Shown here: one piece after another, positions 1-64,000 of the stretch
Layout: each line of letters starts with the position of its first letter
Position numbering within the stretch: the first letter of the stretch is position 1
Source of the DNA: Escherichia phage DaisyDussoix
Reading direction: 5' to 3' (one strand)
Length of the DNA stretch: 64,000 nucleotides
Sequence record: MZ501058
The notes under the pieces: model-generated
What the model was told of the DNA's origin: nothing
Databases searched by the model: none
The model's input: the letters and a program-made list of their open reading frames with translations, nothing else
Program-made: the position numbers and the translations under genes

Positions 1-198
1 CGAACAAAACTCTCTTTGTCGCGGTTAAAACGGAGACATTCGAAAGGAGCTACGCTACCCTCTTTATTAGTCAGCCAATAGACATAACGTGGAAGAACAC
101 CAGAAACGATACGAACACGAGTGATACCGTTGTTGAACTTCAGGAATTCGATTTTATCGTTAGAACCGCCAGTAGTTTCGCCCCAAGACTTAGCCATA
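1..198 (-). CDS. hypothetical protein, N-terminal part only (gene runs off window edge)
   Basis: ATG at 196-198 (rc) preceded by AGAGGAAA RBS; open frame MAKSWGETTGGSNDK... continues to position 1. Confidence 0.4.
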
Positions 199-474
199 TT
201 TTATTTCCTCTTTAAAGATTAATTTCGATTTGTTAATTGCGATTAGTGGGTTAGTGTCGATTACTAAACGTGGTATCCATACTGGAACATATTGTATGTC
301 CAAACTAGGATCGTTTGTAAACTTGTATTCGGCATAATTTCGTAGACTTAAAATTCCTAGATATTCTGCCAGTTGTCTATTAGACAATTTATTTGGATTA
401 TCAACTATTGTTGATTCATTCAAAATGAATGAGGAACCGACCAATAATTGGTGAGCATCAGGCTCTGTAAGCAT
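190..474 (-). CDS. hypothetical protein
   Basis: ORF track 94 aa; downstream of T5-type promoter; weak RBS. Confidence 0.35.
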   Translation of the reverse strand: MLTEPDAHQLLVGSSFILNESTIVDNPNKLSNRQLAEYLGILSLRNYAEYKFTNDPSLDIQYVPVWIPRLVIDTNPLIAINKSKLIFKEEIKYG

Positions 475-576
475 TCTTTTGAATAGCTTAATAATTAGGT
501 CGGAATTTCCTCTAGCTAGTAAGTATAGCTTTTCATAATCGAAGAATTTAATTTTTGTTTTCTCCTCGAATTTATG

Positions 577-621
577 TATATATTATACTAGATTTCGAGA
601 GAATTTAGCAACTAAAATTTT
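577..621 (-). promoter_or_regulatory. T5-type sigma70 promoter (-35 TTGCTA, -10 TATAAT)
   Basis: rc reads AAAAATTTTAGTTGCTA..N18..TATAAT with AT-rich upstream tract. Confidence 0.55.
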
Positions 622-677
622 TATTTTTCTGCTTCGGACTTTCTTATCAATCCGAAACTTTCTCTCTCAAATTTATG

Positions 678-716
678 TATATATTATACATCATTTATGA
701 GCTGTTGCCAAATGCA
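678..716 (-). promoter_or_regulatory. sigma70 promoter (-35 TTGGCA, 17 bp, -10 TATAAT) overlapping helicase 3' end
   Basis: rc reads TTGGCA-N17-TATAAT; tandem with the downstream promoter copy. Confidence 0.45.
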
Positions 717-2047
717 ATTTTAGCTAATTGAACTGCTTTCTCCGGAGTCATAGTAATAGTTTTCCACCCGTTGTTACGATATACTGCCATACGTCCAGAA
801 GCCTGTCTTAGTCCAGTGCCACCTTTCATAATTAGATCTACAACAATAGGGTCGAGTTTACCATCGACAATACGTTGAACACGGCCTGCAAGCTGTTCAA
901 TGAGAGATTCATTATTAATGAGGCTTCCCATTATTAAACAAGATAGCTCATTAAGGGAAATACCTTCAGAGAAGATACTTTGAGCTGCTGCAAGTACACA
1001 AGGCCCACCTTTTGCTATATCTTCCTGAATTTTTAATCGGTCATCTAAGTGGGTTGCGCCAATAATCTCATAGGTTGTGACTCCTCTCTGAGATAGTGCT
1101 TCTAGTACTGTTTGGATTAACTCTGTTCTATCACTTACAATGAGTACTTTATGCCCCATATTCACGTATAAATGTGCTAGATTTATAATAGTCTCTCGAT
1201 ATTCCGGATGGTTATATACATCATTAGCACGCAAAGCCCATGGAACATTCTGGTTTCCAGACAATTCAACTGGTACGGAGTACCTGTGGATTGTAGGAGC
1301 AACAGTATTATTAACCGGCGGGCTAAATATCTTATATCCAAAGAAATCTTTGAACATAACCTGCAAGCCATCCTTACGTTTTAGTGTACCGGATAGTCCA
1401 ATTTTATAGTGAGCACATGATATTTCTAGGAAGTTAGTGAAAGTTGTAGCTACACAATGGTGAACTTCATCAACTATAACAGTACCGAATACTTTAGAAA
1501 GATTATTCGCATGTTTATTCACTGTTTGAATATTACTGACTACAATTGGTGGATCAATATTGTACTTCCCAGAACCTATGATGCCTGGTTCAAACCCAAA
1601 CCATTTACGAACTTCTGCCGCCCACATTTCACGAATGGATGTATTCGTACAGATTACCAAAGTTTTCTGGCCAAATTTATACGCAAGTGCAAGGGCTAGG
1701 ATAGTTTTACCAAATCCAGGCTTACCATTAATAATACAAGTATCATCGCATTCTTCGTATATTGGAAGCTGATCTTCTTCACGCAATTTGAACTTAGGTT
1801 TTGGTATATCTACCGGAGCTAATGTGCGTTTATCGACTAATTCGTATTTTACTCCTTTAGCATCTAGTAAGTCCAGACGCGTAATAGGAATCCACTTAAT
1901 CTCTTTGGCAACAACACCACTATTCTTATACATAATAGGGTATTTACTAGTCATTGTCTCTATGTGATAAGTGGTTTGCTTACTACAATAATCCCAAAGT
2001 TCATCATCGGGCTTGAAATAGGCTTTATTAGATATAACAACCTTCAT
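695..2047 (-). CDS. SF2 DNA helicase (T5 D10-like)
   Basis: Walker A GKPGFGKT, DEVH box (VIVDEVHH), SGT and QLAGRVQR helicase motifs; 450 aa. Confidence 0.8.
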   Translation of the reverse strand: MKVVISNKAYFKPDDELWDYCSKQTTYHIETMTSKYPIMYKNSGVVAKEIKWIPITRLDLLDAKGVKYELVDKRTLAPVDIPKPKFKLREEDQLPIYEECDDTCIINGKPGFGKTILALALAYKFGQKTLVICTNTSIREMWAAEVRKWFGFEPGIIGSGKYNIDPPIVVSNIQTVNKHANNLSKVFGTVIVDEVHHCVATTFTNFLEISCAHYKIGLSGTLKRKDGLQVMFKDFFGYKIFSPPVNNTVAPTIHRYSVPVELSGNQNVPWALRANDVYNHPEYRETIINLAHLYVNMGHKVLIVSDRTELIQTVLEALSQRGVTTYEIIGATHLDDRLKIQEDIAKGGPCVLAAAQSIFSEGISLNELSCLIMGSLINNESLIEQLAGRVQRIVDGKLDPIVVDLIMKGGTGLRQASGRMAVYRNNGWKTITMTPEKAVQLAKIAFGNSS

Positions 2048-2541
2048 AATTTTATTCTAAGTCTAGGAATTTCAGGCTCCTCTTGATGGACTTGATAAAT
2101 AACGGGGCTATTATTTACCAGAATATAGCTTATATAAGCTGGAACATAGGATAATACAAATGGATAAGGGACTTTAGCCACATAGCATTGGTATTTTCCA
2201 TTATAAATTCTAGCTGAATGCAAAACTTTAGAGGTGACAACATCATAGAACGTAGTTTTCTTCCAATTAATAAGATTTCCATCAGAATCTATAAATTGGT
2301 TACGCTTTGACCCAACTAATTGAGACAACATTGATATTCTACCCCTAATAGGATAGAGCTTGTATGGTAATTCTTTCCGTTTCTCAAATAGGATAAGCCT
2401 ACGTTGAGAAAACGTGCCAGGCAACTTCCTGTTATCTAGCACATATTTATTATATCTTGTTGTAATTACGGAATAATCACCTTCTTGCTCAATTGATACA
2501 AACGCCCGTAACGCATAGACGGGCAATTTGAAATTAAGCAC
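2044..2541 (-). CDS. hypothetical protein
   Basis: ORF track 165 aa, overlaps polymerase stop by 8 nt (operon packing). Confidence 0.5.
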   Translation of the reverse strand: MLNFKLPVYALRAFVSIEQEGDYSVITTRYNKYVLDNRKLPGTFSQRRLILFEKRKELPYKLYPIRGRISMLSQLVGSKRNQFIDSDGNLINWKKTTFYDVVTSKVLHSARIYNGKYQCYVAKVPYPFVLSYVPAYISYILVNNSPVIYQVHQEEPEIPRLRIKL

Positions 2542-5101
2542 CGAGAATCCTTTTCACGTTATCCAGATCTTTACATACAGCAATAAACTTATCATCCTTG
2601 TACTTGCTGTGGTCTGGATGTTCTTTATCCATTGCAGCTAGTTTCTTATACTCGAACTCTGCATCAAGTAATACACCCTTGACATAACGAGTATATTCGT
2701 CATCATCAATACAAGCGATTGATGGGTGCTGTTTCTTCATCTTACCACAAGAATAGTCACGAGAACCTCCAGCTTCAGAATCTGAATCAATACCAATAGG
2801 ACAGCCAGGAATACTGATACCACGGTCTTTCTGAATATTACGAATCAGAATTTCATTGTATTGGTCGATCAAATCCTCACGAACAATAGCAACTACGGAG
2901 TCATGAACCAGCATAACAATCTTCATCTCTTGTTCTACGCCAAGAGAAATGATCTCATTATCTGCATCTACAGCACCTAAAAGTAGGCTATCAGAAGAAG
3001 CAGACTGAATGATTGCGTTAAATCCAGAACGGATTTCTTCACCCTGAACACCACGGTCTTCGGAATGGATATTATGCAGACGACGTTTACGACCAAAGTG
3101 ACTATAGATAAATCCATGATTCTTGATCTGATCGTGGCACTTATCAATCCAACGCTTAAGCTGTGGGAACTGACCGAAGTAAGTTTCAATGTACTCTTTA
3201 GCATCTGCAACAGTACATTCAACAAACGGTTCACCAGTTTTGGCTGCTTGTTCTAGCAATGCTTCGTTAACAGAATGTGCTACTTTAGCCGGGCCAGAAC
3301 CGTATAGAATACCGAAGGTAATTGCTTTAGCTGCTTGACGCAGAGCCGGGAATAACTTTTTAACATCACGAGGTTCGCATTGGAGCTTAAATACCATGTG
3401 TGCGATGTTAGAGTGGAAGTCAGGGTATTTATCAGGTTCATTTCTCATGTTGATAAATACTTGTTGCATATTTCTATCCCCAGATAGAACAGCAGCATAA
3501 TAAACTTCCGCAGTTGTTAAGTCCCATGCGATTACACGATACCCAAGAGGAGCTACTACACAACCCTTGATAATAGATTCATCACGGGGTAACTGTTGCA
3601 GGTTCAGTTTACCAGAAGAACTCAGACGACCAGAAGTAGTCATATGTTCATGGAAACCAGTACGAATGCAACCATCTGCATCAATACTCAGAAGAATCTT
3701 CTCAACATAAGTAGAGATTAGCTTAGTCAGCTTACGAATCTCTAGTAGAGTTTTAGCAATTGGATGCTGCGTAGCCAGTTCATTCAGAGCTTCTGCGTTT
3801 GTAGAATCTGCACCAGTATCTGTTAACTTACCAGTTGGAGTCAAACCAACATAATCGAACAGAAGAACACGAAGTTGTTTAACAGAGTTCGGGTTAAATG
3901 CTTCATTCTGATCTTGTTCTAGCTGTTTAACTTCTGGATAAGTGTACAGTTTCTCACGGGCTTTATTCAAATTATGAGTCAATTGATACTGAGCTTCTTT
4001 CAAACGATCAATAGAGATAGGTACTCCACGATCCTCAACACGTTGCAAGAATACGCAACCAGGCATCAAAACATCATAATACAGACTGCAAAGTTTTTCA
4101 TTCTTCTCAATTTTCGGTAAGAAGAAGTTGTGCAAACGTAGGGTGGCATCTGTATCTTTCGCAGCGTAAGGCCACATAATATCAAACGGAATTAAATCAT
4201 AGGTGAAATCTTCTTTCTTGATTTTATGTGCTTTGCAGTAATCATCTTTGAACTTATCTAGTTCGAAGTCATAGTCACCCATATCGGTATACTTCATTGC
4301 TAGAGATTTCAAGCCATGAGTACCACGACGTTCATCTAGAACATAATGCTGCAACATGGTATCATGGAGCCTGCGTTCTTTATGTGCTTTATCAAAAGTA
4401 AGTCCCAGATGGTACTTATAAAAGTGCATATCAAACTTCAAGTTGTGAAAAACAATAGTGTGGTTTTCACTATCCAGAATTTTCTGGAGATAATATACTG
4501 CAACCTCTGTGAGACAATCAGAATCGATATATACACCCTGATACTCTTGGTGAGACATAGAAACACCGAGCAGATAACCATCTCGACAGTATAGTGCTGA
4601 GGTTTCGGAGTCGAATGCGACAGGTCCGATAACCATATTATACACCATCTTGATATATTCTTCTGCCTCGTCAGGGTCAGTAATAGGACGGTAATCACCA
4701 GCTTTTGCAATCTTCTCACGACCATTGATAATATCGTGGATATTCTCTACTGTTGCATCAAAAACTGGTTTCATTTCAGGTTTAAAGTGTAACTGGGCTG
4801 GGCTGATACTCGCAATCCAGTTAGCATATCCATTATACTCTACACGTTTACCGGTATAATCACCAATACCTTTCTTACCTGCAAAGTACAGAAAAGGTTC
4901 GGCACCTACCAATATAACAAAATCATAATCATTCGGGTCAAATGGGTTTTCCGGAGTCCCGATAGTAATATGCTTTTTGAGCAAACGACCGGACAACTTC
5001 TCGTTACACATATGGAATACATCAACTTCCTCGCCGTATAGCTGGAAATGTTTATCATAACGAGTGTTGTTTAGAGCTTTATCAACTACTGCGATTTTCA
5101 A
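2534..5101 (-). CDS. DNA polymerase, family A, with 3'-5' exonuclease domain
   Basis: 855 aa; exo motifs (FDSET), pol motifs (DYSQIELR-like, KAITFGILYG, VHDS); length matches T5 DNA polymerase. Confidence 0.9.
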   Translation of the reverse strand: MKIAVVDKALNNTRYDKHFQLYGEEVDVFHMCNEKLSGRLLKKHITIGTPENPFDPNDYDFVILVGAEPFLYFAGKKGIGDYTGKRVEYNGYANWIASISPAQLHFKPEMKPVFDATVENIHDIINGREKIAKAGDYRPITDPDEAEEYIKMVYNMVIGPVAFDSETSALYCRDGYLLGVSMSHQEYQGVYIDSDCLTEVAVYYLQKILDSENHTIVFHNLKFDMHFYKYHLGLTFDKAHKERRLHDTMLQHYVLDERRGTHGLKSLAMKYTDMGDYDFELDKFKDDYCKAHKIKKEDFTYDLIPFDIMWPYAAKDTDATLRLHNFFLPKIEKNEKLCSLYYDVLMPGCVFLQRVEDRGVPISIDRLKEAQYQLTHNLNKAREKLYTYPEVKQLEQDQNEAFNPNSVKQLRVLLFDYVGLTPTGKLTDTGADSTNAEALNELATQHPIAKTLLEIRKLTKLISTYVEKILLSIDADGCIRTGFHEHMTTSGRLSSSGKLNLQQLPRDESIIKGCVVAPLGYRVIAWDLTTAEVYYAAVLSGDRNMQQVFINMRNEPDKYPDFHSNIAHMVFKLQCEPRDVKKLFPALRQAAKAITFGILYGSGPAKVAHSVNEALLEQAAKTGEPFVECTVADAKEYIETYFGQFPQLKRWIDKCHDQIKNHGFIYSHFGRKRRLHNIHSEDRGVQGEEIRSGFNAIIQSASSDSLLLGAVDADNEIISLGVEQEMKIVMLVHDSVVAIVREDLIDQYNEILIRNIQKDRGISIPGCPIGIDSDSEAGGSRDYSCGKMKKQHPSIACIDDDEYTRYVKGVLLDAEFEYKKLAAMDKEHPDHSKYKDDKFIAVCKDLDNVKRILGA

Positions 5102-5194
5102 ATTTAATCTCCTCTTGGTAAGTAAGTATAACTTCAGTGTTTCTTCTCTAACTTACCAATATATTATATCAAAATATTGGGATAATAGCAAATA

Positions 5195-5524
5195 CTATTT
5201 ATAGGTATGGAGTAATTTACGCATTTCATTGCGCTGCTTTTCTAGTACCCGAAATTCTTCGTCTATACGCAGAAAAGCATCTAGTGCTTTCATAGATTGC
5301 TCAGTATTTTCTACAACAGCCCAATCATATGTTAGGTATACTTCTTGACCTGTATCTTTTACTTTAAAGTAAATATAAGATGCAGGTAATTTAGGATCAC
5401 CAAATAAATGGAAATTCTTTCGTTTATTAAGGGACTCCAGTGTTGTGAATCGCTCTAGTTTAACCTCTTTGTGTGTTATACTATCATACACTGGAACATC
5501 CGCATAAATATATATGTATTCCAT
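5195..5524 (-). CDS. hypothetical protein
   Basis: ORF track 109 aa between primase and polymerase. Confidence 0.5.
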   Translation of the reverse strand: MEYIYIYADVPVYDSITHKEVKLERFTTLESLNKRKNFHLFGDPKLPASYIYFKVKDTGQEVYLTYDWAVVENTEQSMKALDAFLRIDEEFRVLEKQRNEMRKLLHTYK

Positions 5525-5550
5525 AGTAGCTCCTCAGTTATTTAGGATTA

Positions 5551-6441
5551 TTATACCAAATCTTTAAGTGATTCAGCAACTAAAATTTCAATACGTTTTG
5601 CTAACATATCAATTTCTTCTTTATTTAAGTCACCTGGGTCTTTACCTTCAGGCAGAAGAAAGTTAGCCACTACAGGTGTTAAACGCGTTTTTGTACGAAT
5701 TAGCTTGGCCAATGCTTGTGCAGCCTTATTACCAGAAGCATCATTATCTAGTAAGATAACAACAACTTTTACACCAGCAATAATATAGGGGCTGAACTTA
5801 TCTGCAATGTTATCCGAAGTAAACTGATGTGTACCGAAGCAACAAGAAGCATAGTCTATACCATTATCCTCTAGATTCAGCATATCAAAGATACCTTCAA
5901 CTAGAATAAGAACTGGAGTATTATATCGTACAGGGAAAATCGGTGGTGAAACTTGTTTTGGTTTTACTAAGTATTTAGGAGGGGCAGAACTGTTTATAGA
6001 ACGACCCAAAAATAGGATATTGCGTCCAACAGCATCTGTGATTGGGAATACAATTCTGCCTTCCCAGTTCTCTTGATGTTGGAAAGCAAAATATTTCTTC
6101 AAGGTCTTAGAACTGATACCTCGGAAATCACCTTCAAAAAGAAAGGCAGATTCTGGGATTGCAAGATTCGTAGATCCATTTCTAATCTCAGAAATTTTTT
6201 TACGTACTTGGGATAGTCTTGGAGATTGTCTATATTGAGTCTCATTAAAATAATGATAAATACTAGGTATACCTTTGCCAAAACCGCAACTCAAGCAGTG
6301 CATAATCCCGGTTTCAGGATCAATACGCAAACTTGGGTGTTTATCATCATGATCTGGGTTTAAGCAACAGATTAAAATATCTCCACCAGTATCTTTATAC
6401 TCAATTCCCTTAAGATCAAGTAATTCTGTTATTCTACTCAT
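5551..6441 (-). CDS. DNA primase (DnaG-like zinc finger + TOPRIM)
   Basis: Zn-binding CxxH...CLSC near N-terminus; TOPRIM-like EGIFDMLNLE ... VVILLDNDASGNKAA. Confidence 0.75.
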   Translation of the reverse strand: MSRITELLDLKGIEYKDTGGDILICCLNPDHDDKHPSLRIDPETGIMHCLSCGFGKGIPSIYHYFNETQYRQSPRLSQVRKKISEIRNGSTNLAIPESAFLFEGDFRGISSKTLKKYFAFQHQENWEGRIVFPITDAVGRNILFLGRSINSSAPPKYLVKPKQVSPPIFPVRYNTPVLILVEGIFDMLNLEDNGIDYASCCFGTHQFTSDNIADKFSPYIIAGVKVVVILLDNDASGNKAAQALAKLIRTKTRLTPVVANFLLPEGKDPGDLNKEEIDMLAKRIEILVAESLKDLV

Positions 6442-6971
6442 GAATTTATCTCCTCTAATGCAGGATAATTAGACGGGTCGAATATTTCTTGAATAGCATT
6501 TTCCCCATGAAATTGTAATCGTAGCTTATTAATCTTATCTACTGCTGATTCTAAATTCTGGTACTCAAAATATCCACCGAATATTTTCTTTTTATTGGTA
6601 TCTCTTAGTTGAACTTGCCATTTTTGCCGTTGTTTATTCCAACTAACTCCTATATACCCTGATTTACTTTTAGCTGCTTTATTCCTACTATTCTCTTGGT
6701 GAGAAGAATCTTTAAGATTAACCCAACGATTATCCCTTCGTATACGGTTTATATGGTCTACTTCTTCAGGTAAATAACCTTCCATATAGAGAAAAGCTAG
6801 TTGATGCGCATAGTAAGGCTTTCCATCTACCCATATACATATATAATCATCTTTTCTTAAAGAGCCAGCTATACTACCAGCTTTCTGATTACCTCTAGAT
6901 ACTTTTCTAGTAAACTCCCCAGTTTCTGGGGAGTAATCAAATAACTCTTTTAGCCTTTCCTGTGTTATCAT
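6438..6971 (-). CDS. HNH homing endonuclease (AP2-domain type)
   Basis: 177 aa; YxAHxLAFLYMEG...VDHINRIRRDNRWxNL; 5 paralogs in window. Confidence 0.8.
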   Translation of the reverse strand: MITQERLKELFDYSPETGEFTRKVSRGNQKAGSIAGSLRKDDYICIWVDGKPYYAHQLAFLYMEGYLPEEVDHINRIRRDNRWVNLKDSSHQENSRNKAAKSKSGYIGVSWNKQRQKWQVQLRDTNKKKIFGGYFEYQNLESAVDKINKLRLQFHGENAIQEIFDPSNYPALEEINS

Positions 6972-8491
6972 ATATCGCTGGCCTGTTCACCTGTTGAATT
7001 TTCAGCTTTGTCTTTCTTAGCACGTTTAGATTGAGCCAGCTTATCCTTCTCAATAGGGATAACGAACTCAGCTTCCATTTGAGATATATCTTCCATTGCG
7101 AGATTGGTAGTGTTATCCATCCGCAGGGTTTCCCAGTTCATTTTAGGCATAAACTTCACGCTATCAGAAGAACGAGTCTTAACGAAGTCAAACATAATAG
7201 CACCTTGACCATTATCCGCTTTTGCAGCATTAAGATTAGCAGCCATGTCTGCGGAATCAAGAATCCCCTTTGACATACGTGTTCTACCATCTTGATCAAT
7301 CTGGTAAGGAGCTACACCAGCCACGTTATGTTTCTGGCAGATAGATTTGAAAGACGAGCTAACAACCATCTGTTCTTTCCAGTCATACATATCAATGGTT
7401 TTAGAGTCTGGAAGTCGGGTTTGGTTAATATAGTCTAGTAAAGCTACTGTAACTTTATCCCCATATCTAGCAACTAATTTATTTAATTCTACGTCAACTG
7501 TTGTAATAGACAGCTCAGGATCATAAACAATAATCATAGGAGTATGTAGCTCATACCCTTCTATTAGCTTACTTTCCATATCGTAGAAATCACTCATCTT
7601 AGCCATTGTGTACTGTTTAACGAAGTTATCGAAAAGCTCTTCACCACCGTTAAACATCCTAGCTCTAGTTCTGGCTAATCTCAACAGAGCTGCACCTTCT
7701 AGAGTATTATTACGCATTGCTAGTGCTGATACACCAGCTAACATAGCTAGATTACGTCTAAATACTTCATGTTCTTTCATCTCAATTGAGAAGTATGGAG
7801 CAATATCTCCATTCAAATATTGCTGAACCTGTATGTTTGAACAGATAATGGATTTACCAGTACCACGCCAACCACCAAGCAGTAACGTTTCTGTGCGAGC
7901 TAAACCAATTTGAGCGTCGAACTCATTACAAATACCAAGAGCGATTAAGTTCAGTTTGGTATCTTCTTCTCTCTGGAAAATACGCATGTTATCTGCGTTG
8001 AATACTTTTCCAGTATTCGTTACTTTCTCTTCTAATTTTAAGTGAAGGGAGGCAACTCGGTTAAGAATTTCTCCCTGATCCAGCATTGTTAAGTCTTGAA
8101 GCACGTCTGTTTCTAGGAGCTTCAGGAATAAATCCTGTGTATATTCAGCCTCTAGGACTTCAAGTGCCTGTTCCATGCTCACTTCTGGAATTTGAGTGTT
8201 AGCTAAGACGACTAGAGCTTGAGAAAGGCGGGCGTTCCTATTAGCTTCAAGCATAAGTGCGTCAATGGACGGCATTGTGTTATATTTTTTATAATAATTC
8301 TGGACGGCTTGGTAAATTGAGGAGAAAGCGTCATTAAAATGATCTTTATGCAGTTTTGAGAATGTTTCCAATGCTATTTGCTTCTGTTCGGAAGCTAGAA
8401 GCATCTTCAACACTACAGCTTGCACGTTAAACAAGGTCATTCTCCTTTGCACGCTTTCGTGCCTTCTAAATGCAAAAAGGGGAAGGAGCAT
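6968..8491 (-). CDS. DnaB-like replicative helicase (true start probably ATG at 8440)
   Basis: Walker A GGWRGTGKS, FSIEMK and LLDYINQ DnaB C-domain motifs; annotated start lies inside a terminator-like hairpin. Confidence 0.7.
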   Translation of the reverse strand: MLLPLFAFRRHESVQRRMTLFNVQAVVLKMLLASEQKQIALETFSKLHKDHFNDAFSSIYQAVQNYYKKYNTMPSIDALMLEANRNARLSQALVVLANTQIPEVSMEQALEVLEAEYTQDLFLKLLETDVLQDLTMLDQGEILNRVASLHLKLEEKVTNTGKVFNADNMRIFQREEDTKLNLIALGICNEFDAQIGLARTETLLLGGWRGTGKSIICSNIQVQQYLNGDIAPYFSIEMKEHEVFRRNLAMLAGVSALAMRNNTLEGAALLRLARTRARMFNGGEELFDNFVKQYTMAKMSDFYDMESKLIEGYELHTPMIIVYDPELSITTVDVELNKLVARYGDKVTVALLDYINQTRLPDSKTIDMYDWKEQMVVSSSFKSICQKHNVAGVAPYQIDQDGRTRMSKGILDSADMAANLNAAKADNGQGAIMFDFVKTRSSDSVKFMPKMNWETLRMDNTTNLAMEDISQMEAEFVIPIEKDKLAQSKRAKKDKAENSTGEQASDI

Positions 8492-8512
8492 AGCCCCCTC
8501 CCCTTAGGTTTA
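8468..8512 (-). terminator. intrinsic terminator-like hairpin + U-tract between D5-like gene and helicase
   Basis: minus strand AAGGGGAGGGGGCUAUGCUCCUUCCCCUUUUUGCAUUU. Confidence 0.45.
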
Positions 8513-8522
8513 ATTTACCAGA

Positions 8523-9290
8523 TTATTCAGCAGCCGCAGCTTTTGCATCCAGTTTAGCACGCTTAGCGGCACCATCATAGTCCTTAGCAACCAGACCACG
8601 ACGAGACAGCATAGATTTAACACCGCGCTCAGACTTACCAGTTTTCTCAGCGATCTCAGCAACAGTCATGTTAACCAGATCCAGCCCTTCTAACAGATCT
8701 TCACGAGTTTTAGCACTTGAAGTTTCCTGTACCGGCATAGCGGCGATACGACCTTCACGAAGCAGGCTCAGAGCTTTACCACGGATCTGCTTGATATTAC
8801 GACCGAAGTGAGCAGCGATAGCTTCAATAGTAGCCCCAGCAACAACCTGATTAACAAAATCAGTTTCTTCATCAGGAGTGAAGGAACGAACAGCGGCAGT
8901 TTTTTCAGTTGGTTTAACAGAAGCGGTCATTTCCAGACTCAGGATCTTACCCTGTACCTGTTTAGCACCGAACTGACCACCAGCCACAGCAGCAGCGATT
9001 TCAGCATAGGTATACTGACCAGCATGAGCGTTCAGGAAATCAACCAGTTCAGCTTCCTGCTCAGGAGTCCACGGGGATTTCTGTACTTCGTTAGCTTTCT
9101 GTACTTCAAAACCTTCTTTACGCAGTTTAGAGCCAACAGAGCGAGCAGTAACATCTTTGCCAGTTTCAGCAGCCAGTTCAGTAGCAATAGCAGCTACTTG
9201 TTCTTGAGAGATTACAGCAACACCCAGAGCAGTGGCTTTTGCTTTCAGAGACTCGGTTACACCTTCTACGTTCCAGTTCAGTTTAGACAT
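8523..9290 (-). CDS. Ala-rich DNA-binding-like protein with four HTH-like repeats (possible T5 D5 homolog)
   Basis: 255 aa; repeated xxEIAxxxGKxxxxVxxKLxxxG units; about 28 kDa. Confidence 0.5.
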   Translation of the reverse strand: MSKLNWNVEGVTESLKAKATALGVAVISQEQVAAIATELAAETGKDVTARSVGSKLRKEGFEVQKANEVQKSPWTPEQEAELVDFLNAHAGQYTYAEIAAAVAGGQFGAKQVQGKILSLEMTASVKPTEKTAAVRSFTPDEETDFVNQVVAGATIEAIAAHFGRNIKQIRGKALSLLREGRIAAMPVQETSSAKTREDLLEGLDLVNMTVAEIAEKTGKSERGVKSMLSRRGLVAKDYDGAAKRAKLDAKAAAAE

Positions 9291-10056
9291 TATTATTTTT
9301 CTCCAATAGTTCTTTAATCGACAGGATTTCTATCCCATTCGTTTCGGCTTTCTTATAAGATGAGGAAGAACGTTTTGATTCATCCTCACAGATCAGGTAT
9401 TTGACGTCTTTGGTAACGGATTTCTTAACCGTATATCCTAGACCTTCTAAATAGTTTGTTGCATCCGTTCTATTTGCAAAATCTTGCAAAGATCCGGTAA
9501 TACATACCGCGATTTTATTTGGCTGGGCAACTAAATCATCAGTAACGACGGTTTTAGCTTTCGCACCTTTTGAAAATTTCCACGGTAATTCGATAACATC
9601 CTTGCCTTGTGGGGAATTTAGCCAGGCTTTATAATTTTCTCCAGCCTTGCCGTCAGCCTTCACATCATGGAAGCTAGTGCAATTTTGGGATAATTTCTTT
9701 GCTGCAACCTCTCCGATTAGAGGGATTCCTAAAGAACCGAGAACTGAACCAAAGTCAATGTCTCCGCGAACTTTAGTATTTAATTCGCTAATTAACTTAG
9801 CGGCAACCTTGCTACCCACGGCTCTAACCAAATCTTCTTCGGTTAGGTAAAATAGTTCTGAAATCTTCGTCAGCTCCAGCTTCTCAATAGTTTTTGGGCC
9901 AAAGCCCTTTAACTTCATTTTTGTACAGAAGTTCTCAATTAACTTACTTGATTGCGCTGGACAGTTGGACTTATTCCGACAGAATAATTGTCCGTTGACA
10001 AGATCTAGCTTAGAACCACAAGAGGGACATTGTGTTGGAATTTCGATTTTCATCAA
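9283..10056 (-). CDS. lig: NAD-dependent DNA ligase, C-terminal subunit (Zn finger, HhH, BRCT)
   Basis: CPSCGSKL...CRNKSNC zinc finger, HhH region, BRCT-like C-terminus. Confidence 0.8.
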   Translation of the reverse strand: MMKIEIPTQCPSCGSKLDLVNGQLFCRNKSNCPAQSSKLIENFCTKMKLKGFGPKTIEKLELTKISELFYLTEEDLVRAVGSKVAAKLISELNTKVRGDIDFGSVLGSLGIPLIGEVAAKKLSQNCTSFHDVKADGKAGENYKAWLNSPQGKDVIELPWKFSKGAKAKTVVTDDLVAQPNKIAVCITGSLQDFANRTDATNYLEGLGYTVKKSVTKDVKYLICEDESKRSSSSYKKAETNGIEILSIKELLEKNNNV

Positions 10057-10077
10057 ATTTCTTCCTTATCAATTTAT

Positions 10078-10120
10078 ATAAATATTATAGCAAGTATTTA
10101 AGCATTTAGCAACTACAATT
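10078..10120 (-). promoter_or_regulatory. T5-type promoter inside the ligase split
   Basis: rc AAAATTGTAGTTGCTA-N17-TATAAT. Confidence 0.55.
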
Positions 10121-10171
10121 TTAACTAACTTTGCTTACCCTCGCCATAACTTTCTATCCCTCAACTGAATG

Positions 10172-10212
10172 ATAATAGTATATACCTAAGCGGCGAAAAT
10201 GTCAATAACCAC
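10172..10212 (-). promoter_or_regulatory. consensus-like sigma70 promoter (TTGACA-N17-TATACT) inside the ligase split
   Basis: rc GGTTATTGACATTTTCGCCGCTTAGGTATATACT. Confidence 0.5.
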
Positions 10213-10257
10213 TTTATAATTCCGATATGGTAGATGGGTAGCAAAGGGTTACATATA

Positions 10258-11229
10258 TTAATCGTATACTCGCTCTACTATGCACGGGATTACACCACCA
10301 GCACGAATTACTCGAATCTGGCAACCGATCTCTAGATCAAGAGAGTTAATATAATCAACGTTATTAAGAGTCGCCTTAACAATTGTAGCATCATCAATAA
10401 TTACCGGTTCGAAATAACCAACTGGAGTTACTTTACCAGAAGCCCCTACCTGCCATTCAACTTTAGTAAGAGTTGTAATTTCGCCTTCTTCATCCTCTTT
10501 AATAGCGAATGCTCCACGAGGAAATTTATTAGTCCAGCCTTCACGGAAGAATTTGTTGTTGTCATTAATACGAACAACTTTACCGTCCGTCGGAATCCAT
10601 TTAAAGAAGGAACACACATTAACAACTGTTAAGAAGTTCTCATTCTCTAGCCAAAGCATATCTTTTAAATACGTTTCTGTAATACCTACAGATTCAGCAG
10701 AACACTGGACACCATATGCAACGAAGATTAAACCACCTTCCCCGATACGTTGTACGAAATCATCGCTATCTTTGAGGTTAATAGCACCAGAGGCAAAGTT
10801 ACGTTTATTTTCTACTTCTTTTGTAATTAGAACTTCGCCAGTGATTTGAGTAGGTACTTTTTGGGAAATCTTTTTAGGAATGTTCAGCAATCTTACGTTG
10901 CTTGTGACATCATTCCCTAGAATACCATTACCACGAGTTAGTGCTTGAACAAATTCGCCATTAATATATAACAGAGAAATCGCACAACCATCTAACTTAT
11001 CAGTTTCTACCTGACCTAATGGGTTAAACGGAGGTTTATCTCCACGATTATAATAAACTTTCTGTAAAGAATACATACGATACAGATGTGGAATATCACC
11101 CTTAGGCCCGATCTCTTCTTCTAATGGAAATCTTTTAATCAGACGATCATATTCTTCGTCAGAGATTAAAGACATTCCCTGGTAATATGCCTCTTGACAA
11201 CGTTTAATAAAGTCTTTTACATTATTCAT
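10258..11229 (-). CDS. lig: NAD-dependent DNA ligase, N-terminal adenylation/OB subunit
   Basis: KxDG adenylation motif (ETDKLDGCAISL), TRGNG motif; 323 aa. Confidence 0.8.
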   Translation of the reverse strand: MNNVKDFIKRCQEAYYQGMSLISDEEYDRLIKRFPLEEEIGPKGDIPHLYRMYSLQKVYYNRGDKPPFNPLGQVETDKLDGCAISLLYINGEFVQALTRGNGILGNDVTSNVRLLNIPKKISQKVPTQITGEVLITKEVENKRNFASGAINLKDSDDFVQRIGEGGLIFVAYGVQCSAESVGITETYLKDMLWLENENFLTVVNVCSFFKWIPTDGKVVRINDNNKFFREGWTNKFPRGAFAIKEDEEGEITTLTKVEWQVGASGKVTPVGYFEPVIIDDATIVKATLNNVDYINSLDLEIGCQIRVIRAGGVIPCIVERVYD

Positions 11230-11434
11230 CGTCTGCGATTTCCATTTTGAGTTCTTTATTATACTGAGCAGCCATACCAGCTAAATCAGCAGCTTCTTTC
11301 AACCACGCATCTTTGTACGCTTTCTGGTTTGGAGTGCCGATACTATCCTGGTAATTGATTCTTGCTATGGAGAGCAAATTAAGTTTTGCTTGAATTTTTG
11401 GAAGTGTTACTTTCATAATTGATCCTCCTATCAA
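11222..11434 (-). CDS. hypothetical small protein (likely start at 11416)
   Basis: AGGAGG RBS 7 nt before internal ATG (MKVTLPK...). Confidence 0.45.
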   Translation of the reverse strand: MIGGSIMKVTLPKIQAKLNLLSIARINYQDSIGTPNQKAYKDAWLKEAADLAGMAAQYNKELKMEIADDE

Positions 11435-11440
11435 TTTATA

Positions 11441-11484
11441 TAAATATTATATAACAAAACTGAGTTGAAAGCAAATACATTTAT
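11441..11484 (-). promoter_or_regulatory. T5-type sigma70 promoter
   Basis: rc TTGCTT-N17-TATAAT. Confidence 0.55.
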
Positions 11485-11501
11485 AAAGAAAAAGCCAAGA
11501 A

Positions 11502-11810
11502 CTAGGCATTCTTGGCTTTGAGTTCTTCAGCTCGTTTCTGTACTTCATGTAAAACCTCAGATTCGCTAAGAATCTGTGTAAACGCATAGAAAAGCTGTGA
11601 TGTTGTTTCTAGGGTGTAAGGAAAAGAGAAGCCAGATTTCGTTGGAAACCATTCATCATTAATATCAAGAAGCCAGTAACGAATACCCATGTATAGATTC
11701 CCACGAAATTCAGATACTGTTAATCTTACTTGTTCTCCCTCCTTCTCCCAAAGTATGATGGACTGGTCATCAACGTGTCCTTCATAGTTTTGATTTACCT
11801 GTTCGCTCAT
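11502..11810 (-). CDS. PC4/YdbC-like ssDNA-binding fold protein (tentative)
   Basis: 102 aa; VRLTVSEFRGNLYMGIRYWL...DEWFPTKSGFSF resembles PC4-like core. Confidence 0.45.
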   Translation of the reverse strand: MSEQVNQNYEGHVDDQSIILWEKEGEQVRLTVSEFRGNLYMGIRYWLLDINDEWFPTKSGFSFPYTLETTSQLFYAFTQILSESEVLHEVQKRAEELKAKNA

Positions 11811-11821
11811 TTACATATCCC

Positions 11822-11850
11822 AAATACACAAAAAGCCCCATATAGGGGCT
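11822..11850 (-). terminator. intrinsic terminator
   Basis: minus strand AGCCCC-UAUAU-GGGGCU followed by UUUUUGUGUAUUU. Confidence 0.6.
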
Positions 11851-11860
11851 AATTGGTTTC

Positions 11861-12157
11861 TTATCGGCCTACTGGAGAAGCACGATCTAACTCTGATTGG
11901 AGGCTAGTCACACGACGGACTTTCTCGACAGGAATAAAACGGAAGCTATCATTAGTACGAGAGAAGACAAGGATCTCATCATCTTTCGCTTTACGAATAC
12001 GTTCACGTTTAATACGCTCAGCCAGATATTTATCTTGGGCTGGATCAAATTCCATCGTACCCTGAAGGTACGTGGTTCCTTTCTGACGAAGTTTCTCGTA
12101 ATGAAGATAAAACTCACCAAATTTTTCACATTGTGCGATAATTTCAGCTTTGGTCAT
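11861..12157 (-). CDS. hypothetical protein
   Basis: ORF track 98 aa; chosen over overlapping alternative-frame ORFs because flanking genes are minus-strand. Confidence 0.4.
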   Translation of the reverse strand: MTKAEIIAQCEKFGEFYLHYEKLRQKGTTYLQGTMEFDPAQDKYLAERIKRERIRKAKDDEILVFSRTNDSFRFIPVEKVRRVTSLQSELDRASPVGR

Positions 12158-12193
12158 AACTGTGTTCCTTTTGTTGGTGGATTTATCTAAAAA

Positions 12194-12604
12194 TTACTTA
12201 GTGATAGCTCGGATTGCTTCTGCTAGATGAGCAGCCGCTTTACCGGTCAGTTTGTCGATAATTGCATCATCCAGAAAATCTGGTGCTAGGCCAGCATCAG
12301 AGAATGCTGAACGAAGATCGGCATGAGCTTGGGCTTTGGAAGTACGAGAACCACCAGAAGCTTTTTCTCCAGTAGATGCGCTAGATTTAGAAGCAGAGCC
12401 AGCAGCTTTCTTGATATACACACCTGCTTTAGTTAGCTTCATACGAAAACCGTTCGGAGTTACACCATTTTCCTGAGCAATCTCGCTAACAATTTCCATG
12501 CTAACACCCGGACGTTCATCCTCTGGGAATTGCTCCATACGAGCAACGTATTCGGAAGACATTTTTTCGAACAGTTCATCAGTCCACTGAGTTGGAGTAG
12601 TCAT
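12194..12604 (-). CDS. hypothetical protein with HTH-like repeat related to 8523..9290 product
   Basis: 136 aa; MEIVSEIAQENGVTPNGFRMKLTKAG unit. Confidence 0.5.
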   Translation of the reverse strand: MTTPTQWTDELFEKMSSEYVARMEQFPEDERPGVSMEIVSEIAQENGVTPNGFRMKLTKAGVYIKKAAGSASKSSASTGEKASGGSRTSKAQAHADLRSAFSDAGLAPDFLDDAIIDKLTGKAAAHLAEAIRAITK

Positions 12605-12656
12605 ATTTTATATTTCCTTAATTAAGAATTAAACAGAATAGTTCTTTCAAACTATG

Positions 12657-12700
12657 AGAATATTATATCAAGAATTATAGGATTAAGCAACTGAAATTTT
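12657..12700 (-). promoter_or_regulatory. T5-type sigma70 promoter
   Basis: rc AAAAATTTCAGTTGCTT-N17-TATAAT. Confidence 0.55.
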
Positions 12701-12710
12701 TCGGTAATTG

Positions 12711-12971
12711 CTACACATCTAGCTCAACAATCTCCCAATCATCCGCTAGAGCTTCATCTAGAGTTAATTCAACCTCTTCATCACTAGGCAGCAGTGTAGT
12801 GTCTGGAGGCATCCACACGTATTGGCGTACAGTATTGCTGTCTACGTCAAACTTCAATAGTACAGTATACTCTTTATTATTTTCCCAGCTATCCCGTTGG
12901 AGATATTTTACATCTCCATCTTTAAGTAAATCAGTTAGCTTACTCACGGCGTTTTCCTTTTTCTTTATCAA
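12711..12971 (-). CDS. hypothetical protein
   Basis: ORF track 86 aa. Confidence 0.45.
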   Translation of the reverse strand: MIKKKENAVSKLTDLLKDGDVKYLQRDSWENNKEYTVLLKFDVDSNTVRQYVWMPPDTTLLPSDEEVELTLDEALADDWEIVELDV

Positions 12972-13644
12972 GTTTTAGAGCAGCCTTAACAGCTTCGTTA
13001 ATCAACGTAATAATTTCTTCACGAGTCCATTTATATCCCAGAGATTTTACATCAACCCCTAGCTTTTCCAGATGTTTAACAGAAGCCAGCTCGTAATTCA
13101 TATAGTGGACGTTCTGTTGTTTGCCTTCTGATAGAAGCCATACACGGTAACAACCAACAGGATTATCCATTGCTTTTTTGATTTCACCAATACACTGGTA
13201 TCCAGGAACCCAAACAAGCTCACCAACTGCAAATTCTTCTGCTACAGCATCATCAGGAATAATCGGAGGATTCAATGGGTCTACAATATCATTCAAACGA
13301 AGTAGAGCACCATATCGTTCCAGAACAGATTTAACCATTGCTACAGAACGGTAATTACGATCGGCAATTTCTTCAAAAGAATCACCAGATAAATACTGCT
13401 CAATAACGTTAGCTAACTCAATGCCTTCAATGAGTGTGCCACGTTTCTTTTTCTTCATCTCGGCAACTTGAATTTGGCGATCTTGCCACTCTTCTATCAT
13501 CCTTTCCATAGTTGGGTTGGATGATACGCCAAGCATTTCACATGCTGCTTTCTTAGTACCACCGTTCTCCAGATGCTCTATAACCTTTTTAAAGACTTCA
13601 TCAGGGATTTCATGGATATGTTTCTTTCTACGAGAACCGGCCAT
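12940..13644 (-). CDS. HTH-domain protein (putative regulator)
   Basis: 234 aa; N-terminal GGTKKAACEMLGVS helix-turn-helix-like segment. Confidence 0.5.
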   Translation of the reverse strand: MAGSRRKKHIHEIPDEVFKKVIEHLENGGTKKAACEMLGVSSNPTMERMIEEWQDRQIQVAEMKKKKRGTLIEGIELANVIEQYLSGDSFEEIADRNYRSVAMVKSVLERYGALLRLNDIVDPLNPPIIPDDAVAEEFAVGELVWVPGYQCIGEIKKAMDNPVGCYRVWLLSEGKQQNVHYMNYELASVKHLEKLGVDVKSLGYKWTREEIITLINEAVKAALKLDKEKGKRRE

Positions 13645-13670
13645 ATTTAAACTCCTCTCTCAAATTTATG

Positions 13671-13714
13671 AATCTATTATACAGAAAACTTTTCCTGAAA
13701 GCAAATAAATTTAT
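13671..13714 (-). promoter_or_regulatory. T5 early promoter closely resembling PN25
   Basis: rc AAATTTATTTGCTTTCAGGAAAAGTTTTCTGTATAATAGATTCATAAATTTGAGAGAGGAG. Confidence 0.7.
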
Positions 13715-14291
13715 AAATAAGCTGCTTTCAGCTTGTTATATCTATAAAGAATAGCTGGGGCGCTTTTAAATCCAAGCACTCTAGCAGTTTTTCTCCAAGA
13801 ATTGGTTTTCTGGTATGTAGATTCTATTAATTCTAAGGTTAGGGTATCGCTGGAGGGAACAGCCACAATGTATTTAAGCATAGCCTTACGCCTATAGAAT
13901 GCAGCTGCTTTAGTTATGCCCATACTTTCTAATTTCTTAATTTCTTAATTTCTACTAGGAAATCTGGATGTTCTCTCCAATTTTTATTATGAAATTTTAT
14001 TGCATTAGCTCTGTAGGTTAATACCTGCAAGTTAGATAGTCTAGGATCTAACTTATCATCATTTATATGGTCTACTACCAATTCTGATTCTAACCCAGGA
14101 AGTAGCCCAAAACAATAAGCTACTAACCTATGCACCCTCACATTTATAGGGAGGCCGTCCTTCATTAAATTAACTTGTAAGTACCCAGCAGTATTTTGAC
14201 CTGGAGTAAGAAACTTGTAGGAGAGAAAAGAGTACACCTCTCCATTTTCATTCACTGCATAGTCAGGAAATTCGGGAATTCTTATAAACAT
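13711..14291 (-). pseudogene. HNH homing endonuclease (NUMOD4/HNH + C-terminal HTH) disrupted by frameshift; two ORFs 13929..14291 and 13711..13923
   Basis: 120-aa HNH part and 70-aa HTH part align to intact 191-194 aa paralogs; junction is an 8-bp tandem repeat. Confidence 0.6.
13931..13953. repeat. 8-bp tandem repeat AATTTCTT x2.9 at HNH frameshift site
   Basis: AATTTCTTAATTTCTTAATTTCT read directly; removing one unit restores the reading frame. Confidence 0.7.
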
Positions 14292-14632
14292 TATTGTTCC
14301 TTGAGCGAAGAAGAAAGTTCAGCATATACTTTATCTAACTCAAACCCTATGCGAAGGGATACGTTAGTCCTCCGTTGTTTAAGTAACCACTCGGATATGT
14401 TAGGGATGCCAGCTAATCTGTGCGGTACCACCCTACACAGCTTTTCCGAAGTATCATAAACAGGAACTTTACGTTCTTTTACTGGAAACTTCCTTGTTTC
14501 CCATTTTTTATTCTTCACTGTCATATCTCTCCGAGGGATTAAATTCACCAAACAGCTCTTTAACTCCCCTAAGGTATAGCTGATGGGCTTCTTCCGGGGT
14601 ATCTCGTCTACCAAAAATATGCTGCTTCCCAT
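14291..14632 (-). CDS. hypothetical protein (overlaps HNH gene; true start likely internal)
   Basis: ORF track 113 aa. Confidence 0.3.
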   Translation of the reverse strand: MGSSIFLVDEIPRKKPISYTLGELKSCLVNLIPRRDMTVKNKKWETRKFPVKERKVPVYDTSEKLCRVVPHRLAGIPNISEWLLKQRRTNVSLRIGFELDKVYAELSSSLKEQ

Positions 14633-15038
14633 CGCAGTAAGCGTAGGCCATATACCTATTACCTCGTTTTACAACTCCAGTGAATCCGGTAGAATTAGTA
14701 GAACACTTCTTATTCTTTCCATTTTCGGAATAGGTAGCCTTACGTAAATTATCCCACAAGTTGTTTAAACTATCACCGTCTTTATGGTCGATAGTTTTAT
14801 CTCCAGGATCTTCGCCTGTCTTTATAAACCAGATTATTCTATGGGCTAAGTAAGCTGTCCGCTCCCCATTTATCGTAAACTCTAGCTGTCTCCCAGTTTT
14901 CATTTTGGAGCCCGCTACCTTTCCCTTCCTTGGGCCAGATAACCAAATTAAGTCCCCAGTACTTTCGTCATACCTAAGCTTTTCTAGGATAAATGCCATA
15001 GGAGGCATTGGTTTATGCGTCTTCATTAGTTGCTCCAA
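14508..15038 (-). CDS. HNH homing endonuclease (AP2-domain type)
   Basis: 176 aa; AYLAHRIIW...IDHKDGDSLNNLWDNL. Confidence 0.75.
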   Translation of the reverse strand: MEQLMKTHKPMPPMAFILEKLRYDESTGDLIWLSGPRKGKVAGSKMKTGRQLEFTINGERTAYLAHRIIWFIKTGEDPGDKTIDHKDGDSLNNLWDNLRKATYSENGKNKKCSTNSTGFTGVVKRGNRYMAYAYCDGKQHIFGRRDTPEEAHQLYLRGVKELFGEFNPSERYDSEE

Positions 15039-17919
15039 GTTCGGACAGTACTTCTTCTGCCATAGCCTTCTCTTCCTCTGTCATGAATTTGAAAGGAATT
15101 GGCATACACTCGATTTTACAATAGGTTCTGTACCAGTCTACGATATTTTCAGTGTTCATATCCTTACCAATACCCATCATACCAAGATACATTCTAGCAT
15201 ATTTTGGGTTAGCACTCTGACCTGTTTTAAGGAAGAAGTCTTTCTTCTTACCCTTCAGAGCTTCTATGAATGGTTTAATAGTTACATTTGAACACTTCTT
15301 AATATCTTCCCAGAACATCTCGTGCATCTTATGGAAGAATGCAGCTCGATCATTCGGTTTATCTTTGATATATTGTTCAACATGCTCAACTGTTACATCT
15401 TTAAAAGACTCAAGATGATAATAGCGAACAAGAAGTAGTTTAGCTTCATATGCATCTGCATGACGTGGAGCACAATAATCTGGAGTTGAATGCAGAATAG
15501 CTTTGATTCGCTCTTCCGTATATTCTTTTCCTGCACCTTCGATAGTTCCCCAGCTTTCACTGAAAATATCAATAGTTGCACCCTGATCAAGCAAATAATA
15601 ACGTAAAGTACTAGTATAGTTCCTAGATTCCAGCTCCCTACGACGTGCGTATAATTGCTGTGCTAACTCCAGCCAACCTTCATCAATGTTATATTGCTCA
15701 GAACCTGCGGAGAATCCACTCGTAGATTTATCAATAAAATAATAAATGTTCTGAGCGCCACGGTCGCGCCTGATTGCTTGGAAACGCATGTTTGGCGCTT
15801 GGTTGCTGGTTCTAGTAATAACGAATACGTTATCAAAGTAGTTGAAGTCAACGCCACTTGTTACTGATGGACTACATAATAAGCAATCAATTTGTTGGTC
15901 AATTAGCTCATTAGTTGTGTAATCCAGAATACGTCGAATATCTACATCAGACGTAGAGTTTGAGTGGATTTCCTTAACTAATGCACCAGTATTACGACGC
16001 AGTGCCATACCCTTCTCATTCAGTTCATCCGGGCCACAGTCAGATACTAGGATAGATTTCTCCCCCATCTCTAGCGAAGTCTGAAGTGCAACCCAAATAC
16101 TGGATTCATCCGGGAACTCATAAGCATGAGCTTTTGACAGCATCTTACGGTGGTGATTATAAAATGCAACCGGTTTATCAAACTCAATCAAGGAACCATA
16201 TGCTTCAATTGTTTCTGCACTAATATCACCATCTGATAATATAATGATTTTTGCAGTTGCAAGAATATCCCGAAGAACCTGAATACATTCACGACGCTGT
16301 TTAACAACCGGGGCGAATAATAGGTCATTCATTACAGCATCACATTCATCGATAAAGATTGCATCGATTTGACCAATAAAACTCTTGAACTTATGCAAAG
16401 AGTGAATAGTTGTGGACATACGGTCAATAGCGCCACGCTTAAAATTAAGCATATCTACAGACTTATCATATTGTCCTGCACTAAATTTCTTAGCATTTGA
16501 AGATACCAGTGCTCGAGTATTGGTAATTGCTAAGAAATTACCTTTAATAACTCCTGAATCTAACCAACGCACAACCGCCGTAGTTTTACCTGTACCTAGA
16601 CTTGCTTTTACAAAAGTCATATAACCTTCTGGTGGTACAGTATTTAATTTCAAGAAGTTATCAGTTTCTAGGGAATTAGTTTCTAGCTTTTTAAGTGGAA
16701 TACCTTTTAAAACATCCGGTATATCACGTTTAGAATTATTAACAAACGCTTTCAGAGCCTGTTTACGACCGTTATTAAAGTAATCTTGAATATTACGACT
16801 ATTATCTTTAGTTGCAATGTATTCTGATAAGGCTGGACGGATTTCTTTTTCTAGCCATGCGAAGTCAACACCATCCTCTAAAGCTCTGTGATAAAGTTTA
16901 GGTATGATACGTAGGTACACCCCATCCTCAGCTTCTTCTAGTTCGCTGATAGTTTCCTCTACTTTATCGGAGGCAGCTTTTTTACCTTTAATTTGATCGA
17001 GTAGAGAGTAGAATTCCTCTTTAAACTCTCCTCTAGTTGTTTCATAGTCAACCAGGTTATTAGGTAAATTTACCTTTGAGCCTTTAACAAATACCAGACG
17101 TGAAGCACCCTCCGCTTTAAACGGATCAACTATACCATCAGTAAATAAAGGATCTGCAAAATAGTGGAGCTGTACGGAAGAGTAATAAGCTAAGTCGGCA
17201 ATATCAAAGCCATACTTTTGTCTACTACTTTCGTTGATAGATGTAAATAAGAACTTGATCTGACCCTGCGTAACTTTAACATTAGATTCTAGTATTAAGT
17301 GCATTCGGATACCTGGTTTTAGGCCAGCCGAAGACGATGCATGAGCGATAAACCCTGCATCAAGAGGAAACATATCCTCGCTAATACTATTTAACATCCT
17401 AATAATATGTCGAGCCATGCCAACAAGATCAAACTTGTTACAACCTCCTGTATCTACAATACCATCCACGTCCATTGCAATTATATGACTTGGATTAGAT
17501 ACATTAAAGTTGCCCTTCTTACGTCGCACATTATTTTTGGGTGCAAGACATCGACCTCGTACCGCAACGATATGAGGGTCAGACGTTAAACGTCTCATAA
17601 GAGGGAGCATTTCTACTAGGGTTTGAGGATCAACTTCATCAATTACATCAAACTTGAAGGGCATTGAAGCTGGTTTACCTTCAGGATGCTTTGAGGAAAA
17701 TCTTTTAGCAAAAAGATAGTCTTCTGCTTTAACTTCTCGCCAATTGCCTGTGGCTAAATCGCGATGAAATCCTGCATGACCTTGTAGGATTGAGAACACA
17801 ACAATACTCCTGTATTGGAAATGAAATAAGTTTTCTTTAGGACTATTCAGAAAGAATAGAACAACTGTTACTGTCAATTTCTCAACAATTAATCGCAAAT
17901 ACTGAAGGGGGGGTGGCAA
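15013..17919 (-). CDS. large SF2-type ATPase/helicase, putative replication origin-binding protein (likely true start ATG at 17664)
   Basis: Walker A SLGTGKTT, Walker B IFIDECD; track start is TTG with odd 85-aa N-terminal extension. Confidence 0.65.
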   Translation of the reverse strand: MPPPLQYLRLIVEKLTVTVVLFFLNSPKENLFHFQYRSIVVFSILQGHAGFHRDLATGNWREVKAEDYLFAKRFSSKHPEGKPASMPFKFDVIDEVDPQTLVEMLPLMRRLTSDPHIVAVRGRCLAPKNNVRRKKGNFNVSNPSHIIAMDVDGIVDTGGCNKFDLVGMARHIIRMLNSISEDMFPLDAGFIAHASSSAGLKPGIRMHLILESNVKVTQGQIKFLFTSINESSRQKYGFDIADLAYYSSVQLHYFADPLFTDGIVDPFKAEGASRLVFVKGSKVNLPNNLVDYETTRGEFKEEFYSLLDQIKGKKAASDKVEETISELEEAEDGVYLRIIPKLYHRALEDGVDFAWLEKEIRPALSEYIATKDNSRNIQDYFNNGRKQALKAFVNNSKRDIPDVLKGIPLKKLETNSLETDNFLKLNTVPPEGYMTFVKASLGTGKTTAVVRWLDSGVIKGNFLAITNTRALVSSNAKKFSAGQYDKSVDMLNFKRGAIDRMSTTIHSLHKFKSFIGQIDAIFIDECDAVMNDLLFAPVVKQRRECIQVLRDILATAKIIILSDGDISAETIEAYGSLIEFDKPVAFYNHHRKMLSKAHAYEFPDESSIWVALQTSLEMGEKSILVSDCGPDELNEKGMALRRNTGALVKEIHSNSTSDVDIRRILDYTTNELIDQQIDCLLCSPSVTSGVDFNYFDNVFVITRTSNQAPNMRFQAIRRDRGAQNIYYFIDKSTSGFSAGSEQYNIDEGWLELAQQLYARRRELESRNYTSTLRYYLLDQGATIDIFSESWGTIEGAGKEYTEERIKAILHSTPDYCAPRHADAYEAKLLLVRYYHLESFKDVTVEHVEQYIKDKPNDRAAFFHKMHEMFWEDIKKCSNVTIKPFIEALKGKKKDFFLKTGQSANPKYARMYLGMMGIGKDMNTENIVDWYRTYCKIECMPIPFKFMTEEEKAMAEEVLSELGATNEDA

Positions 17920-18293
17920 CTTCCCCTTTCACGCTACACTGCCGCTTCACTATACCGCACAAATCCTTGAGGATGGCCGCTAAGCCAGATTTGCTCACCT
18001 AATGCTTCATGTACTAGCTCATACTAGATGCAGTATACCTTACGTCATCACTTCTCAGAGTTTTTCACTCTTCCCGTCTCACTTCACAACCACCTCACAC
18101 TAGGTTGCTTCGAGGCCTTACCAGGGTTCCTACGGGGTGTAGATCGCTAAGTATTCTATTAACTATTTGTTTAAAAACTAACACGTAACAGTTAAAACAA
18201 CCCTTAATGGGGCAGCCTAACTGTTCCGTATCGCGGATTGTAAACAAGAAAAATTAGCAAAATCAGTTTTTACTAATGTCTCTCAATTCAATA

Positions 18294-18335
18294 TAAATAT
18301 TATAGCAAGATTTTGAGCATCGTGCAAGTAAATTT
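18294..18335 (-). promoter_or_regulatory. T5-type sigma70 promoter (-35 TTGCAC)
   Basis: rc AAAAATTTACTTGCAC-N18-TATAAT. Confidence 0.5.
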
Positions 18336-18418
18336 TTAAAGAGAATGCTATCATTGGTCTTGAGTACGGATAAAACCGAGCCAAAATGACTCGGTAATCA
18401 GGATTGAGCTAATGAAAA

Positions 18419-18814
18419 TCAATCATCATTTAGGCCTGGGACATAGATTCCAATGCGATTTAATTGACCTTTAGCTTCTTCGAGAATATCTTCGGTGTAC
18501 TCCCAAATATCATCTTCTACTTGCAAAAGATAAGGGGATTCACCAGTTTCGGGGTCACGTGTAATGGCTAAGCCACATGGATGGAATATAGAGAAGTTGA
18601 GGGCAACAATCAAGCCCATGCTGGACAATTCATTCCAGTCAGCTTCCCAACCATCATCTTCATTTTCGTCCACAAAGACACCTACACTAGGGTCTGTTAC
18701 AGAAGTAAACGGAAATGTTACACTAACCTTGTCAACCCCCAACCAACGTGCAAGGAGCCCCTCAGCACGCTCTACCAAACTAGGATCTATCTGACGCCAA
18801 AATACTTGTTCCAT
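18419..18814 (-). CDS. hypothetical protein, paralog A of tandem pair
   Basis: 131 aa; shares W.EL..MGL..ALN...F.P...R..TGE.P...IPGL pattern with 18824..19252. Confidence 0.5.
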   Translation of the reverse strand: MEQVFWRQIDPSLVERAEGLLARWLGVDKVSVTFPFTSVTDPSVGVFVDENEDDGWEADWNELSSMGLIVALNFSIFHPCGLAITRDPETGESPYLLQVEDDIWEYTEDILEEAKGQLNRIGIYVPGLNDD

Positions 18815-18823
18815 TCTGCCTCC

Positions 18824-19252
18824 TTAAGCAGTTAAACCTGGGATCATATACCCGAAACGACGAAGTTTCTGAATCCCCTCATTTACTTCCTCGGGCGAAT
18901 ATGACCAGCCCTCACGTTCATTTACCTGGAAAGCAGGAGCTTCACCAGTGCGATAATTTACAATAAGACGGTGATTTGCAGGCATAAACAGCTTATGATT
19001 CAAGGCAAAAACCAGACCCATTTCATCGAGTTCTTTCCAGTCTACAATCTCTTCTACTCCCTCCCCTAAATCCACGCTAACTCCAATACACGGAGCTTCC
19101 TCTAGCGGGCCTTTAAAGGATAAGAAGATATCGTTATTCTCACACCAAATCTTGAGCAGATTGATGGTTTCATTATACATACCATTAGGGAGAGAGCGCC
19201 AGAAGTTGAGAAGCATAGGATTTACCTCTTTCATGAAAATATTATTGAACAT
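18824..19252 (-). CDS. hypothetical protein, paralog B of tandem pair
   Basis: 142 aa; same conserved pattern as 18419..18814. Confidence 0.5.
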   Translation of the reverse strand: MFNNIFMKEVNPMLLNFWRSLPNGMYNETINLLKIWCENNDIFLSFKGPLEEAPCIGVSVDLGEGVEEIVDWKELDEMGLVFALNHKLFMPANHRLIVNYRTGEAPAFQVNEREGWSYSPEEVNEGIQKLRRFGYMIPGLTA

Positions 19253-19254
19253 GC

Positions 19255-19794
19255 TTATACCTTAAGTTTCTGAAGAGCCTTACACATTTCAAGATCTGGA
19301 CTAAACTCCAGCATATAGCTGATAGCGTTTAAATCTTGAAGGTTTATTCCAGTCCTGCCGTTTACAATAACAGTAGGAAATTGATACATCATAGCACCAG
19401 CATCATCTAGGACACACCAATGCTTGAGCTTATATTTTTCGACAAAACGTAAAACAGAATTACCCCGAGATAAACCACCTCCAGTAAAATCTGTTGTACC
19501 AAGAAAACGATCGATCAAACCGAGTCCGGTCATAATCTGAACGTTCTCCATTTCATTTCGTACAGAAAACCATGAAGATACCCCAACAATCATTATTGGG
19601 GATGGCTTAAGAAAGTTCTGAAAAGCCTGGAGTAATGGCTTGTAAACCCAATCACCACCAAAGAATAGCTTCTCACTATCTGGAGCATGATGGTGAGAGA
19701 TGCTCGAATTGAGCACCCCATCAATATCCAGGAAAATCACAGGAGTATTACTTATTTCCACCAGTAGCATCCCACGTCCAGACTTTAACTTCAT
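19255..19794 (-). CDS. HAD-superfamily hydrolase-like protein
   Basis: motif I VIFLDIDGVLN. Confidence 0.5.
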   Translation of the reverse strand: MKLKSGRGMLLVEISNTPVIFLDIDGVLNSSISHHHAPDSEKLFFGGDWVYKPLLQAFQNFLKPSPIMIVGVSSWFSVRNEMENVQIMTGLGLIDRFLGTTDFTGGGLSRGNSVLRFVEKYKLKHWCVLDDAGAMMYQFPTVIVNGRTGINLQDLNAISYMLEFSPDLEMCKALQKLKV

Positions 19795-20029
19795 CAGTAA
19801 AAGGAACTGGAACCTTCAATTCACCTTTACCCCACATAACAGATAGGAACAGAGAATAAATGGTAATCATACCGATTAGGTTGACAAACCATACTAGACC
19901 TTTCCAGATACCCTTAAAAATCTTCTTCACCATATTCTCCCTCCTTAATAAGGAACTCTTTCCACTCTGCTGTATCCTCATAGATAACGCAGAAATCATC
20001 ACTCTTCCATGAGAAGTCATCAGTAGCAA
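19748..20029 (-). CDS. small membrane protein (likely start 19933, about 61 aa)
   Basis: AAGGAGGG RBS before internal ATG; hydrophobic segment LVWFVNLIGMITIYSLFL. Confidence 0.35.
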   Translation of the reverse strand: MLLMTSHGRVMISALSMRIQQSGKSSLLRRENMVKKIFKGIWKGLVWFVNLIGMITIYSLFLSVMWGKGELKVPVPFTDEVKVWTWDATGGNK

Positions 20030-20237
20030 ATTCGAAACGGTAGCACCAACTACCGTCTGGCCATACTAAAAGATCACACATGCTTTTCTGGGACATAAAT
20101 ATTTCCCTCCATAAAAGCTTCAACTTGATCAATAAAGTGTTTATTACCAAAAACTTCGGCAGCTCCAGCACGCCATACAGTAACACCACGTTTCTCATAC
20201 TCAAGCTGTTCGTCATAACGAACTTGTGGGTTAACAA
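19914..20237 (-). CDS. hypothetical small protein (likely start 20096, about 60 aa)
   Basis: GGAGGG RBS before internal ATG. Confidence 0.3.
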   Translation of the reverse strand: MLTHKFVMTNSLSMRNVVLLYGVLELPKFLVINTLLIKLKLLWREIFMSQKSMCDLLVWPDGSWCYRFEFATDDFSWKSDDFCVIYEDTAEWKEFLIKEGEYGEEDF

Positions 20238-20925
20238 CCATCATCTTAGTTCCACGACATACAGCAGGAAATAGCTCCCAGTTGAAGTCGATTACTTGGT
20301 TGCTACAACCTACTACAATAACCATATCATTGCTAGTAAGTGTATCAAACAGGTTAATCTGACCCATATACCACGGAGCCGTCTCACCAAAGAATGTTAC
20401 GTTTGGTTTTACCCATTCGTAATCCTCAGGGGCAATAGCAGTATACCCAACATCTTCGATGATTTGGTTGCGACCCTGACGATAGATCACCTCTTTCAAG
20501 TACCCGTGAGCGTGAATGATTTCATCACGAGGGATACCAGCACGTTCCAGAAGGTCATCAACGTTAGTAGTGAAGTTCTTCACGCTATCCGCACCATAAC
20601 GCTGGAACCATTCTGCAATTCGCAGATGGGCAATGTTAGGCTCAACAGTCTGTAATTCCTGACGACGCATGTTGTAGAACTCATGAGTCTTGAGATACAG
20701 ATCGTTACCATCTTTATCAATGCCAGGGAAACGAGCACTGAAGTAGTTAGGATCATCTTCACCACAGAAGCGACGGAAGCCAGCTTCAAAGTTAGGCAAG
20801 CTACATACTTCCTCTAGATCGTACTCATCCCACAAGGATTTCCCACTAGCAGTATCAGTACGGAAAGCACGAACACCACTATCTACACTCAAACCTGCAC
20901 CACTAACAACGATTAGTCTACGCAT
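20074..20925 (-). CDS. Sir2-like (sirtuin family) NAD-binding protein
   Basis: GAGLSVDSGVRAFR, TTNVDDLLERAG, FFGE, VVGCS sirtuin signatures. Confidence 0.7.
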   Translation of the reverse strand: MRRLIVVSGAGLSVDSGVRAFRTDTASGKSLWDEYDLEEVCSLPNFEAGFRRFCGEDDPNYFSARFPGIDKDGNDLYLKTHEFYNMRRQELQTVEPNIAHLRIAEWFQRYGADSVKNFTTNVDDLLERAGIPRDEIIHAHGYLKEVIYRQGRNQIIEDVGYTAIAPEDYEWVKPNVTFFGETAPWYMGQINLFDTLTSNDMVIVVGCSNQVIDFNWELFPAVCRGTKMMVVNPQVRYDEQLEYEKRGVTVWRAGAAEVFGNKHFIDQVEAFMEGNIYVPEKHV

Positions 20926-21203
20926 TATACGATTCCTTGCTTGAATCCTTCGATGATATTTTGGAGCAGAATTGCTTCTTCTGGGCGAACCTTCTCTTGC
21001 TTAATAAGCATATCCAAACCAGCAATACAGGTAGCTACTCCAGCATTATACCCAGCATTCCACTGCTCCATAAGCATATTTTCTAAATTACTTTTTAGAT
21101 TCTGATTCAAGAAGTCCATAAAGTTTTTCCTCCAATTCCATAATACGATTTTCGTAAGAAGCACGCAGCTTCTCGATGGACAAAGCACGAACTGTAACTT
21201 CAT
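20925..21203 (-). CDS. hypothetical small protein (likely start 21119)
   Basis: GGAGGA RBS before internal ATG. Confidence 0.4.
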   Translation of the reverse strand: MKLQFVLCPSRSCVLLTKIVLWNWRKNFMDFLNQNLKSNLENMLMEQWNAGYNAGVATCIAGLDMLIKQEKVRPEEAILLQNIIEGFKQGIV

Positions 21204-21291
21204 CTGAATTGATCGCTAGCTGAGCTAGATCTTCTGTTTCCATACGTCCGTTGTAAATTAAGCGATATTTAAGATGTTTTACGTTTTTCAT
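21088..21291 (-). CDS. hypothetical small protein
   Basis: AAGGAA RBS; 67 aa. Confidence 0.4.
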   Translation of the reverse strand: MKNVKHLKYRLIYNGRMETEDLAQLAINSDEVTVRALSIEKLRASYENRIMELEEKLYGLLESESKK

Positions 21292-21300
21292 TCTTGTTCC

Positions 21301-21582
21301 TTAGTTCTGTACTGTAAATTCATTCTTATCACAGTGAGCATAATAATACCCATACATACGATAAATTTTCACAGCCTTAGTAGACCCCTTCGATTCTTCA
21401 TAATCAATCCAGAGCCACTTGTCTTTACCTACATAATGTACCCGAAACTTCTTAACTTTCTTATCATTCCATGTTGCAACAACACGACGATAATCAAATC
21501 CGCCCAACCAATCTAGAGCCTTACGTTCTTCACTAGGCTCTCCAAGATGGGAAACATCTACTTTCGGAAGCAATTCGCTCAT
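21301..21582 (-). CDS. hypothetical protein
   Basis: ORF track 93 aa; downstream of promoter at 21606-21649. Confidence 0.45.
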   Translation of the reverse strand: MSELLPKVDVSHLGEPSEERKALDWLGGFDYRRVVATWNDKKVKKFRVHYVGKDKWLWIDYEESKGSTKAVKIYRMYGYYYAHCDKNEFTVQN

Positions 21583-21605
21583 AGCTTTCTCCTCTCAAAT
21601 TTATA

Positions 21606-21649
21606 AATCAATTATACATAAGTTTTAGCTCGAAAGCAAATAAAATAAA
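21606..21649 (-). promoter_or_regulatory. T5-type sigma70 promoter
   Basis: rc ATTTTATTTGCTT-N17-TGTATAATT. Confidence 0.55.
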
Positions 21650-21676
21650 AGCCAGGTCGACTAGCAACCTGGCTGA
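21640..21676 (-). terminator. intrinsic terminator after nrdD
   Basis: minus strand AGCCAGGU-UGCUAGUCG-ACCUGGCU + UUUAUUUUAUUUG. Confidence 0.6.
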
Positions 21677-21680
21677 TTCA

Positions 21681-23555
21681 TTATTTAGCGCGAATGTCTT
21701 GATGTTTCACTCGACCCATAACCTCATGTTGTTTACCTGGGTTAAACGGACGAGCACCTGGATTTCCAAGATATCCACAAACTCGACGAGTTACCTCAAG
21801 AGTCTCAGGATCATGATTGCCACAAATTGGGCATTTGAAACCATCCTCAGAAGCTATAGTTTCACCCAAGAACCCACATTCCCCACAAGAGTCTACTGGA
21901 GTATTAATACCGAAGTAATGAACTTTACTTGCAGCATAGTTAATAACCCATTCCAGTGCATCAGGGAATCGTTTCATATCCGGTAATTCCACATAGGAAA
22001 TGCACCCACCAGAAGCAATAGGAGTAAAGTTAGACTCATAATCAAACTTCACATTTGGAGCAACCTTACGTTCTACATCAAGGTGATGGGAATTAGTGTA
22101 ATATCCTTTAGCCAGAATATCTTCATGCTCTGGGAAATACTCACGGTCTAGGCGACAGAAGCGATCACATAGAGATTCAGATGGTGTAGCATACAGACTA
22201 TACCCTAATTGAGTCTCTTCCTTCTTCTGATCAGCACGATCACGCATGTATTGTAGCACACGTTGAACGAACTTGATACAAGACTCAGACATTGTATCTA
22301 CATCTTTACCAAACATGAGCTGCAACATTTCGTGGCAACCAATATATCCTAGAGATACAGAAGCACGCTTGTAGAAATGATCAAATACATATTCATCTGG
22401 CCCCAGACGTAATCCAAAGGCTCCTGACATATAGAGGATGGGCGCAGCTTTAGCTTGAATGTATTTTAAGCGATCAACCCTCCACTCCAATGCTTTTAAC
22501 GCGGTATCCACACGCAGCTCAAGCAGATCGAAGAATAGATCAATATTTCCTTCCGCTTCGATAGCGATTCGAGGAAGGTTTACGGAAACAACGCCTAAGT
22601 TGTTACGACCAGAAGTTTCACCATCTTCCGCAGCAGCCAGGAACGAACGACAGCCCATAGAGACTTTGTAGTCCCCCGTAACTTCTACAACCTTATCATA
22701 ACTGATGTAGTCAGGATACATACGTTCAGCAGTACATTTCATAGCTAACTTCTTGATATCATAGTTAACATCACCAGGTTTCATGTTTACGCCCTCACGC
22801 AAAACAAATACCAGTTTAGGGAAGATAGCTGTACGTTTATTGATACCCAAACCATCCATACGTACTTCTAGTATTGCTTTCTGTACAAGACGTGCTTCCC
22901 AAGAAGTTCCTAGACCAAAACCAAAGGTAATAAACGGACTTTGACCATTAGAGTTGAACATCGTATTGATTTCATACTCCAGGCCCTGACAGGCATCGTA
23001 AACTTCTTTCTCAGTCATTTCCGTAGCCATTACAGATGCTTTAGCTTCATCCTTAGTCCAACGCTTTGCAAACGCATGATTCTTATCATAAGACTTACGA
23101 ACATAAGGAGCCAATACTTCATCTAATCGGTCTACAGAAGTACCCCCATATTGATGTGAACTAACCTGAGTGATAATCTGAGCTGTGATAGCAGCCGCAG
23201 TAGTAATAGAGTTTGGTGTACTGATTTCAGCATTACCAACCTTCATACCATTCTTCAACATATCTTCCAAAGCAACCAGGCAACAGTTAGTCATACCTAA
23301 CGCAGCGTAATCAGCATCATGGAAGTGAATATCACCAATCATGTGAGCATTTCGAATCTGGATGGGCATTTCTTCCAGAATCAGATATTTACTCAATTCC
23401 CCTGCAAGCATATCCCTTTGTGTAGGGAAACGTTCTGAGGGCTTATTGGCATTATTAAACAGCAGCTCTTCATCTGCTGAACCTTCGATAATTTCTTTGC
23501 AGTTTCGAATCAAGGACTGCATTCCTTTATACTTTAGTTCTTCATTGCGATTCAT
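21681..23555 (-). CDS. nrdD: anaerobic ribonucleoside-triphosphate reductase
   Basis: 624 aa; C-terminal glycyl-radical motif RRVCGYLG; Zn-ribbon cysteines. Confidence 0.9.
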   Translation of the reverse strand: MNRNEELKYKGMQSLIRNCKEIIEGSADEELLFNNANKPSERFPTQRDMLAGELSKYLILEEMPIQIRNAHMIGDIHFHDADYAALGMTNCCLVALEDMLKNGMKVGNAEISTPNSITTAAAITAQIITQVSSHQYGGTSVDRLDEVLAPYVRKSYDKNHAFAKRWTKDEAKASVMATEMTEKEVYDACQGLEYEINTMFNSNGQSPFITFGFGLGTSWEARLVQKAILEVRMDGLGINKRTAIFPKLVFVLREGVNMKPGDVNYDIKKLAMKCTAERMYPDYISYDKVVEVTGDYKVSMGCRSFLAAAEDGETSGRNNLGVVSVNLPRIAIEAEGNIDLFFDLLELRVDTALKALEWRVDRLKYIQAKAAPILYMSGAFGLRLGPDEYVFDHFYKRASVSLGYIGCHEMLQLMFGKDVDTMSESCIKFVQRVLQYMRDRADQKKEETQLGYSLYATPSESLCDRFCRLDREYFPEHEDILAKGYYTNSHHLDVERKVAPNVKFDYESNFTPIASGGCISYVELPDMKRFPDALEWVINYAASKVHYFGINTPVDSCGECGFLGETIASEDGFKCPICGNHDPETLEVTRRVCGYLGNPGARPFNPGKQHEVMGRVKHQDIRAK

Positions 23556-23579
23556 TATACCCTCCTTCTCTAACTAAGA

Positions 23580-23618
23580 CTACTATTATAACTCATTCGA
23601 AGGCGGATGTCAACAATA
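23580..23618 (-). promoter_or_regulatory. consensus sigma70 promoter for nrdD (TTGACA-N17-TATAAT)
   Basis: rc TTGTTGACATCCGCCTTCGAATGAGTTATAATAG. Confidence 0.6.
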
Positions 23619-23653
23619 TTTTACTATAACATTCTGTAAATTGATCTGAGTCA

Positions 23654-23695
23654 AAAAATTTTATTTGCCAACCTCTATTAAAAATAGTATAATCA
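23654..23695 (+). promoter_or_regulatory. T5-type sigma70 promoter (-35 TTGCCA)
   Basis: AAAAAATTTTATTTGCCA-N17-TATAAT. Confidence 0.55.
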
Positions 23696-23793
23696 CGCGC
23701 CCGTGTACGCGATATAAAATGATTATCTAGTACCATACATCTCCCAATAAAAGCAAGCAAATTTTTTATTTAAATGCAATATCATAGGCTTAT

Positions 23794-23836
23794 TTAAAAT
23801 TGTAGTTGCTTTCTCCCGTATATATTGGTATAATAT
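23794..23836 (+). promoter_or_regulatory. T5-type sigma70 promoter
   Basis: AAAATTGTAGTTGCTT-N17-TATAAT. Confidence 0.55.
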
Positions 23837-23898
23837 ATTTGTAAGTTGATAAACAAGATCTTTTTGTTGATCCTCTGTTAGCGAAGTACACTATAGGA

Positions 23899-24660
23899 GT
23901 GTTATTTATGGGAAAAGCACGTCAAAAAAGAGAGAACCGCAATGGTTCAAGAAAGCGTGGCAACAAGTACGAGAGTAACGTAATTCAAGCAGATTTCTCT
24001 GGTGATTACGCCAATCCAGTTGCTAAATCCCTAGTTGGTAAAAACCGTGAGCAAAAATCATATATCAATATGATCAAGAACAACACAGTGACTGTGGGTA
24101 TCGGTGAACCAGGTACTGGTAAAACCTTTATCCCGTCTGTTCTTGCAGCTCAGGAACTCGTAGACATTCACTCAGATATTGAGCAAGTGATCCTCGTACG
24201 TCCTAATGAACCTCTAGGTAAGTCTCTTGGTATGCTTCCTGGTGATCTAGCGGAAAAGCTAGAGCCTTGGTTAGAGCCAATAGCTGATGGTATGAAATGG
24301 GCCATCGGCGACCATGCCTATAAGGGATATGTCGAACGTCAGAAAATTAAATTTTTGGCTGTAGAACATGCTCGTGGCAGAACTTTCAACAACTCCTATG
24401 TAATTGTCGATGAAGCTCAGAATATTTCCGTTGAGGCAATGATTTGTCTCCTAACTCGTGTAGGGCAAGACTGCCGTTTAATTATCTGCGGAGATATAGC
24501 TCAGAAAGACATTAAAGGTGACTCAGGTCTAGCACTCCTTATGGAAGTCTATGAGAAATATGAAAATGCCCCATTCTCAATGATCGAATTGATTGATAAC
24601 GTTCGTTCTATTGAGTCTAAAGCATTCTATGATATTTTTAAAGACATGGGGAAGGTGTAA
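23899..24660 (+). CDS. phoH: PhoH-like ATPase (likely start ATG 23908)
   Basis: Walker A GEPGTGKTF, Walker B VIVDEAQN. Confidence 0.8.
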   Translation: MLFMGKARQKRENRNGSRKRGNKYESNVIQADFSGDYANPVAKSLVGKNREQKSYINMIKNNTVTVGIGEPGTGKTFIPSVLAAQELVDIHSDIEQVILVRPNEPLGKSLGMLPGDLAEKLEPWLEPIADGMKWAIGDHAYKGYVERQKIKFLAVEHARGRTFNNSYVIVDEAQNISVEAMICLLTRVGQDCRLIICGDIAQKDIKGDSGLALLMEVYEKYENAPFSMIELIDNVRSIESKAFYDIFKDMGKV

Positions 24661-24661
24661 T

Positions 24662-24883
24662 ATGGGAAACGTCGTTCATCTGAGCCGTAAAACTAAAATA
24701 CATCGTACTTCACTGAGTGCTGCTAATATGATTACACGTAAGGAAGGGGAAGAAAGTCCTAAGACAACCCTAGCGTGGAAAATTGTAACCTCAAATCCAA
24801 ATAAACCATTCAATTATAACGAGCTGAGCACTTCCATAGATATTCTATTAAAAGAAGTAGCTAGAGCTAAAGTAATTGAATAA
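24662..24883 (+). CDS. hypothetical small protein
   Basis: GGAAGG RBS then ATG; ORF track frame 24593..24883. Confidence 0.4.
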   Translation: MGNVVHLSRKTKIHRTSLSAANMITRKEGEESPKTTLAWKIVTSNPNKPFNYNELSTSIDILLKEVARAKVIE

Positions 24884-24920
24884 GCTAAAAAGCTAGACTG
24901 GTAATATACGAGGCCTGGGT

Positions 24921-27356
24921 ATGAAAATACTCGGGCCTTTTCTATCAGAAAATTTTATTTGCCTAATGACCGATAATAAAGTAGAATATTCCTTAAATCC
25001 TGATAACTATAAAAAGGAAAGCCAAATGAGCCATCGCATTGAAAAAGTAATTAAACGTGACGGTACTGTAGAAGACTTTGCTCCTGAAAAACTCAATGGT
25101 TGGGCAGAGTATGGTTGCAAAACAGTTGATGTAAGCTGGTCAGCCATTACTATGGCTGCTCAAAAAACTCTACCTAAAGGGGTTGTAGATTCCGACACTC
25201 TGATGGATGCATTAATTAAGGCTGCTGAAAGTCTTATCAAAGATAATCCAGCATACGATGTGCCAGCAAAGGAATTACGTCTTGCGCAAATGCGTAAACG
25301 CCTTTATGATTCTTTCGAACCACCTTCTCTACGCTTCTTCCATGATCACATGGTTAGCGTAGGTGCATGGGAAGACATGAGTGCATGGATTACCGATGAG
25401 CAATTTGAAGCTCTGAATCAGGTTATCGACCATGATCGTGACCGTCTTTTTACTAGTGGTGGGCTGAAGCAGTTCTTTGATAAGTATTCCCGTCGTAATA
25501 TAGCCACTGGTGAAATTTACGAAACTCCGCAATTCGCCTACATGGGTATGGCAATGGCGATGTTATCTCAACCTAACTGGACAATTCTAGATGCAATCGA
25601 CCTCTACAACGCAATGTCGCTCCACAAAATCAACGTTCCTACGCCGCCACTGGTTGGCCTGCGCTCTAGTGACCGTGGATTTGCTAGTTGCTGCCTCGTG
25701 GATTCCACTGACACGTTGGATTCAATCGACACCGCCGAGCACATCGTCTTCAAAATGGTCGCAGCCAGAGCGGGAATCGGGTATCATCTTGAAAGCCGAT
25801 CAATTGCTGATCCGGTGCGAAATGGGGCATTCCCGCATTCCGGAAAACTGCCATATTATCGACACATTGACCGCTCAGTAAAGGCCAATACTCAGCAAAC
25901 TCGTGGTGGTTCTGCTACAGTGTCTTATCCATATTTCGATCCTGAAATCATTCAATTGATGCAGGTTAAGCAACAACGTGCTACAGATGAGAATAAAATC
26001 GATAAGATGGATTATTCTCTGAGCTTCAACAATCTTTTGTTAAAACGTTATCTGAAAAACGAAGATATTACGCTAATGTCATACTTCTATGCTCCAGAAG
26101 TTCATGAGGCGTTTTATAGTGATGACGAGGCTAAATTTGAAGAAATCTATGTGGCAGCGGAGAAACGTGTGGCATCTCTTACAAAGATCGACCACGAAGG
26201 AAAGACAGTTCCAGCAGCTCCTAAGGTCTCTGCAAAAGAAATCCTAGATACTTGGCTACGTATCCGAATGGAAACAGGACGTATGTATGCTCATCACATC
26301 GGGGAATCTAATCGTCACGGTAACTTCCTTGATCCGATCCGTATGACAAACCTTTGTGTTGAAATTACTCAGCCTACACGCCCGTTCCATCATATTACAG
26401 AGCTGTATAAGACAAAAGAGCAGCTTGATCAAATGAAGCCGGAGGATATTGGTGAAGTATCCCTGTGTAACTTAGGTGGTGTTGTACTTGGACGCATGGA
26501 ATCTCTGGCTGAGTGGGAAAAAACTTGCTACATCCTTCTGAAATTCGTTGATACAATTATTGAAATTCAGGATTATCCGTTCCCAACTATGGAATATACG
26601 GCTAAGAAACGTCGTAACGTTGGTATTGGCCTGATGAATGCAGCAGGTGCAATGGCAGCAGAAGGTCTGGCTTACGAAGGTATTGAAGCCCGTAACTGGA
26701 TTCACCGTGAGGCTGAAAAACTGTCTTACTTCCTGCATAAAGCCTCTGTACGCCTGGCTAAAGAACAGGGCGCATGTGAGTGGTTTGATCGTACTAAACC
26801 ATCTAAAGGAATTCTAGTAATCGATACGTACAAGAAAACTGTTGATGAACTGGTATCCGTAGGTCTAGAAATGGATTGGGAGTCTCTGCGTGCAGATATT
26901 CTGAAATACGGCATGCGTAACTCTGTTCTGACTGCTCAGATGCCAGGAGAAAGTTCTTCTGTTCTGTTAGGTGTTACTAACTCTATTGAACCGCCTCGTA
27001 AGATTGTATCTATCAAGGGTAGTGCAGTAAATAAAGTAATTGCAATTGCTCCAGGTGCAACCGATTGGGAAACGTTAATGAGCTATAAATTGGCTTATGA
27101 TGTAGATCGTATCGAGTGGATCAAATGGGTAGCAACTATGCAGAAATTCTTCAGTCAGTCTATCAGTACGAATATGTACTATGACTACACCAAGTTTGAG
27201 AATGAGATCATTCCTGGTCCAGTAGTAGTTCGTGATTTCATGACTGCTGTTAAGTATGGGTGGAAAACTTGGTATTACGCTAACTTCAATACTGCAAATG
27301 GTGGAGGTGCTGGAGAAGAAGCAGCCGGTTGTGCATCAGGCGGTTGTACTATTTAA
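24921..27356 (+). CDS. nrdA: ribonucleotide reductase class Ia large subunit (likely start ATG 25026)
   Basis: ATP-cone at N-terminus, NLCVEI active-site motif, C-terminal CASGGC. Confidence 0.9.
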   Translation: MKILGPFLSENFICLMTDNKVEYSLNPDNYKKESQMSHRIEKVIKRDGTVEDFAPEKLNGWAEYGCKTVDVSWSAITMAAQKTLPKGVVDSDTLMDALIKAAESLIKDNPAYDVPAKELRLAQMRKRLYDSFEPPSLRFFHDHMVSVGAWEDMSAWITDEQFEALNQVIDHDRDRLFTSGGLKQFFDKYSRRNIATGEIYETPQFAYMGMAMAMLSQPNWTILDAIDLYNAMSLHKINVPTPPLVGLRSSDRGFASCCLVDSTDTLDSIDTAEHIVFKMVAARAGIGYHLESRSIADPVRNGAFPHSGKLPYYRHIDRSVKANTQQTRGGSATVSYPYFDPEIIQLMQVKQQRATDENKIDKMDYSLSFNNLLLKRYLKNEDITLMSYFYAPEVHEAFYSDDEAKFEEIYVAAEKRVASLTKIDHEGKTVPAAPKVSAKEILDTWLRIRMETGRMYAHHIGESNRHGNFLDPIRMTNLCVEITQPTRPFHHITELYKTKEQLDQMKPEDIGEVSLCNLGGVVLGRMESLAEWEKTCYILLKFVDTIIEIQDYPFPTMEYTAKKRRNVGIGLMNAAGAMAAEGLAYEGIEARNWIHREAEKLSYFLHKASVRLAKEQGACEWFDRTKPSKGILVIDTYKKTVDELVSVGLEMDWESLRADILKYGMRNSVLTAQMPGESSSVLLGVTNSIEPPRKIVSIKGSAVNKVIAIAPGATDWETLMSYKLAYDVDRIEWIKWVATMQKFFSQSISTNMYYDYTKFENEIIPGPVVVRDFMTAVKYGWKTWYYANFNTANGGGAGEEAAGCASGGCTI

Positions 27357-27364
27357 TAAAAACA

Positions 27365-27392
27365 AGGAGATCTTCGGGTCTCCTTTTTCTTT
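27365..27392 (+). terminator. intrinsic terminator (UUCG tetraloop hairpin)
   Basis: AGGAGAUC-UUCG-GGUCUCCU + UUUUCUUUG. Confidence 0.65.
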
Positions 27393-27435
27393 GAAATTTT
27401 ACTTGCTAATCGCTACCAGATTTGCTATAATATTC
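27393..27435 (+). promoter_or_regulatory. T5-type sigma70 promoter
   Basis: TTTTACTTGCTA-N17-TATAAT. Confidence 0.55.
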
Positions 27436-27462
27436 CTGAAATAGTGAGAAAGAGGAAAATCA

Positions 27463-28608
27463 ATGACTACTTTACTAAACCTGAACTGGGATCATACTAA
27501 TGCTGACCTTTTCCTGGGAGATTCTCTCGGTATCGCAGATTATGTACGTGTAGCACATCCAGAACTAGAACGTCTGGCACTACTGCAACGCTCTCAATTT
27601 TGGACTGAAACTGAAATCAGTCTGGAAGCAGATAAGAAACAATGGCCTAATCTCCCACGTGAAATTCAGGAAATTACACTCCTGAACTTAGCATGGCAAA
27701 CCCAAACCGACTCCTTTATCAGTCGTGCCCCTGAAGCAGCTATTATGCCGCTTGTAAGTCGTCCAGAATTGGAAGGTATGCTCAAGCAGTGGAGCTACTT
27801 CGAAGATCTGCATAGTCGTGCTTATAGTAATATTATTCGTAATGTGCTGACTGACCCAGCAGAATTTATTGATTCTGTAACCAAAAACCAAGAAGCATTT
27901 GCACGCATCGCTGATTCTGTTGAACTGTTCGATGAACTGTACCAGTTAGGTCAGTATTTCATCGCAGTACGTGATCATCGTGGTGACAATACGTATCCAG
28001 AAACTGAGTTCCCTGAAGTTAAGCGTGAAACTCAGGCTAAACTATTAGACGCTTACTTTGCGATCTATGGCCTGGAAGCAATGCAGTTTTACGCATCCTT
28101 TGCATGTACCTTTGCATTAGCAGAGAACGATATTCTGCAAGGTATTGCTAAAAATCTGCAATTAATCGCTAAAGATGAAGCTCTGCACACTCAGATGTCC
28201 AAAGCAATCATCCATATTATGTTTCAGCAATTTGACAAAGATCTGGTAGATGAAGCAGTGGCTAAAGCACCAGCACAGCTCCTGAAAACTCTGAAAACTG
28301 AAATTGAATGGGGTCATTTCATTTTCAAAGGTCGTAGTCTGATTGGCTTGAATGCAGAACTTCTAGAAGAATATCTGTATTTTGTGGGACGTAATGCATT
28401 TATGCACATCGGTGTAGAATGGCCTAGTCATTTACCAGTAATCACCAAAAACCCTATTCCGTGGATTATGAACTGGTTGGATACTACTTCTCTACAGCCT
28501 GCTCCACAAGAAATCCAGATTGGTGCAGCCTACCGTGTAGGTCAGGTAACTGAGACCTCTACTGATACTCTGAAAGATCTGGGCAATGAATTTGGAGATT
28601 TCCTATGA
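27463..28608 (+). CDS. nrdB: ribonucleotide reductase class Ia small subunit
   Basis: ferritin-like di-iron ligand pattern (EALHT etc.); 381 aa. Confidence 0.9.
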   Translation: MTTLLNLNWDHTNADLFLGDSLGIADYVRVAHPELERLALLQRSQFWTETEISLEADKKQWPNLPREIQEITLLNLAWQTQTDSFISRAPEAAIMPLVSRPELEGMLKQWSYFEDLHSRAYSNIIRNVLTDPAEFIDSVTKNQEAFARIADSVELFDELYQLGQYFIAVRDHRGDNTYPETEFPEVKRETQAKLLDAYFAIYGLEAMQFYASFACTFALAENDILQGIAKNLQLIAKDEALHTQMSKAIIHIMFQQFDKDLVDEAVAKAPAQLLKTLKTEIEWGHFIFKGRSLIGLNAELLEEYLYFVGRNAFMHIGVEWPSHLPVITKNPIPWIMNWLDTTSLQPAPQEIQIGAAYRVGQVTETSTDTLKDLGNEFGDFL

Positions 28609-29138
28609 TTACAGCAATATATGCAGTTGGGCCGAGTGGGGAGTTCGGCCTCCGAGGTAAGCTTCCCTGGGGTTCTTTTAAAGAAGAACTAGATGCTTTT
28701 TATTCACAATTAGATGTACTAAATCCCGATAATATTATTATGGGGGCAGGTACTTATTTAGCTCTTCCATATGCCGTTAGGGAACGTATGATTGGAGCTT
28801 CTGACCTATTTATTCGTGCTGATCGTCCACTGCCAGACGATATTACACATGATATTTACACTCCCATATCAATGATAGGTGATACATTACCTACTTTTCT
28901 AAAAGATCAGCAAACAGTAGTTCTAGGTGGAGCTAATCTTCTTCTAGAAATGTACCAACATGGGCATATAGAGAGTGCTTTTGTATCTACAATCTTTAGC
29001 GAACAGAAGCTAGAGGCAGATATATATCTAGATAGTATGATACTAGATTATAACTATGAATCCACTCGATTAGTCTATGCAGTTGGCGCAAACAGTGATA
29101 ACAGCCTGCGATTTGTACAGGAATTGGTTACTTATTAA
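28605..29138 (+). CDS. frd: dihydrofolate reductase
   Basis: N-terminal MITAIYAVGPSGEFGLRGKLPW DHFR signature; overlaps nrdB stop and thyA start. Confidence 0.75.
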   Translation: MITAIYAVGPSGEFGLRGKLPWGSFKEELDAFYSQLDVLNPDNIIMGAGTYLALPYAVRERMIGASDLFIRADRPLPDDITHDIYTPISMIGDTLPTFLKDQQTVVLGGANLLLEMYQHGHIESAFVSTIFSEQKLEADIYLDSMILDYNYESTRLVYAVGANSDNSLRFVQELVTY

Positions 29139-29977
29139 TGCAACAATACTTAAAAATTTTGACAGATGTAATTTTACTAGGTGAACCCCGTAATGACCGT
29201 ACAGGAACAGGCACAGTTTCAATTTTTGATTCCTATGCTAAGTTCGACCTACGTGAAGGATTCCCGGCTGTAACTACTAAACGCCTGGCCTGGAAATCAG
29301 TAGTAGGAGAACTTTTGTGGTTCTTGTCTGGTTCCACAAATCTTCATGATCTACGTGTATTCACATTTGGTCGTGACGAAGGACAGTGGACCATCTGGAC
29401 TCCAAATTATGAAGACCAAGCTATAAGTATGGGGTATGATAAGGGTAATCTAGGACCAGTATATGGTAAACAGTGGCGTAACTTTGGTGGGCGAGATCAG
29501 ATCCTAGAACTTATTGAAGGAATCAAGAATAATCCTCATGGCCGCAGACATCTAGTTTCTGCGTGGAACGTAGCTGAACTTGATAAAATGGCATTACCAC
29601 CCTGTCATTATGGTTTTCAGTGTTACGTAAGTAATGATGGATACCTAGATCTTAAATGGACACAACGCTCTGTGGATTGTTTCCTCGGTTTACCTTTCAA
29701 TATTGCTAGTTATGCTTTATTAACGCATATATTAGCAAAACTGACAGGATTAAAACCTCGTTATCTTATCTTTAGTGGTGGTGATACTCATATCTATAAT
29801 GACCACATGGAACAGGTAGAAGAACAGGTAAAACGCAAGCCACGCCCTCTGCCAACTCTAGTAATGCCAGAGTTTGTAGATCTTTACGATTTATTAGAAA
29901 ATAATACAGCAGCTTGGTCGTTCCATTTAGAGGGGTACGATCCTCATCCAGCTCTTAAAGCTAAAATGTCCTCTTAA
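29138..29977 (+). CDS. thyA: thymidylate synthase
   Basis: PPCHYGFQCYV active-site motif. Confidence 0.9.
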   Translation: MQQYLKILTDVILLGEPRNDRTGTGTVSIFDSYAKFDLREGFPAVTTKRLAWKSVVGELLWFLSGSTNLHDLRVFTFGRDEGQWTIWTPNYEDQAISMGYDKGNLGPVYGKQWRNFGGRDQILELIEGIKNNPHGRRHLVSAWNVAELDKMALPPCHYGFQCYVSNDGYLDLKWTQRSVDCFLGLPFNIASYALLTHILAKLTGLKPRYLIFSGGDTHIYNDHMEQVEEQVKRKPRPLPTLVMPEFVDLYDLLENNTAAWSFHLEGYDPHPALKAKMSS

Positions 29978-29982
29978 CTTAA

Positions 29983-30008
29983 ATAGCCCTTCGGGGCTAT
30001 TATATTTA
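29983..30008 (+). terminator. intrinsic terminator (UUCG tetraloop)
   Basis: UAGCCC-UUCG-GGGCUA + UUAUAUUU. Confidence 0.55.
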
Positions 30009-30050
30009 AAATTTCATTTGCTTATTTAGTGAAATTTTAAATATAATATA
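30008..30050 (+). promoter_or_regulatory. T5-type sigma70 promoter
   Basis: AAAATTTCATTTGCTT-N18-TATAAT. Confidence 0.5.
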
Positions 30051-30078
30051 CTAAATCAACCAATATGGACAAACAAGA

Positions 30079-30465
30079 ATGAGCAAAGATATAGAATTAG
30101 AACACGCCCTGCATAATTATACCTCTTACTTGGAGGGTAATGAAGTAAAAGAATTAACTAAGGAACAAATCCTACTAATTCTAGATTCTCTAGTTTTAAA
30201 GTTTAAAAAACTAGAGGAATACTACTCCGTAGGTAATGGGGATGAAAGAGTAGAACTATCTCTAAGTCTTCTAGAAGACATGGGGTGGGATGAAGATGAC
30301 CAAGTAGGGTACTTGGGGATTTCTGTAGAAATCTTAGAAAACACAGAACATGAAGATATTTTAGAAGTGAAAAGTAGAACAGCTATTCGTTATGGTACTT
30401 ATGGAAGTGGAATAACTGGATTAAAAGCGCTTCTTAGTATGGATCTAGGGTGGTTGGATGAGTAA
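30079..30465 (+). CDS. hypothetical acidic protein
   Basis: ORF track 128 aa. Confidence 0.45.
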   Translation: MSKDIELEHALHNYTSYLEGNEVKELTKEQILLILDSLVLKFKKLEEYYSVGNGDERVELSLSLLEDMGWDEDDQVGYLGISVEILENTEHEDILEVKSRTAIRYGTYGSGITGLKALLSMDLGWLDE

Positions 30466-31003
30466 ACAACCGACACTAGAGAGATTAAAAGAACTTCTAA
30501 ATTATGATCCTGATACCGGAATATTTACTAATAAAATAAGTAGAGGTAAGGGAGGTAAAGCCGGAGCAGTTGCTGGTTATTTAAGAAAAGATGGTTATAT
30601 AACTATAAAAATAGATAAAGTAGATTATCTAGCCCATAGACTGGCATTCCTGTATATGACAGGGAGTATTCCTGACTTAGTAGATCATATAAATCGTATA
30701 CGGTCAGATAATAGATGGAAAAATTTAAGAGAATCTACTAGTCAAATTAATAATAGAAACTGCACTGCCTCTAGCAAATCAGGGTACTTAGGGGTACATT
30801 GGAATAAGCAACTACAAAAGTGGCAAGTACAGATAATAAACTGTGAGGGTAAGAATATTTATGGTGGAATATTCGAATATCTAGACTTAGAGAACGCCGT
30901 ATTAAAAGCAAATATCTTGAGACACGAGTTACATGGTAAAGATGCTGTAGAAGAAATATTTTATAATAACTATTATCCCACATTAGAGGAACTTAATAGA
31001 TGA
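30458..31003 (+). CDS. HNH homing endonuclease (AP2-domain type)
   Basis: 181 aa; YLAHRLAFLYMTG...VDHINRIRSDNRWKNL. Confidence 0.8.
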   Translation: MSKQPTLERLKELLNYDPDTGIFTNKISRGKGGKAGAVAGYLRKDGYITIKIDKVDYLAHRLAFLYMTGSIPDLVDHINRIRSDNRWKNLRESTSQINNRNCTASSKSGYLGVHWNKQLQKWQVQIINCEGKNIYGGIFEYLDLENAVLKANILRHELHGKDAVEEIFYNNYYPTLEELNR

Positions 31004-31476
31004 GTACATTTCATATATACACAGATGGTGCTTGTAAGTCTAATCCAGGTCCAGGTGCTTGGGGTTTTATTGTCTATGATGATAACAACGATCGTTTAGG
31101 TTCTAAATCTGGTTATAATCCTAAAACCACAAATAACGAGATGGAACTCACAGCTATTGTAGAAGCTCTACGTTGGTCCGTTAAAAAAGATAATAGACCA
31201 ATTGCTATCTATACTGACTCTGCTTATTGCAAAAATGGCATGGAAAGTTGGATGTTTTCTTGGCAAAGGAAAGGCTGGAAGAAAGCAGATGGTGAAGTTC
31301 CTCTTAATCTAGAACTTTGGCAGGAAGCATTTAAATTAACACAGCAGTATATCAACTTTCATAATACTAACCCTACCTTTATTAAGGTTAAAGGACATTC
31401 TGGTATTAGTGGTAATGAAGCTGTAGATGCACTATGTAATACAGTTATTACTGAGCAAGAACTTGCTGAGATGTGA
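31000..31476 (+). CDS. rnh: ribonuclease H
   Basis: YTDGACKSNPGPGAWG, ELTAIVEAL, YTDSAY, VKGHSGISGNEAVDALC motifs. Confidence 0.8.
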   Translation: MSTFHIYTDGACKSNPGPGAWGFIVYDDNNDRLGSKSGYNPKTTNNEMELTAIVEALRWSVKKDNRPIAIYTDSAYCKNGMESWMFSWQRKGWKKADGEVPLNLELWQEAFKLTQQYINFHNTNPTFIKVKGHSGISGNEAVDALCNTVITEQELAEM

Positions 31477-31486
31477 TAAATAAATT

Positions 31487-31530
31487 AAAAATTTTCTTGC
31501 TTAAAGCCCCCTAATTTAGTATAATATTCG
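31487..31530 (+). promoter_or_regulatory. T5-type sigma70 promoter
   Basis: AAAAATTTTCTTGCTT-N17-TATAAT. Confidence 0.55.
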
Positions 31531-31552
31531 TATTGAAAGTGAGGAGGGCTTT

Positions 31553-31831
31553 ATGCGAATTTACAACTCAAATTCATTAGGATTTAAACCTTTGAGAAAA
31601 CTCGCACAACCTCCGCGTCAGATCAGAAAGGCAAATATTGGTGAGCCAGAAACTAGGCTTCCACCACCTCCGGAGCAACGTCTAGTTTACCTAGACGAAG
31701 AATTAGCCGAAAGGGAACGCAAAGCTCAAGAAGAAATTGAGCGCAAGAAACTGTGTACTGCTCCAGCGTATAATAAAGGAGCGTATCAATATGTCTCAGA
31801 TGCCGAACAAGCTAAGATGGTTGGTAGATAA
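31553..31831 (+). CDS. hypothetical protein
   Basis: GAGGAGGG RBS; 92 aa. Confidence 0.45.
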   Translation: MRIYNSNSLGFKPLRKLAQPPRQIRKANIGEPETRLPPPPEQRLVYLDEELAERERKAQEEIERKKLCTAPAYNKGAYQYVSDAEQAKMVGR

Positions 31832-31837
31832 TTTTTA

Positions 31838-31880
31838 AAAAATTCATTTGCTAAACGCTTCAAATTCTCGTATAATATAC
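31838..31880 (+). promoter_or_regulatory. T5-type sigma70 promoter
   Basis: AAAAATTCATTTGCTA-N17-TATAAT. Confidence 0.6.
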
Positions 31881-31914
31881 TTCATAAATTGATAAACAAA
31901 AAGGAAAACAAATA

Positions 31915-32430
31915 ATGGCTAAGCAGAAAAACGCAAAAACTCAAGCAGCTCCGGCAGTTAAAACTTTCCCGCAGACCGAGGCTAATCGCAAAGCTCGTCT
32001 GGAACGCCACCTGCGTAAGCATCCTACCGATGCTCAGGCTGCGCAAGCACTGAATAATCCGGCTCCGATTCGTAAGAAGCCTAAAGCTAAAAATGCCACC
32101 CGTAAATCCTACAAAATGGTTATGTATGTAGAAAATTACGGCCACAAATCTGTCCCAGTTTCCATGAGCTTCAACGCTGGGGCTGAATTATTCTCTCGTA
32201 ATGGTATGTCTATGAAAGACTATGAGAAGGCAGTTAACCAGAAGCGTAAACCAACAGCAGATGTATTGCGTGATACTCGTGGACAGTTTGGTTCTGTTAA
32301 GCCAAATATCTTTGGCGTAGAGTATAGTAAAGATAATGTTCGTGCTCTGTGTTACGGTGTAGGCATTAAGTTCACGGGTGATTCTGCTCGTAAATCTGCT
32401 AAACCAGCTCGCAAGCGTAAAGCGAAGTAA
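31915..32430 (+). CDS. hypothetical basic protein
   Basis: 171 aa, Lys/Arg-rich termini. Confidence 0.5.
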   Translation: MAKQKNAKTQAAPAVKTFPQTEANRKARLERHLRKHPTDAQAAQALNNPAPIRKKPKAKNATRKSYKMVMYVENYGHKSVPVSMSFNAGAELFSRNGMSMKDYEKAVNQKRKPTADVLRDTRGQFGSVKPNIFGVEYSKDNVRALCYGVGIKFTGDSARKSAKPARKRKAK

Positions 32431-32437
32431 TAGATAA

Positions 32438-32456
32438 ATAGGGGCAGAAGCCCCTA
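32438..32456 (+). other. stable GC hairpin (GGGGC-AGAA-GCCCC), weak terminator or processing site
   Basis: hairpin without clear U-tract. Confidence 0.35.
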
Positions 32457-32493
32457 CAATCTACTAATTCTCTAACTAATCAAGGATATTTTT

Positions 32494-32709
32494 ATGTTCT
32501 CTAAGAAACCACGTTCCGTTACTGAAATCGTTGCTTCCTTTACCACTATCACTGATGAGCTTCAAGCTCGTATTGAGGCTGATCAAAAAATTGCTGCGGA
32601 TATTCAGAAACAGCAGGAAGAACTCGCTTTAAAGTTGGCTGAAACCAACAAGAGCGAAAAATCTGCCCAAACTATTATGGAAAATATCCTTAAACTGCTG
32701 GGCAAGTGA
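32494..32709 (+). CDS. hypothetical small protein
   Basis: ORF track 71 aa. Confidence 0.45.
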   Translation: MFSKKPRSVTEIVASFTTITDELQARIEADQKIAADIQKQQEELALKLAETNKSEKSAQTIMENILKLLGK

Positions 32710-32717
32710 TTTAAATC

Positions 32718-32742
32718 AGGGGGCGAAAGCCCCTCTTATTTG
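32718..32742 (+). terminator. intrinsic terminator-like hairpin (GNRA loop)
   Basis: GGGGC-GAAA-GCCCC + UCUUAUUU. Confidence 0.45.
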
Positions 32743-32750
32743 GAGAAACT

Positions 32751-32987
32751 ATGCGTAATTTTGTAGCAAAGAATGATTTTAACCGTGCTAGCACCCATAA
32801 GTCAGCTAGGGATTATACACGACTTTCTAGTCATGAAGTAATGGATACCTGTTATGAAGAGCTGGAAGGTAGCTGGAATGACTGGCCCGACTTCTCTATG
32901 GAAGAGAACTGGGATGTCAGTGAGGATATGCTTCCTGGTTTTAAAGACCCCAAGAAGTGGGAGTCTATTAAAGAGACAGCTCTTTAA
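32751..32987 (+). CDS. hypothetical small protein
   Basis: ORF track 78 aa. Confidence 0.45.
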   Translation: MRNFVAKNDFNRASTHKSARDYTRLSSHEVMDTCYEELEGSWNDWPDFSMEENWDVSEDMLPGFKDPKKWESIKETAL

Positions 32988-33015
32988 TAGTTTTCTACAC
33001 AATAAAGGATAAGTT

Positions 33016-33717
33016 ATGAAAGTAAAACCATTTGGTATGCTAGATATTGAATCTCTAGGAACTCCAGGAGATTGTGGTACTACTCATATCGCAATGCCTT
33101 CTTTCGCTTTTGTGGCTATGCATGGGATTGATAAAGACCCTGACTTAGTATTTGCTACTTTGGATGTGCAGGATCAGCTTAATTCTGGTGCCAAAGTTAC
33201 AGCATCTACTCTAGCATTCTGGATGGATCAAGCTAAAAATAGCCCGTCTGCTATCCACATTATGGAAGCCATGAAGGAACGTAATCCAAAACTGATTGCC
33301 TTCCAAAATGGTAAACATCATTGCACTAATAAATTAGGCTCAAACTATGCTGCCTTCTCTATGTCTCAAAATATTATGGAGTTGGCTCTAGGTGAAAATG
33401 CTTTGTATTATGGCAATGGCCCAGAGTTTGATATGACTATCTACTCTGCAAACACGTTCCATGCTGGAACCAATGAAGAGGTAGTTCCGTGGAAATTCTG
33501 GAATTTGGGCAATGTTCGATCTCTTCGTAATCTCTGGATGCAAGCTGGATACAGTTATAAGGCTCTAGAGACCGAAGGTATTAGCTGGGCAATAGCTAAA
33601 ATGGAGAAGATGGACACTATTCGTTATGGGATCTATCCGGTTAAGCATGATCCTGCATTTGATGCCTTAGTTGAAAGCTATTGTGTTGCAGCTATGATCG
33701 AAAAAATGAAAATTTGA
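33016..33717 (+). CDS. DEDD-type 3'-5' exonuclease-like protein (T4 DexA-like, tentative)
   Basis: N-terminal LDIESLG (DxE) and C-terminal KHDPAFDA (H..D) signatures. Confidence 0.45.
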   Translation: MKVKPFGMLDIESLGTPGDCGTTHIAMPSFAFVAMHGIDKDPDLVFATLDVQDQLNSGAKVTASTLAFWMDQAKNSPSAIHIMEAMKERNPKLIAFQNGKHHCTNKLGSNYAAFSMSQNIMELALGENALYYGNGPEFDMTIYSANTFHAGTNEEVVPWKFWNLGNVRSLRNLWMQAGYSYKALETEGISWAIAKMEKMDTIRYGIYPVKHDPAFDALVESYCVAAMIEKMKI

Positions 33718-33752
33718 TTTGCTTCCGGCCCCAAAATTCTGTATAATATATT
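33709..33752 (+). promoter_or_regulatory. T5-type sigma70 promoter
   Basis: AAAATTTGATTTGCTT-N17-TATAAT. Confidence 0.55.
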
Positions 33753-33787
33753 CATAAATTTGAGAAAACAATAAAAGGAAAACATAT

Positions 33788-33970
33788 ATGCCAGTATCTA
33801 AAAATGTTCGTAAAAATGGTAAGAAAGCTACTCGTAATCTGGGTATCCGTCGTATGGCTGAACGTCAATCAGGTATCCAGAAAATCTTTGATCTGCTAAA
33901 TCGTGCTAATCCTAAAATTGATAACAGTAATGATACTGTTCTACGCACTCTGCTGGCAATTGGTCTGTAA
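33788..33970 (+). CDS. hypothetical small basic protein
   Basis: AAAAGGAAAA RBS; 60 aa. Confidence 0.4.
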   Translation: MPVSKNVRKNGKKATRNLGIRRMAERQSGIQKIFDLLNRANPKIDNSNDTVLRTLLAIGL

Positions 33971-34023
33971 TAGACCAACTTTAAACAAATTCAAATCTCA
34001 AACTTCATATAAGGAAGCAAATA

Positions 34024-34662
34024 ATGACTACTCGTATTTCTAAAACTCGCGCTCTGGCAACTATCAAATCTCTGGAAGCTAAAATCCGTAAAGCTACTGA
34101 ACAGCAGCTTCTGATCGCTGTTGGTGAAGGTAAGGATAAAAACCAAGTTGTAGTTGGCGCTGCAATCGAAGTAGCTGATCTGTCTACTCGTATTAAGACT
34201 GATTTCCAGTCTCTGCTGGATATGATGTCCCAGCGTGATCGTATCAAAGCTGCTCTGATTAAAAGCAATGCGGAAACAATCGTTGAGATTGGCTCTCGTA
34301 AGATGACTGTTGCGGAAGCAATTGAAGCTAAGCGTTCTATGGAACTTAAAGCCCAACTACTGGCTAACATGCGTAAGCAGTTCCATGCCGCTACGGTTAA
34401 GTTTAATACGCAGAAAGCACAGTTTGATGCTAAATATGAGCGTTTGCAGGATAGCATGGCTACCCGCGATAAGAAAACTTCCGAAGATGAAGTTAAAATG
34501 CAGCTCAACCTGCTGGAACTCAAGAATACTCCATTCTTGATTGATCCGCTGGAACTGGAAAAGCTGATTAAGCAGCATGACGAGGAATATCAGGACTTTG
34601 CAACAAATGTTGACTTTGTTCTGTCCGAGTCTAACGCTTCTACCTTCATTGAAGTAGAGTAA
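34024..34662 (+). CDS. hypothetical coiled-coil protein
   Basis: 212 aa; AAGGAAG RBS; overlapping minus-strand ORFs judged spurious. Confidence 0.5.
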   Translation: MTTRISKTRALATIKSLEAKIRKATEQQLLIAVGEGKDKNQVVVGAAIEVADLSTRIKTDFQSLLDMMSQRDRIKAALIKSNAETIVEIGSRKMTVAEAIEAKRSMELKAQLLANMRKQFHAATVKFNTQKAQFDAKYERLQDSMATRDKKTSEDEVKMQLNLLELKNTPFLIDPLELEKLIKQHDEEYQDFATNVDFVLSESNASTFIEVE

Positions 34663-35035
34663 TAATTTAAAAGCTAGTAAATCGGTAGACGAAAGCCCAA
34701 GCATCTTACCTCGCAGCAGCGGTTGAAATACGAGGTTAAATAAGACCGCTGACCATACTATAAAGTATAATCTATTGGAGATTATGTTTATTACATCAGA
34801 CATTTAATCTGACACGTAAAAACAAAAGGTCGTTGGTAGTACCAACACAACTTCAAAGATCAACGCTCAAGTATGAAAGCTGAAAAGTTAAAAGCACTCA
34901 AACTTCTAACCTTCTAAAGCTAAAAGATGCAAAGTATTCGTTGATGATTCAAACCCTAGATCAAAGGTACATGGCTCATAAGATATGGCCTGTGGCGCCT
35001 CTAGGCTGTTTATCGGTTTACTAGTCTCTCAATTT

Positions 35036-35078
35036 AAAAATGTATTTGCTAATTAGTTTAGTTTTCTATATAATATAT
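35036..35078 (+). promoter_or_regulatory. T5-type sigma70 promoter
   Basis: AAAAATGTATTTGCTA-N17-TATAAT. Confidence 0.55.
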
Positions 35079-35104
35079 TTTTAAATTGATGAGACGAGGC
35101 TATT

Positions 35105-35422
35105 ATGATTTTTCATATTCTTATTGATGATGTTCGTGTCCTGCATGGGATGGATATTATCATTCGAACCCCCGAAGCCGCTATTGAGTTTCTGAATACA
35201 ACCGATACCACCGGACATTTCGTTTATATGGATAACGATCTGGCTGTAGATGGTATGGAAGGTTATCAAATTCTTCGATTACTCCTAGAATTTGGTCAGA
35301 GACCCAAGAAAGTGGTACTAGTAACCTCGAACCCAGTAGCTAAAGAGACCATGCGTAATGATCTCCTAGACGAAGGGTATCAAGAAAGCCCTAATCGTAT
35401 TGAGTACGATTGGCCGGAGTAA
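35105..35422 (+). CDS. receiver (REC)-like domain protein (tentative)
   Basis: HILIDDV ... MDNDL ... VVLVTSNP pattern reminiscent of CheY-like fold. Confidence 0.35.
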   Translation: MIFHILIDDVRVLHGMDIIIRTPEAAIEFLNTTDTTGHFVYMDNDLAVDGMEGYQILRLLLEFGQRPKKVVLVTSNPVAKETMRNDLLDEGYQESPNRIEYDWPE

Positions 35423-35877
35423 ATAAAATGAAGGCAGCTTTGCTTTTAATAGCTGCCCTAACCTATAGCTTCAATAGTCATGCGACCTACGACTCAAAGC
35501 AGATTGATTGCATTGCAAAAAATATCTACTTCGAAGCACGAGGTGAGGGCACTAAAGGAATGATCGCAGTTGCACAGGTTACTAAAAACCGTGTTAACTC
35601 TGGTACTTTTCCTGATTCTTACTGTAAAGTAGTATATCAGTCTAACCAGTTCTCTTGGGTGGCCAAGAGACCAAAAGTTGATAAAACCGATGAGGCTTGG
35701 CAAGTTGCTAAGAATTTAGCTAGAGTGATATACTACGTTGATTTACCACAAGATCCAACACATGGAGCGTTATACTTCCATAGTGGTAAAGATAAACCTT
35801 ACTGGACAAAGAAGTTTAAGAAAACAACGAAGATTCAAGGCCATACGTTCTACAAGCCTGTGGTTAAGAAAACTTAA
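35410..35877 (+). CDS. secreted SleB-like cell-wall hydrolase
   Basis: signal peptide MKAALLLIAALTYSFNSHA; NIYFEARGE...AVAQVTKNR SleB-family motifs. Confidence 0.55.
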   Translation: MAGVNKMKAALLLIAALTYSFNSHATYDSKQIDCIAKNIYFEARGEGTKGMIAVAQVTKNRVNSGTFPDSYCKVVYQSNQFSWVAKRPKVDKTDEAWQVAKNLARVIYYVDLPQDPTHGALYFHSGKDKPYWTKKFKKTTKIQGHTFYKPVVKKT

Positions 35878-35918
35878 AAATTCGATTGCTTAAAGCCTTA
35901 AATTTCTGTATAATACTT
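35876..35918 (+). promoter_or_regulatory. T5-type sigma70 promoter
   Basis: AAAAATTCGATTGCTT-N17-TATAAT. Confidence 0.55.
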
Positions 35919-35945
35919 TCATAAATTAATGAGAGGAAGCGAAAT

Positions 35946-36116
35946 ATGAAATCAGTTGTAATTATTGGTGTTAATACTCGTGGTATCCGTACTACGAAAA
36001 CAGTTAAAACTACTAACGTTGCTGAAATTACTACAAACCCTAAGAAGTTTGATTTCGCCAAAGTCTCAGCAGTTATGACAGAGCAATCTTTTAACCAAGC
36101 ACTGGGGATGAAATAA
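35946..36116 (+). CDS. hypothetical small protein (56 aa; below ORF-track cutoff)
   Basis: GAGAGGAAG RBS, ATG 35946, stop overlaps next start (TAATG). Confidence 0.35.
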   Translation: MKSVVIIGVNTRGIRTTKTVKTTNVAEITTNPKKFDFAKVSAVMTEQSFNQALGMK

Positions 36117-36565
36117 TGGAAGAGAATATTCTAGATGTTTTGCGTAGGGCTTTGCAGGAATCTAAGGTTGATGGTTCTGATAAAGAAGTAGCTAAAAGCT
36201 ACCAGACCATAATCGGAGATCTTCAGCGTGTTGATAAAGACTTCATTACTTCTGAACAGTTTGTATCTTATCTAAAAGCTCAACTGAAAAGCATTAATCA
36301 GACGAAAGCTAAACTTCACGGTCAAGACATTGATAATTATAGCTTGCAGTCTGCTCAGTATGAATATATACTGAACAAATGGTTACAACAGTATCTGCCG
36401 CCTCAGCTTTCTGATTCTGAGATTCGCAAATACTTTGCAGAATTAGTTAAGTTGAACCCTGGGATTACGAAAGGTATGCTGATGAAAGCGATTAAGGAAG
36501 AATTCCCTGGTCGTTATGATGGTGGTATTGCTGCTCAAGTTGCTGGCGAATTCAATAAAAATTGA
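36116..36565 (+). CDS. GatB/YqeY-like domain protein
   Basis: C-terminal WLQQYLPPQLSDSEIRKYFAELVKLNPGITKGMLMKAIKEEFPGRYDG matches YqeY/GatB pattern. Confidence 0.5.
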   Translation: MEENILDVLRRALQESKVDGSDKEVAKSYQTIIGDLQRVDKDFITSEQFVSYLKAQLKSINQTKAKLHGQDIDNYSLQSAQYEYILNKWLQQYLPPQLSDSEIRKYFAELVKLNPGITKGMLMKAIKEEFPGRYDGGIAAQVAGEFNKN

Positions 36566-36600
36566 TTTGCTAAACGCTTCAAAATTCTGTATAATAGATT
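36557..36600 (+). promoter_or_regulatory. T5-type sigma70 promoter driving ORF-free RNA region
   Basis: AAAAATTGATTTGCTA-N17-TATAAT. Confidence 0.55.
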
Positions 36601-37454
36601 CATAAATTAGAGAACAGCGAGCCGATTACGCTGAGTGAGTTTAGTGATTCCTAATAGGATAGCTATCCCACTGAATAGAGTCGGTGAGTTGGAGACTAGT
36701 AAGTACTCTTAGAGAGGCTACGAGCTAACGCTTATTGCTATTGATAGGGAACTGAAAATCTGCGGAAAACTCGGGAGCTGTCCCGAAATCTCGTAAACTC
36801 TTCTCTAGTTTATGTTAGTGGGGTGTCGAACTGACTTATGTGATAACACTGCCGTCCTAGTATAAACGGTAATATCAAACCGTAACTGGTGGAAGATGCA
36901 GGTTCGAATCCTGCGGTCGGAAAGAATCAGATAACTCGGGCTTATACCGGATAAGCATTCGCTGCTGTAGTACATACTATGACGGTTCAGGAGGTACGCC
37001 GCCTGATCAGTATTAGGTTAGAATCGAAACAGCTAAACCACGAGGAAACCTGACGGCCTCAATCAAACTCGGAACTCGGGATCACTGCCTAGTGTGTGCC
37101 CCGTTTAACCTGAGACTAGGCATCCAGCTTCGCATCGAAAATCGGAGGTGCGATTCTAACAGACCGCGTGAATATGAGAGTGGGAAATGCTGACATGAGA
37201 GATGTCACTAATGGTGCCCAATAGTACAGGTAATTCGCGATAATTCCTGTTGAGCGGCAGCAGTAGGCTGGGAGTCATGACCTAAGCCTAACCGAGTTCT
37301 TCACATACGGAGAACATAACCACAAAGTCACCCTGACTTAAACTGGAGGATATTATCTGACGGAAGGGCTGCAGAGCTTAATCTGAGGGGGCTGACCCTA
37401 CCTACCGTCGGGTATCTTTAAGAGCTTTTATAAGAGTTCTTAAAAATACCTAAA
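36601..37454 (+). ncRNA. candidate structured ncRNA / degenerate tRNA region (no ORF of 60 aa or more on either strand)
   Basis: 850 bp ORF-free directly after a strong promoter; tRNA T-arm copy at 36898-36914 without matching acceptor stem. Confidence 0.3.
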
Positions 37455-37529
37455 CGGGGTGTAGTCTAAGGGATAGGCAGGAGTCTTCTAAATTCCTTTA
37501 TGCAGGTTCGAATCCTGTCACCTCGGCCA
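37455..37529 (+). tRNA. tRNA-Arg (anticodon UCU)
   Basis: manual cloverleaf: acceptor CGGGGUG/CACCUCG, anticodon loop CUUCUAA, T-loop UUCGAAU, CCA encoded. Confidence 0.6.
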
Positions 37530-37555
37530 ATTTTATTAACTGCTAGGAAAATAAA

Positions 37556-37756
37556 GTGAAAACACGATATATAGTAAAAGTAGTAGGTGAACATTCACAA
37601 GTAAATACCACCGATGTTACAGCGCTAGCATTTGAAGTAGTCTCCGGTATAGTCATATTTCATAACGGAGATATCAAAGCTCCTGAATTTGCTGTGGATG
37701 CTAGCCTGTTTATTTCTGCAACTAAAGTAACTGTAGTAGCTAACTCTTCTAAATAA
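37556..37756 (+). CDS. hypothetical beta-rich small protein (possible NfeD-like partner of SPFH protein)
   Basis: GTG start with AGGAAA RBS; 66 aa immediately upstream of SPFH gene. Confidence 0.4.
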   Translation: MKTRYIVKVVGEHSQVNTTDVTALAFEVVSGIVIFHNGDIKAPEFAVDASLFISATKVTVVANSSK

Positions 37757-37767
37757 TAAGGAAATAT

Positions 37768-38712
37768 ATGTTTACTAAAAATATGAAAGAACTGACTTCT
37801 GAGCAAAAAGTAATTCGCACTATTAAACGTTGGGGTATTGGTGCTGTAGTTGGTTTAGCAGGTTTAATCCTAGCTTTTAATTCATATACTATTGTTTCTG
37901 ATGGTACGGTTAAAACCCAAACATTTCTTGGTAAAGTAGATCCTAATCCAGTATTACCTGGTTTCCATCTTGTAAACCCATTTGCATCTTTCGATACTTT
38001 TAGTACAAAAGATATTGCTGTAAAATTAGATAAACTTCAGGTTCCTAGCCAGGATAAGTTTAAATCCACTGTTGACCTGACTGTTATGTTGCAGTTTGAC
38101 GGTTCTAAGGCACCGATCAACCGTATTAATGCAGGTACTCAGGATCAGGCTCTAGATAAGTACGTAACTGAAAAATTACTGTCTACTATTCGTGAGTTTG
38201 GTAAGTCTGTACCTAAAGCACAAGATTTATTTGATGCTAAAATTCAGGCTCAATTGCAAACTGCAATTCAACAGGAAGTTGAAGAGTATGCACGCCCTTA
38301 TGGTTACACAGTTAAGCAAGTGTTCCTTCAGGATATTACGTTGCCACCGGTAATCATGGAACAGGTACAAAATACCAAAGTTCGTGAAGAACAGGTTAAT
38401 GCTGCGAAAGCTGAGTTGGCTCGTGTTGAACAAGAAGCACAGCAGAAGGTTAAACAAGCAGAAGCAGATCGTGAAGCTCGTAACAACCAAGCTATTGCAA
38501 ACGAACGTGATGCAGATGCTAAACTGTACGCAGCTAAGAAAGAAGCCGAAGCTAACGCCGCGCTGCAACGTACTATTACTCCTGAGATGATTCGCTGGAA
38601 ACAACTAGAAGTTGAAATGATTCGTGCTCAGAAATATCAAGGTGGTGTACCGCAAACAGTGGTTGGCACTGGTTATGATGGCCAGATGATTATGGATATG
38701 CGTAACAAGTAA
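37768..38712 (+). CDS. SPFH/band-7 (stomatin/prohibitin-like) membrane protein
   Basis: N-terminal TM (WGIGAVVGLAGLILAF), band-7 core, long Ala/Glu/Gln coiled-coil tail. Confidence 0.6.
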   Translation: MFTKNMKELTSEQKVIRTIKRWGIGAVVGLAGLILAFNSYTIVSDGTVKTQTFLGKVDPNPVLPGFHLVNPFASFDTFSTKDIAVKLDKLQVPSQDKFKSTVDLTVMLQFDGSKAPINRINAGTQDQALDKYVTEKLLSTIREFGKSVPKAQDLFDAKIQAQLQTAIQQEVEEYARPYGYTVKQVFLQDITLPPVIMEQVQNTKVREEQVNAAKAELARVEQEAQQKVKQAEADREARNNQAIANERDADAKLYAAKKEAEANAALQRTITPEMIRWKQLEVEMIRAQKYQGGVPQTVVGTGYDGQMIMDMRNK

Positions 38713-38735
38713 TATCCGCATGTAATCTCTGAAGT

Positions 38736-38770
38736 AAACCCTGTGTTCCCTGGAGAGCGCAGGGTTTTTC
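38736..38770 (+). terminator. intrinsic terminator
   Basis: AACCCUG...CAGGGUU + UUUUCUGU. Confidence 0.55.
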
Positions 38771-39327
38771 TGTATAACGTATTTATAAAATCAACTAGGA
38801 GATCAAATATGAGTGTTGATGAGTTGACCCGGCACCTTCTATCTAGAGGGTTTGATACAGATAAATATCATTGCTGGTTAAGTCCGGAAGGATGGCTAAC
38901 AGTCCCGTTGTATGATTTCTCTGGGATGTTGAGGGGCTATCAGACGTATAATCCTTCTGCTCCAAAAGGTCATGGTAAGTGTCCCTTTGAGGCTAAATAT
39001 TTTACCTACTCTACTACCCAGTGTGTATGGGGACTAGAAACTCTCAATGGAGATGAAAAAGTAGTATTGATTGCTGAATCTGTATTTAAGGCAGTTGCAT
39101 TACATAATGCTGGTTATCCAGCCCTAGCAATGTTGGGTTCTACCCCAGGAAAAGCGTTATTAAAGCAACTGAAATTACTACCTTTTAAATTGGTAGCTGT
39201 CGGGGATAATGATCCTGCGGGTGAAAAATTTGCTAGAAAATTAAACGGCTTTGTTTCTCCTGTAGATGTGGATGAGATGTCTACCGAAAACTTGAAAAAT
39301 TTTCTTGCTATGAAGCTAAATTTCTAA
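38743..39327 (+). CDS. TOPRIM-domain protein (likely start ATG about 38809)
   Basis: VVLIAESVFKAVAL ... LVAVGDNDPAGEKFARKL TOPRIM-like E/DxD pattern. Confidence 0.45.
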   Translation: MFPGERRVFLYNVFIKSTRRSNMSVDELTRHLLSRGFDTDKYHCWLSPEGWLTVPLYDFSGMLRGYQTYNPSAPKGHGKCPFEAKYFTYSTTQCVWGLETLNGDEKVVLIAESVFKAVALHNAGYPALAMLGSTPGKALLKQLKLLPFKLVAVGDNDPAGEKFARKLNGFVSPVDVDEMSTENLKNFLAMKLNF

Positions 39328-39338
39328 TATAATATATC
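39295..39338 (+). promoter_or_regulatory. T5-type sigma70 promoter for tRNA transcription
   Basis: TTTCTTGCTA-N17-TATAAT inside 3' end of preceding ORF. Confidence 0.55.
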
Positions 39339-39348
39339 TTATAAATTC

Positions 39349-39437
39349 GGAAGAATAGCATAACGGTATTGCAGCAGATTGCTAATCTGTCGGTTTGAAA
39401 TATAGCCTTGTGGGTTCGATTCCCACTTCTTCCGCCA
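39349..39437 (+). tRNA. tRNA-Ser (anticodon GCU), type II
   Basis: acceptor GGAAGAA/UUCUUCC, anticodon loop UUGCUAA, long variable arm, T-loop UUCGAUU, CCA. Confidence 0.65.
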
Positions 39438-39444
39438 AATTCTG

Positions 39445-39521
39445 GTTCTCAAGCTCATATGGTATGAGCACCCAGCTCATAACTGGAAGGTACGTAGGTT
39501 CGAATCCTCGGGGAGCCACCA
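39445..39521 (+). tRNA. tRNA with CAU anticodon (Met or Ile-lysidine)
   Basis: acceptor GGUUCUC/GGGAGCC, anticodon loop CUCAUAA; T-stem imperfect. Confidence 0.5.
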
Positions 39522-39540
39522 ACTTAATTAGGGGATTACA

Positions 39541-39730
39541 AGTGGAATTATACATAGTTTATGTTGTGTTTATTCAAGATAGAGAATACCCTGATGAATA
39601 TAAAAAAGGATATAGGTTAGCCAGAGCTACCTCTGAAGCCCAAGCTATGGATAAAGTGGCAGATTATATGATTACGGTAGAAAACGTACACTATATCGAC
39701 TACCTTGAGGCCTCAAAAGTAATTGACTAA
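39541..39730 (+). CDS. hypothetical small protein (GTG start after tRNA)
   Basis: AGGGGA RBS; 5' part of track ORF 39395..39730 overlaps tRNAs and is rejected. Confidence 0.3.
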
Positions 39731-39739
39731 GGAGACTAT

Positions 39740-39925
39740 ATGTCCAAGTTTCAAGAACTCAAGCAAGAGCTAGAAGAATGTGCCTGCCCTGAGTGTAGGG
39801 GAATTGGTGAAAGTTCTGATGCAGAAGCAGGAGATACTTTTTGCAATATCTGGGTTTGCCCAAATTGCAATGGTACAGGTATTAATCCTAACTGTGGTAT
39901 TTCTCTAGATATTGAAAGAGGGTAA
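39740..39925 (+). CDS. Cys-rich zinc-ribbon-like mini-protein
   Basis: CACPECRG ... CPNCNGTG. Confidence 0.4.
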   Translation: MSKFQELKQELEECACPECRGIGESSDAEAGDTFCNIWVCPNCNGTGINPNCGISLDIERG

Positions 39926-40026
39926 TATCTGTGAAACTAAAAGATTATTATATTGGTTGGTTTGTGGGACTAGTAGTAGGATTTTCACTAGGCTATAATA
40001 TGTATCAACTAATAAACTGATTACAC

Positions 40027-40103
40027 GGGGGTGTAATCGAATTGGCATAGGTACTGGACTTAAAATTCAGGTTTTGTGGGTTCGAATCCCACCACCCCTA
40101 CCA
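40027..40103 (+). tRNA. tRNA, apparent anticodon UAA (Leu-like) with short variable arm (atypical)
   Basis: acceptor GGGGGUG/CACCCCU, anticodon loop CUUAAAA, T-loop UUCGAAU, CCA; D-arm unclear. Confidence 0.45.
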
Positions 40104-40278
40104 AATTAAGGAAATAAGATGTATAGACCTCCACCTCCGCCAACACGTCGTTCTAGAGAAGTTATCCTCATGGAATTGACTAAAAACTTCAAGGCAACTC
40201 TTGAAGATAGAGATTTAGGCACGGATGAAGACATTGATTTTATTTGTAGACTATTAAAGATGAAACTGGAGAAACAAC

Positions 40279-40485
40279 ATGGCTAATCCTGAAATTACCG
40301 CACAACGTTTCATGCTTAAAGGCATGATTGCTGAAGCAGGTATGACTCAAGAGGTTGCAGACTTTCATAAGCAAATTCTTGATATTATAACCCTAGCTAA
40401 AGAGACTGGAGAAAAAGAGCACGCAGCAGCAATTATGGCTATATCTCTTATTAGTCTAGACTTGGCTGAAGAATCTGGAGTTTAG
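40279..40485 (+). CDS. hypothetical small protein
   Basis: ORF track 68 aa. Confidence 0.4.
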   Translation: MANPEITAQRFMLKGMIAEAGMTQEVADFHKQILDIITLAKETGEKEHAAAIMAISLISLDLAEESGV

Positions 40486-40505
40486 CTCCTCCAAATAGAA
40501 TTTTT

Positions 40506-40550
40506 AAAAATGTACTTGCCTTTTGCTTTAAATTTCTGATATAATAGTTA
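40506..40550 (+). promoter_or_regulatory. T5-type sigma70 promoter
   Basis: AAAAATGTACTTGCCT-N18-TATAAT. Confidence 0.5.
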
Positions 40551-40575
40551 TATAAATTGATGAAGGAGTTAACTA

Positions 40576-40851
40576 ATGCAAAATCGTGTTATAGCAACTG
40601 GTATTGAAAGTGCAATCTGTAAATCCTGGGAAGGCTGGGAAGGTGAGATTGAATGGCTTTATTTCTACGATGTAGAACTTCTGCCGGAAGTTAAAGCTAA
40701 ATGTGTTGAAGCTGGAATGGCTCCAGATGCAAAAGCTGATATTGATATTTCAATGTCTGAACTTAAAGGCCGTGTAATTACTGTTAGTGATGAGGGTGAA
40801 GAAGTTTTCGAACTTCCATTCTCCTTAACTGTCACTCCTAAGTTCGACTAA
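40576..40851 (+). CDS. hypothetical acidic protein
   Basis: AAGGAG RBS; 91 aa. Confidence 0.45.
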   Translation: MQNRVIATGIESAICKSWEGWEGEIEWLYFYDVELLPEVKAKCVEAGMAPDAKADIDISMSELKGRVITVSDEGEEVFELPFSLTVTPKFD

Positions 40852-40877
40852 CTAATACAGCACTGAGCAAGTTCTTT

Positions 40878-40920
40878 AAAATTTGACTTGCTCAGTGCCT
40901 TAAAACTTGGTATAATAGTT
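40878..40920 (+). promoter_or_regulatory. T5-type sigma70 promoter for tRNA operon
   Basis: TTGACTTGCTC-N17-TATAAT. Confidence 0.5.
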
Positions 40921-40932
40921 ATCTAATTTGGA

Positions 40933-40982
40933 AACATATTTAAAAGTGTTTAAACTAGTATTTTAGTACTTTTAAATATGTT
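40933..40982 (+). repeat. 15-bp perfect inverted repeat with 20-nt spacer between promoter and tRNA-Tyr
   Basis: AACATATTTAAAAGT ... ACTTTTAAATATGTT. Confidence 0.6.
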
Positions 40983-41059
40983 GGATTAGTATCGTAGAGG
41001 TAGCGAAGCAGACTGTAAATCTGCCGACTCGGGTGGTTCGACTCCATCATCCAACACCA
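40980..41059 (+). tRNA. tRNA-Tyr (anticodon GUA)
   Basis: acceptor GUUGGAU/AUCCAAC, anticodon stem GCAGA/UCUGC loop CUGUAAA, CCA. Confidence 0.55.
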
Positions 41060-41066
41060 AATTTAA

Positions 41067-41143
41067 GTCCTGTTAGACAAACTGGTAAAGTCACTACCCT
41101 TTCAAGGTAGGATTTGCGGGTTCGATCCCCGCACAGGACGCCA
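41067..41143 (+). tRNA. tRNA-Glu (anticodon UUC)
   Basis: acceptor GUCCUGU/ACAGGAC, anticodon stem CUACC/GGUAG loop CUUUCAA, T-loop UUCGAUC, CCA. Confidence 0.65.
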
Positions 41144-41152
41144 ATTTCTGCA

Positions 41153-41228
41153 TTCCTAGAGTGTTACTGGACAGCATGTCGGTCTCCAAAACCGTACGGT
41201 CTAGGTTCGAGTCCTAGTAGGTTTGCCA
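41153..41228 (+). tRNA. tRNA-like gene, possible Trp (anticodon CCA); acceptor pairing poor
   Basis: T-arm CUAGG-UUCGAGU-CCUAG, anticodon loop CUCCAAA, CCA end; 5' acceptor strand not resolved. Confidence 0.35.
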
Positions 41229-41234
41229 AAATTT

Positions 41235-41309
41235 GCACCTTTAGCTGAGATGGATTAGCGCTTGCCTGAAGAGCTTGAGAGGTTCGTTCGATACGAACAG
41301 GGTGCACCA
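41235..41309 (+). tRNA. tRNA, probable Phe (anticodon GAA)
   Basis: acceptor GCACCUU/AGGGUGC, T-arm GUUCG-UUCGAUA-CGAAC, loop CUGAAGA, CCA. Confidence 0.45.
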
Positions 41310-41311
41310 AA

Positions 41312-41599
41312 TTGAAGGAGCTGCTGATGCATCCTGAAAACTTCTTTATTTACTGCGCGGATAAGTCGCTGAAACGTAGAATTAACAAAGTCTATCATTA
41401 TCGTGCTAGTCAACAGCCTTATGTATACGCTTTTGACGGTAATCACATTCCATTAGAACAATTATCCTGTGATTACATGATATTGAAGAACTTTGACGAG
41501 ACAAAGATCTCAAGCGTTCACAATCGACAGAATCCATTAACGTGGAAACATAAGAAGAAAAAGAAAGGTATCAAATTCTTAAAAAATGTAGTTGCTTAG
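41312..41599 (+). CDS. hypothetical protein (likely start ATG 41327)
   Basis: AAGGAG RBS before MHPENFF; 3' end carries next promoter. Confidence 0.4.
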   Translation: MKELLMHPENFFIYCADKSLKRRINKVYHYRASQQPYVYAFDGNHIPLEQLSCDYMILKNFDETKISSVHNRQNPLTWKHKKKKKGIKFLKNVVA

Positions 41600-41625
41600 T
41601 TTCCAAAAGTTCTGTATAATAATTA
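41582..41625 (+). promoter_or_regulatory. T5-type sigma70 promoter
   Basis: AAAAATGTAGTTGCTT-N17-TATAAT. Confidence 0.55.
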
Positions 41626-41667
41626 CATAAATTGAACTGGAGAAGCAACATGACAGAACAAGATAAA

Positions 41668-41743
41668 CCGACCGTTGGCTGAATGGCTTAGGCGAAGGAT
41701 TGCAAATCCTTTTTATGTGAGTTCAAATCTCATGCGGTCGTCC
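41668..41743 (+). tRNA. tRNA-Cys (anticodon GCA)
   Basis: acceptor CGACCGU/GCGGUCG, anticodon stem AAGGA/UCCUU loop UUGCAAA, T-loop UUCAAAU, CCA. Confidence 0.6.
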
Positions 41744-41765
41744 AAATTACTAAAGGAAAGAAGTA

Positions 41766-42284
41766 GTGCATACAAAAGTTTTTGATAGTTTGGTAAAGAA
41801 AGGCGTTGTTACTAATGAGCCCTTCTGTATAACCGCAGAACTAATCCAAAGATTTATGGAAGAATATATAAATCTTTCAGGAACCAATGGTAACACCAAA
41901 AAGAATACAAATACTATGTATTCGAGAAAACTTGCTGCACTTTCCTTTATAAAGTTTAAGCAGGAAAATAAACTTCCTATTTCTGAAGGTTTTGTATACT
42001 GTATTAGTAATCCTGCATGGAAAAATCAGTATAAAATAGGTATGAGTCAAAATCCGAAGGAGAGATTAGCTCAATATCAGACTTATTCCCCTTATAGGGA
42101 TTATAAGTTAGAGCATTGGTCTTTTTGGTTTGACAAACGAAAAGGTGAAAAACTAATTCACCAGTATTTCAAAGATTTAAAAGAACATGAGTGGTTTAGT
42201 ATAAATTCTAGGGATCTTAGTAAATATCTAGGACGTATTAACTCTAGTTCTGACTTATATGGTTCCTTAGCTCTAATTGGTTAG
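41766..42284 (+). CDS. T5orf172-domain protein (GIY-YIG-like nuclease superfamily)
   Basis: 172 aa; GFVYCISNPAWKNQYKIGMSQNPKERLAQY core; 3' end overlaps tRNA-Asn start. Confidence 0.65.
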   Translation: MHTKVFDSLVKKGVVTNEPFCITAELIQRFMEEYINLSGTNGNTKKNTNTMYSRKLAALSFIKFKQENKLPISEGFVYCISNPAWKNQYKIGMSQNPKERLAQYQTYSPYRDYKLEHWSFWFDKRKGEKLIHQYFKDLKEHEWFSINSRDLSKYLGRINSSSDLYGSLALIG

Positions 42285-42338
42285 AGCGGCATCTTGTTAA
42301 GTTGAGGGTTGCTGGTTCGAATCCAGCAGGAACCGCCA
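42261..42338 (+). tRNA. tRNA-Asn (anticodon GUU)
   Basis: acceptor GGUUCCU/AGGAACC perfect, D-stem GCUC/GAGC, loop UUGUUAA, T-loop UUCGAAU, CCA. Confidence 0.55.
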
Positions 42339-42440
42339 AATTCTGTGTAGAGTTAAGTAAACCGGTAGCCAACCAGCTATCATTGCTGACATCGAATTCA
42401 GCCACAGATACCATTTTCATTAATAACTGAGGAAACAAGC

Positions 42441-42626
42441 ATGTCCAAGAATGTGATTGCGCAGCTAGAAGTTCATCGTGATAGCACTATCAACAACATT
42501 GAAGTTGAAAAGAAATACATCGAAGAACTTAAACATGATATACTAGTAAGTCTCAACCGTCTTAATGTACGAAAAGAGTTTCTTAAAGAACTTAATGCAG
42601 CTATTGAAAAACTCAAAGCTGAGTAA
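42441..42626 (+). CDS. hypothetical coiled-coil mini-protein
   Basis: ORF track 61 aa; GAGGAAA RBS. Confidence 0.4.
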   Translation: MSKNVIAQLEVHRDSTINNIEVEKKYIEELKHDILVSLNRLNVRKEFLKELNAAIEKLKAE

Positions 42627-42635
42627 ATAAATTAT

Positions 42636-42712
42636 GCGACCGGGGCTGGCTTGGTAATGGTACTCCCCTGTCACGGGAGGGAATGTGGGTTCAAATCCCA
42701 TCGGTCGCGCCA
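42636..42712 (+). tRNA. tRNA-Asp (anticodon GUC)
   Basis: acceptor GCGACCG/CGGUCGC perfect, anticodon stem CUCCC/GGGAG loop CUGUCAC, T-loop UUCAAAU, CCA. Confidence 0.7.
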
Positions 42713-42737
42713 AATTAATTTAGTATGAGAATATACT

Positions 42738-43085
42738 ATGCGTAATGCAAAAGAAGAGCTGTTACTTGCCTTAAAAAATACTAATTCTGAAGTTAAATGT
42801 ATTAAAATAGAATTCGGGTATTATGGGGATAAAAAAGTTTGGGTATTGCCTTTAGGTTACACAGAAGAAGATATTGAGGATTTTCTTAATAACCTAGACT
42901 TTAAATATGACTCTGGATATGGTGGACAATTACTTTATGGTAATGTATGGTTTGCCGATGGAACTTGGTTAGAACGTGGTGAATATGATGGTTCTGAATG
43001 GTGGGAATATAAGGCTACACCAGCAATCCCAGAAGAATGCCGAACAATTAATGGTGAAGTAGATAATACTTTACGGTTAAACTAA
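42738..43085 (+). CDS. hypothetical protein
   Basis: ORF track 115 aa. Confidence 0.45.
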   Translation: MRNAKEELLLALKNTNSEVKCIKIEFGYYGDKKVWVLPLGYTEEDIEDFLNNLDFKYDSGYGGQLLYGNVWFADGTWLERGEYDGSEWWEYKATPAIPEECRTINGEVDNTLRLN

Positions 43086-43089
43086 TAAA

Positions 43090-43460
43090 ATTTCAGTGCA
43101 GAACACGGAGCTAGCAATTAGGAAGTGCTGACTCATGATAAGCTGCCTATGTACTTGCAAAGCGGTCGTGTCCAAGACTCGGACTCTTGCACTGAAAACA
43201 ATCAAACATTCTAGCGTGGTTGATGGGGAAACCAGCTTGGCTAGGGCAGAAGCTCGTTCGATTCGAGTGAAAGAATGGTTCTCGTAAGTCCGCACAAGTG
43301 ATAATAGGTTCGAGTCCTGTCTAGAATGACACTATAAAGTTTACTTATTATGTAGGTTCCGATAGATCGGAGGGTCTATTCTGGCATTTAAGAGAGGTCT
43401 CGCAAACGTCTTTGTCAGCCGTGGGGTTGGTAGCCTCCAGGTGGCCTACACAATAAGTAA
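43090..43460 (+). ncRNA. candidate structured stable RNAs (ORF-free), including a 121-nt tRNA-like element 43208..43328
   Basis: long-range stems UUCAGUGCA/UGCACUGAA (43092-43100 / 43188-43196) and AUUCUAG/CUAGAAU closing a T-arm (AUAGG-UUCGAGU-CCUGU). Confidence 0.35.
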
Positions 43461-43467
43461 ATTTATT

Positions 43468-43510
43468 AAAAATTCATTTGCTATTCTGCTTTATTATCTG
43501 TATAATATAT
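43468..43510 (+). promoter_or_regulatory. T5-type sigma70 promoter
   Basis: AAAAATTCATTTGCTA-N17-TATAAT. Confidence 0.6.
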
Positions 43511-43538
43511 TTTATAAAGTGAAGAGAAGGAAAGCTAA

Positions 43539-44114
43539 ATGGAAGGATTTAAGCCAATACCCGAGTATCCAGAATACTTAGTATCTGAGAAGGGAGAAAT
43601 ATACTCTACTATCAGTAATAAATATCTAAAACCTACTATAAACGGAAAAGGCTATTACCACTTTGCAGTACGTGAAGATACTAATAAGTATAAATGGCTC
43701 CAGCTGCACAGAGTCATATGCAGAGTTTATGGCAATCTCCCCTCTTTAGATAGTGAAATGGAAGTAGATCATAATGATCGTAATAAGCTTAATATACTCC
43801 CTAGTAATTTAGTTGCCAGAGAGAAGAAAGATCATTATGATAAAACTACACTGGAGAGAGGAAAAACTATAGGGGGCACTAGATGTATAGTCTGTAATAA
43901 GAGGATACACTCTGGTCGAGAATACTGTATAAATTGCAGCCCAGTTAAACAGACTAAATCTCCAGAGATTACCGCAGAACAGATAGAATATTGGGTATCA
44001 AAGTATTCCTGGACTAGAGCTGCAAAAGAGTTAAATTTATCTGATAATGGTCTACGAAAACGGTATACTAAATTAACAGGTAAATCCCCAAAAGAAATTA
44101 AAAAATCAGGGTAA
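43539..44114 (+). CDS. HNH homing endonuclease (NUMOD4/HNH + C-terminal HTH type)
   Basis: 191 aa; HRVICRVYG...EVDHNDRNKLNILPSNL; C-terminal RAAKELNLSDNGLRKRY HTH. Confidence 0.75.
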   Translation: MEGFKPIPEYPEYLVSEKGEIYSTISNKYLKPTINGKGYYHFAVREDTNKYKWLQLHRVICRVYGNLPSLDSEMEVDHNDRNKLNILPSNLVAREKKDHYDKTTLERGKTIGGTRCIVCNKRIHSGREYCINCSPVKQTKSPEITAEQIEYWVSKYSWTRAAKELNLSDNGLRKRYTKLTGKSPKEIKKSG

Positions 44115-44184
44115 GGGCGATAAGGTACGCCACCTCGTTTGGGGTGAGGAAATCTTTAGAGTTCGAGTCCTGCCGCACTGACCA
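44107..44184 (+). tRNA. tRNA-like gene, possible Pro (anticodon UGG); acceptor/T-stem imperfect
   Basis: anticodon stem CCUCG/UGAGG loop UUUGGGG, D-stem GGCG/CGCC, T-loop UUCGAGU, CCA; several mismatches. Confidence 0.35.
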
Positions 44185-44190
44185 AACAAC

Positions 44191-44268
44191 TGCGGGTTAG
44201 ATCTCTGGTAGAGATCGCTAGTCTCATAAGCTAGAAAGAGGTAGGTTCGATTCCTGCACCCGCTTCCA
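44191..44268 (+). tRNA. tRNA with CAU anticodon (Met or Ile-lysidine)
   Basis: D-stem GAUC/GAUC, anticodon stem CUAGU/GCUAG loop CUCAUAA, T-loop UUCGAUU, CCA. Confidence 0.55.
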
Positions 44269-44288
44269 CTTTAATAGAGGATTTCGAA

Positions 44289-44456
44289 ATGAAAGTATTT
44301 CGATTAGTAGTAAGTGACAAACGTTTAGGTAATAATACATCAAAATCCTTACTCGCTCATTACGGTAAAAATTGGGATGAAGTAATGGCAGAGTTTAGTA
44401 CTAATCACCCTTACTTGAAAGTTCACTCTATTAAAGAAGTGTACAATGGTTACTAA
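44289..44456 (+). CDS. hypothetical small protein (55 aa; below track cutoff)
   Basis: AGAGGA RBS then ATG; MKVFRLVVSDKRLGNN... Confidence 0.3.
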   Translation: MKVFRLVVSDKRLGNNTSKSLLAHYGKNWDEVMAEFSTNHPYLKVHSIKEVYNGY

Positions 44457-44457
44457 T

Positions 44458-44536
44458 AGATCGCTAGCTCAATAGGTTTAGTAGCATCCGACTTTTAATC
44501 GGAAGGTTCTGGGTTCGAGTCCCAGGCGATCTACCA
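44458..44536 (+). tRNA. tRNA-Lys (anticodon UUU)
   Basis: acceptor AGAUCGC/GCGAUCU perfect, anticodon stem UCCGA/UCGGA loop CUUUUAA, T-arm CUGGG-UUCGAGU-CCCAG, CCA. Confidence 0.65.
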
Positions 44537-44540
44537 AATT

Positions 44541-44614
44541 GCTCGGTTAGTTTAATGGGAGAACCCCGTCTTTACACGGCGGTTGAGATAGTTCAATTCT
44601 ATCACCGAGTACCA
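44541..44614 (+). tRNA. tRNA-Val (anticodon UAC)
   Basis: acceptor GCUCGGU/ACCGAGU, anticodon stem CCGUC/GGCGG loop UUUACAC, T-arm GAUAG-UUCAAUU-CUAUC, CCA. Confidence 0.6.
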
Positions 44615-44633
44615 ATTAACTCAAAATAAGGAA

Positions 44634-44993
44634 TTGCAAATGCAATTATCAAGCAAGATTCAAGGTTATTTCGGTCATGTAACAATGGAGTTCGCTATCT
44701 CTAAAGGTTGGGACTTCGAACAAGATTTAGCTGAGTTCTACAAAGATATTGATCTGAACGTACCATACATGGGACTTTCTACTGGTCAGGAGATCACAGA
44801 AGCCGATGTATTCAAGGCAAGTCAAGGTGAGGTAACACCTAGTTTTGCCGAGTTCTGGTTAGGCATTACGTTAAAAGAAGATGCACCAGATAGTGGTGTA
44901 CTAATGTCTAGTATGCACTCTGGAAGTTCCGATTACCTTTTCATTAGCGATGTTAAGGAAATACAAGAAGTCTGCAAAAATGTACTTGCTTGA
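44634..44993 (+). CDS. hypothetical protein
   Basis: ORF track 119 aa; next promoter sits in its 3' end. Confidence 0.45.
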   Translation: MQMQLSSKIQGYFGHVTMEFAISKGWDFEQDLAEFYKDIDLNVPYMGLSTGQEITEADVFKASQGEVTPSFAEFWLGITLKEDAPDSGVLMSSMHSGSSDYLFISDVKEIQEVCKNVLA

Positions 44994-45018
44994 TGCTTAA
45001 TTTCTTGTTATAATATTT
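44976..45018 (+). promoter_or_regulatory. T5-type sigma70 promoter
   Basis: AAAAATGTACTTGCTT-N17-TATAAT. Confidence 0.55.
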
Positions 45019-45029
45019 ATATAAATTGA

Positions 45030-45252
45030 TGGGGAGAAATCCTCATCATAGTTCACTAAGGTATTAGCTCGACCTAGGACTGGCTGCCAAAAAGCACGAT
45101 CCCTACAATTCGGGAGAAGTTCTAGATTAGTCCACTAGATTCAGCGGCAACTGAATAGTGTATCGGGTTTGCGAGATGACGCAGTTCCTTCCGCTCGAAG
45201 CGAAGGTGCTGTAGTTACGCCGAGCTAATAGCCTTAGTAAACTAAATAATTT
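45030..45252 (+). ncRNA. candidate structured leader / small RNA (ORF-free, hairpin-rich) ahead of tRNA-Ala
   Basis: hairpins GAUGGGG..CCUCAUC, UUCAG..CUGAA, CCUUCCGCUCGAAGCGAAGG. Confidence 0.25.
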
Positions 45253-45327
45253 GGGCGAATAGTGTCAGCGGGAGCACACCAGACTTGCAATCTGGTAGGG
45301 AGGGTTCGAGTCCCTCTTTGTCCACCA
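45253..45327 (+). tRNA. tRNA-Ala (anticodon UGC)
   Basis: acceptor GGGCGAA/UUUGUCC (G-U pairs), anticodon stem CCAGA/UCUGG loop CUUGCAA, T-arm GAGGG-UUCGAGU-CCCUC, CCA. Confidence 0.65.
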
Positions 45328-45332
45328 AATTC

Positions 45333-45417
45333 GGGGCTATGCTGGAACTGGTAGACAATACGGCCTTAGATTCCGTAGCTTAAATGCGTGGGAGTTCGAG
45401 TCTCCCTAGCCCCACCA
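45333..45417 (+). tRNA. tRNA-Leu (anticodon UAG), type II
   Basis: acceptor GGGGCUA/UAGCCCC perfect, loop CUUAGAU, long variable arm, T-arm GGGAG-UUCGAGU-CUCCC, CCA. Confidence 0.6.
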
Positions 45418-45434
45418 ACTCATAGGATTTATGT

Positions 45435-46019
45435 ATGCAGTTTGTACCAATAAAAGATGCACCAGGGTATTTAGTAAATGAGGCGGGGGATGTGTTCTCT
45501 ACATTTACTAATAAAGTTTTATCAAGATATATAGTTGATGGATACCCTGCTGTAAAATTACAGATAAATGGTAAACAAACCTCTGTACTTATACACCGAA
45601 TTATTTCTCATGTATTTGGGGACTTATATAATCTATTTGACCCTGAACTAGAGGTAGATCATAAGGATAGAGATAGACTGAATCTATCTAAAGATAATCT
45701 TCAAGTCCTATCAAAAATAGAACATCAGAGGAAAACTAATAAAGATAATGGGTGGTCTGACAGTAGAGTACCTTGCCCCCTATGTGGGAGTCTAATGCTT
45801 CAGAGATCTGTAACATGTACAAATTGTAAGCCAAAACCTACAGGAAGGTTGATAAAACCAGAATTGTCTTTAGACGACATAACTGAAAAGGTTTTATTAA
45901 TGGGGTGGGTTAAGGCAGCTAAAGAGTTAGAAGTATCAGAGTCCACTTTGCGCAGGAGGTATACTAAACTAACTGGATTAAGCCCAAAAGTATTAACAGA
46001 ACAATGGAAAAGCAAGTAG
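45435..46019 (+). CDS. HNH homing endonuclease (NUMOD4/HNH + HTH type)
   Basis: 194 aa; HRIISHVFG...EVDHKDRDRLNLSKDNL; C-terminal HTH. Confidence 0.75.
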   Translation: MQFVPIKDAPGYLVNEAGDVFSTFTNKVLSRYIVDGYPAVKLQINGKQTSVLIHRIISHVFGDLYNLFDPELEVDHKDRDRLNLSKDNLQVLSKIEHQRKTNKDNGWSDSRVPCPLCGSLMLQRSVTCTNCKPKPTGRLIKPELSLDDITEKVLLMGWVKAAKELEVSESTLRRRYTKLTGLSPKVLTEQWKSK

Positions 46020-46097
46020 ACTGGCGACTAAACCCGATTGGAAAGTGGCTGACTTGTGAAAGCAGGCTTGAGAGTTCGAATCTCTCTTCTTCCGCCA
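46006..46097 (+). tRNA. tRNA-like gene, probably type II (anticodon unresolved)
   Basis: T-arm GAGAG-UUCGAAU-CUCUC, 3' UUCUUCC-G-CCA; 5' strand GGAAAAG pairs 6/7. Confidence 0.35.
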
Positions 46098-46120
46098 AAC
46101 AATAGAAGATAGGACGTAGT

Positions 46121-46195
46121 GGTACGTAACCGGTCTTGAAAACCGGCCCGCTGTAGTGATACGGTGTAAGGGTTCGATCCCCTTACCTACCTCCA
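46121..46195 (+). tRNA. tRNA (anticodon unresolved)
   Basis: acceptor GGUACGU/ACCUACC (6/7), D-stem CCGG/CCGG, T-arm AAGGG-UUCGAUC-CCCUU, CCA. Confidence 0.45.
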
Positions 46196-46561
46196 AATCT
46201 TGAAGTATGCCGAAATCGGTAGACGGGGCTGCCTAAAAGGTTTATAGGGAACATCCACTCCCTACAACATACCTCATAAAGCGGCTGAGATAAATGGTCT
46301 ATCTCGTGAAGGTTCAAGTCCTTCTGCTTCTTGATACATCTATGGCTCAAAGTGTAACGGTGCTATTTGATGCTCTTGGTAAGACTTCCCCGACATGCGT
46401 TCGGGAGTAAGCTGCTAAGACTAGAGTAGAAGAGTTTCTGAGAGCCGCCACAATTGAAAATTCGTACTCGTCTTGAGCTGCGCGCAATAGGAGATAACTT
46501 GATTAGTATTCTAGAACATGCTAATTGAGGAAGGTTTCGCTAACCCTGCGAGTTTTCAATT
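46196..46561 (+). ncRNA. candidate structured RNA region (ORF-free) with 18-bp imperfect inverted repeat
   Basis: IR arms 46447-46464 (GCCACAATTGAAAATTCG) and 46549-46566 (CGAGTTTTCAATTGTGGC); T-arm-like hairpins without acceptor stems. Confidence 0.3.
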
Positions 46562-46638
46562 GTGGCTATATCATAATTGGTTAATGATCCTGATTGTGAA
46601 TCAGGCCTATGTGGATTCGAATTCCACTAGCCACCCCA
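46562..46638 (+). tRNA. tRNA-His (anticodon GUG)
   Basis: acceptor GUGGCUA/UAGCCAC perfect, anticodon stem CCUGA/UCAGG loop UUGUGAA, T-arm GUGGA-UUCGAAU-UCCAC, CCA. Confidence 0.65.
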
Positions 46639-46668
46639 AATTAACTTAACTTAAATAGGAAATAAAAT

Positions 46669-46863
46669 ATGGCTGATTTCTGCAAACAATGCTCCATTGA
46701 TATGTGGGGCAGAGATACTGGTGATCTTTCTGGTTTGATTACAGAAGCTGAGGTCAAAGAAGGTTATGGTGCAGTTGTGATTTGCGAAGGATGCGGAGTT
46801 ATTCGAGTAGATCATGAAGGCAAACGTTTAGAAGAATCTGAGCCAACAACAATTTTTCCGTAG
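46669..46863 (+). CDS. Cys-rich zinc-ribbon-like mini-protein
   Basis: CKQC ... CEGCG; 64 aa. Confidence 0.4.
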   Translation: MADFCKQCSIDMWGRDTGDLSGLITEAEVKEGYGAVVICEGCGVIRVDHEGKRLEESEPTTIFP

Positions 46864-46869
46864 AATAAG

Positions 46870-47451
46870 ATGAAATTAGAGAATTTCAAAGTAATTCCTG
46901 AGTATCCAGAATACTTAATCTCTCCATACGGAGAGGTTTACTCTACCAAGAGTAATAAATTACTTACACATCATTTAGGCAGTGCGGGATACCTGTTTGT
47001 AACGTTCTATGAACAGGGTAAAAATGTTTCTGTTGTACTGCATAGATTATTGGCTAGAGTATTTAAAGATTTACCTTCGCTAGAATCTGAACTAGAGGTG
47101 GATCACAAAGATAGGAATAAATTGAACTTTGCCCTGGATAATCTAGTTGTCATGACCAAGGAAGATCACAGAGTAAAAACTACACTTGAAAGAGGACATA
47201 TAATAGGTGGTAACAAGTGCCCTTATTGTAGTAAACAAATAAATTCTTCAGCTAAAACTTGTTTTGATTGTAAACCTAAGAGTAACCCTGCTATTACAGC
47301 AGAGCAAATAGAATATTGGGTAATAAATTATTCGTGGGTTAAAGCATCAAAAGAGCTGGGACTATCTGATAATGGTCTACGTAAACGTTATAAATCCTTA
47401 ACAGGTAAAGATCCAAAAAGTATTAAGAAGAAGGTTAGCCAAGTCGGTTAA
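46870..47451 (+). CDS. HNH homing endonuclease (NUMOD4/HNH + HTH type)
   Basis: 193 aa; HRLLARVF...EVDHKDRNKLNFALDNL; 3' end overlaps tRNA-Gln start. Confidence 0.75.
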   Translation: MKLENFKVIPEYPEYLISPYGEVYSTKSNKLLTHHLGSAGYLFVTFYEQGKNVSVVLHRLLARVFKDLPSLESELEVDHKDRNKLNFALDNLVVMTKEDHRVKTTLERGHIIGGNKCPYCSKQINSSAKTCFDCKPKSNPAITAEQIEYWVINYSWVKASKELGLSDNGLRKRYKSLTGKDPKSIKKKVSQVG

Positions 47452-47504
47452 GGCTGGGGTCTCTGAAATCCTGATCAGTGGTTCAAATCCACTACTTTCT
47501 GCCA
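47429..47504 (+). tRNA. tRNA-Gln (anticodon CUG)
   Basis: acceptor AGAAGGU/ACUUUCU, loop CUCUGAA, T-arm AGUGG-UUCAAAU-CCACU, CCA. Confidence 0.55.
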
Positions 47505-47510
47505 AACAAT

Positions 47511-47588
47511 TGGGGATTAGCTTAGCTTGGCCTAAAGCTTCGGCCTTTGAAGTCGAGATCATTGGTTCAAATCCAATATCCCCTGCCA
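47511..47588 (+). tRNA. tRNA-Gln (anticodon UUG)
   Basis: anticodon stem UCGGC/GUCGA loop CUUUGAA, T-arm AUUGG-UUCAAAU-CCAAU, CCA. Confidence 0.5.
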
Positions 47589-47599
47589 GCCAAATTAAT

Positions 47600-47674
47600 G
47601 CGTGATTAGTTCAGTGGCTAGAATAACTGGCTTCCAACCAGTAGACACGAGTTCGACTCTCGTATCCCGCACCA
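47600..47674 (+). tRNA. tRNA-Gly (anticodon UCC)
   Basis: anticodon stem ACUGG/CCAGU loop CUUCCAA, T-arm ACGAG-UUCGACU-CUCGU, CCA. Confidence 0.65.
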
Positions 47675-47688
47675 AATAAGGAAACACT

Positions 47689-47940
47689 ATGCACGTTTTT
47701 GAGTTTCGTAATAAAAGTACCGATAAGCGAGTTATCATTATTGGAGAAACATATCGAGCATATGAACAAACTGACGGCTCTGTTATCTTGAATGATGAGA
47801 AAGGAGGTTTTAGCTTTTATCCAGAAGAACCTTATGAAGAGTTTCGAAAACAATTTAACCTAGACTGGAGAAAGCATTTAAACACTGTTGCTTCATCTGT
47901 AATATTGCCAACTACCAGTACTGTACTCTCTAATGGCTGA
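47689..47940 (+). CDS. hypothetical protein
   Basis: AAGGAAA RBS; 83 aa. Confidence 0.4.
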   Translation: MHVFEFRNKSTDKRVIIIGETYRAYEQTDGSVILNDEKGGFSFYPEEPYEEFRKQFNLDWRKHLNTVASSVILPTTSTVLSNG

Positions 47941-48107
47941 CAACCTAAAAGTAAAGATTGATAAACAAAAGAAACGTGTAGAAGTAGAGATTGGTGAAGA
48001 ACGTGTTGCCTTTACTTTTGAATTTCTACAGCAAATGGCAATGACAGTTATGACTGATAAGTCCCCTGTTATTGAAAAAGAAATCCCGTTGAAATAACGG
48101 GATCATA

Positions 48108-48182
48108 GCTCCTAAAGCATTGCTGGCGATGCAGTTGCCTTGTAAGCATCTGAACCGGGTTCGATTCCTGGTGGGAGCACCA
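48108..48182 (+). tRNA. tRNA-Thr (anticodon UGU)
   Basis: acceptor GCUCCUA/UGGGAGC, D-stem GCAU/AUGC, loop CUUGUAA, T-loop UUCGAUU, CCA. Confidence 0.65.
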
Positions 48183-48187
48183 AATTT

Positions 48188-48230
48188 AAAAATTCATTTG
48201 CTTTCTCTCTTATTTATTGTTATAATAATT
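48188..48230 (+). promoter_or_regulatory. T5-type sigma70 promoter
   Basis: AAAAATTCATTTGCTT-N17-TATAAT. Confidence 0.6.
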
Positions 48231-48256
48231 ATATAAATTAATGAGAGGGAAACCAA

Positions 48257-48547
48257 ATGAAACGTTATCTTTCTGTAGTATTCCAAACTGGCGGCCAAAG
48301 ATACACCTATGAATTTCCACCCTCTTGGAAAATCAAAGAGGGTGATCAAGTAGTAGTGTTAACACCGCGTGAAGGATATAAAGTAGTAACGGTTAAACAA
48401 GTATTTCTAAAAGATCATGAACCAGCTAAAGGCATCTGCTATAAGATGATTCATGGTGTGGTTCGTCAAGTACCACGAACTGAGGTAGAAGTAGATAAGA
48501 CTGGAGAAACTAAATTCCATTATACTTCTTACTTAGACAGTGTGTGA
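48257..48547 (+). CDS. hypothetical protein
   Basis: GAGAGGGAAA RBS; 96 aa. Confidence 0.45.
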   Translation: MKRYLSVVFQTGGQRYTYEFPPSWKIKEGDQVVVLTPREGYKVVTVKQVFLKDHEPAKGICYKMIHGVVRQVPRTEVEVDKTGETKFHYTSYLDSV

Positions 48548-48562
48548 TGTAAATATTTTAAT

Positions 48563-48639
48563 GCTTCGGTAGCTTAGCGATCTAAAGCACTCGGCTGATA
48601 ACCGAGAGATCGGGGGTTTAAATCCCTCCCGGAGTACCA
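48563..48639 (+). tRNA. tRNA-Ile (anticodon GAU)
   Basis: acceptor GCUUCGG/CCGGAGU, anticodon stem CUCGG/CCGAG loop CUGAUAA, unusual T-loop UUUAAAU, CCA. Confidence 0.6.
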
Positions 48640-48736
48640 AATTTAGGAATTAAGACTATGCGTCCAGGAAAGTTTAAAAAAGCTAATTGGACTAAAGAGT
48701 ATAAAGAATACTTACTTAGTCTAGTAAAACATAATA

Positions 48737-48811
48737 GTTAGTTGGCAGAGTGGTTATGCACCTCCTTCATACGGAGTGACTACAGTGGTTCAAATCCACT
48801 ACTAACTACCA
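48737..48811 (+). tRNA. tRNA with CAU anticodon (Met or Ile-lysidine)
   Basis: acceptor AGUUAGU/ACUAACU perfect, loop UUCAUAC, T-arm AGUGG-UUCAAAU-CCACU, CCA. Confidence 0.55.
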
Positions 48812-48848
48812 TTAAAAGAGCTAGAGATAGCTAAATTTAGGAGCAGCT

Positions 48849-49043
48849 ATGTTAACAATTAAAATAATGTCAGCCAAGAATGGGGAGCAGATTCATACAG
48901 GAAAAAGTGTAAGCTTTAATCCTAGAAATAAAAGATTGGCTATAGTTGGAGTAGACCAAGCCATCTTTTTAAAAGAAGATGAAGTAGCATATGTCATGAA
49001 CCAAACTGGTAAGACAGTTTCCGTATACTATGGAAAAGTATAA
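48849..49043 (+). CDS. hypothetical small protein
   Basis: TAGGAG RBS; 64 aa. Confidence 0.4.
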   Translation: MLTIKIMSAKNGEQIHTGKSVSFNPRNKRLAIVGVDQAIFLKEDEVAYVMNQTGKTVSVYYGKV

Positions 49044-49085
49044 AGAATAAAGAGCTGAGCCAAATTCTAATATCGTGGAGATCTA

Positions 49086-49454
49086 ATGAAAGCATATCAA
49101 AATCTTAAATCCGGCGTAATCAACCTCGTTCATGAAAATCAGATTATTCAGCTATACTCCGACAACGGTGAACTTAAACAGAAAGTTCTAGTTGAAGATC
49201 TAGAAGGTATCACACCACAATTCGATCCTGAAGCCTTCCGTGAAGTTAAGGTGGAAGTCGCCCCTCAAATCGAAGGTGGTCAGCACCTAAATGTCAATGT
49301 GTTAAGCCGTGATCAGCTTTTGGATGCGCAGAAACATCTTGAAAAATATCCTCAGTTGACCATCCGTGTCTCTGGCTACGCTGTTCGATTTAATGCACTG
49401 ACTCGTGAACAACAGAACGACGTTATTAGTCGTACATTTACTCAGGCGATGTAA
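49086..49454 (+). CDS. hypothetical protein
   Basis: ORF track 122 aa. Confidence 0.45.
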
Positions 49455-49535
49455 TGGGGTTTGGATACGATTTCTCCCAGCTACGCAAGGTAGTCGAGCA
49501 AACTCCATTTATCTCCCAAGTTTTAGGAGAAATGT

Positions 49536-49850
49536 GTGGATCGAGCATTAAGACGTCATCACCGGCAACGTGTGAAGAACAACCGCAAGAAGTATTGGAC
49601 AGTCTTCCCACATGAAGAAAGCCCTAAGCGGTTAGGTATTATCACTACTACTCCTTGCATCTGTTCTTGTTGGATGTGTGGGAACCCTCGCAAATATTAT
49701 AAGAATAGTAAAGCAGGTATGAAAACCTCGGAGATCAGGAAAATGGAAGCAATGATTATGGGCATTTCAAATGATGAATTTGATGGCTTTGTAGGATTCG
49801 GAGAAGGAATCAGCTCAGGCTGTTTCGAAGATGAACGCCCCTATCTGTAA
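49536..49850 (+). CDS. hypothetical Cys-rich basic protein
   Basis: TAGGAGAAA RBS, GTG start; CICSCWMC motif. Confidence 0.45.
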   Translation: MDRALRRHHRQRVKNNRKKYWTVFPHEESPKRLGIITTTPCICSCWMCGNPRKYYKNSKAGMKTSEIRKMEAMIMGISNDEFDGFVGFGEGISSGCFEDERPYL

Positions 49851-49859
49851 TTAATAACA

Positions 49860-49896
49860 AACCCCAGCTATTGAATAAGTAGTCTGGGGTTTTTCT
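49860..49896 (+). terminator. intrinsic terminator
   Basis: ACCCCAG...CUGGGGU + UUUUCUGU. Confidence 0.6.
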
Positions 49897-49971
49897 GTAT
49901 AAAGGTACATAATATATGTATAACAAAATTCATCCACATTAGGTTAATTTAAAAGACTTAATGGAGGTAAT

Positions 49972-50319
49972 ATGAGCCGTACTTATCGTAAACAATCTGG
50001 TGATCAGTGGTGGAAGTCTAAAGCTAATTACACCCAGGGATATACTTTCCTCAAAGCAAGTGGCTACTACATTCGTGTTACTTATGCTAAATCCTGGGAT
50101 GAGGTAGAACAGGAAATGGAAGAAGCAACCATTCGTAATGAGAAAAAGGATGGTTATAACTGGAATTCCATTAGTAAGAATGTTAAGTGGCACTCTAATA
50201 AAATGGTTCGTCAAGGGAATCGTCAAGAACTTCACCGCGTGATGAAAGATCCAGAAAATTACGACTATAATCGTGATCATGACATGCGTAAGCGTGGGTT
50301 ATGGTGGTGCTATGACTAA
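49972..50319 (+). CDS. hypothetical protein
   Basis: GGAGG RBS; 115 aa. Confidence 0.45.
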   Translation: MSRTYRKQSGDQWWKSKANYTQGYTFLKASGYYIRVTYAKSWDEVEQEMEEATIRNEKKDGYNWNSISKNVKWHSNKMVRQGNRQELHRVMKDPENYDYNRDHDMRKRGLWWCYD

Positions 50320-50326
50320 ATTCTGA

Positions 50327-50370
50327 AATAATTCATTTGCTAAACCTCTCTTTTCTTGCTATAATATGTT
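50327..50370 (+). promoter_or_regulatory. T5-type sigma70 promoter
   Basis: AATTCATTTGCTA-N17-TATAAT. Confidence 0.6.
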
Positions 50371-50395
50371 TATAAATTGATGAGAGAGGTTTGAA

Positions 50396-50677
50396 ATGAA
50401 AACTCGTCTAGACTGTGCTGTTCATGTTCTTGAGCATGATGTTGCTGGAACCTGTATGTCTTACCACGAAGCAGGTCGTTTGATTAAAGAACGTGTGGCA
50501 GATGTGTGTGGATTGAAGATTACTGCTGAGGAAGCTGATGATCTTTTAGGTCAAGCACTGGAGAAAACCGAAATGTTCCTCTGCGATTCTTGTTCTTGGT
50601 GGTGTGAAGCTCACGAACGTTCTTTCAATGATTATGATGTATGTCGTGATTGTAGTGGGGAGGATGAAGATGAATAA
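50396..50677 (+). CDS. Cys-rich hypothetical protein
   Basis: CDSCSWWC ... CRDC; 93 aa. Confidence 0.45.
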   Translation: MKTRLDCAVHVLEHDVAGTCMSYHEAGRLIKERVADVCGLKITAEEADDLLGQALEKTEMFLCDSCSWWCEAHERSFNDYDVCRDCSGEDEDE

Positions 50678-50969
50678 GTTTATTATTGCACTGATGATCT
50701 CCGCAGTTAGTTTCGGTTCTCTGGCATCTACCAAAGTTTCTATGAAAAATGGTAATGTTAAAGTCCAACAGAACGGTATTATTACCGAGTATGGTAAAGT
50801 TCGTGATGTTAAAGAACGTAATGGTAAAGTAGAAATCTATACTAATAAAAACTTCTCTACTCCAGCCGTTACTATTGGCAAACGTGGTGAAATAACCACT
50901 CAACGTACTAATAGTTCCAGCTCTTTTACTTGTCGTTATGATTGCGACTTTGAAGGTGAAGATGAATAA
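50604..50969 (+). CDS. secreted small protein with signal peptide (likely start ATG 50673)
   Basis: GGAGGA RBS before MNKFIIALMISAVSFGSLAS signal-like N-terminus. Confidence 0.4.
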   Translation: MKLTNVLSMIMMYVVIVVGRMKMNKFIIALMISAVSFGSLASTKVSMKNGNVKVQQNGIITEYGKVRDVKERNGKVEIYTNKNFSTPAVTIGKRGEITTQRTNSSSSFTCRYDCDFEGEDE

Positions 50970-51357
50970 TTTAGACCCTAGAATTAAATTTGCAATTACG
51001 GAAATCCAAGATCAAATTGATGAGGACTTCACTGTTTGGTCAAGGTCTGGTAATGGAGAATATTGCCAGCTTTATAGCATGAAAATGGGTATCTCAATTG
51101 AGCTTAATATCAACTCTGAAGGCAGAGTAGAAGCCCAACCCATGTTTAGCGTTCCAGGCTTCTCTGGATTTGTTGCAGGTATAAAATTGTGTCTACCAAA
51201 TAACCATCTTCATCGAGTTATTTGTCAGCTAGAGACTATTAAGCATTTCTTGCCAGAAGATAACATTAATGACTACTACCACGAAGTTGTAGCAGCTCAT
51301 ATGATGAAAGAATCTAAACGTCGGAGAGAAGAACGTGAAAAGACTAAACATCAATAG
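50938..51357 (+). CDS. hypothetical protein (likely start ATG 50962)
   Basis: GAAGGTGAAG RBS; 139-aa track ORF. Confidence 0.45.
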   Translation: MIATLKVKMNNLDPRIKFAITEIQDQIDEDFTVWSRSGNGEYCQLYSMKMGISIELNINSEGRVEAQPMFSVPGFSGFVAGIKLCLPNNHLHRVICQLETIKHFLPEDNINDYYHEVVAAHMMKESKRRREEREKTKHQ

Positions 51358-51631
51358 CACAGTGCAGATTCCAGCAACTAAGGATGTTTTAACATTCCTA
51401 CGAAGTGAAAACGCTCAGTTTTGGCATGATCATGTTGTAAAGAACGGTAGTATTCCAGATGTAGTTGCCTTTGCCAAAAAACGTATTGAAGAATATAAAG
51501 ATCCAGAGATTAAAGATGGGATGATCACTATGCAATTGTGGGTAGCCATGAATACGTTTGGACCTACTATGAGTCTAGGAGTTACTCCACTGTTTACTAA
51601 TATTCTAATTAAGGAAAAGGATCTGAAATGA
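51335..51631 (+). CDS. hypothetical protein
   Basis: ORF track 98 aa. Confidence 0.45.
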   Translation: MKRLNINSTVQIPATKDVLTFLRSENAQFWHDHVVKNGSIPDVVAFAKKRIEEYKDPEIKDGMITMQLWVAMNTFGPTMSLGVTPLFTNILIKEKDLK

Positions 51632-51912
51632 TTATCTCTCCATTTGCTCTTTGGTTCGTCATTGGATCTATAGTAGCTATTTACAGCTTGGTTGATGATC
51701 TGTATATTTCTAAGAATAAAGATGTAATATTATACGTTATACATAAAACTCGACCGTTAGATCTGCCTCCTCTTGATGATAAAACATTACTCAGATGTGC
51801 TAGATCTATGATATTTGTTGTGGATATTCTTCTAGGCCCAACATCTGTGTTTTTCTTTTATAGAAAGACTCGTAATATGAAAAAATTTAAAGCTGAAATG
51901 CAGAATACCTAA
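51628..51912 (+). CDS. small membrane protein
   Basis: two hydrophobic segments; 94 aa. Confidence 0.4.
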   Translation: MIISPFALWFVIGSIVAIYSLVDDLYISKNKDVILYVIHKTRPLDLPPLDDKTLLRCARSMIFVVDILLGPTSVFFFYRKTRNMKKFKAEMQNT

Positions 51913-51986
51913 AGAACTCGCGTAGGACCGAGTTGCGTCACCTGCAACTGTTACGGATAAGGGAGTCGTGCCCCTTAGTGCGGTAA

Positions 51987-52367
51987 GTGGTGAGGTGGCT
52001 GCTAGCCATAACTGGAGATAATATGACTATATTACTAATTCTTGTTACAACTTGGTTTTTAATCGGTGCTGTATATGCGATAGCTATTATTAGACATTTG
52101 GATGAACATTCTGCTGAATGGTTTGTTAAGTATCTACGTATTGATGATCAAGAACAGAAGTTTAAAGATGAAAAGCAGAAAAAAGCAGTAAATAATATGA
52201 CAGCCAAAGAATGCTTGTTCTACATGCGTATTGTAGGGTTCTTTGGACTATTAGTTGCTGGCCCAATTGGTTCTACCATTGCTCCATATAAAGAAACAGT
52301 TGCTGACATCAAATTGTGGAGAAATGCAGGGGTACTACGCAAAGCTAGAGAAACTAATATTACATAA
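51987..52367 (+). CDS. membrane protein
   Basis: N-terminal TM LLILVTTWFLIGAVYAIAII and second TM. Confidence 0.45.
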   Translation: MVRWLLAITGDNMTILLILVTTWFLIGAVYAIAIIRHLDEHSAEWFVKYLRIDDQEQKFKDEKQKKAVNNMTAKECLFYMRIVGFFGLLVAGPIGSTIAPYKETVADIKLWRNAGVLRKARETNIT

Positions 52368-52411
52368 GATTGATACTAAATCAACTTACTAGCAAAAGCA
52401 AATAATGACAA

Positions 52412-52448
52412 AGCCCAGCCTGCACTTTTGCGACTGGGCTATTTTTAT
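52412..52448 (+). terminator. intrinsic terminator
   Basis: AGCCCAG...CUGGGCU + AUUUUUAU. Confidence 0.6.
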
Positions 52449-52451
52449 AAT

Positions 52452-52495
52452 AAAATTTTAGTTGCTTAGATGCCCAAACTTTTGTATAATATGTT
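52452..52495 (+). promoter_or_regulatory. T5-type sigma70 promoter
   Basis: AAAATTTTAGTTGCTT-N17-TATAAT. Confidence 0.55.
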
Positions 52496-52521
52496 TATAG
52501 ATTGAGGCAAGAGGATTAAAT

Positions 52522-53220
52522 ATGAGGATTATTTCTAAGTTCGCCGATGTGTATGATTTGCAGAACAGTTTGTTCGACCCAGATCGTGTTTGGGAGCGTA
52601 AAACTGAAGAGTTGCTGGTTAAAGTAACCGATGATGCAGAAAAGAACATTGTGCATACTCGCCAGGTATTTCGTGATGGCTCGCTATCTTTTCGTGGTGA
52701 TTTCGAATATTTTGTAAACCCACTATTTGTTGCAGGTGAAGTTTACTGGTTACACGAGCTGTACTGCTGGCATCCAGAGTTTAGCTTCAAAACGTTCGAC
52801 CTCGACACTATGTTCGATAAAATGGAAGAGATGGGATTGCATGCTCGCTCTTATTTAATGGATAAGAGTCGTGGAGATGTTCGTGAAACAATGCGTGATT
52901 TGCTAGTTGAAGCAAAACCTAAAGCAGAACGTATCTTATCCGAACTGCGTGTACCGATTGCATATGTGAAAGGTATTAAAAAGAACGATAACGATGATGT
53001 TCGTAACTTCGTGATTCAGACTAACATTCGTTTCCATCAATCAGGTATTCCGTGGCAGGAAATTGAAAGTAACTTATACCGTTTACACCAAGTTCTCGAA
53101 CAGTATATCTTTGGGGTACTAGGAACTGGTGAGCCTGATATGATTAAAGTATCAGATAAAGACAGGTTAGCAGCGCATGGATTTGATACAAAAACTTCTT
53201 TCAGGAATATGGCACGGTAA
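52522..53220 (+). CDS. hypothetical protein
   Basis: ORF track 232 aa. Confidence 0.5.
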   Translation: MRIISKFADVYDLQNSLFDPDRVWERKTEELLVKVTDDAEKNIVHTRQVFRDGSLSFRGDFEYFVNPLFVAGEVYWLHELYCWHPEFSFKTFDLDTMFDKMEEMGLHARSYLMDKSRGDVRETMRDLLVEAKPKAERILSELRVPIAYVKGIKKNDNDDVRNFVIQTNIRFHQSGIPWQEIESNLYRLHQVLEQYIFGVLGTGEPDMIKVSDKDRLAAHGFDTKTSFRNMAR

Positions 53221-53626
53221 GTGGTATATCCTGGGAGCAGGTCTAGCGATAGGCATCGGGTTTGGTGCTTATCACTTAGTAGATAAAGTGGAGACTCTAG
53301 CAGGTGATCTTGCAGTAGCTACTAAAAAGATCTCTTCTCTAGAGACTTCGCTTAATAAGGTGAAAGCTGAAAGTGAACTTCGTGAGACTAGAATGAATCA
53401 GTATTTCACGATGAATAATATTTCTCAAGCAGATCTAGACAAAAAGATTAAGCAGTTAGATAAAGCACTTAGTCGCCAAGATATTATAGCTGCAAAGCCT
53501 GGATTGGTAACATTAATTGCTAAAAAGCAGAGTAAAGAGTTCGAGGAAAGATTAGCGTGTTTAACTGGAAACTTGGAATACTGCTCGCAGCCGCAATCAC
53601 AATCACAGGCTGTGCAGAAGAAATAA
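53177..53626 (+). CDS. i-spanin-like protein (N-terminal TM + coiled coil), tentative
   Basis: TM WYILGAGLAIGIGFGAY then coiled coil; next ORF overlaps out of frame. Confidence 0.4.
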   Translation: MDLIQKLLSGIWHGKWYILGAGLAIGIGFGAYHLVDKVETLAGDLAVATKKISSLETSLNKVKAESELRETRMNQYFTMNNISQADLDKKIKQLDKALSRQDIIAAKPGLVTLIAKKQSKEFEERLACLTGNLEYCSQPQSQSQAVQKK

Positions 53627-53910
53627 AACCAGAGCCATCTCATGAGTTAAAGCAAGCTCACGTAGACTGGCCTAAAGGACTTCAACCTTGTAGCTTTGAC
53701 TTTAAGTTTGAAAAGAAATTAGCTACAAATGGAGAAGATGGCGTAGTAGTTGTTGTACCATATAAAGATTGGAATATGTTGGCAAAATGCCGTGAGGCAG
53801 AATACTCATATATTTCACGACTGACAAGTATGGTTTGCTTCTATCGTCAAGATTTACAAGAAAAACGTTGTTTAGTATATTATCCACCAATTAACAATAG
53901 GAAAGATTAA
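53557..53910 (+). CDS. lipoprotein, o-spanin-like, tentative
   Basis: lipobox LAAAITITGC with signal-like N-terminus; starts inside 53177..53626 in another frame. Confidence 0.4.
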   Translation: MFNWKLGILLAAAITITGCAEEIKPEPSHELKQAHVDWPKGLQPCSFDFKFEKKLATNGEDGVVVVVPYKDWNMLAKCREAEYSYISRLTSMVCFYRQDLQEKRCLVYYPPINNRKD

Positions 53911-54662
53911 TGTCAGTATTAGTCGGTTTACATGGTGAAGCTGGTTCGGGAAAAGATACCGTTGCAAAATTAATTATCGATTGGTGTAATGACACGTATC
54001 CAACGTATTTATATCGTCGTTATAGTTTTGCTAAGCCCGTTTATGAACTTGCATCCGTAATCCTCGGTGTAACTCCAGAGTTTCTAGGAGAGCGCAGGGG
54101 AAAAGAGATTGACCAATGGTTTACGGTCACACAATCTCAGTTGGAGCGAGCCAGGGATGTATGGTTTAAGTACGGTATCGATAAGTTCGAAGACTTCTCG
54201 TACGTTTGGCCTATTTTTGAGGAAAAATATCTTAATCCTCAACAACTTATATCAGAGAATAAAGAAGACGGTCTTTATAGCTTATTTATTTCTCCGAGAA
54301 AAATGTTACAGCTCATAGGAACAGAGCTAGGAAGGCAGCTGGTGCATGAACGCATTTGGCTCATAATTCTGGAGCAATCCATCGCTAAAGACGACCCAGA
54401 TGTCGCCGTAATAACAGATGTTAGATTCCCCAATGAAGGAGAGCTACTCAGAGAAACAAACCATTTAGATATGGATTCTTTGATAGTAAATGTAGTACCA
54501 GCTGAGCAGAAGTTCACTATTAAATCAGATCATCCATCTGAAAGTGGTATTCCTGCAAAATATATTACTCACGAATTAGTTAATAAATTCGATGGTATCA
54601 ATAACCTTAAACTAGAAGTTTATAACTTCTGTGACTTAGAGCTAGAACCACTAGTTGGATAA
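53910..54662 (+). CDS. dnk: deoxynucleoside monophosphate kinase
   Basis: P-loop GLHGEAGSGKDT at N-terminus; 250 aa. Confidence 0.7.
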   Translation: MSVLVGLHGEAGSGKDTVAKLIIDWCNDTYPTYLYRRYSFAKPVYELASVILGVTPEFLGERRGKEIDQWFTVTQSQLERARDVWFKYGIDKFEDFSYVWPIFEEKYLNPQQLISENKEDGLYSLFISPRKMLQLIGTELGRQLVHERIWLIILEQSIAKDDPDVAVITDVRFPNEGELLRETNHLDMDSLIVNVVPAEQKFTIKSDHPSESGIPAKYITHELVNKFDGINNLKLEVYNFCDLELEPLVG

Positions 54663-54674
54663 TCAAGGATCGCT

Positions 54675-55274
54675 ATGACTAATAAAAAAGAAGAAAAGAC
54701 TAACCTGTTTCACTCCATTCGCCAATCTAATGAGTATACCTTTTTCTTTGATGAAGAATTAGGCCCGCCGGATGAATACCGTGATTTATCAATGGTACTT
54801 ATGCAAGCAAATGAGGACGACGAAATTAATCTGATGATTAATGGCCCTGGTGGTTATGTTGATACTGCTGCACAGTTATCTAACTTAATTGCTAATTGCC
54901 GTGGAACAGTTATAGGACATCTGGTTGGTCCTAGTGCTTCTGCTTACTGCACAATTTTTCTATCCTGTCATGGATGGGTAGTATATCCACATGCTACGCT
55001 AATAGGCCACACGTTCTCTGGTGGGTTCTGTGAGAAAGGTCAGGAAATCAAGAAAGCCTATGAATCTTACAACAAGTTTGTAGAAGATATGATGCTAGAT
55101 GTCTACTATCCATTTTTCTCAATAGATGAAATCGACGAGATGGTAAAAGACAACAAAAATATCTATCTAGATAGCAAGGAAATCCATAAGCGTATTGAAA
55201 TCTTGGCGAAATATCGATCTGAGCAATATAATAAAGCCCAGTTACCTCAATCCGAGGAGCACAACGAAGAGTAA
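54675..55274 (+). CDS. ClpP-like serine protease
   Basis: INGPGGYV ... SASAYC ... H pattern of ClpP-family. Confidence 0.6.
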   Translation: MTNKKEEKTNLFHSIRQSNEYTFFFDEELGPPDEYRDLSMVLMQANEDDEINLMINGPGGYVDTAAQLSNLIANCRGTVIGHLVGPSASAYCTIFLSCHGWVVYPHATLIGHTFSGGFCEKGQEIKKAYESYNKFVEDMMLDVYYPFFSIDEIDEMVKDNKNIYLDSKEIHKRIEILAKYRSEQYNKAQLPQSEEHNEE

Positions 55275-55283
55275 GTAATTTTA

Positions 55284-55315
55284 AGCCAGGGTTTAACGAC
55301 CCTGGCTTTTCTTTT
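55284..55315 (+). terminator. intrinsic terminator
   Basis: AGCCAGGG-UUUAACGA-CCCUGGCU + UUUCUUUU. Confidence 0.65.
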
Positions 55316-55367
55316 ATCTAAAATTCTTCTTGACAACGACAAAATTTTGTGCTCCAAAGAAAATCTT

Positions 55368-55410
55368 TAAAAACACATTGTAATTTTCCTCCAAAATTAG
55401 TATAATGGTA
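55368..55410 (+). promoter_or_regulatory. sigma70 promoter (-35 TTGTAA, 17 bp, -10 TATAAT) for lysis cassette
   Basis: read directly; followed by GAGGAGG RBS and TTG start. Confidence 0.45.
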
Positions 55411-55430
55411 CTGGTTAGAGGAGGTTACAA

Positions 55431-56087
55431 TTGGAAAAGTTCTTACAATTATTAACGGTACTGCTCCAAGAAGCGAAAGATCCAGCATCGCTTCTTAAAC
55501 GTCTGCTAACTATCTTAGTTGCTGTCATTATTTTCTTATTTGTTAGTAATACTAGCGAGGTGATGTCATTCTTAAAGACTTTCTCCACGTCTGCGGTTCT
55601 ACAGGATGTTCAAACTCAAAGGATAGATAACTTTCCTAATGTAGCTAGAGAAAAGAGCATGGTACTCTTTTCTCAAACGGGTGCGGATGCTGTTTTTGTA
55701 GTCAAGTATAAACCCGATGCCATTAATGATTATTCTAACATTATTGCATGGGAAAGCAATGCGCAATTAGATAGGGCTGACTTGGCCGATAAAGCAGTAA
55801 ATAAAACGTCTGAGCTATACAGACGTCACTTAGAGGGCTTTAACTACGCATCGGATTTAAGTGTAAGAGTAAATAAATATACGGGGTTAAATATACCTGC
55901 GTTTAAGAACGTTACTTTTAATTACATATACACTTGTCCATATTTCAATCTAAACAATATCTATGCTGGATATATTGGTATTGCTTGGAAAGATAATCCT
56001 GTAGATGCAGCCGATTCTGAGAAATTTAAGGAATATTTAACAAAGCTCTGTTCCCCACAACAGAGATCTTTAGGTAGATCAATATGA
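55431..56087 (+). CDS. hol: holin-like membrane protein (TTG start)
   Basis: TM LLTILVAVIIFLFV; immediately upstream of and overlapping endolysin gene. Confidence 0.55.
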   Translation: MEKFLQLLTVLLQEAKDPASLLKRLLTILVAVIIFLFVSNTSEVMSFLKTFSTSAVLQDVQTQRIDNFPNVAREKSMVLFSQTGADAVFVVKYKPDAINDYSNIIAWESNAQLDRADLADKAVNKTSELYRRHLEGFNYASDLSVRVNKYTGLNIPAFKNVTFNYIYTCPYFNLNNIYAGYIGIAWKDNPVDAADSEKFKEYLTKLCSPQQRSLGRSI

Positions 56088-56497
56088 GTTTTAAATTTGG
56101 TAAAAATAGCGAAAAACAATTAGCTACCGTTAAGCCAGAGCTACAAAAAGTAGCTCGTAGGGCTTTAGAATTATCTCCATATGATTTCACGATCGTACAG
56201 GGTATTCGTACAGTAGCACAAAGTGCCCAGAATATTGCTAATGGTACTTCATTTTTAAAAGATCCTAGTAAAAGCAAGCATATTACTGGGGATGCTCTTG
56301 ATTTTGCTCCATACATTAATGGCAAGATTGATTGGAATGACTTAGAAGCATTTTGGGCAGTTAAAAAGGCTTTTGAACAAGCGGGTAAAGAACTAGGCAT
56401 TAAACTTCGTTTTGGTGCTGATTGGAATGCTTCGGGAGACTATCACGATGAAATAAAACGTGGTACCTATGATGGCGGTCATGTCGAACTAGTTTAA
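56084..56497 (+). CDS. lys: endolysin, L-alanyl-D-glutamate peptidase (M15-like)
   Basis: 137 aa; H..GDALDF...DGGHVEL zinc-peptidase pattern; matches recalled T5 Lys N-terminus MSFKFGKNSEKQ. Confidence 0.8.
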   Translation: MSFKFGKNSEKQLATVKPELQKVARRALELSPYDFTIVQGIRTVAQSAQNIANGTSFLKDPSKSKHITGDALDFAPYINGKIDWNDLEAFWAVKKAFEQAGKELGIKLRFGADWNASGDYHDEIKRGTYDGGHVELV

Positions 56498-56506
56498 TTA
56501 ATAACT

Positions 56507-56532
56507 GAGGCGGGAATATTCCCGCCTTTTTA
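56507..56532 (+). terminator. intrinsic terminator
   Basis: GGCGGGA-AUAUU-CCCGCC + UUUUU. Confidence 0.7.
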
Positions 56533-56574
56533 GGCAAAGGGGGCTTTAATAATTTTTGAAGATAGGAGAAAGCC

Positions 56575-56991
56575 ATGTTTGCAGAACTATTCACTATGAT
56601 GCTGCTAGGTATCTGGAAAATAAGTCTAGTAGTATTCGTTTTAATGATAGTCTTTACTATCATTGCATTAACTACCCGAAATAGCTTATTAATAAAGGTT
56701 ATTCACGGACTAGAGTATATAATTATGGGTTCATTCGGCGTTTGTAAATGCAATTGCCCTAGAGATACGAAATATTGTTGGTTATGGATGGAACTAGAGA
56801 ATCCTATATCCATAGCTTTGGCTGTTTCATTCGGTATGATTCTTATGGCCCTTACTCTAGCATTAATACCTTTGATGTTAGCTGGGGGAGTTACAGCGTA
56901 TTTCACCCTTTTCTCCCCGATACTTATGTACTCAATTTACCCAATAACTATGTATCTAGTTAGGAAAAAATTTATACATGCAGTAGATTAA
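56575..56991 (+). CDS. multi-pass membrane protein
   Basis: four hydrophobic segments; 138 aa. Confidence 0.45.
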   Translation: MFAELFTMMLLGIWKISLVVFVLMIVFTIIALTTRNSLLIKVIHGLEYIIMGSFGVCKCNCPRDTKYCWLWMELENPISIALAVSFGMILMALTLALIPLMLAGGVTAYFTLFSPILMYSIYPITMYLVRKKFIHAVD

Positions 56992-56994
56992 GAT

Positions 56995-57038
56995 AAAAAA
57001 GTAGTTGACTTTTAGCCCTAGTTATTATATAATATATA
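56995..57038 (+). promoter_or_regulatory. sigma70 promoter (-35 TTGACT, -10 TATAAT)
   Basis: AAAAAGTAGTTGACT-N17-TATAAT. Confidence 0.55.
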
Positions 57039-57066
57039 CATAAATTAGTTAAGAGAGGTATATATT

Positions 57067-57495
57067 ATGTCTGATCGTTTCTATACTCAAATGGCGGAAC
57101 ATTTTCGTATACCACATTACGAGCTAAACATTGCACTCCGTGATCATGACTCTCCTGAGTACAAAAAGCTCGAAAAGAAAGCGGAAAAATCTATTGATAC
57201 AAAGGTAGGTGCATCTATGTCTAAGGGCAAAAAGTTAACTCGTCTTGATCTTAATAAAATTTTAACTGAACTTTTGGGTACTGATATTGAAGGTGCTAAA
57301 TTACCGCTTCTTGTACTAGAGACTATGATTAAAAAGGTCAAAAATAAAGAGTATAAGAAGGTAGAAGTCCCAGAAGGCAGATTAAAGGCTCCCTATCAGG
57401 AAGCATTAACCGAGTGTTTGGGTGTAAATCTTGATCTGAGCACCGCAACCGTTAAGTGCATGAAAAACTTCTTAGAAGCTATTAATAAACTATGA
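57067..57495 (+). CDS. hypothetical protein
   Basis: AGAGAGG RBS; 142 aa. Confidence 0.45.
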   Translation: MSDRFYTQMAEHFRIPHYELNIALRDHDSPEYKKLEKKAEKSIDTKVGASMSKGKKLTRLDLNKILTELLGTDIEGAKLPLLVLETMIKKVKNKEYKKVEVPEGRLKAPYQEALTECLGVNLDLSTATVKCMKNFLEAINKL

Positions 57496-58019
57496 TTACA
57501 CAGGATACTCTTAAACAGATGTTCAATTACGACCCTGAAACGGGAATCTTTACATGGAAAGTAAGTAGAGGACCGAAAAAGAAGGGTGATATAGCAGGAA
57601 CACTCACTAAAGATGGGTACATTAGGATAACCATTAATAAACGCCCTTATTATGCGCAGCAATTAGCATGCCTATACATGACTGGAGAATGGCCAGAGCA
57701 TGAGATGGACCATGAAAATCGCATAACCTATGATAATAGGTGGTGTAATATTCGTAATGCTACTAAACAGGAAAATCTAAGAAATAGGAAAGCATGGAGT
57801 AAATCCGGCTATTTAGGAGTTTCATGGAATCGAGGTAAGTGGCAAGTCTACGTCGTGAACTCAAATGGAGAAAGTATATCCGGCGGGCGTTTTGAACATA
57901 AAGATTTAGAATTGGCAGTTAAATCAGCCAATACTTTAAGAGCAAAATTGCACGGGGAACGTGCTATTTTTGAAGAATTTACAGGATATATACCTAATAT
58001 TGGAGAGTTAAATAAATGA
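57492..58019 (+). CDS. HNH homing endonuclease (AP2-domain type)
   Basis: 175 aa; YYAQQLACLYMTGEWPEHEMDHENRITYDNRWCNI. Confidence 0.8.
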   Translation: MITQDTLKQMFNYDPETGIFTWKVSRGPKKKGDIAGTLTKDGYIRITINKRPYYAQQLACLYMTGEWPEHEMDHENRITYDNRWCNIRNATKQENLRNRKAWSKSGYLGVSWNRGKWQVYVVNSNGESISGGRFEHKDLELAVKSANTLRAKLHGERAIFEEFTGYIPNIGELNK

Positions 58020-58306
58020 GTAAATTAGTTTTTTTATTGAAAGGTTCTACTTGCAATCCTTGCAAAATGTTTGAGCCAGTATTTGATAAAGTAGTCAATG
58101 AATATAATTTGGAAGTCCATAAAGAGACTGATAATACAGAATTAATGCAGAAATTTGGTGTGCGCCAAGTACCTGTAGTAGTTCTGGCGGATCGCTTACC
58201 TAATGGTCGAGTAGAAGCTAATCATATTTTGATTGGACGTCAGCTTCGTAAAGAAACTATGCACGAAGCTATTAAAAATTTCCTGGACGATAATCCAGAG
58301 GATTAA
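58016..58306 (+). CDS. thioredoxin-fold redoxin (CxxC)
   Basis: CNPC active-site-like motif near N-terminus; 96 aa. Confidence 0.5.
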   Translation: MSKLVFLLKGSTCNPCKMFEPVFDKVVNEYNLEVHKETDNTELMQKFGVRQVPVVVLADRLPNGRVEANHILIGRQLRKETMHEAIKNFLDDNPED

Positions 58307-58312
58307 TAAACC

Positions 58313-58345
58313 AAGCCTGATCTTAGCGGATCAGGCTTTTATTTT
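58313..58345 (+). terminator. intrinsic terminator
   Basis: AGCCUGAUC-UUAGCG-GAUCAGGCU + UUUAUUUU. Confidence 0.7.
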
Positions 58346-58380
58346 ACTTGCTTTTTGCTAAAAATTTTGGTATAATATTT
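58338..58380 (+). promoter_or_regulatory. T5-type sigma70 promoter
   Basis: ATTTTACTTGCTT-N17-TATAAT. Confidence 0.55.
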
Positions 58381-58403
58381 ATATAGATTGATAGGAGGAT
58401 TAA

Positions 58404-58649
58404 ATGTTAGCAGAGCAAGCAAAACATTTAGCTAGAGTTAATAGAGCCGCATCCCTTAAGAGCCGAAAGAAAACGTATAGATGGGTTAAGCGGAGGATAG
58501 TATCTTCTGTCGAGATTGGAGGTTCTTTTGTACAGCTTAATCGTGACGAAATTAGTTATGAAGCTATAAAAGCTCTCAATAAAGAGGGTTATACTCTCCA
58601 ACTATCTAATGATTATGGCACAACTATTTTAACTGTTATTTGGGAATAA
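58404..58649 (+). CDS. hypothetical protein
   Basis: TAGGAGGA RBS; 81 aa. Confidence 0.4.
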   Translation: MLAEQAKHLARVNRAASLKSRKKTYRWVKRRIVSSVEIGGSFVQLNRDEISYEAIKALNKEGYTLQLSNDYGTTILTVIWE

Positions 58650-59515
58650 TTATGAAAAAAGAATTTAATGTACATAAAACTCTAGTAGTGCCGGATGATG
58701 CCAACTTGTTTTTCGTTGGTGATATTCATGGATGCAATGATTTGCTAGAAGATGCGTTGATGTTAGCTGGGTATAATAGCAAAAAAGATTGCCTAGTATG
58801 TGTTGGTGACTTAATTGACCGGGGCACACAAAACTTACAAGTTTTAGCCAAATTCCTGTATAACCCACGTTTTATCAGTGTCCGTGGCAATCATGATCAA
58901 TTTATGATTGTGGGAGATTGGGCTAATTGGATGTATAATGGTGGTATGTGGGCCATGAATGAACTAGATGCAGACACCATTAAAAATATTGCCGAAGATA
59001 TGGCTGAAAAAATGCCAGTATTCCTAACTGTTAGACATCGTGGTAAGAAGTTTGGTGTTGTTCATGGTGGTGTACCTTTTACATACAAAGAATGTGGTAA
59101 TGAAGTAGAAACCCCAGTATGGGATAATCTTATTGCACAAGTAGAAGCAGCTAAGGAAGACCCACATGATCATCCTGGATACCATGTTGAGCCATATTTA
59201 TGGGATCGAGATGTAATCCAAGAAATAGGCTTCTACTTGTCCAAAAATGGCGAGGAACACCCGTATTTCCAGCGTTATGCAGGATTTAAGGAAAAATACA
59301 TGGTAGAAGTGCCAGAAGTTAAAGGGGTAGATTTCGTGTTTCACGGACATACTGGGGTTCCTTACCCAATACTCCATAAAAACCGTGTTTATCTTGATAC
59401 TGGCGGTGTTTTCAACGGGCAGTTGACGGTTGCGCAAGTTAACGATGAAACAGGTAAAATCACCACATTTACCACAGACAAAAATAATAGCTGCGGTGTA
59501 CAGAGGACTCTATAA
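58640..59515 (+). CDS. Ser/Thr protein phosphatase (calcineurin-like metallophosphoesterase)
   Basis: GDIHGC, GDLIDRG, GNHD motifs. Confidence 0.7.
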   Translation: MGIIMKKEFNVHKTLVVPDDANLFFVGDIHGCNDLLEDALMLAGYNSKKDCLVCVGDLIDRGTQNLQVLAKFLYNPRFISVRGNHDQFMIVGDWANWMYNGGMWAMNELDADTIKNIAEDMAEKMPVFLTVRHRGKKFGVVHGGVPFTYKECGNEVETPVWDNLIAQVEAAKEDPHDHPGYHVEPYLWDRDVIQEIGFYLSKNGEEHPYFQRYAGFKEKYMVEVPEVKGVDFVFHGHTGVPYPILHKNRVYLDTGGVFNGQLTVAQVNDETGKITTFTTDKNNSCGVQRTL

Positions 59516-59883
59516 TGGAACGTGAAGAACGTTATGTAGTTATAAAGCTGTCTGATATTGAGAAAGCCCTAGAATTAGGGCATATCACTCAAAGCAACTT
59601 TACCACTTTGGAACATATCCTATCTAAACTACGGTATAGTCGAGCACAACGTGGTAAGGAGGATCTCAAAACCGTCGTAGTAGAGCATGATTGGCCAGAG
59701 TACGAAGAAGTCTGGAAGATGCTAGAGAATCGTGTTGAATTTGAACAAGCACGACAGGAAGAGATTGACAAAGGCTACCAAGAAGCGAAAGAGCACTATG
59801 AGGTTTATGATGAAATATTCAAACTTCGTGGTATTAGTAGTTATTGTCAGGGTTGGAATAAATATGCGGAGGAAGTTCTGTAA
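59515..59883 (+). CDS. hypothetical protein
   Basis: ORF track 122 aa; start overlaps previous stop. Confidence 0.45.
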   Translation: MEREERYVVIKLSDIEKALELGHITQSNFTTLEHILSKLRYSRAQRGKEDLKTVVVEHDWPEYEEVWKMLENRVEFEQARQEEIDKGYQEAKEHYEVYDEIFKLRGISSYCQGWNKYAEEVL

Positions 59884-59990
59884 TGAGAAGGACACGCCAA
59901 GAAATTGATGCCGAAGTTCTTCATGGCATTGCAGTTTGTGTTAGGCTAGCTTTGTTGATGGCCTTACCGTTTATTTTATAAGGATTAAAC

Positions 59991-60581
59991 ATGAAAGTTA
60001 AATTCTGGTCAGACTTGCACCTAGACCACCCTGGAGCGTTACGTTTCCGTCCGTGGTTTAAGAACATGAAAGAGCACGATGAGTATATTCTAGATACTTT
60101 GTCCAAGCATATTGGTAAACGAACAAAACTTATTTTGCTAGGAGATATTGCAGTAGGTCGTGAAGGTCTAGCTAAATTAAAGTCGGTTATCCACAATGTT
60201 CCTAATCAACTGATTATGGGTAATCATGATGCAGAACGTCAGGGACTGAGTATTAGGGACTTGGCGGAAGTTTATGACGATATTCAGGCTCTAGGTAAAC
60301 AGACTGGAGGCGGCAAAAAGTTTTGGCTATCTCACTGTCCTTTGCACCCTAATGAACTTCGTGGCAAACTAAATATTCATGGACACGTACATACTACTTC
60401 TCTACGTGATCCACGTTATATCAATGTTTCATTTGAAATGAGTAAAACTCCAATTTCATTAGAGGATATTGTGTCTGGTAAGTTTACTAGTTACGATAGA
60501 GTAGTTAACTGTACTACCGGCGAGGTATTACAAATAGGGGAAGACGTAGCTGCTGTATTGCGTGGTGATATAAATGTATAA
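59991..60581 (+). CDS. metallophosphoesterase
   Basis: SDLHLD ... GDIA ... GNHD ... GHVH motifs. Confidence 0.6.
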   Translation: MKVKFWSDLHLDHPGALRFRPWFKNMKEHDEYILDTLSKHIGKRTKLILLGDIAVGREGLAKLKSVIHNVPNQLIMGNHDAERQGLSIRDLAEVYDDIQALGKQTGGGKKFWLSHCPLHPNELRGKLNIHGHVHTTSLRDPRYINVSFEMSKTPISLEDIVSGKFTSYDRVVNCTTGEVLQIGEDVAAVLRGDINV

Positions 60582-60697
60582 GTATATAGCTGAGGCTATT
60601 ATTAAACGAATCATACAAGCGATAGCAATACTTATAATCATTTGTATTGCTATTGGCACAGGACTAGGCATTTTAATTAAAAGTTTTATTTGCTAAA
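60575..60697 (+). CDS. possible 40-aa hydrophobic peptide (below track cutoff)
   Basis: ATG 60575; MYKYIAEAIIKRIIQAIAILIIICIAIGTGLGILIKSFIC. Confidence 0.2.
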
Positions 60698-60722
60698 ATG
60701 CTTAAGTTTCTGTATAATTACT
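60680..60722 (+). promoter_or_regulatory. T5-type sigma70 promoter
   Basis: AAAAGTTTTATTTGCTA-N17-TATAAT. Confidence 0.55.
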
Positions 60723-60748
60723 TTATAAATTGATGAGAAGGAATCAAA

Positions 60749-61180
60749 ATGAACAAAGTTGATAAAGCTCTAGTTTTCGCAGCAGCAGATAAGTTTGAAC
60801 AAGTTAAGGCAACTTTCCGAACCTTGTTCCAGTCTTACGTTCAGGATAAGTCTAATCCTATCTCTGAACGTTTGATGGTCTGGGAATGTCATGCTTGCAA
60901 TGCCCTATTAATTGCGGATTATCGTAGCGATATAGATAAAGATCTGTGCGAAATTCTTATCGCTGAGGAGGCAGAACGTTATCAGTTAATCTCTTTCCAA
61001 GATTTGGCGGAGCATATCATTCCTGATGATCTTTGGGATAAATACTACGGTGATCCTGAAGATGAGGGAATGACTCCAGAAGCCTGTATTGAGCTGATCT
61101 GCAAAGATCATCCTGAAATTGCAGAGAAATTTGAAAAAGTTTTTGCTTCTGAGTTCTCCGGCGTTGTTAACGATTGGTAA
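60749..61180 (+). CDS. hypothetical acidic protein
   Basis: AAGGAA RBS; 143 aa. Confidence 0.45.
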   Translation: MNKVDKALVFAAADKFEQVKATFRTLFQSYVQDKSNPISERLMVWECHACNALLIADYRSDIDKDLCEILIAEEAERYQLISFQDLAEHIIPDDLWDKYYGDPEDEGMTPEACIELICKDHPEIAEKFEKVFASEFSGVVNDW

Positions 61181-61186
61181 GTAATT

Positions 61187-61230
61187 AAAAATTCAGTTGC
61201 TTTAAGCCTTAAAATTCTGTATAATAAGTT
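61187..61230 (+). promoter_or_regulatory. T5-type sigma70 promoter
   Basis: AAAAATTCAGTTGCTT-N17-TATAAT. Confidence 0.6.
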
Positions 61231-61239
61231 CATAAATTA

Positions 61240-61533
61240 ATGAGAGAGGAAATTCTAATGGAAAACATGACTAAAGACTTCGATGCCTCTAACCTTACCA
61301 AGACTGAAATGGCCAATGTATTAGCAATTCTCCTCGACATGCAAGGATTTGAGGGGCAACTGATGAAAATGTCCATCCCAGCAATGAAAAAGATGTACGA
61401 TTCTCTTAATAAGAACGCTATGGCCTTTAACTTAGCGAAACAAGAGGCACGATTTGCTAAGGAGCATCAAGCAGTGGCAGAACGCCGAGCAGCTAGCTTT
61501 GAGCGCGAAGTCAAGCAATTAAAGAAAAAATGA
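61240..61533 (+). CDS. hypothetical protein (likely start ATG 61258)
   Basis: track ATG 61240 is only about 15 nt after the -10 box; GAGAGAGG RBS precedes ATG 61258. Confidence 0.45.
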   Translation: MREEILMENMTKDFDASNLTKTEMANVLAILLDMQGFEGQLMKMSIPAMKKMYDSLNKNAMAFNLAKQEARFAKEHQAVAERRAASFEREVKQLKKK

Positions 61534-62066
61534 TAACACAAGAAAGATTAAAAGAATTATTTGAATACCGCCCGGAAACGGGCGAGTTTATAAGGAAAGT
61601 CAGTAGGGGGCGAGGTAAAGCAGGTAGTATTGCGGGCAGTCCTGATAAGGATGGTTATATATTTATTGGAATAAATAGAAAAAGATATGCAGCCCATAGA
61701 TTAGCCTTTTTGTACATGGAGGGGTATATTCCGAATCTAGTACACCACTTAAACAATATAAGAAAAGATAATAGATGGTGTAATTTAAAAGATTGTACGT
61801 CCCAAGAGAATAATCGTAGCAAAATCGCTCAATCTAATTCAGGGTACTTAGGAGTTACCTGGAAAAAAGATCGACAACAATGGAGAGTCCAGGTCAGAAG
61901 CGCCGAAAGTATTACAGTACACGGAGGCTACTTTAGGTATTTAGATTTAGAGTTAGCAGTTCAAAGAGCTAATGAACTACGTTTAGAACTACATGGGTCT
62001 AACGCTGTTATAGAAACTTTTGATCATACAAAACCCTTACCTACTTTAGAGGAATTAAATAAATGA
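61530..62066 (+). CDS. HNH homing endonuclease (AP2-domain type)
   Basis: 178 aa; N-terminus MITQERLKELFEY nearly identical to 6438..6971 product. Confidence 0.8.
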   Translation: MITQERLKELFEYRPETGEFIRKVSRGRGKAGSIAGSPDKDGYIFIGINRKRYAAHRLAFLYMEGYIPNLVHHLNNIRKDNRWCNLKDCTSQENNRSKIAQSNSGYLGVTWKKDRQQWRVQVRSAESITVHGGYFRYLDLELAVQRANELRLELHGSNAVIETFDHTKPLPTLEELNK

Positions 62067-62344
62067 TTACAGAAATTCTTATTGGATTACTAATTCTTAC
62101 TACGCTAGCAGCGATTGGTGGGGTTATTGGTATTGTAAGCATGCGAAAAAATATAGAGAGTATGCTTACTACTAATAGTGGACTTCACTGCCGCTTAATA
62201 GAACAAGAACAAGATATTGAACTAGCACAGAGACGCTCAGATATTCTAAAAGAAAAACTAAACAATATTGAAGCAATTGCTGGGAATACAAAACTACCTA
62301 ATAAAGTAATGCGTGCTCAGATAATTACGGAGATTAAAAAATGA
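62063..62344 (+). CDS. small membrane protein
   Basis: TM ILIGLLILTTLAAIGGVIGIV. Confidence 0.4.
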   Translation: MITEILIGLLILTTLAAIGGVIGIVSMRKNIESMLTTNSGLHCRLIEQEQDIELAQRRSDILKEKLNNIEAIAGNTKLPNKVMRAQIITEIKK

Positions 62345-62586
62345 TGATGTTTATTCTAGCGTTTTATCTAATTGTGGTTGGTGTACTGGTTACTAAGTAC
62401 CACACATGGACACCAAAGAATGTAGCTAAGGTAGCTTTATTTGTTATTCCAGTTCCACTTATTATCTTTTCTATGTTACTGGTGATGTTAATCGGTAAAA
62501 TAACAAAAACCGATATTAAACGTATTGCTGATGAATTGCAACAGTCTTGTGATATGGTAGAGGATATTCTTAAAGATGAAGCTTAA
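62341..62586 (+). CDS. small membrane protein
   Basis: two TM segments; 81 aa. Confidence 0.4.
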   Translation: MMMFILAFYLIVVGVLVTKYHTWTPKNVAKVALFVIPVPLIIFSMLLVMLIGKITKTDIKRIADELQQSCDMVEDILKDEA

Positions 62587-62902
62587 TTTTAATGAATTAA
62601 ATACCTTACATGAGATATTACAGTTTGTGAATAATAATATTAGTATTCCAGATGATACACTAGAAGTTCTCATGTTAATCGAGAAAAAGGTAGGAATTGA
62701 GATTGAGGACTCTTGGAAACCACTTTCTGTATTAACACCACTTAATATGAAAGTGATAGTTAAAAATATTGATACTGGTGAAGAGTGTGAAATGATTCGT
62801 AAAGAACTAGCTGATAGCTATTCACCAAAGTCTGTAGTAATGTACCATGATGATACTGCTAAGACTCTACAGACAGCTAATTACGTATGGCGTCTCCCAT
62901 GA
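62576..62902 (+). CDS. hypothetical protein
   Basis: ORF track 108 aa. Confidence 0.4.
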   Translation: MKLNFNELNTLHEILQFVNNNISIPDDTLEVLMLIEKKVGIEIEDSWKPLSVLTPLNMKVIVKNIDTGEECEMIRKELADSYSPKSVVMYHDDTAKTLQTANYVWRLP

Positions 62903-63001
62903 TTGATTTAGTACCAATTACTGCGGGGCTAATAGCACTATTAGTGCTTGCAGTTTTTATTATTGTGGAGCAGGCCAAAGTAATAAGGAGACTTAAAAAC
63001 A

Positions 63002-63202
63002 ATGGTAAAACGTCTTGTTTATCAGGCACCAAAGATTGTAACTGAGTATTTTGTATTACTGCCCCAGATTGTATTTCTAACAGCACTATTTAATATACTT
63101 TTTCGACATCTAGGAATAACGGAAAATATCTTCTACACTTCTGAACTACTTCCTTTTATGTACGAAGGCATCATCGTGGCAATTAACGGAGTTCGTAAAT
63201 GA
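63002..63202 (+). CDS. hypothetical small membrane protein
   Basis: AAGGAGA RBS about 11 nt upstream; 66 aa. Confidence 0.3.
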   Translation: MVKRLVYQAPKIVTEYFVLLPQIVFLTALFNILFRHLGITENIFYTSELLPFMYEGIIVAINGVRK

Positions 63203-63660
63203 CAGCACTACAACAACTACAGAATTACTGGTTTGATAACCAATTTAACGATCTCTTTATCCAGTTATTTGTCGAAACGAACGGACGCTTCAACTACCGA
63301 TTCTTTAATAAGTTTCACGAAACAAAATTCTCTCATACAGAAATTAATGCAGCAATTCAAGATCTAACGGGTTCTAAAGTAATTCAGTATCGTGAAGTAG
63401 ACTTTACACCGGATTGTTTTGGGTTTGAGTTGTTTAAGAAAGCGTATAAATTTGGTAAGTTTGAAGATGCTCGTCAATGGGTTCACGATTTCTGGTATAA
63501 TACCGATATTGTCCCTAGTCGTGTGCTGATTCTTAACTGGATTGCTAAACAACATCCACCTAAAGCTCAATCGTCCTTCTTACCGACTGACACAGGAAAC
63601 CTCTACCATGACAGAAAAGAAAAATCCATTATTGGAGCAGATGAAGGAGTGGGAGAGTAA
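63199..63660 (+). CDS. hypothetical protein
   Basis: ORF track 153 aa. Confidence 0.45.
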   Translation: MTALQQLQNYWFDNQFNDLFIQLFVETNGRFNYRFFNKFHETKFSHTEINAAIQDLTGSKVIQYREVDFTPDCFGFELFKKAYKFGKFEDARQWVHDFWYNTDIVPSRVLILNWIAKQHPPKAQSSFLPTDTGNLYHDRKEKSIIGADEGVGE

Positions 63661-63979
63661 TATTGAAACTGGTCTAATAGACGGTGAAGATATTGTTAAC
63701 TCCATGCTAGAAGTAACAGTAGATAATATTAATCCTATTTTGGCTGGAGAAACCTCAGATCTTATAGGACTCTATAGCACATTTGATTCTTTGGCTAAAT
63801 TAGCTTTAGACGATGAAGAGATAACCAAAGAAGATCTCGCTACAGCTATGAATATGGCTATTAATGCTTACATCAGTAAACGTACTGATGAACTTGGTAA
63901 ACAGATCAATAAGCGTGATGCTACGCTAGGTCTTATGGAAACGGCCACTATGTTAAGAAGTGGTAAACAACTTCATTAA
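63542..63979 (+). CDS. hypothetical protein (start likely internal, after 63660)
   Basis: track ORF overlaps previous gene by 119 nt. Confidence 0.35.
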   Translation: MLNNIHLKLNRPSYRLTQETSTMTEKKNPLLEQMKEWESNIETGLIDGEDIVNSMLEVTVDNINPILAGETSDLIGLYSTFDSLAKLALDDEEITKEDLATAMNMAINAYISKRTDELGKQINKRDATLGLMETATMLRSGKQLH

Positions 63980-64000
63980 TTTTAGGGGGCCAGGACTTAA

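What the first reader, a model, noticed from the sequence alone, without database searches (positions are those of the whole stretch)
41766..47504. Nuclease-type selfish ORFs repeatedly end inside the 5' end of a downstream tRNA
Four ORFs of homing-endonuclease type terminate 10-25 nt inside the predicted 5' acceptor strand of the next tRNA: T5orf172/GIY-YIG-like 41766..42284 into tRNA-Asn (42261); HNH 43539..44114 into a tRNA-like gene (44107); HNH 45435..46019 into a tRNA at 46006; HNH 46870..47451 into tRNA-Gln (47429). The repeated geometry suggests these endonucleases use tRNA genes as homing landmarks, or that the tRNA 5' end contributes the ORF stop context. It also means tRNA 5' processing would cut the endonuclease mRNA.
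Basis: partly seen in the sequence, partly recalled or inferred. Interest (0 to 1): 0.6.

Follow-up and report, generated by a model that had tools for sequence, protein, structure and literature searches.

The report
Homing endonuclease genes ending inside tRNAs
In this T5-like phage, four selfish nuclease genes sit directly against tRNA genes and take their stop codon from the first bases of the tRNA; the pattern is real and specific to such nucleases, but it is already annotated in phage T5 and phage 5 and its likely meaning is already in print.

Summary
The window is the tRNA cluster of a T5-like phage (Tequintavirus, about 94% identical to T5). All four ORFs exist as described. They are orthologues of T5.069 (T5orf172/GIY-YIG-like), F-TflIII (hegB of Salmonella phage 5), F-TflI (hegC) and F-TflII (hegD). 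Their stops lie 24, 8, 14 and 23 nt inside the next tRNA or tRNA-like gene.

Two downstream genes, tRNA-Asn and tRNA-Gln(CUG), are solid. The Pro-like and Ser(GGA)-like genes are found only at relaxed thresholds. Both are recombinants between an endonuclease-linked allele and an endonuclease-free allele, with crossovers in the T loop and the anticodon loop.

The geometry is not chance. In 25 related loci, all 14 endonuclease lineages lying within 100 nt upstream of a tRNA run into it, against 4 of 22 other ORF families (p about 2e-6). An empty site shows the T5orf172 insert is a 509-nt cassette with no stop of its own.

The same overlaps are annotated in GenBank for T5 and phage 5. A 2008 paper on T4 SegB already proposed that tRNA processing cuts these mRNAs. 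Verdict: real, mechanistically sensible, already known. The breadth of the pattern and the chimeric tRNAs are modest additions.

The parts
41669..41744 (+). tRNA-Cys(GCA); left neighbour of the T5orf172 insertion
   Evidence: ARAGORN; Rfam 48.5 bits
41749..42257 (+). 509-nt inserted cassette: ribosome-binding site plus 164 codons, with no stop codon of its own
   Evidence: Comparison with the empty site Cys-AATTTAT-Asn in phagemcphageface L019
41766..42284 (+). T5orf172/MUG113 (GIY-YIG-like) putative homing endonuclease; orthologue of T5.069 (98% aa); the last 7 codons and the TAG stop lie in tRNA-Asn
   Evidence: T5 annotation
42261..42338 (+). tRNA-Asn(GUU), allele A; 24-nt overlap with the ORF, whose stop is at D-loop positions 22-24
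   Evidence: 132 GenBank records carry this allele, 82 with the endonuclease and 50 without
43478..43506 (+). Sigma-70-like promoter (TTGCTA-17-TATAAT) just upstream of the F-TflIII ORF; lies within the stretch homologous to T5 promoter P13a
   Evidence: T5 annotation
43539..44114 (+). HNH (NUMOD4 + HNH_3) endonuclease; 190/191 aa identical to hegB/F-TflIII of Salmonella phage 5
44107..44184 (+). Recombinant pseudo-tRNA-Pro(UGG): nt 1-58 from the F-TflIII-linked allele, the last ~25 nt from endonuclease-free allele C; crossover at GTTCGA in the T loop; T stem and acceptor stem damaged; 8-nt overlap with the ORF
   Evidence: not detected by Rfam
45333..45417 (+). tRNA-Leu(UAG), 85-nt allele; left neighbour of hegC
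45435..46019 (+). HNH_3 endonuclease; orthologue of T5 hegC/F-TflI (99.5% aa)
46006..46097 (+). Recombinant tRNA-Ser(GGA)-like gene: nt 1-40 from the hegC-linked allele (1 mismatch to T5), nt 41-92 from the endonuclease-free allele; crossover at TTGGAAA in the anticodon loop; 14-nt overlap with the ORF. ARAGORN at the 80% threshold calls 46006..46093; the 3' end at 46097 is from alignment to T5 tRNA-Ser2.
   Evidence: none of 221 GenBank matches spans the junction
46104..46195 (+). tRNA-Ser(UGA), also recombinant: VAH1-type nt 1-66 plus SA001-type nt 67-92; acceptor stem mismatched
   Evidence: Rfam gives only a sub-threshold tRNA-Sec match
46669..46863 (+). T5.062 homologue, upstream neighbour of hegD; in relatives that lost hegD this ORF is fused to the hegD tail or to the tRNA
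46870..47451 (+). HNH (NUMOD4 + HNH_3) endonuclease; orthologue of T5 hegD/F-TflII (94% aa); best solved relative is I-HmuI
47429..47504 (+). tRNA-Gln(CUG), allele A; 23-nt overlap with the ORF, stop TAA in the D loop. This allele occurs only with hegD or, in the three hegD-free carriers examined, with a hegD deletion scar.
47511..47588 (+). tRNA-Gln(UUG), 78-nt allele; co-inherited with Gln(CUG) allele A in all 9 loci that carry allele A

Best explanation
The four ORFs are free-standing homing-endonuclease genes lodged in the tRNA cluster of a T5-like phage. Three are I-HmuI-like HNH enzymes, orthologues of F-TflIII, F-TflI and F-TflII. One is T5orf172/GIY-YIG-like, the orthologue of T5.069.

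Each sits directly against the 5' end of a tRNA gene. At the one site with an empty allele (T5orf172/tRNA-Asn) the insert demonstrably carries no stop codon of its own. All four ORFs end at a stop triplet inside the 5' part of the tRNA: the D loop for Asn and Gln(CUG), positions 12-14 for the Ser-like gene, positions 6-8 for the Pro-like gene. In relatives the stop is often U8-A9-G10 = TAG.

They spread between co-infecting relatives by break-initiated gene conversion ('intronless homing') and carry the adjoining tRNA allele with them. When a conversion tract ends inside the tRNA gene it leaves a hybrid tRNA. The Pro-like and Ser(GGA)-like genes of this window are two such hybrids.

By homology to the T5 promoter map, the ORFs lie in polycistronic tRNA precursor transcripts. 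RNase P cleavage at tRNA position +1 would then remove the last 2-7 sense codons and the stop, giving a non-stop message, which is expected to keep the level of a potentially toxic nuclease low.

Shown here: the domains, the geometry, its specificity to endonucleases, the stop-less T5orf172 insert, the allele linkage and the hybrid tRNAs. Taken from the literature: nuclease activity of the F-Tfl enzymes, and SegB homing in a tRNA cluster. Inferred: that the tRNA gene is the cleavage target, and that RNase P cleavage throttles expression.
For: Domains. ORF4 matches I-HmuI (PDB 1u3e) at E=2.6e-10.

Orthology with the same annotated overlaps: T5.069/tRNA-Asn 24 nt, hegC/tRNA-Ser2 14 nt and hegD/tRNA-Gln2 23 nt in AY543070; hegB/tRNA-Pro 8 nt in AJ604531.

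Sporadic presence with sharp edges:
- Asn allele A is in 132 records, 82 with and 50 without the endonuclease, and homology starts 0-3 nt before the tRNA.
- F-TflIII is in 12 of 411 records.

Specificity to endonucleases: 14 of 14 lineages against 4 of 22, p=1.6e-6. The 14 lineages abut tRNAs for Asn, Gln, Glu, Leu, Ser, Lys, Ala, Asp, Pro and Gly. A T4-like Aeromonas phage shows a 27-nt overlap with tRNA-Lys.

Linkage:
- In the 25-locus sample, all 9 loci with Gln(CUG) allele A also carry Gln(UUG) allele A.
- In GenBank, allele A is in 30 records, 17 with hegD.
- The three hegD-free carriers examined have distinct microhomology deletion scars.

Hybrid tRNAs with crossovers at 6-14-nt conserved motifs.

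Transcription: no terminator-like site lies between any of the four ORFs and its tRNA, and the promoters map upstream.

Literature: SegB homing and its tRNA-gene recognition, and the RNase P idea for SegB and F-TflI/II (PMC2330249); T5orf172 proteins as GIY-YIG-type homing endonucleases at recombination boundaries (PMC10448857).
Against: No cleavage-site or RNA-processing data were available here. The primary paper on the F-Tfl enzymes (PMID 15456135) could not be read.

For tRNA-Asn the same allele occurs with and without the endonuclease, so a 'private resistant allele' is not general.

T5 hegA/F-TflIV has no tRNA downstream. Relatives in Vibrio, Serratia and Proteus phages have their own stops. 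The overlap is therefore frequent but not obligatory.

About two thirds of reading frames entering a tRNA hit a stop within 25 nt anyway, so the short overlap length needs no selection.

The hybrid tRNAs are singletons: they were not found in GenBank phages, IMG/VR, JGI metagenomes or GTDB genomes.

Rfam also misses the intact parental Pro and Ser(GGA) alleles, so those tRNAs may be atypical or inactive even before recombination.
Confidence: 0.75

Rival explanations
1. The overlap is a neutral by-product of insertion and genome compaction. The cassettes happened to land against tRNAs and any stop inside the tRNA suffices; the overlap has no regulatory or immunity role.
For: Sixty-five percent of frame and tRNA combinations give a stop within 25 nt, and TAG at positions 8-10 is present in most tRNAs of the window. 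Some relatives keep their own stop 1 nt before, or far from, the tRNA. Four families that are not endonucleases also overlap tRNAs.
Against: The overlap is strongly enriched in endonuclease lineages: 14 of 14 against 4 of 22. It recurs in two unrelated nuclease families and in T4-like phages. That argues for a cause tied to endonuclease biology, though that cause could be the insertion mechanism rather than selection.
Confidence: 0.3
2. The linked tRNA allele is the immunity determinant. The enzyme cuts the endonuclease-free tRNA allele, and fusing the ORF physically to a diverged, uncuttable allele prevents recombination from separating the gene from its protection.
For: hegD, hegC and F-TflIII are each tied to a tRNA allele that differs from the endonuclease-free allele. 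Both hybrid tRNAs keep the 5' part next to the endonuclease. SegB recognises tRNA T-loop sequence (PMC2330249).
Against: tRNA-Asn allele A is the same with and without the T5orf172 gene. No cleavage sites are known to me for these enzymes. Linkage could simply reflect co-conversion of flanking DNA.
Confidence: 0.35
3. Artefact: the ORFs or tRNA boundaries are mispredicted, or the hybrid tRNAs are assembly chimeras of mixed T5-like phages.
For: Two downstream genes fall below detector thresholds. The hybrid junctions occur nowhere else.
Against: The ORFs are conserved at 93-99% aa identity and have domain hits. The Asn and Gln boundaries agree between two tools and with curated T5 annotation. 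The parents share only 6, 7 and 14 identical bases at the crossovers, which from general knowledge of assemblers is too short for a switch at typical k-mer lengths. The geometry holds in dozens of independent genomes.
Confidence: 0.04

Closest known systems
Phage T5 hegC/F-TflI, hegD/F-TflII and T5.069, and Salmonella phage 5 hegB/F-TflIII (GenBank AY543070, AJ604531; Akulenko et al. 2004, PMID 15456135)
   Same: They are direct orthologues (94-99.5% aa) at the same loci. GenBank annotates the same ORF/tRNA overlaps of 14, 23, 24 and 8 nt.
   Different: The window combines all four in one genome; T5 lacks F-TflIII and phage 5 lacks the other three. The window's Pro-like and Ser(GGA)-like genes are recombinant versions not seen in any searched collection.
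Phage T4 SegB (GIY-YIG free-standing homing endonuclease in the T4 tRNA cluster; PMC2330249)
   Same: It is a free-standing endonuclease gene between tRNA genes. Its stop codon sits at the start of the downstream tRNA, so tRNA maturation cuts between the last sense codon and the stop. Homing carries neighbouring tRNA genes along. The enzyme recognises tRNA gene sequence.
   Different: It belongs to a different phage family. Its overlap is only the stop codon, against 8-24 nt here. Three of the four enzymes here are HNH, not GIY-YIG. Cleavage sites of the present enzymes are not known to me.
I-HmuI (HNH homing endonuclease of Bacillus phage SPO1, PDB 1u3e)
   Same: It is the best solved relative of ORF 46870..47451 (E=2.6e-10 over residues 14-111).
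   Different: From my own knowledge, not tested here: I-HmuI is encoded in a group I intron of a polymerase gene and nicks one strand. The genes here are free-standing and abut tRNAs. Whether they nick or make double-strand cuts was not tested.
Intronless homing and marker exclusion by T4 SegF/SegG, and 'nuclease genes occupy boundaries of genetic exchange' (PMC2988022, PMC10448857)
   Same: These are free-standing endonucleases with co-conversion of flanking markers, and recombination breakpoints next to the nuclease gene. T5orf172 proteins are treated there as GIY-YIG-type homing endonucleases enriched in T5-like phages.
   Different: In the passages I retrieved, those papers do not discuss ORF/tRNA overlap or hybrid tRNAs as conversion scars.

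Membership tests
Free-standing homing endonuclease gene | Encodes a nuclease domain of a homing-endonuclease family (HNH, GIY-YIG) | tested here: met
   Pfam HNH_3 with or without NUMOD4 for three ORFs, and T5orf172/MUG113 for one. ORF4 matches I-HmuI.
Free-standing homing endonuclease gene | Sporadic presence or absence at one locus among close relatives, with otherwise collinear flanks | tested here: met
   T5orf172: 82 with, 50 without on the same tRNA-Asn allele. F-TflIII: 12 of 411 records. hegD: 17 of 30 carriers of Gln allele A. hegC: present or absent.
Free-standing homing endonuclease gene | Site-specific cleavage of the endonuclease-free allele | not testable with these tools
   Known to me only from the title of PMID 15456135, as cited in PMC2330249. 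That paper is not held.
Free-standing homing endonuclease gene | Biased inheritance with co-conversion of flanking markers | tested here: inconclusive
   Only indirect footprints: linked tRNA alleles and hybrid tRNAs next to the genes. No cross data.
SegB-type arrangement (endonuclease in a tRNA cluster whose mRNA is cut by tRNA maturation) | Gene lies between tRNA genes on the same strand, in a tRNA precursor transcript | tested here: met
   Promoters by homology to T5. No terminator-like site between ORF and tRNA.
SegB-type arrangement (endonuclease in a tRNA cluster whose mRNA is cut by tRNA maturation) | Stop codon at or beyond position +1 of the downstream tRNA | tested here: met
   Overlaps of 24, 8, 14 and 23 nt.
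SegB-type arrangement (endonuclease in a tRNA cluster whose mRNA is cut by tRNA maturation) | RNase P cleavage actually separates the ORF from its stop; the enzyme recognises tRNA gene sequence | not testable with these tools
   Needs transcript mapping and cleavage assays.
SegB-type arrangement (endonuclease in a tRNA cluster whose mRNA is cut by tRNA maturation) | GIY-YIG catalytic domain, as in SegB | tested here: not met
   Three of the four are HNH. The fourth is T5orf172, which PMC10448857 treats as a GIY-YIG subfamily. These genes work like SegB but are not members of its protein family.
Bona fide tRNA gene (the four downstream elements) | Cloverleaf with intact acceptor and T stems, detected by standard tools | tested here: inconclusive
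   Met for Asn and Gln(CUG). Not met for the Pro-like and Ser(GGA)-like genes. Their intact parental alleles fold as cloverleaves but Rfam misses them too.
Intron-encoded homing endonuclease in a tRNA gene | ORF lies inside an intron that interrupts the tRNA | tested here: not met
   The ORFs lie upstream of uninterrupted tRNAs. The empty site shows insertion in the 7-nt spacer, not in the tRNA.

The most novel reading that the evidence does not exclude
The tRNA-borrowed stop is a selected device, and the endonuclease plus tRNA pair is the real unit of mobility. RNase P cleavage would turn the endonuclease message into a non-stop mRNA and so set its dose. Homing of such pairs would continually replace, hybridise and destroy tRNA alleles. 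On this reading, selfish nucleases are a main driver of turnover in the tRNA repertoire of T5-like and T4-like phages. That repertoire now matters for escape from tRNA-targeting host defences (context: PMC10644984, PMC11464382).
Probability: 0.25. Interest if true: 0.55.

Novelty: already known. Interest (0 to 1): 0.3.

Why it matters
The finding itself is a textbook-style example rather than a discovery. The same overlaps are in curated T5 and phage 5 records, and the idea that tRNA processing cuts these mRNAs was printed in 2008.

What the follow-up adds:
- The rule holds for every endonuclease lineage next to a tRNA in the sampled relatives, across two unrelated nuclease families. There are at least ten different tRNA specificities in the T5-like sample, and one further case in a T4-like phage.
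- At least one such element is a minimal stop-less cassette.
- Homing can leave hybrid, probably defective tRNAs.

This bears on how phage tRNA sets evolve. It also matters for annotation: two of these tRNA-like genes are missed by standard tools, and the ORF ends are easily mis-called.

Tried and rejected
1. A strict 'private tRNA allele per endonuclease' model. It is rejected for tRNA-Asn, because allele A occurs without the gene in 50 records, including a clean empty site. It is kept as a possibility for hegD, hegC and F-TflIII.

2. Treating the endonuclease-free carriers of Gln allele A as empty target sites. This is rejected for the three examined (Es2, APCEc03, DT57C). Each has a different microhomology junction that fuses T5.062 to the hegD tail or to the tRNA, so they are secondary deletions.

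3. Using Rfam scores to show that recombination broke functional tRNAs. This is not possible, because Rfam also misses the intact parental Pro and Ser(GGA) alleles. I relied on stem pairing and minimum-free-energy folds instead.

4. IMG/VR scans with two of the proteins gave only 13 loci, mostly duplicates of GenBank phages. GenBank phage records were more useful.

5. Searching for the two hybrid junction strings found nothing: both strings in IMG/VR, the Pro junction in JGI metagenomes, and the Ser junction in GTDB genomes.

6. The primary paper on the F-Tfl enzymes (PMID 15456135) is not held, so their cleavage sites remain unknown to me.

7. An assembly-chimera explanation for the hybrid tRNAs is judged unlikely, because the parents share only 6-14 identical bases at the crossovers.

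8. An intron-encoded endonuclease reading is rejected, because the tRNAs are uninterrupted.

Full report
**Identity of the window.** The region 41600..47700 matches 503 GenBank phage records. The best match is Escherichia phage T5, at 94.5% identity over 82% of the query. It is the tRNA cluster of a T5-like phage (Tequintavirus). ARAGORN finds 23 tRNAs on the + strand between 37455 and 48811. Rfam confirms them and adds two more, at 39444..39518 and 36851..36922.

**The observation.** All four ORFs exist at the stated coordinates and have endonuclease domains:
- 41766..42284 matches MUG113/T5orf172.
- 43539..44114 and 46870..47451 match NUMOD4 plus HNH_3.
- 45435..46019 matches HNH_3.

ORF 46870..47451 has the SPO1 HNH homing endonuclease I-HmuI as its best solved relative (E=2.6e-10).

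tRNA-Asn (42261..42338) and tRNA-Gln(CUG) (47429..47504) are found by both tools. The ORFs overlap them by 24 and 23 nt and stop at TAG and TAA in the D loop.

The two other downstream genes are missed by ARAGORN at default settings and by Rfam, even with permissive filters.
- A Pro(UGG)-like gene at 44107..44184, with a broken T stem (8-nt overlap).
- A Ser(GGA)-like gene from 46006 (14-nt overlap). ARAGORN calls it 46006..46093; alignment to T5 tRNA-Ser2 puts the 3' end at 46097.

The tRNA sequence supplies the last 7, 2, 4 and 7 sense codons of the four proteins, plus the stop.

**Is it chance?** In the window, the six other ORFs that end near a tRNA all stop 1-69 nt before it. That gives 4 of 4 against 0 of 6, p=0.005.

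In 25 related loci I collected every ORF of at least 60 aa ending within 100 nt of, or inside, the next tRNA. I clustered them and scanned representatives against Pfam. All fourteen endonuclease lineages (T5orf172-type or HNH; two have only sub-threshold HNH hits) run into the tRNA. They abut tRNAs for Asn, Gln, Glu (three lineages), Leu, Ser, Lys, Ala, Asp, Pro and Gly. The overlaps are 8-24 nt, with one of 65 nt. Of 22 other ORF families, 4 overlap (Fisher p=1.6e-6; 3e-5 if the two weak HNH lineages are counted as non-endonucleases).

A 10-nt overlap means the stop is the conserved U8-A9-G10 = TAG. Reading into the window's tRNAs, 65% of frame and tRNA combinations reach a stop within 25 nt. 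So the short length of the overlap needs no special explanation. What needs explaining is that the endonuclease genes lack their own stops.

There are exceptions:
- T5 hegA/F-TflIV follows tRNA-Ile2 and has no tRNA downstream.
- Homologues in Vibrio phage Hades, Serratia phage PS2 and Proteus phage PM135 have their own stops.
- By contrast, a T4-like Aeromonas phage (44RR2.8t.2) has a T5orf172 ORF overlapping tRNA-Lys by 27 nt.

**What the four genes are.** They are orthologues of genes annotated by the Ksenzenko laboratory:

| Window ORF | Orthologue | aa identity | Annotated overlap |
|---|---|---|---|
| 41766..42284 | T5.069 (T5) | 98% | tRNA-Asn, 24 nt |
| 45435..46019 | hegC/F-TflI (T5) | 99.5% | tRNA-Ser2(GGA), 14 nt |
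| 46870..47451 | hegD/F-TflII (T5) | 94% | tRNA-Gln2(CUG), 23 nt |
| 43539..44114 | hegB/F-TflIII (Salmonella phage 5) | 190/191 | tRNA-Pro, 8 nt |

**Insertion anatomy.**

*Site 1 (T5orf172 / tRNA-Asn).* Asn allele A occurs in 132 records, 82 with and 50 without the T5orf172 gene. In the records without it, homology begins 0-3 nt before the tRNA. Phage phagemcphageface has tRNA-Cys, a 7-nt spacer (AATTTAT), then tRNA-Asn allele A. Against it, the window carries an exact 509-nt insert (41749..42257) with a ribosome-binding site and 164 codons but no stop. Tequintaviruses without the gene (I14, fp01, SSP1, phage 5) carry a different, 83-nt Asn allele.

*Site 4 (hegD / tRNA-Gln).* Gln(CUG) allele A is in 30 GenBank records, 17 of them with hegD. 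The three hegD-free carriers I examined each have a different junction, formed at a short microhomology (GATCCA, GAAGAAGG or AGCCAA). The junction fuses the upstream ORF T5.062 to the hegD tail or to the tRNA, so these are secondary deletions, not empty sites. In the 25-locus sample, all 9 loci with allele A also carry the 78-nt Gln(UUG) allele. The other loci have unrelated alleles of both tRNAs.

*Site 3 (hegC / tRNA-Ser(GGA)).* hegC replaces a 112-nt spacer between tRNA-Leu(UAG) and tRNA-Ser(GGA). It is tied to a Ser(GGA) allele whose D arm holds the TAG stop; the endonuclease-free allele has ATCGAA there.

*Site 2 (F-TflIII / tRNA-Pro).* The F-TflIII ORF plus its own Pro allele replaces T5.066 plus tRNA-Pro exactly from the start codon, reusing the promoter and ribosome-binding site.

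**Hybrid tRNAs.**

*Pro-like gene.* In phage 5, GEC_vB_N3, HildyBeyeler and Stp1, the F-TflIII-linked tRNA-Pro has perfect acceptor and T stems and folds as a cloverleaf. The window's copy matches that allele for 58 nt (1 mismatch). It then switches, within GTTCGA of the T loop, to the 3' end of the endonuclease-free allele C. This destroys the T stem and weakens the acceptor stem.

*Ser(GGA)-like gene.* The window's copy matches the hegC-linked allele for 40 nt (1 mismatch to T5). After TTGGAAA of the anticodon loop it matches the endonuclease-free allele. None of 221 GenBank matches spans this junction.

*tRNA-Ser(UGA).* The next gene (46104..46195) is a third hybrid, with a mismatched acceptor stem.

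The junction strings are absent from IMG/VR, JGI metagenomes and GTDB genomes. The parents share only 6, 7 and 14 identical bases at the crossovers, which makes assembly chimeras unlikely. These hybrids are what homing into a genome with a diverged tRNA allele would leave when the conversion tract ends inside the tRNA.

One caveat applies. Rfam also misses the intact parental Pro and Ser(GGA) alleles. The GenBank notes say that neither T5 tRNA-Ser2 nor phage 5 tRNA-Pro becomes an amber suppressor when its anticodon is replaced. The parents may therefore be atypical tRNAs themselves.

**Mechanism.** The best-supported reading is free-standing homing endonucleases that live in, and move with, tRNA genes.

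Shown here:
- The nuclease domains.
- Sporadic distribution with sharp edges at the tRNA 5' end.
- A stop-less cassette.
- Allele linkage.
- Recombinant tRNAs next to the genes.

From the literature:
[quoted passage not shown] I know this only from the title of PMID 15456135 as cited in PMC2330249; the paper itself is not held.
[quoted passage not shown] It cuts tRNA genes of phage T2L and is inherited at nearly 100%, with loss of T2L tRNA markers.
- T5orf172 proteins are treated as GIY-YIG-type homing endonucleases that sit at recombination boundaries (PMC10448857).

Inferred:
- The tRNA gene or its 5' junction is the recognition target.
- RNase P removes the stop and throttles expression. 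By homology to T5 promoters P14b, P13a and P13b, and with no terminator-like site between ORF and tRNA, the ORFs lie in tRNA precursor transcripts. RNase P cleavage at +1 would then remove the stop and give a non-stop mRNA. This idea was printed for SegB and, citing Akulenko 2004 and a personal communication, for the T5 enzymes.

**Rivals.**
- A neutral by-product of insertion and compaction (about 0.3).
- A linked resistant tRNA allele acting as the immunity determinant (about 0.35; compatible with the main reading, but not general because of the Asn case).
- Artefact (about 0.04).

**Novelty and score.** The geometry and its proposed consequence are already known for the orthologous genes of T5 and phage 5, and for T4 SegB. 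The follow-up adds four things:
- The rule is specific to endonucleases.
- It holds in all 14 sampled lineages, from two nuclease families.
- One element is a minimal stop-less cassette.
- This genome carries three hybrid tRNAs that look like conversion scars.

These are modest increments. Interest is 0.3.

Noticed in passing
window 46104..46195: tRNA-Ser(UGA) is itself a hybrid of two allele types seen in relatives: VAH1/chee24 type for nt 1-66 and SA001/S130 type for nt 67-92. Its acceptor stem is mismatched, and Rfam gives only a sub-threshold tRNA-Sec match (34.9 bits).
   Followed up: partly
window 39444..39518: ARAGORN misses a tRNA with anticodon CAU at default settings; Rfam finds it at 38.2 bits. 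It corresponds to the gene T5 annotates as tRNA-Ile2(CAU).
   Followed up: partly
window 36851..36922: Weak tRNA-like element (Rfam 29.3 bits, right at the gathering threshold; relaxed ARAGORN calls it 'Ser(act)'). It lies upstream of tRNA-Arg. T5 annotates a stable RNA of unknown function, rnaX, next to its tRNA-Arg, but I did not align the two regions.
   Followed up: no
window 43100..43470, 45040..45240, 46200..46560: Non-coding stretches homologous to the T5 'stable RNAs with unknown functions' (rna2, rnaIV, rna2H, rna1, rnaI, rnaIII), some described as tRNA-like in the T5 record. No Rfam family matches them.
   Followed up: no
window 44634..44993: 119-aa ORF between tRNA-Val and the P13b/rna2H region. 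It is absent from T5, but a similar-sized CDS is annotated at the same position in SA001, I14 and S130. Conversely, the T5.063 ORF is missing from the window near 46196.
   Followed up: no
window 38743..39327: ORF homologous to T5.076; a homologue in a related locus (L008) has a Toprim domain. It ends 21 nt before tRNA-Ser(GCU), so it is an ORF other than an endonuclease that keeps its own stop. PMC10644984 mentions a T5 Toprim-domain ORF, first annotated as a primase, that was later named Rad.
   Followed up: no
L023 1339..1512, L024 1339..1548, L025 1338..1544: In phages APCEc03, DT57C and Es2 the small ORF T5.062 runs into tRNA-Gln(CUG). hegD was deleted at three different short microhomologies. 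Es2 keeps the last 13 codons of hegD in frame.
   Followed up: yes
L022 6678..6789 and the same spacer in other hegC-free relatives: The 112-nt spacer between tRNA-Leu(UAG) and tRNA-Ser(GGA) contains a T-arm-like GGGTTCGAATCCC. It may be a remnant of another tRNA.
   Followed up: no
GenBank records PP892525 (L004), MG065692, MG065656: Record labels look wrong. Phage vB_EcoS_I14 is filed under Felixounavirus, yet it carries a T5-type tRNA cluster. 'Campylobacter phage' C13 has a near-identical DNA match to the hegD/tRNA-Gln segment, and C3 a weaker protein match to the HNH enzyme.
   Followed up: no
L030 928..1518 (Aeromonas phage 44RR2.8t.2): An unannotated 196-aa T5orf172-type ORF in the tRNA cluster of a T4-like phage overlaps tRNA-Lys by 27 nt. 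The same geometry therefore occurs outside the T5 family.
   Followed up: partly

What the first reader, a model, noticed from the sequence alone, without database searches (positions are those of the whole stretch)
43090..43460. Two tRNA-like but oversized RNA elements in an ORF-free gap (about 107 nt and 121 nt)
43208-43328 has a perfect 7-bp acceptor-like closing stem (AUUCUAG/CUAGAAU) and a canonical T-arm (AUAGG-UUCGAGU-CCUGU) at the 3' side, but the body is about 121 nt with a second internal T-arm-like hairpin (CUCG-UUCGAUU-CGAG). It is too long for a tRNA and too short for a group I intron-containing tRNA. Just upstream, 43092-43100 and 43188-43196 form a 9-bp long-range stem enclosing about 105 nt. 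These could be stable small RNAs (analogous to the unexplained small RNAs in the T4 tRNA region), tRNA-like decoys, or permuted/fused tRNAs.
Basis: partly seen in the sequence, partly recalled or inferred. Interest (0 to 1): 0.65.

Follow-up and report, generated by a model that had tools for sequence, protein, structure and literature searches.

The report
Known T5 tRNA-like stable RNAs
The ORF-free gap in this T5-like phage holds three small structured RNA genes: two are already annotated in phage T5 as stable RNAs of unknown function, one of them (RNA2) being a transfer-RNA look-alike that cannot decode and is conserved across many large phages, and the third is an unannotated, highly conserved 107-base element.

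Summary
The window is a T5-like phage. Its tRNA cluster is on the + strand.

**121-nt element (43208-43328).** This is the ortholog of T5 "RNA2", annotated in GenBank as a "tRNA-like stable RNA with unknown functions".
- It belongs to a 120-122-nt family found in T5-like, Acinetobacter T4-like and jumbo phages, always in or next to tRNA arrays.
- All five helices are supported by compensatory changes.
- The scaffold is a class-I tRNA. The anticodon loop is replaced by a highly conserved insert of about 52 nt that carries a second T-loop.
- It has no anticodon loop, no encoded CCA and no Rfam match.

**Upstream element (43091-43197).**
- Its 10-bp terminal stem is real.
- No model finds it tRNA-like.
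- It shows no covariation, and no homolog below 93% identity.
- It is a discrete cassette and is as constrained as second codon positions.

T5 "RNAIV" lies at 43350-43452 and is supported by covariation.

**Function.** Unknown for all three elements. The region is dispensable for T5 in the laboratory.

**Best reading.** RNA2 is a non-decoding tRNA mimic, excised by the tRNA-processing machinery, whose conserved insert binds a partner.

**Novelty.** Already known as an entity; the family-level picture appears to be new.

The parts
43091..43197 (+). Element A: an unannotated 107-nt cassette closed by a 10-bp terminal stem (43091-43100 / 43188-43197). Its internal fold is undetermined.
   Evidence: The stem is visible in the sequence and in the folds. 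It is a discrete insertion/deletion unit between 'CCA-AAU' and 'AAAC' plus RNA2: absent in L019, present after tRNA-Lys in L009 and after a tRNA-like RNA in L074. Diversity is 0.011, against 0.118 at ORF third positions. There are 218 phage records, all at 93% identity or more. Zero compensatory pairs were found. T5, phage 5 and BF23 records carry no annotation here.
43207..43331 (+). RNA2: ortholog of T5 rna2 (125 nt as annotated; core 43208-43328), a tRNA-scaffold non-coding RNA.
   Evidence: Mapped from NC_005859 rna2 through alignment A1. It scores 135.7 bits against covariance model R1. Covariation is shown.
43208..43214 (+). RNA2 acceptor stem, 5' strand. It pairs with 43321-43327. G43328 sits at the discriminator position and is followed by ACA, not CCA.
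   Evidence: All 7 pairs show changes on both sides across the family. All 23 tRNAs of the window encode CCA; RNA2 has G-ACA.
43217..43234 (+). RNA2 D-arm: UGGUU, loop GAUGGGGA, AACCA. The loop contains the GG typical of D-loops.
   Evidence: All 5 pairs show compensatory changes.
43236..43298 (+). RNA2 anticodon-arm replacement. Stem Pa is 43236-43239 / 43295-43298 and stem Pb (GGGC/GUCC) is 43244-43247 / 43288-43291. Together they enclose the conserved insert.
   Evidence: All 4 Pa pairs covary. Pb is nearly invariant, and its last pair switches between C-G and U-A.
43252..43268 (+). Inner T-arm-like hairpin T': 5-bp stem and 7-nt loop UUCGAUU, which matches the T-loop consensus UUCRANY.
   Evidence: 4 of 5 pairs show compensatory changes. 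The loop is nearly invariant in all members.
43269..43287 (+). Conserved single-stranded segment J2 (GAAAGAAUGGUUCUCGUAA). AUGG and CGUAA are invariant across the family. With the following UCCGCA it forms the family signature.
   Evidence: Invariant columns are shown. Two candidate local pairings were tested and were inconclusive.
43304..43320 (+). RNA2 canonical T-arm: AUAGG, loop UUCGAGU, CCUGU.
   Evidence: 3 of 5 pairs show compensatory changes; the two G-C pairs nearest the loop are invariant.
43337..43464 (+). RNAIV with its extended closing helix. The T5-annotated RNAIV maps to 43350-43452. The outer stem is 43337-43349 / 43452-43464 and the inner stem is 43352-43360 / 43440-43449. Three hairpins lie at 43361-43380, 43381-43418 and 43423-43437.
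   Evidence: Mapped from T5 rnaIV. RNAalifold predicts 49 pairs, 10 of them with compensatory changes, using homologs down to 74.6% identity. The fold z-score is -3.8.
43478..43506 (+). Sigma-70-type promoter (TTGCTA, 17-nt spacer, TATAAT) corresponding to T5 promoter P13a. It marks the end of the upstream tRNA/RNA operon.
   Evidence: The consensus scan scores it 10 of 12. T5 annotates P13a immediately after rnaIV.

Best explanation
The gap 43086-43465 is the 3' end of a tRNA operon of a T5-like phage. It encodes three consecutive small structured RNAs.

**RNA2 (43207-43331).** RNA2 is a non-decoding tRNA mimic.
- Shown: it has a covariation-supported acceptor stem, D-arm, 5-nt variable loop and T-arm of a class-I tRNA.
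- Shown: the 7-nt anticodon loop is replaced by a highly conserved module of about 52 nt. The module contains a second T-loop hairpin and an invariant ...AUGG...CGUAA.UCCGCA strand.
- Shown: the module has the arm order of a circularly permuted tRNA body without an acceptor stem.
- Inferred: RNA2 is excised from the polycistronic transcript by the tRNA-processing machinery, with RNase P cutting at 43207/43208 and 3' trimming following. The inference rests on RNA2 sitting in tRNA arrays at tRNA-like spacing.
- Inferred: its tRNA fold makes it stable.
- Inferred: it cannot be used in translation, because it has no anticodon loop, no conserved identity elements, and no encoded CCA in most members.
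- Inferred: it acts through the conserved insert plus the adjacent T-arm as a binding platform or decoy for a tRNA-recognising factor. These are the only parts retained in the acceptor-less T4-like versions. The factor could be a host tRNA-directed nuclease or other defence component, or a tRNA-processing or tRNA-modifying enzyme.

**Element A (43091-43197).** A is probably a fourth T5-type small RNA closed by a long terminal stem, alongside RNAI, RNAIII and RNAIV. Only its terminal stem, its cassette boundaries and its strong sequence constraint are shown.

**RNAIV (43350-43452).** RNAIV is a four-way-junction RNA. Its roughly 22-bp closing helix ends the operon.

**Confidence.** The stated figure is for the whole statement, including the inferred mode of action. 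That RNA2 is a real, conserved, non-decoding tRNA mimic stands at about 0.9. The binding-platform or decoy mechanism stands at about 0.35-0.4.
For: Identity and position:
- The window is 94.7% identical to T5 over the region. GenBank annotates rna2 and rnaIV here, and alignment A1 transfers the coordinates.

RNA2 family:
- Members are 120-122 nt. They occur in Tequintavirus, Epseptimavirus, Klebsiella, Serratia and Providencia T5-like phages, and in metagenomic phage contigs of up to 363 kb.
- An acceptor-less form occurs in Acinetobacter phages 133 and Acj9 and their relatives.

Structure:
- 95.6% and 92.1% of cells pair in the two alignments. 24 of 32 pairs show changes on both sides, none of 500 shuffles reaches the observed values, and slid controls pair at 32-47%.
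- The scaffold is tRNA-like. The RNA2 model matches genuine tRNAs end to end at 20-38 bits, while family members score 45-139 bits.
- Relaxed ARAGORN fits RNA2 as a tRNA with a 48-nt insert in the anticodon loop.

Context:
- RNA2 lies 6-9 nt from flanking tRNAs in Epseptimavirus. It is adjacent to tRNAs in every distant locus examined.
- All 23 tRNAs of the window encode CCA, but RNA2 has G-ACA.
- The family looks phage-specific. The strict core pattern gives one hit in 185,579 species genomes, on a 167-kb contig that looks like a phage. There is no blastn match in 5,426 E. coli genomes.

Dispensability:
- The viable mutant T5Mos carries the deletion 30661-38625, which covers A, RNA2 and RNAIV (PMC11464382). 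This fits an accessory or conditional role.

Permuted arm order:
- The comparison is with YrlA as described in bioRxiv 10.1101/312249.
Against: - There is no experimental or computational evidence for any binding partner. No protein gene is consistently linked to RNA2 in the loci I looked at.
- Processing by RNase P, stability and the exact ends are inferred. They rest on GenBank notes whose experimental basis I could not read.
- The fold of the insert beyond T' and Pb is unresolved.
- The covariation alignments were fitted to the model, which inflates pairing somewhat. The compensatory acceptor stems are, however, obvious in unaligned sequences.
- Some members do encode CCA: Klebsiella phage K7_rec11 and Providencia PSTCR5. 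Aminoacylation or CCA-dependent functions therefore cannot be excluded.
- For A there is no covariation at all. Several natural substitutions break the predicted inner hairpins. Its low diversity could reflect recent horizontal spread of a cassette rather than selection.
Confidence: 0.55

Rival explanations
1. RNA2 is a genuine tRNA gene interrupted by an intron or insertion. After removal of the insert it would decode, for example as the 'tRNA-Arg(CCG) with 48-nt intron' proposed by relaxed ARAGORN.
For: The acceptor, D, variable and T regions are a perfect class-I scaffold. The RNA2 model matches real tRNAs. ARAGORN at -ps90 with introns allowed reports tRNA-Arg(ccg) i(34,48) at 43208-43328.
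Against: - ARAGORN at default settings and Rfam tRNA at E<=10 report nothing.
- The insert of 48-52 nt is far too short for a group I intron, the only intron class known in bacterial and phage tRNAs (established knowledge).
- The insert, not the scaffold, is the most conserved part. That is the opposite of what is expected for an intron.
- If the Pb-closed module were excised, the residual loop (for example GCUA+GCA) would lack U33 and a purine at position 37 in nearly all members.
- The acceptor stem and discriminator are not conserved, so no common identity set exists.
- CCA is absent, although all 23 tRNAs in the window have it.
Confidence: 0.04
2. RNA2, and perhaps A, have no function as free RNAs. 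They are pseudo-tRNA relics, or act only in cis as processing or 'punctuation' structures that direct RNase P/RNase E cleavage and protect neighbouring transcripts.
For: - They sit inside a polycistronic tRNA operon, between an ORF and a promoter.
- The region is dispensable for T5 in the laboratory.
- The window also contains clearly degenerate tRNAs, such as tRNA-Pro at about 44107-44187.
Against: - A relic would not keep five helices through compensatory changes across T5-like, T4-like and jumbo phages.
- A relic would not keep an invariant unpaired strand of more than 20 nt.
- A mere processing signal needs only the acceptor/T minihelix, yet the T4-like versions have lost the acceptor and kept the insert and T-arm.
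- A is about ten-fold less diverse than neighbouring synonymous-like sites.
Confidence: 0.12
3. The conserved insert of RNA2 is a ligand- or RNA-binding aptamer carried on a tRNA chassis. It might be a sponge for a small molecule or immune signal. Alternatively it might bind the 3'-NCCA ends of tRNAs through the invariant UGGU, as in the T-box antiterminator bulge or the RNase P L15 loop.
For: - Invariant nucleotides are concentrated in junction strands of a small multi-helix module, as in riboswitch aptamers.
- UGGU is complementary to ACCA. This is read directly from the sequence and is only an analogy from established knowledge of T-box and RNase P.
- In the T4-like versions a UGG-containing segment upstream of the core is complementary to the CCA end of the preceding tRNA.
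Against: - No Rfam riboswitch or T-box similarity is found at E<=10.
- No covariation can be obtained for invariant nucleotides.
- The GG can equally be explained as the D-loop-like partner of the inner T-loop.
- The hypothesis is entirely untested.
Confidence: 0.1
4. Element A is not an RNA gene. Its terminal inverted repeat is incidental, or belongs to a DNA-level element such as a recombination or endonuclease target or the remnant of a mobile cassette. Its low diversity would then reflect recent horizontal spread.
For: - A 9-10-bp inverted repeat at this spacing is common by chance.
- The fold z-score is -1.1.
- There are no compensatory changes.
- Substitutions break the predicted inner hairpins.
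- No homolog below 93% identity exists.
- The T5 annotators, who listed eight stable RNAs, did not annotate it.
- Presence or absence as a cassette among relatives is typical of this recombining region.
Against: - Its boundaries coincide exactly with the terminal stem.
- Its size and architecture (107 nt, roughly 10-bp closing stem, about three inner hairpins) match the annotated T5 RNAI (107 nt), RNAIII (106 nt) and RNAIV (103 nt).
- It sits at tRNA-like spacing after 'CCA-AAU' in L009 and L074.
- Its diversity of 0.011 equals that of second codon positions, while the 10-nt spacer immediately after it is at 0.092.
- It is single-copy in the window.
Confidence: 0.35

Closest known systems
Bacteriophage T5 rna2 (T5s06; also annotated in BF23 and Salmonella phage 5): 'tRNA-like stable RNA with unknown functions'
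   Same: It is the ortholog. It holds the same position after the T5.067-like ORF and before rnaIV and promoter P13a, at 95% identity, with the same 125-nt extent.
   Different: Nothing substantive differs. The window copy has six point differences from T5 over the 125 nt (95.2% identity): three on one side of a stem, including the T-stem G-C to A-U/U-G changes, and three in unpaired positions. What is added here is the family-wide structure and distribution. Neither is recorded in the GenBank notes or in Rfam 15.
Bacteriophage T5 rnaIV, rnaI and rnaIII: 'stable RNA with unknown functions'
   Same: RNAIV is orthologous to 43350-43452. RNAI and RNAIII have the same size class (103-107 nt) and the same design, a closing stem enclosing hairpins, as element A.
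   Different: Element A has no sequence similarity to any of them and is not annotated in any T5-group record I inspected.
Bacteriophage T4 species 1 and 2 RNAs (rnaC, rnaD)
   Same: They are small stable RNAs of unknown function, encoded at the end of a phage tRNA cluster and co-transcribed with tRNAs. rnaC has a 3' T-arm-like hairpin.
   Different: There is no homology. The RNA2 covariance model gives only tRNA hits in the T4 locus among matches listed to E of about 0.013. The signature AUGG..CGUAA..CCGCA is absent.
YrlA (bacterial Y RNA-like tRNA mimics; Rfam YrlA)
   Same: It is a non-decoding tRNA mimic with T- and D-loop tertiary contacts and no anticodon loop. YrlA is a circularly permuted tRNA with the order AC stem, T-arm, acceptor hairpin, D-arm (bioRxiv 10.1101/312249). 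The inner module of RNA2 has the order stem, 4-5-nt linker, T-arm, GG strand, stem.
   Different: RNA2 gives no Rfam YrlA hit at E<=10. Its inner module has no acceptor hairpin. No Ro60-binding stem or rsr linkage is seen. RNA2 additionally carries a complete outer tRNA scaffold with free ends.
tmRNA tRNA-like domain, viral 3' tRNA-like structures and mascRNA
   Same: These are tRNA mimics that use the acceptor/T-arm and are handled by tRNA-processing enzymes.
   Different: ARAGORN in tmRNA mode and Rfam find nothing. RNA2 has no tag reading frame, no pseudoknots and no conserved CCA or identity elements.
T5 rna1 ('tRNA-like stable RNA', 144 nt; window 46199-46343)
   Same: It follows the same design principle. 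It is a tRNA scaffold, here class II and Leu-like with a long variable arm, whose anticodon loop is replaced by an insertion of about 45 nt.
   Different: It has a different scaffold and an unrelated insert sequence. It is not detected by the RNA2 model.

Membership tests
T5 RNA2 family (tRNA-scaffold RNA with conserved second T-loop insert) | Sequence orthology and synteny with the annotated T5 rna2. | tested here: met
   It is 95.2% identical over 125 nt to NC_005859 rna2 and sits in the same position between the T5.067 ortholog and rnaIV/P13a.
T5 RNA2 family (tRNA-scaffold RNA with conserved second T-loop insert) | Five helices (acceptor, D, Pa/Pb, T', T) plus the invariant GGG / UUCRAUU / AUGG / CGUAA / CCGC signature, in 120-122 nt. 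| tested here: met
   The window copy scores 135.7 bits on model R1. All helices are supported by compensatory changes.
Canonical tRNA (Rfam RF00005 / ARAGORN) | Cloverleaf with acceptor, D-arm and T-arm. | tested here: met
   All three are present and covary. The RNA2 model cross-matches genuine tRNAs end to end at 20-38 bits.
Canonical tRNA (Rfam RF00005 / ARAGORN) | 5-bp anticodon stem with a 7-nt anticodon loop (U33, purine 37), and a score above the family threshold. | tested here: not met
   There is no ARAGORN call at default settings and no RF00005 hit even at E<=10 in 42900-43700. The loop position holds a structured insert of about 52 nt.
Canonical tRNA (Rfam RF00005 / ARAGORN) | An encoded 3' CCA, which is the rule for tRNAs of this phage. 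| tested here: not met
   All 23 tRNAs of the window have N73-CCA. RNA2 has G-ACA and element A has A-ACA. A few distant RNA2 homologs do have CCA.
Intron-containing tRNA | An intron of a known class (group I in bacteria and phages), with exons that restore a canonical anticodon loop. | tested here: not met
   The insert is 48-52 nt and no group I intron hit is found in Rfam. The residual loop lacks U33/R37. ARAGORN gives an intron call only at relaxed -ps90.
tmRNA | A tRNA-like domain plus a tag-peptide reading frame and pseudoknots. | tested here: not met
   ARAGORN in tmRNA mode and Rfam find nothing.
YrlA / Y RNA | A match to the Rfam YrlA or Y RNA models. | tested here: not met
   No hit at E<=10.
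YrlA / Y RNA | A Ro60-binding stem and genomic linkage to rsr. | not tested
   The annotation tables retrieved for related loci list no Ro60/rsr gene, but the neighbouring ORFs were never scanned against protein families. Binding is not testable with these tools.
T4 rnaC / rnaD | Sequence or structure homology to T4 species 1 or 2 RNA. | tested here: not met
   Model R1 gives only tRNA hits in T4 locus L058 among the listed matches. The signature motifs are absent from the rnaC and rnaD sequences.
T5 RNAIV | Orthology to the annotated T5 rnaIV and a conserved four-way-junction fold. | tested here: met
   43350-43452 maps to T5 rnaIV at about 97% identity. 49 pairs are predicted, 10 of them compensatory.
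Stable small RNA (experimentally discrete transcript) | A discrete transcript with defined ends in infected cells. | not testable with these tools
   Only the GenBank notes ('stable RNA') are available for RNA2 and RNAIV. Nothing is available for element A.

The most novel reading that the evidence does not exclude
RNA2 would define a widespread and so far uncatalogued class of phage 'double-elbow' tRNA mimics. Each is a full tRNA scaffold whose anticodon loop carries a second, permuted mini-tRNA body. In this reading it acts as a dedicated RNA counter-measure within the tRNA arms race: an uncleavable decoy or inhibitor of host tRNA-directed defence nucleases, or a binder of tRNA 3'-CCA ends. 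Element A would be a further, unannotated, functional small RNA of T5-like phages.
Probability: 0.2. Interest if true: 0.8.

Novelty: already known. Interest (0 to 1): 0.4.

Why it matters
T5-type phages carry near-complete tRNA sets. These are now known to neutralise tRNA-cleaving defences such as PARIS, Retron-Eco7/Septu and OLD (PMC11464382; bioRxiv 10.64898/2026.07.10.737580). The same operons also encode several stable RNAs whose function has never been explained.

This analysis shows three things about RNA2:
- It is conserved with compensatory changes from T5-like phages to T4-like and jumbo phages.
- It is always embedded in tRNA arrays.
- It has an invariant insert that is not in Rfam.

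That turns an old annotation note into a defined RNA family with testable residues. If the family proves to be an RNA-based anti-defence or tRNA-metabolism factor, it would add a new class to the phage counter-defence repertoire. If it does not, the result simply clarifies that the first-stage finding is a rediscovery of annotated T5 RNAs.

Tried and rejected
**RNA2 identity**
- Rfam 15 was searched at gathering score over the whole window, and at E<=10 over 42900-43700. Only a chance 'pan' match turned up. Rfam searches on nine distant loci found only tRNAs.
- ARAGORN found nothing in default, intron and tmRNA modes. Relaxed thresholds gave forced or contradictory calls.
- Homology to T4 rnaC/rnaD was rejected.
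- A host origin was rejected: there is no blastn match in E. coli genomes, and there is one phage-like hit in species genomes.
- The intron reading was rejected on loop composition and on the conservation pattern.

**RNA2 structure and context**
- Two candidate helices inside the insert were tested: J1 with UUCU, and a local AGAA/UUCU hairpin. Neither could be distinguished by covariation.
- ORFs next to distant homologs were listed for a linked protein. Nothing stood out and no family search was run on them.

**Element A**
- No distant homolog was found.
- It has no similarity to other window regions or to other T5 stable RNAs.
- No covariation was found.
- The 'repeat c' feature of AY587007 lies elsewhere.

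**Literature**
- Searches for any functional study of T5 RNA2, RNAIV or phage tRNA-like non-coding RNAs found none.
- They did recover the dispensability of the region and the YrlA analogy.

**Technical note**
- The first MAFFT alignment of distant RNA2 homologs misregistered the Klebsiella sequences. It was replaced by model-based alignments.
Full report
**1. What the window is**

The region 42700-43600 is 94-97% identical to many T5-like phages (Tequintavirus), including T5 itself at 94.7%. ARAGORN finds 23 tRNAs on the + strand between 37455 and 48811, and none between 42713 and 44190. Rfam adds only tRNA hits.

The interval 43086-43538 has no ORF longer than 72 aa. It lies between a 115-aa ORF, the ortholog of T5.067, and an HNH endonuclease gene.

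**2. Mapping to existing annotation**

The GenBank records of T5 (NC_005859/AY543070, AY692264), Salmonella phage 5 (AJ604531) and BF23 annotate two features here:
- rna2: 'tRNA-like stable RNA with unknown functions', 125 nt.
- rnaIV: 'stable RNA with unknown functions', 103 nt.

An indel-free alignment (A1) transfers these to window 43207-43331 (RNA2) and 43350-43452 (RNAIV).

T5 lists eight such RNAs in its tRNA region, and all have homologs in the window.

**3. Checking the observation**

For RNA2 the single-sequence fold energy is unremarkable (z of -0.2 to -0.7). The case therefore rests on comparative data (section 4).

For the upstream element (element A):
- The stem is 10 perfect pairs (43091-43100 / 43188-43197).
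- Such repeats are common. Shuffles give about 44 per 64 kb and the real window has 80.
- The fold z-score is -1.1.

**4. RNA2 is a conserved family**

*Finding homologs.* Distant blastn and pattern scans found homologs as follows.
- Epseptimavirus (89% identity).
- Klebsiella, Serratia and Providencia T5-like phages (75-82% identity over the core).
- Acinetobacter T4-like phages 133 and Acj9.
- Metagenomic phage contigs, including two of 344 and 363 kb.

*Length and acceptor stems.* Full-length members are 120-122 nt. Their acceptor stems are completely different yet complementary, for example AUUCUAG/CUAGAAU, UACGGGG/UCCCGUA, GGGUACU/GGUACCC, GACUUUG/CAAAGUC, UGGUUAG/CUAACCA and ACUGACC/GGUCAGU.

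*Covariance model.* Model R1 scores family members at 45-139 bits. It also matches genuine tRNAs end to end at 20-38 bits. This shows objectively that the scaffold is a tRNA scaffold.

*Covariation.*

| Measure | 28 sequences | 16 diverse sequences |
|---|---|---|
| Cells that form a pair | 95.6% | 92.1% |
| Pairs with changes on both sides | 24 of 32 | 24 of 32 |
| Covariation score | 0.514 | 0.744 |
| Highest score among slid controls | 0.084 | 0.120 |
| Shuffles reaching the observed value | 0 of 500 | 0 of 500 |

Pairs with compensatory changes, by helix:

| Helix | Pairs with compensatory changes |
|---|---|
| Acceptor | 7 of 7 |
| D | 5 of 5 |
| Pa | 4 of 4 |
| T' (inner) | 4 of 5 |
| T | 3 of 5 |

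These alignments were fitted to the model, which favours pairing. The compensatory stems are nevertheless visible in raw sequences.

**5. Anatomy of RNA2 (window coordinates)**

| Element | Coordinates | Sequence or note |
|---|---|---|
| Acceptor stem | 43208-14 / 43321-27 | AUUCUAG / CUAGAAU |
| Positions 8-9 | 43215-16 | CG |
| D-arm | 43217-34 | loop GAUGGGGA |
| Position 26 | 43235 | G |
| Stem Pa | 43236-39 / 43295-98 | in the place of the anticodon stem |
| Internal loop | 43240-43 and 43292-94 | |
| Stem Pb | 43244-47 / 43288-91 | GGGC / GUCC |
| Linker J1 | 43248-51 | 4 nt |
| Hairpin T' | 43252-68 | 5 bp, loop UUCGAUU (a T-loop) |
| Strand J2 | 43269-87 | GAAAGAAUGGUUCUCGUAA |
| Variable loop | 43299-303 | UGAUA |
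| T-arm | 43304-20 | loop UUCGAGU |
| Discriminator position | 43328 | G, followed by ACA |

Across the whole family the invariant residues are GGG, G-GUUC-A-UCC, AUGG, CGUAA, CCGC and the T-arm GGUUC-A-CC. The insert is thus more conserved than the scaffold.

The inner module has the order stem, short linker, T-arm, GG-containing strand, stem. That is the order of a circularly permuted tRNA body, as described for YrlA (bioRxiv 10.1101/312249), minus the acceptor hairpin. I infer that the J2 GG docks on the T' loop as G18/G19 do on a T-loop. This cannot be tested by covariation because the residues are invariant. Two candidate helices in the insert were inconclusive.

**6. Why RNA2 is not a tRNA**

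- ARAGORN at default settings and Rfam at E<=10 give nothing. Only at a relaxed threshold does ARAGORN force a 'tRNA-Arg(ccg) with 48-nt intron'.
- The insert is too short for a group I intron.
- Excising it would leave a loop without U33/R37.
- The acceptor stem and discriminator vary, so no conserved identity set exists.
- All 23 tRNAs of the window encode N73-CCA, but RNA2 has G-ACA. A few distant members do carry CCA.
- The Acinetobacter T4-like versions lack an acceptor stem altogether. They keep Pa, the insert and the T-arm. This places the function in the insert plus T-arm.

**7. Context of RNA2**

- RNA2 behaves like a tRNA gene in the array. In Epseptimavirus it lies 6-9 nt from tRNA-Lys(CUU) and tRNA-Gly(GCC).
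- In every distant locus examined it abuts tRNAs.
- In T5 it belongs to the operon driven by P14b. That operon ends before promoter P13a, which is found in the window at 43478-43506.
- The family looks phage-specific. A strict core pattern hits one contig among 185,579 species genomes, and E. coli genomes have no similar sequence.
- The viable mutant T5Mos carries the deletion 30661-38625. In reference T5 coordinates this removes A, RNA2 and RNAIV (PMC11464382). The elements are therefore accessory under laboratory conditions.
- I found no paper that assigns a function.

**8. Element A (43091-43197)**

*Against a structured RNA.*
- No tRNA-likeness is detected by any model.
- All 218 homologs are at 93% identity or more.
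- There are zero compensatory pairs.
- Natural substitutions break several predicted inner pairs.

*For a functional unit.*
- It is a clean cassette. L019 reads ...CCA-AAU-AAAC-RNA2. L009 and L074 read ...CCA-AAU-[UUCAGUGCA...UGCACUGAA-AACAAUC]-AAAC-RNA2. The terminal stem therefore coincides with the cassette boundaries.
- Among 13 distinct Tequintavirus sequences it is the most constrained segment in the region:

| Segment | Nucleotide diversity |
|---|---|
| Element A | 0.011 |
| ORF second codon positions | 0.013 |
| RNA2 | 0.022 |
| RNAIV | 0.033 |
| 10-nt spacer after A | 0.092 |
| ORF third codon positions | 0.118 |

- Its size and layout match T5 RNAI (107 nt), RNAIII (106 nt) and RNAIV (103 nt).

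I therefore regard A as a probable additional small RNA gene, at about 0.55-0.65. Recent cassette spread or a DNA-level role are the alternatives.

**9. RNAIV**

Homologs down to 74.6% identity give a consensus of 49 pairs, 10 of them with compensatory changes. The fold has these parts:
- A closing helix of about 22 bp, made of 43337-49 / 43452-64 plus 43352-60 / 43440-49.
- Three hairpins.
- A fold z-score of -3.8.

The annotated ends (43350 and 43452) fall inside the long helix. This is compatible with double-strand-specific processing, but that is an inference only.

**10. Mechanism, and how sure I am**

Shown:
- RNA2 is a conserved, structured, phage-specific, tRNA-scaffold RNA that lacks the decoding parts.

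Inferred:
- It is excised by RNase P and 3' processing.
- It is stable.
- It acts through the invariant insert plus T-arm as a binding platform or decoy for a tRNA-recognising factor. Host tRNA-directed defences are the most topical candidates, because T5 tRNAs are already known to counter them.

Confidence:
- That RNA2 is a real non-decoding tRNA mimic: about 0.9.
- In the decoy or binding-platform mechanism specifically: about 0.35-0.4.

Rivals are listed separately: an intron-bearing tRNA, an inert relic or processing signal, and an aptamer or CCA-end binder.

**11. Novelty and verdict**

The finding is a correct reading of the sequence. However, it rediscovers features annotated in T5-group GenBank records since 2004, namely RNA2 and RNAIV. 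Its second element is not tRNA-like.

What appears not to be catalogued:
- The RNA2 family as a whole. It has no Rfam family and I found no functional paper.
- Its reach into T4-like and jumbo phages.
- Element A.

I rate the finding as 'already known', with moderate residual interest because the function of these RNAs is a long-standing open question that the conserved insert now makes testable.

Noticed in passing
window 46199-46343: This is the homolog of T5 rna1 (83% identity). It is a class-II (Leu-like) tRNA scaffold with a long variable arm, and its anticodon loop is replaced by an insertion of about 45 nt. That is the same design principle as RNA2, with an unrelated insert. The fold z-score is -2.35.
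   Followed up: partly
window 46344-46450 and 46455-46560: These are the homologs of T5 RNAI (107 nt, ends in GCCA) and RNAIII (106 nt, 12-bp closing stem, z -2.98). Both are stable RNAs of unknown function lying directly upstream of tRNA-His.
   Followed up: partly
window 45062-45233: This is the homolog of T5 rna2H (172 nt, 97% identity), annotated as a 'stable RNA with unknown functions'. It has no Rfam match and is not detected by the RNA2 model.
   Followed up: no
window 36796-37454: This region is a patchy homolog (79-88%) of the 719-nt T5 'RNAX', upstream of tRNA-Arg. It contains a borderline Rfam tRNA hit at 36851-36922 (29.3 bits) that ARAGORN does not call, possibly a degenerate tRNA.
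   Followed up: no
window 39444-39518: Rfam reports a tRNA hit (38.2 bits) that ARAGORN misses. It lies at the position of T5 tRNA-Ile2(CAU), next to tRNA-Ser(GCU).
   Followed up: no
window 44107-44187: The tRNA-Pro(UGG) found here in T5 and phage 5 is degenerate in this phage. The 5' half and the anticodon arm are retained, but the T-stem and the acceptor 3' strand no longer pair. Neither ARAGORN nor Rfam calls it. It overlaps the 3' end of the HNH endonuclease ORF.
   Followed up: partly
window 43539-44114: A 191-aa HNH endonuclease ORF (like hegB/F-TflIII of Salmonella phage 5) follows promoter P13a, where T5 itself has a 52-aa ORF. This is an example of homing-endonuclease cassette exchange in the tRNA region.
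   Followed up: no
L074 513-598 (phage TrudiGerster); L002 about 2330-2500 (Salmonella phage 5): This is another unannotated odd tRNA-like RNA. It has acceptor GGGGUCU/AGACUCC followed by A-CCA, a normal D-arm, an extended anticodon arm and an 11-nt T-loop UAACACGUAGU. It lies just upstream of element A in TrudiGerster.
   Followed up: no
L073 391-483 (Providencia phage PSTCR5): A tRNA-like RNA of about 93 nt is not annotated in the record. It has acceptor AGAAGAA/UUCUUCU followed by G-CCA, and T-arm GUGGG-UUCGACU-CCCAC. It lies two elements upstream of the RNA2 homolog.
   Followed up: no
L005 1455-1490 (phage 133), L072 565-590 (Acj9), L059 around 7030-7053 (minus strand): In the acceptor-less T4-like RNA2 versions, a UGG-containing segment just upstream of the core is complementary to the 3' ...CCA end of the preceding tRNA. 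Examples are CUCCAU/AUGGAG in Acj9 and CACCA/UGGUG in L059.
   Followed up: no
L006 1098-1182 (Serratia phage Slocum): An unannotated tRNA-like sequence lies directly upstream of the RNA2 homolog. It has acceptor GCACCGU/AUGGUGC followed by A-CCA, and a non-canonical T-loop AUCGUUA. ARAGORN does not call it.
   Followed up: no
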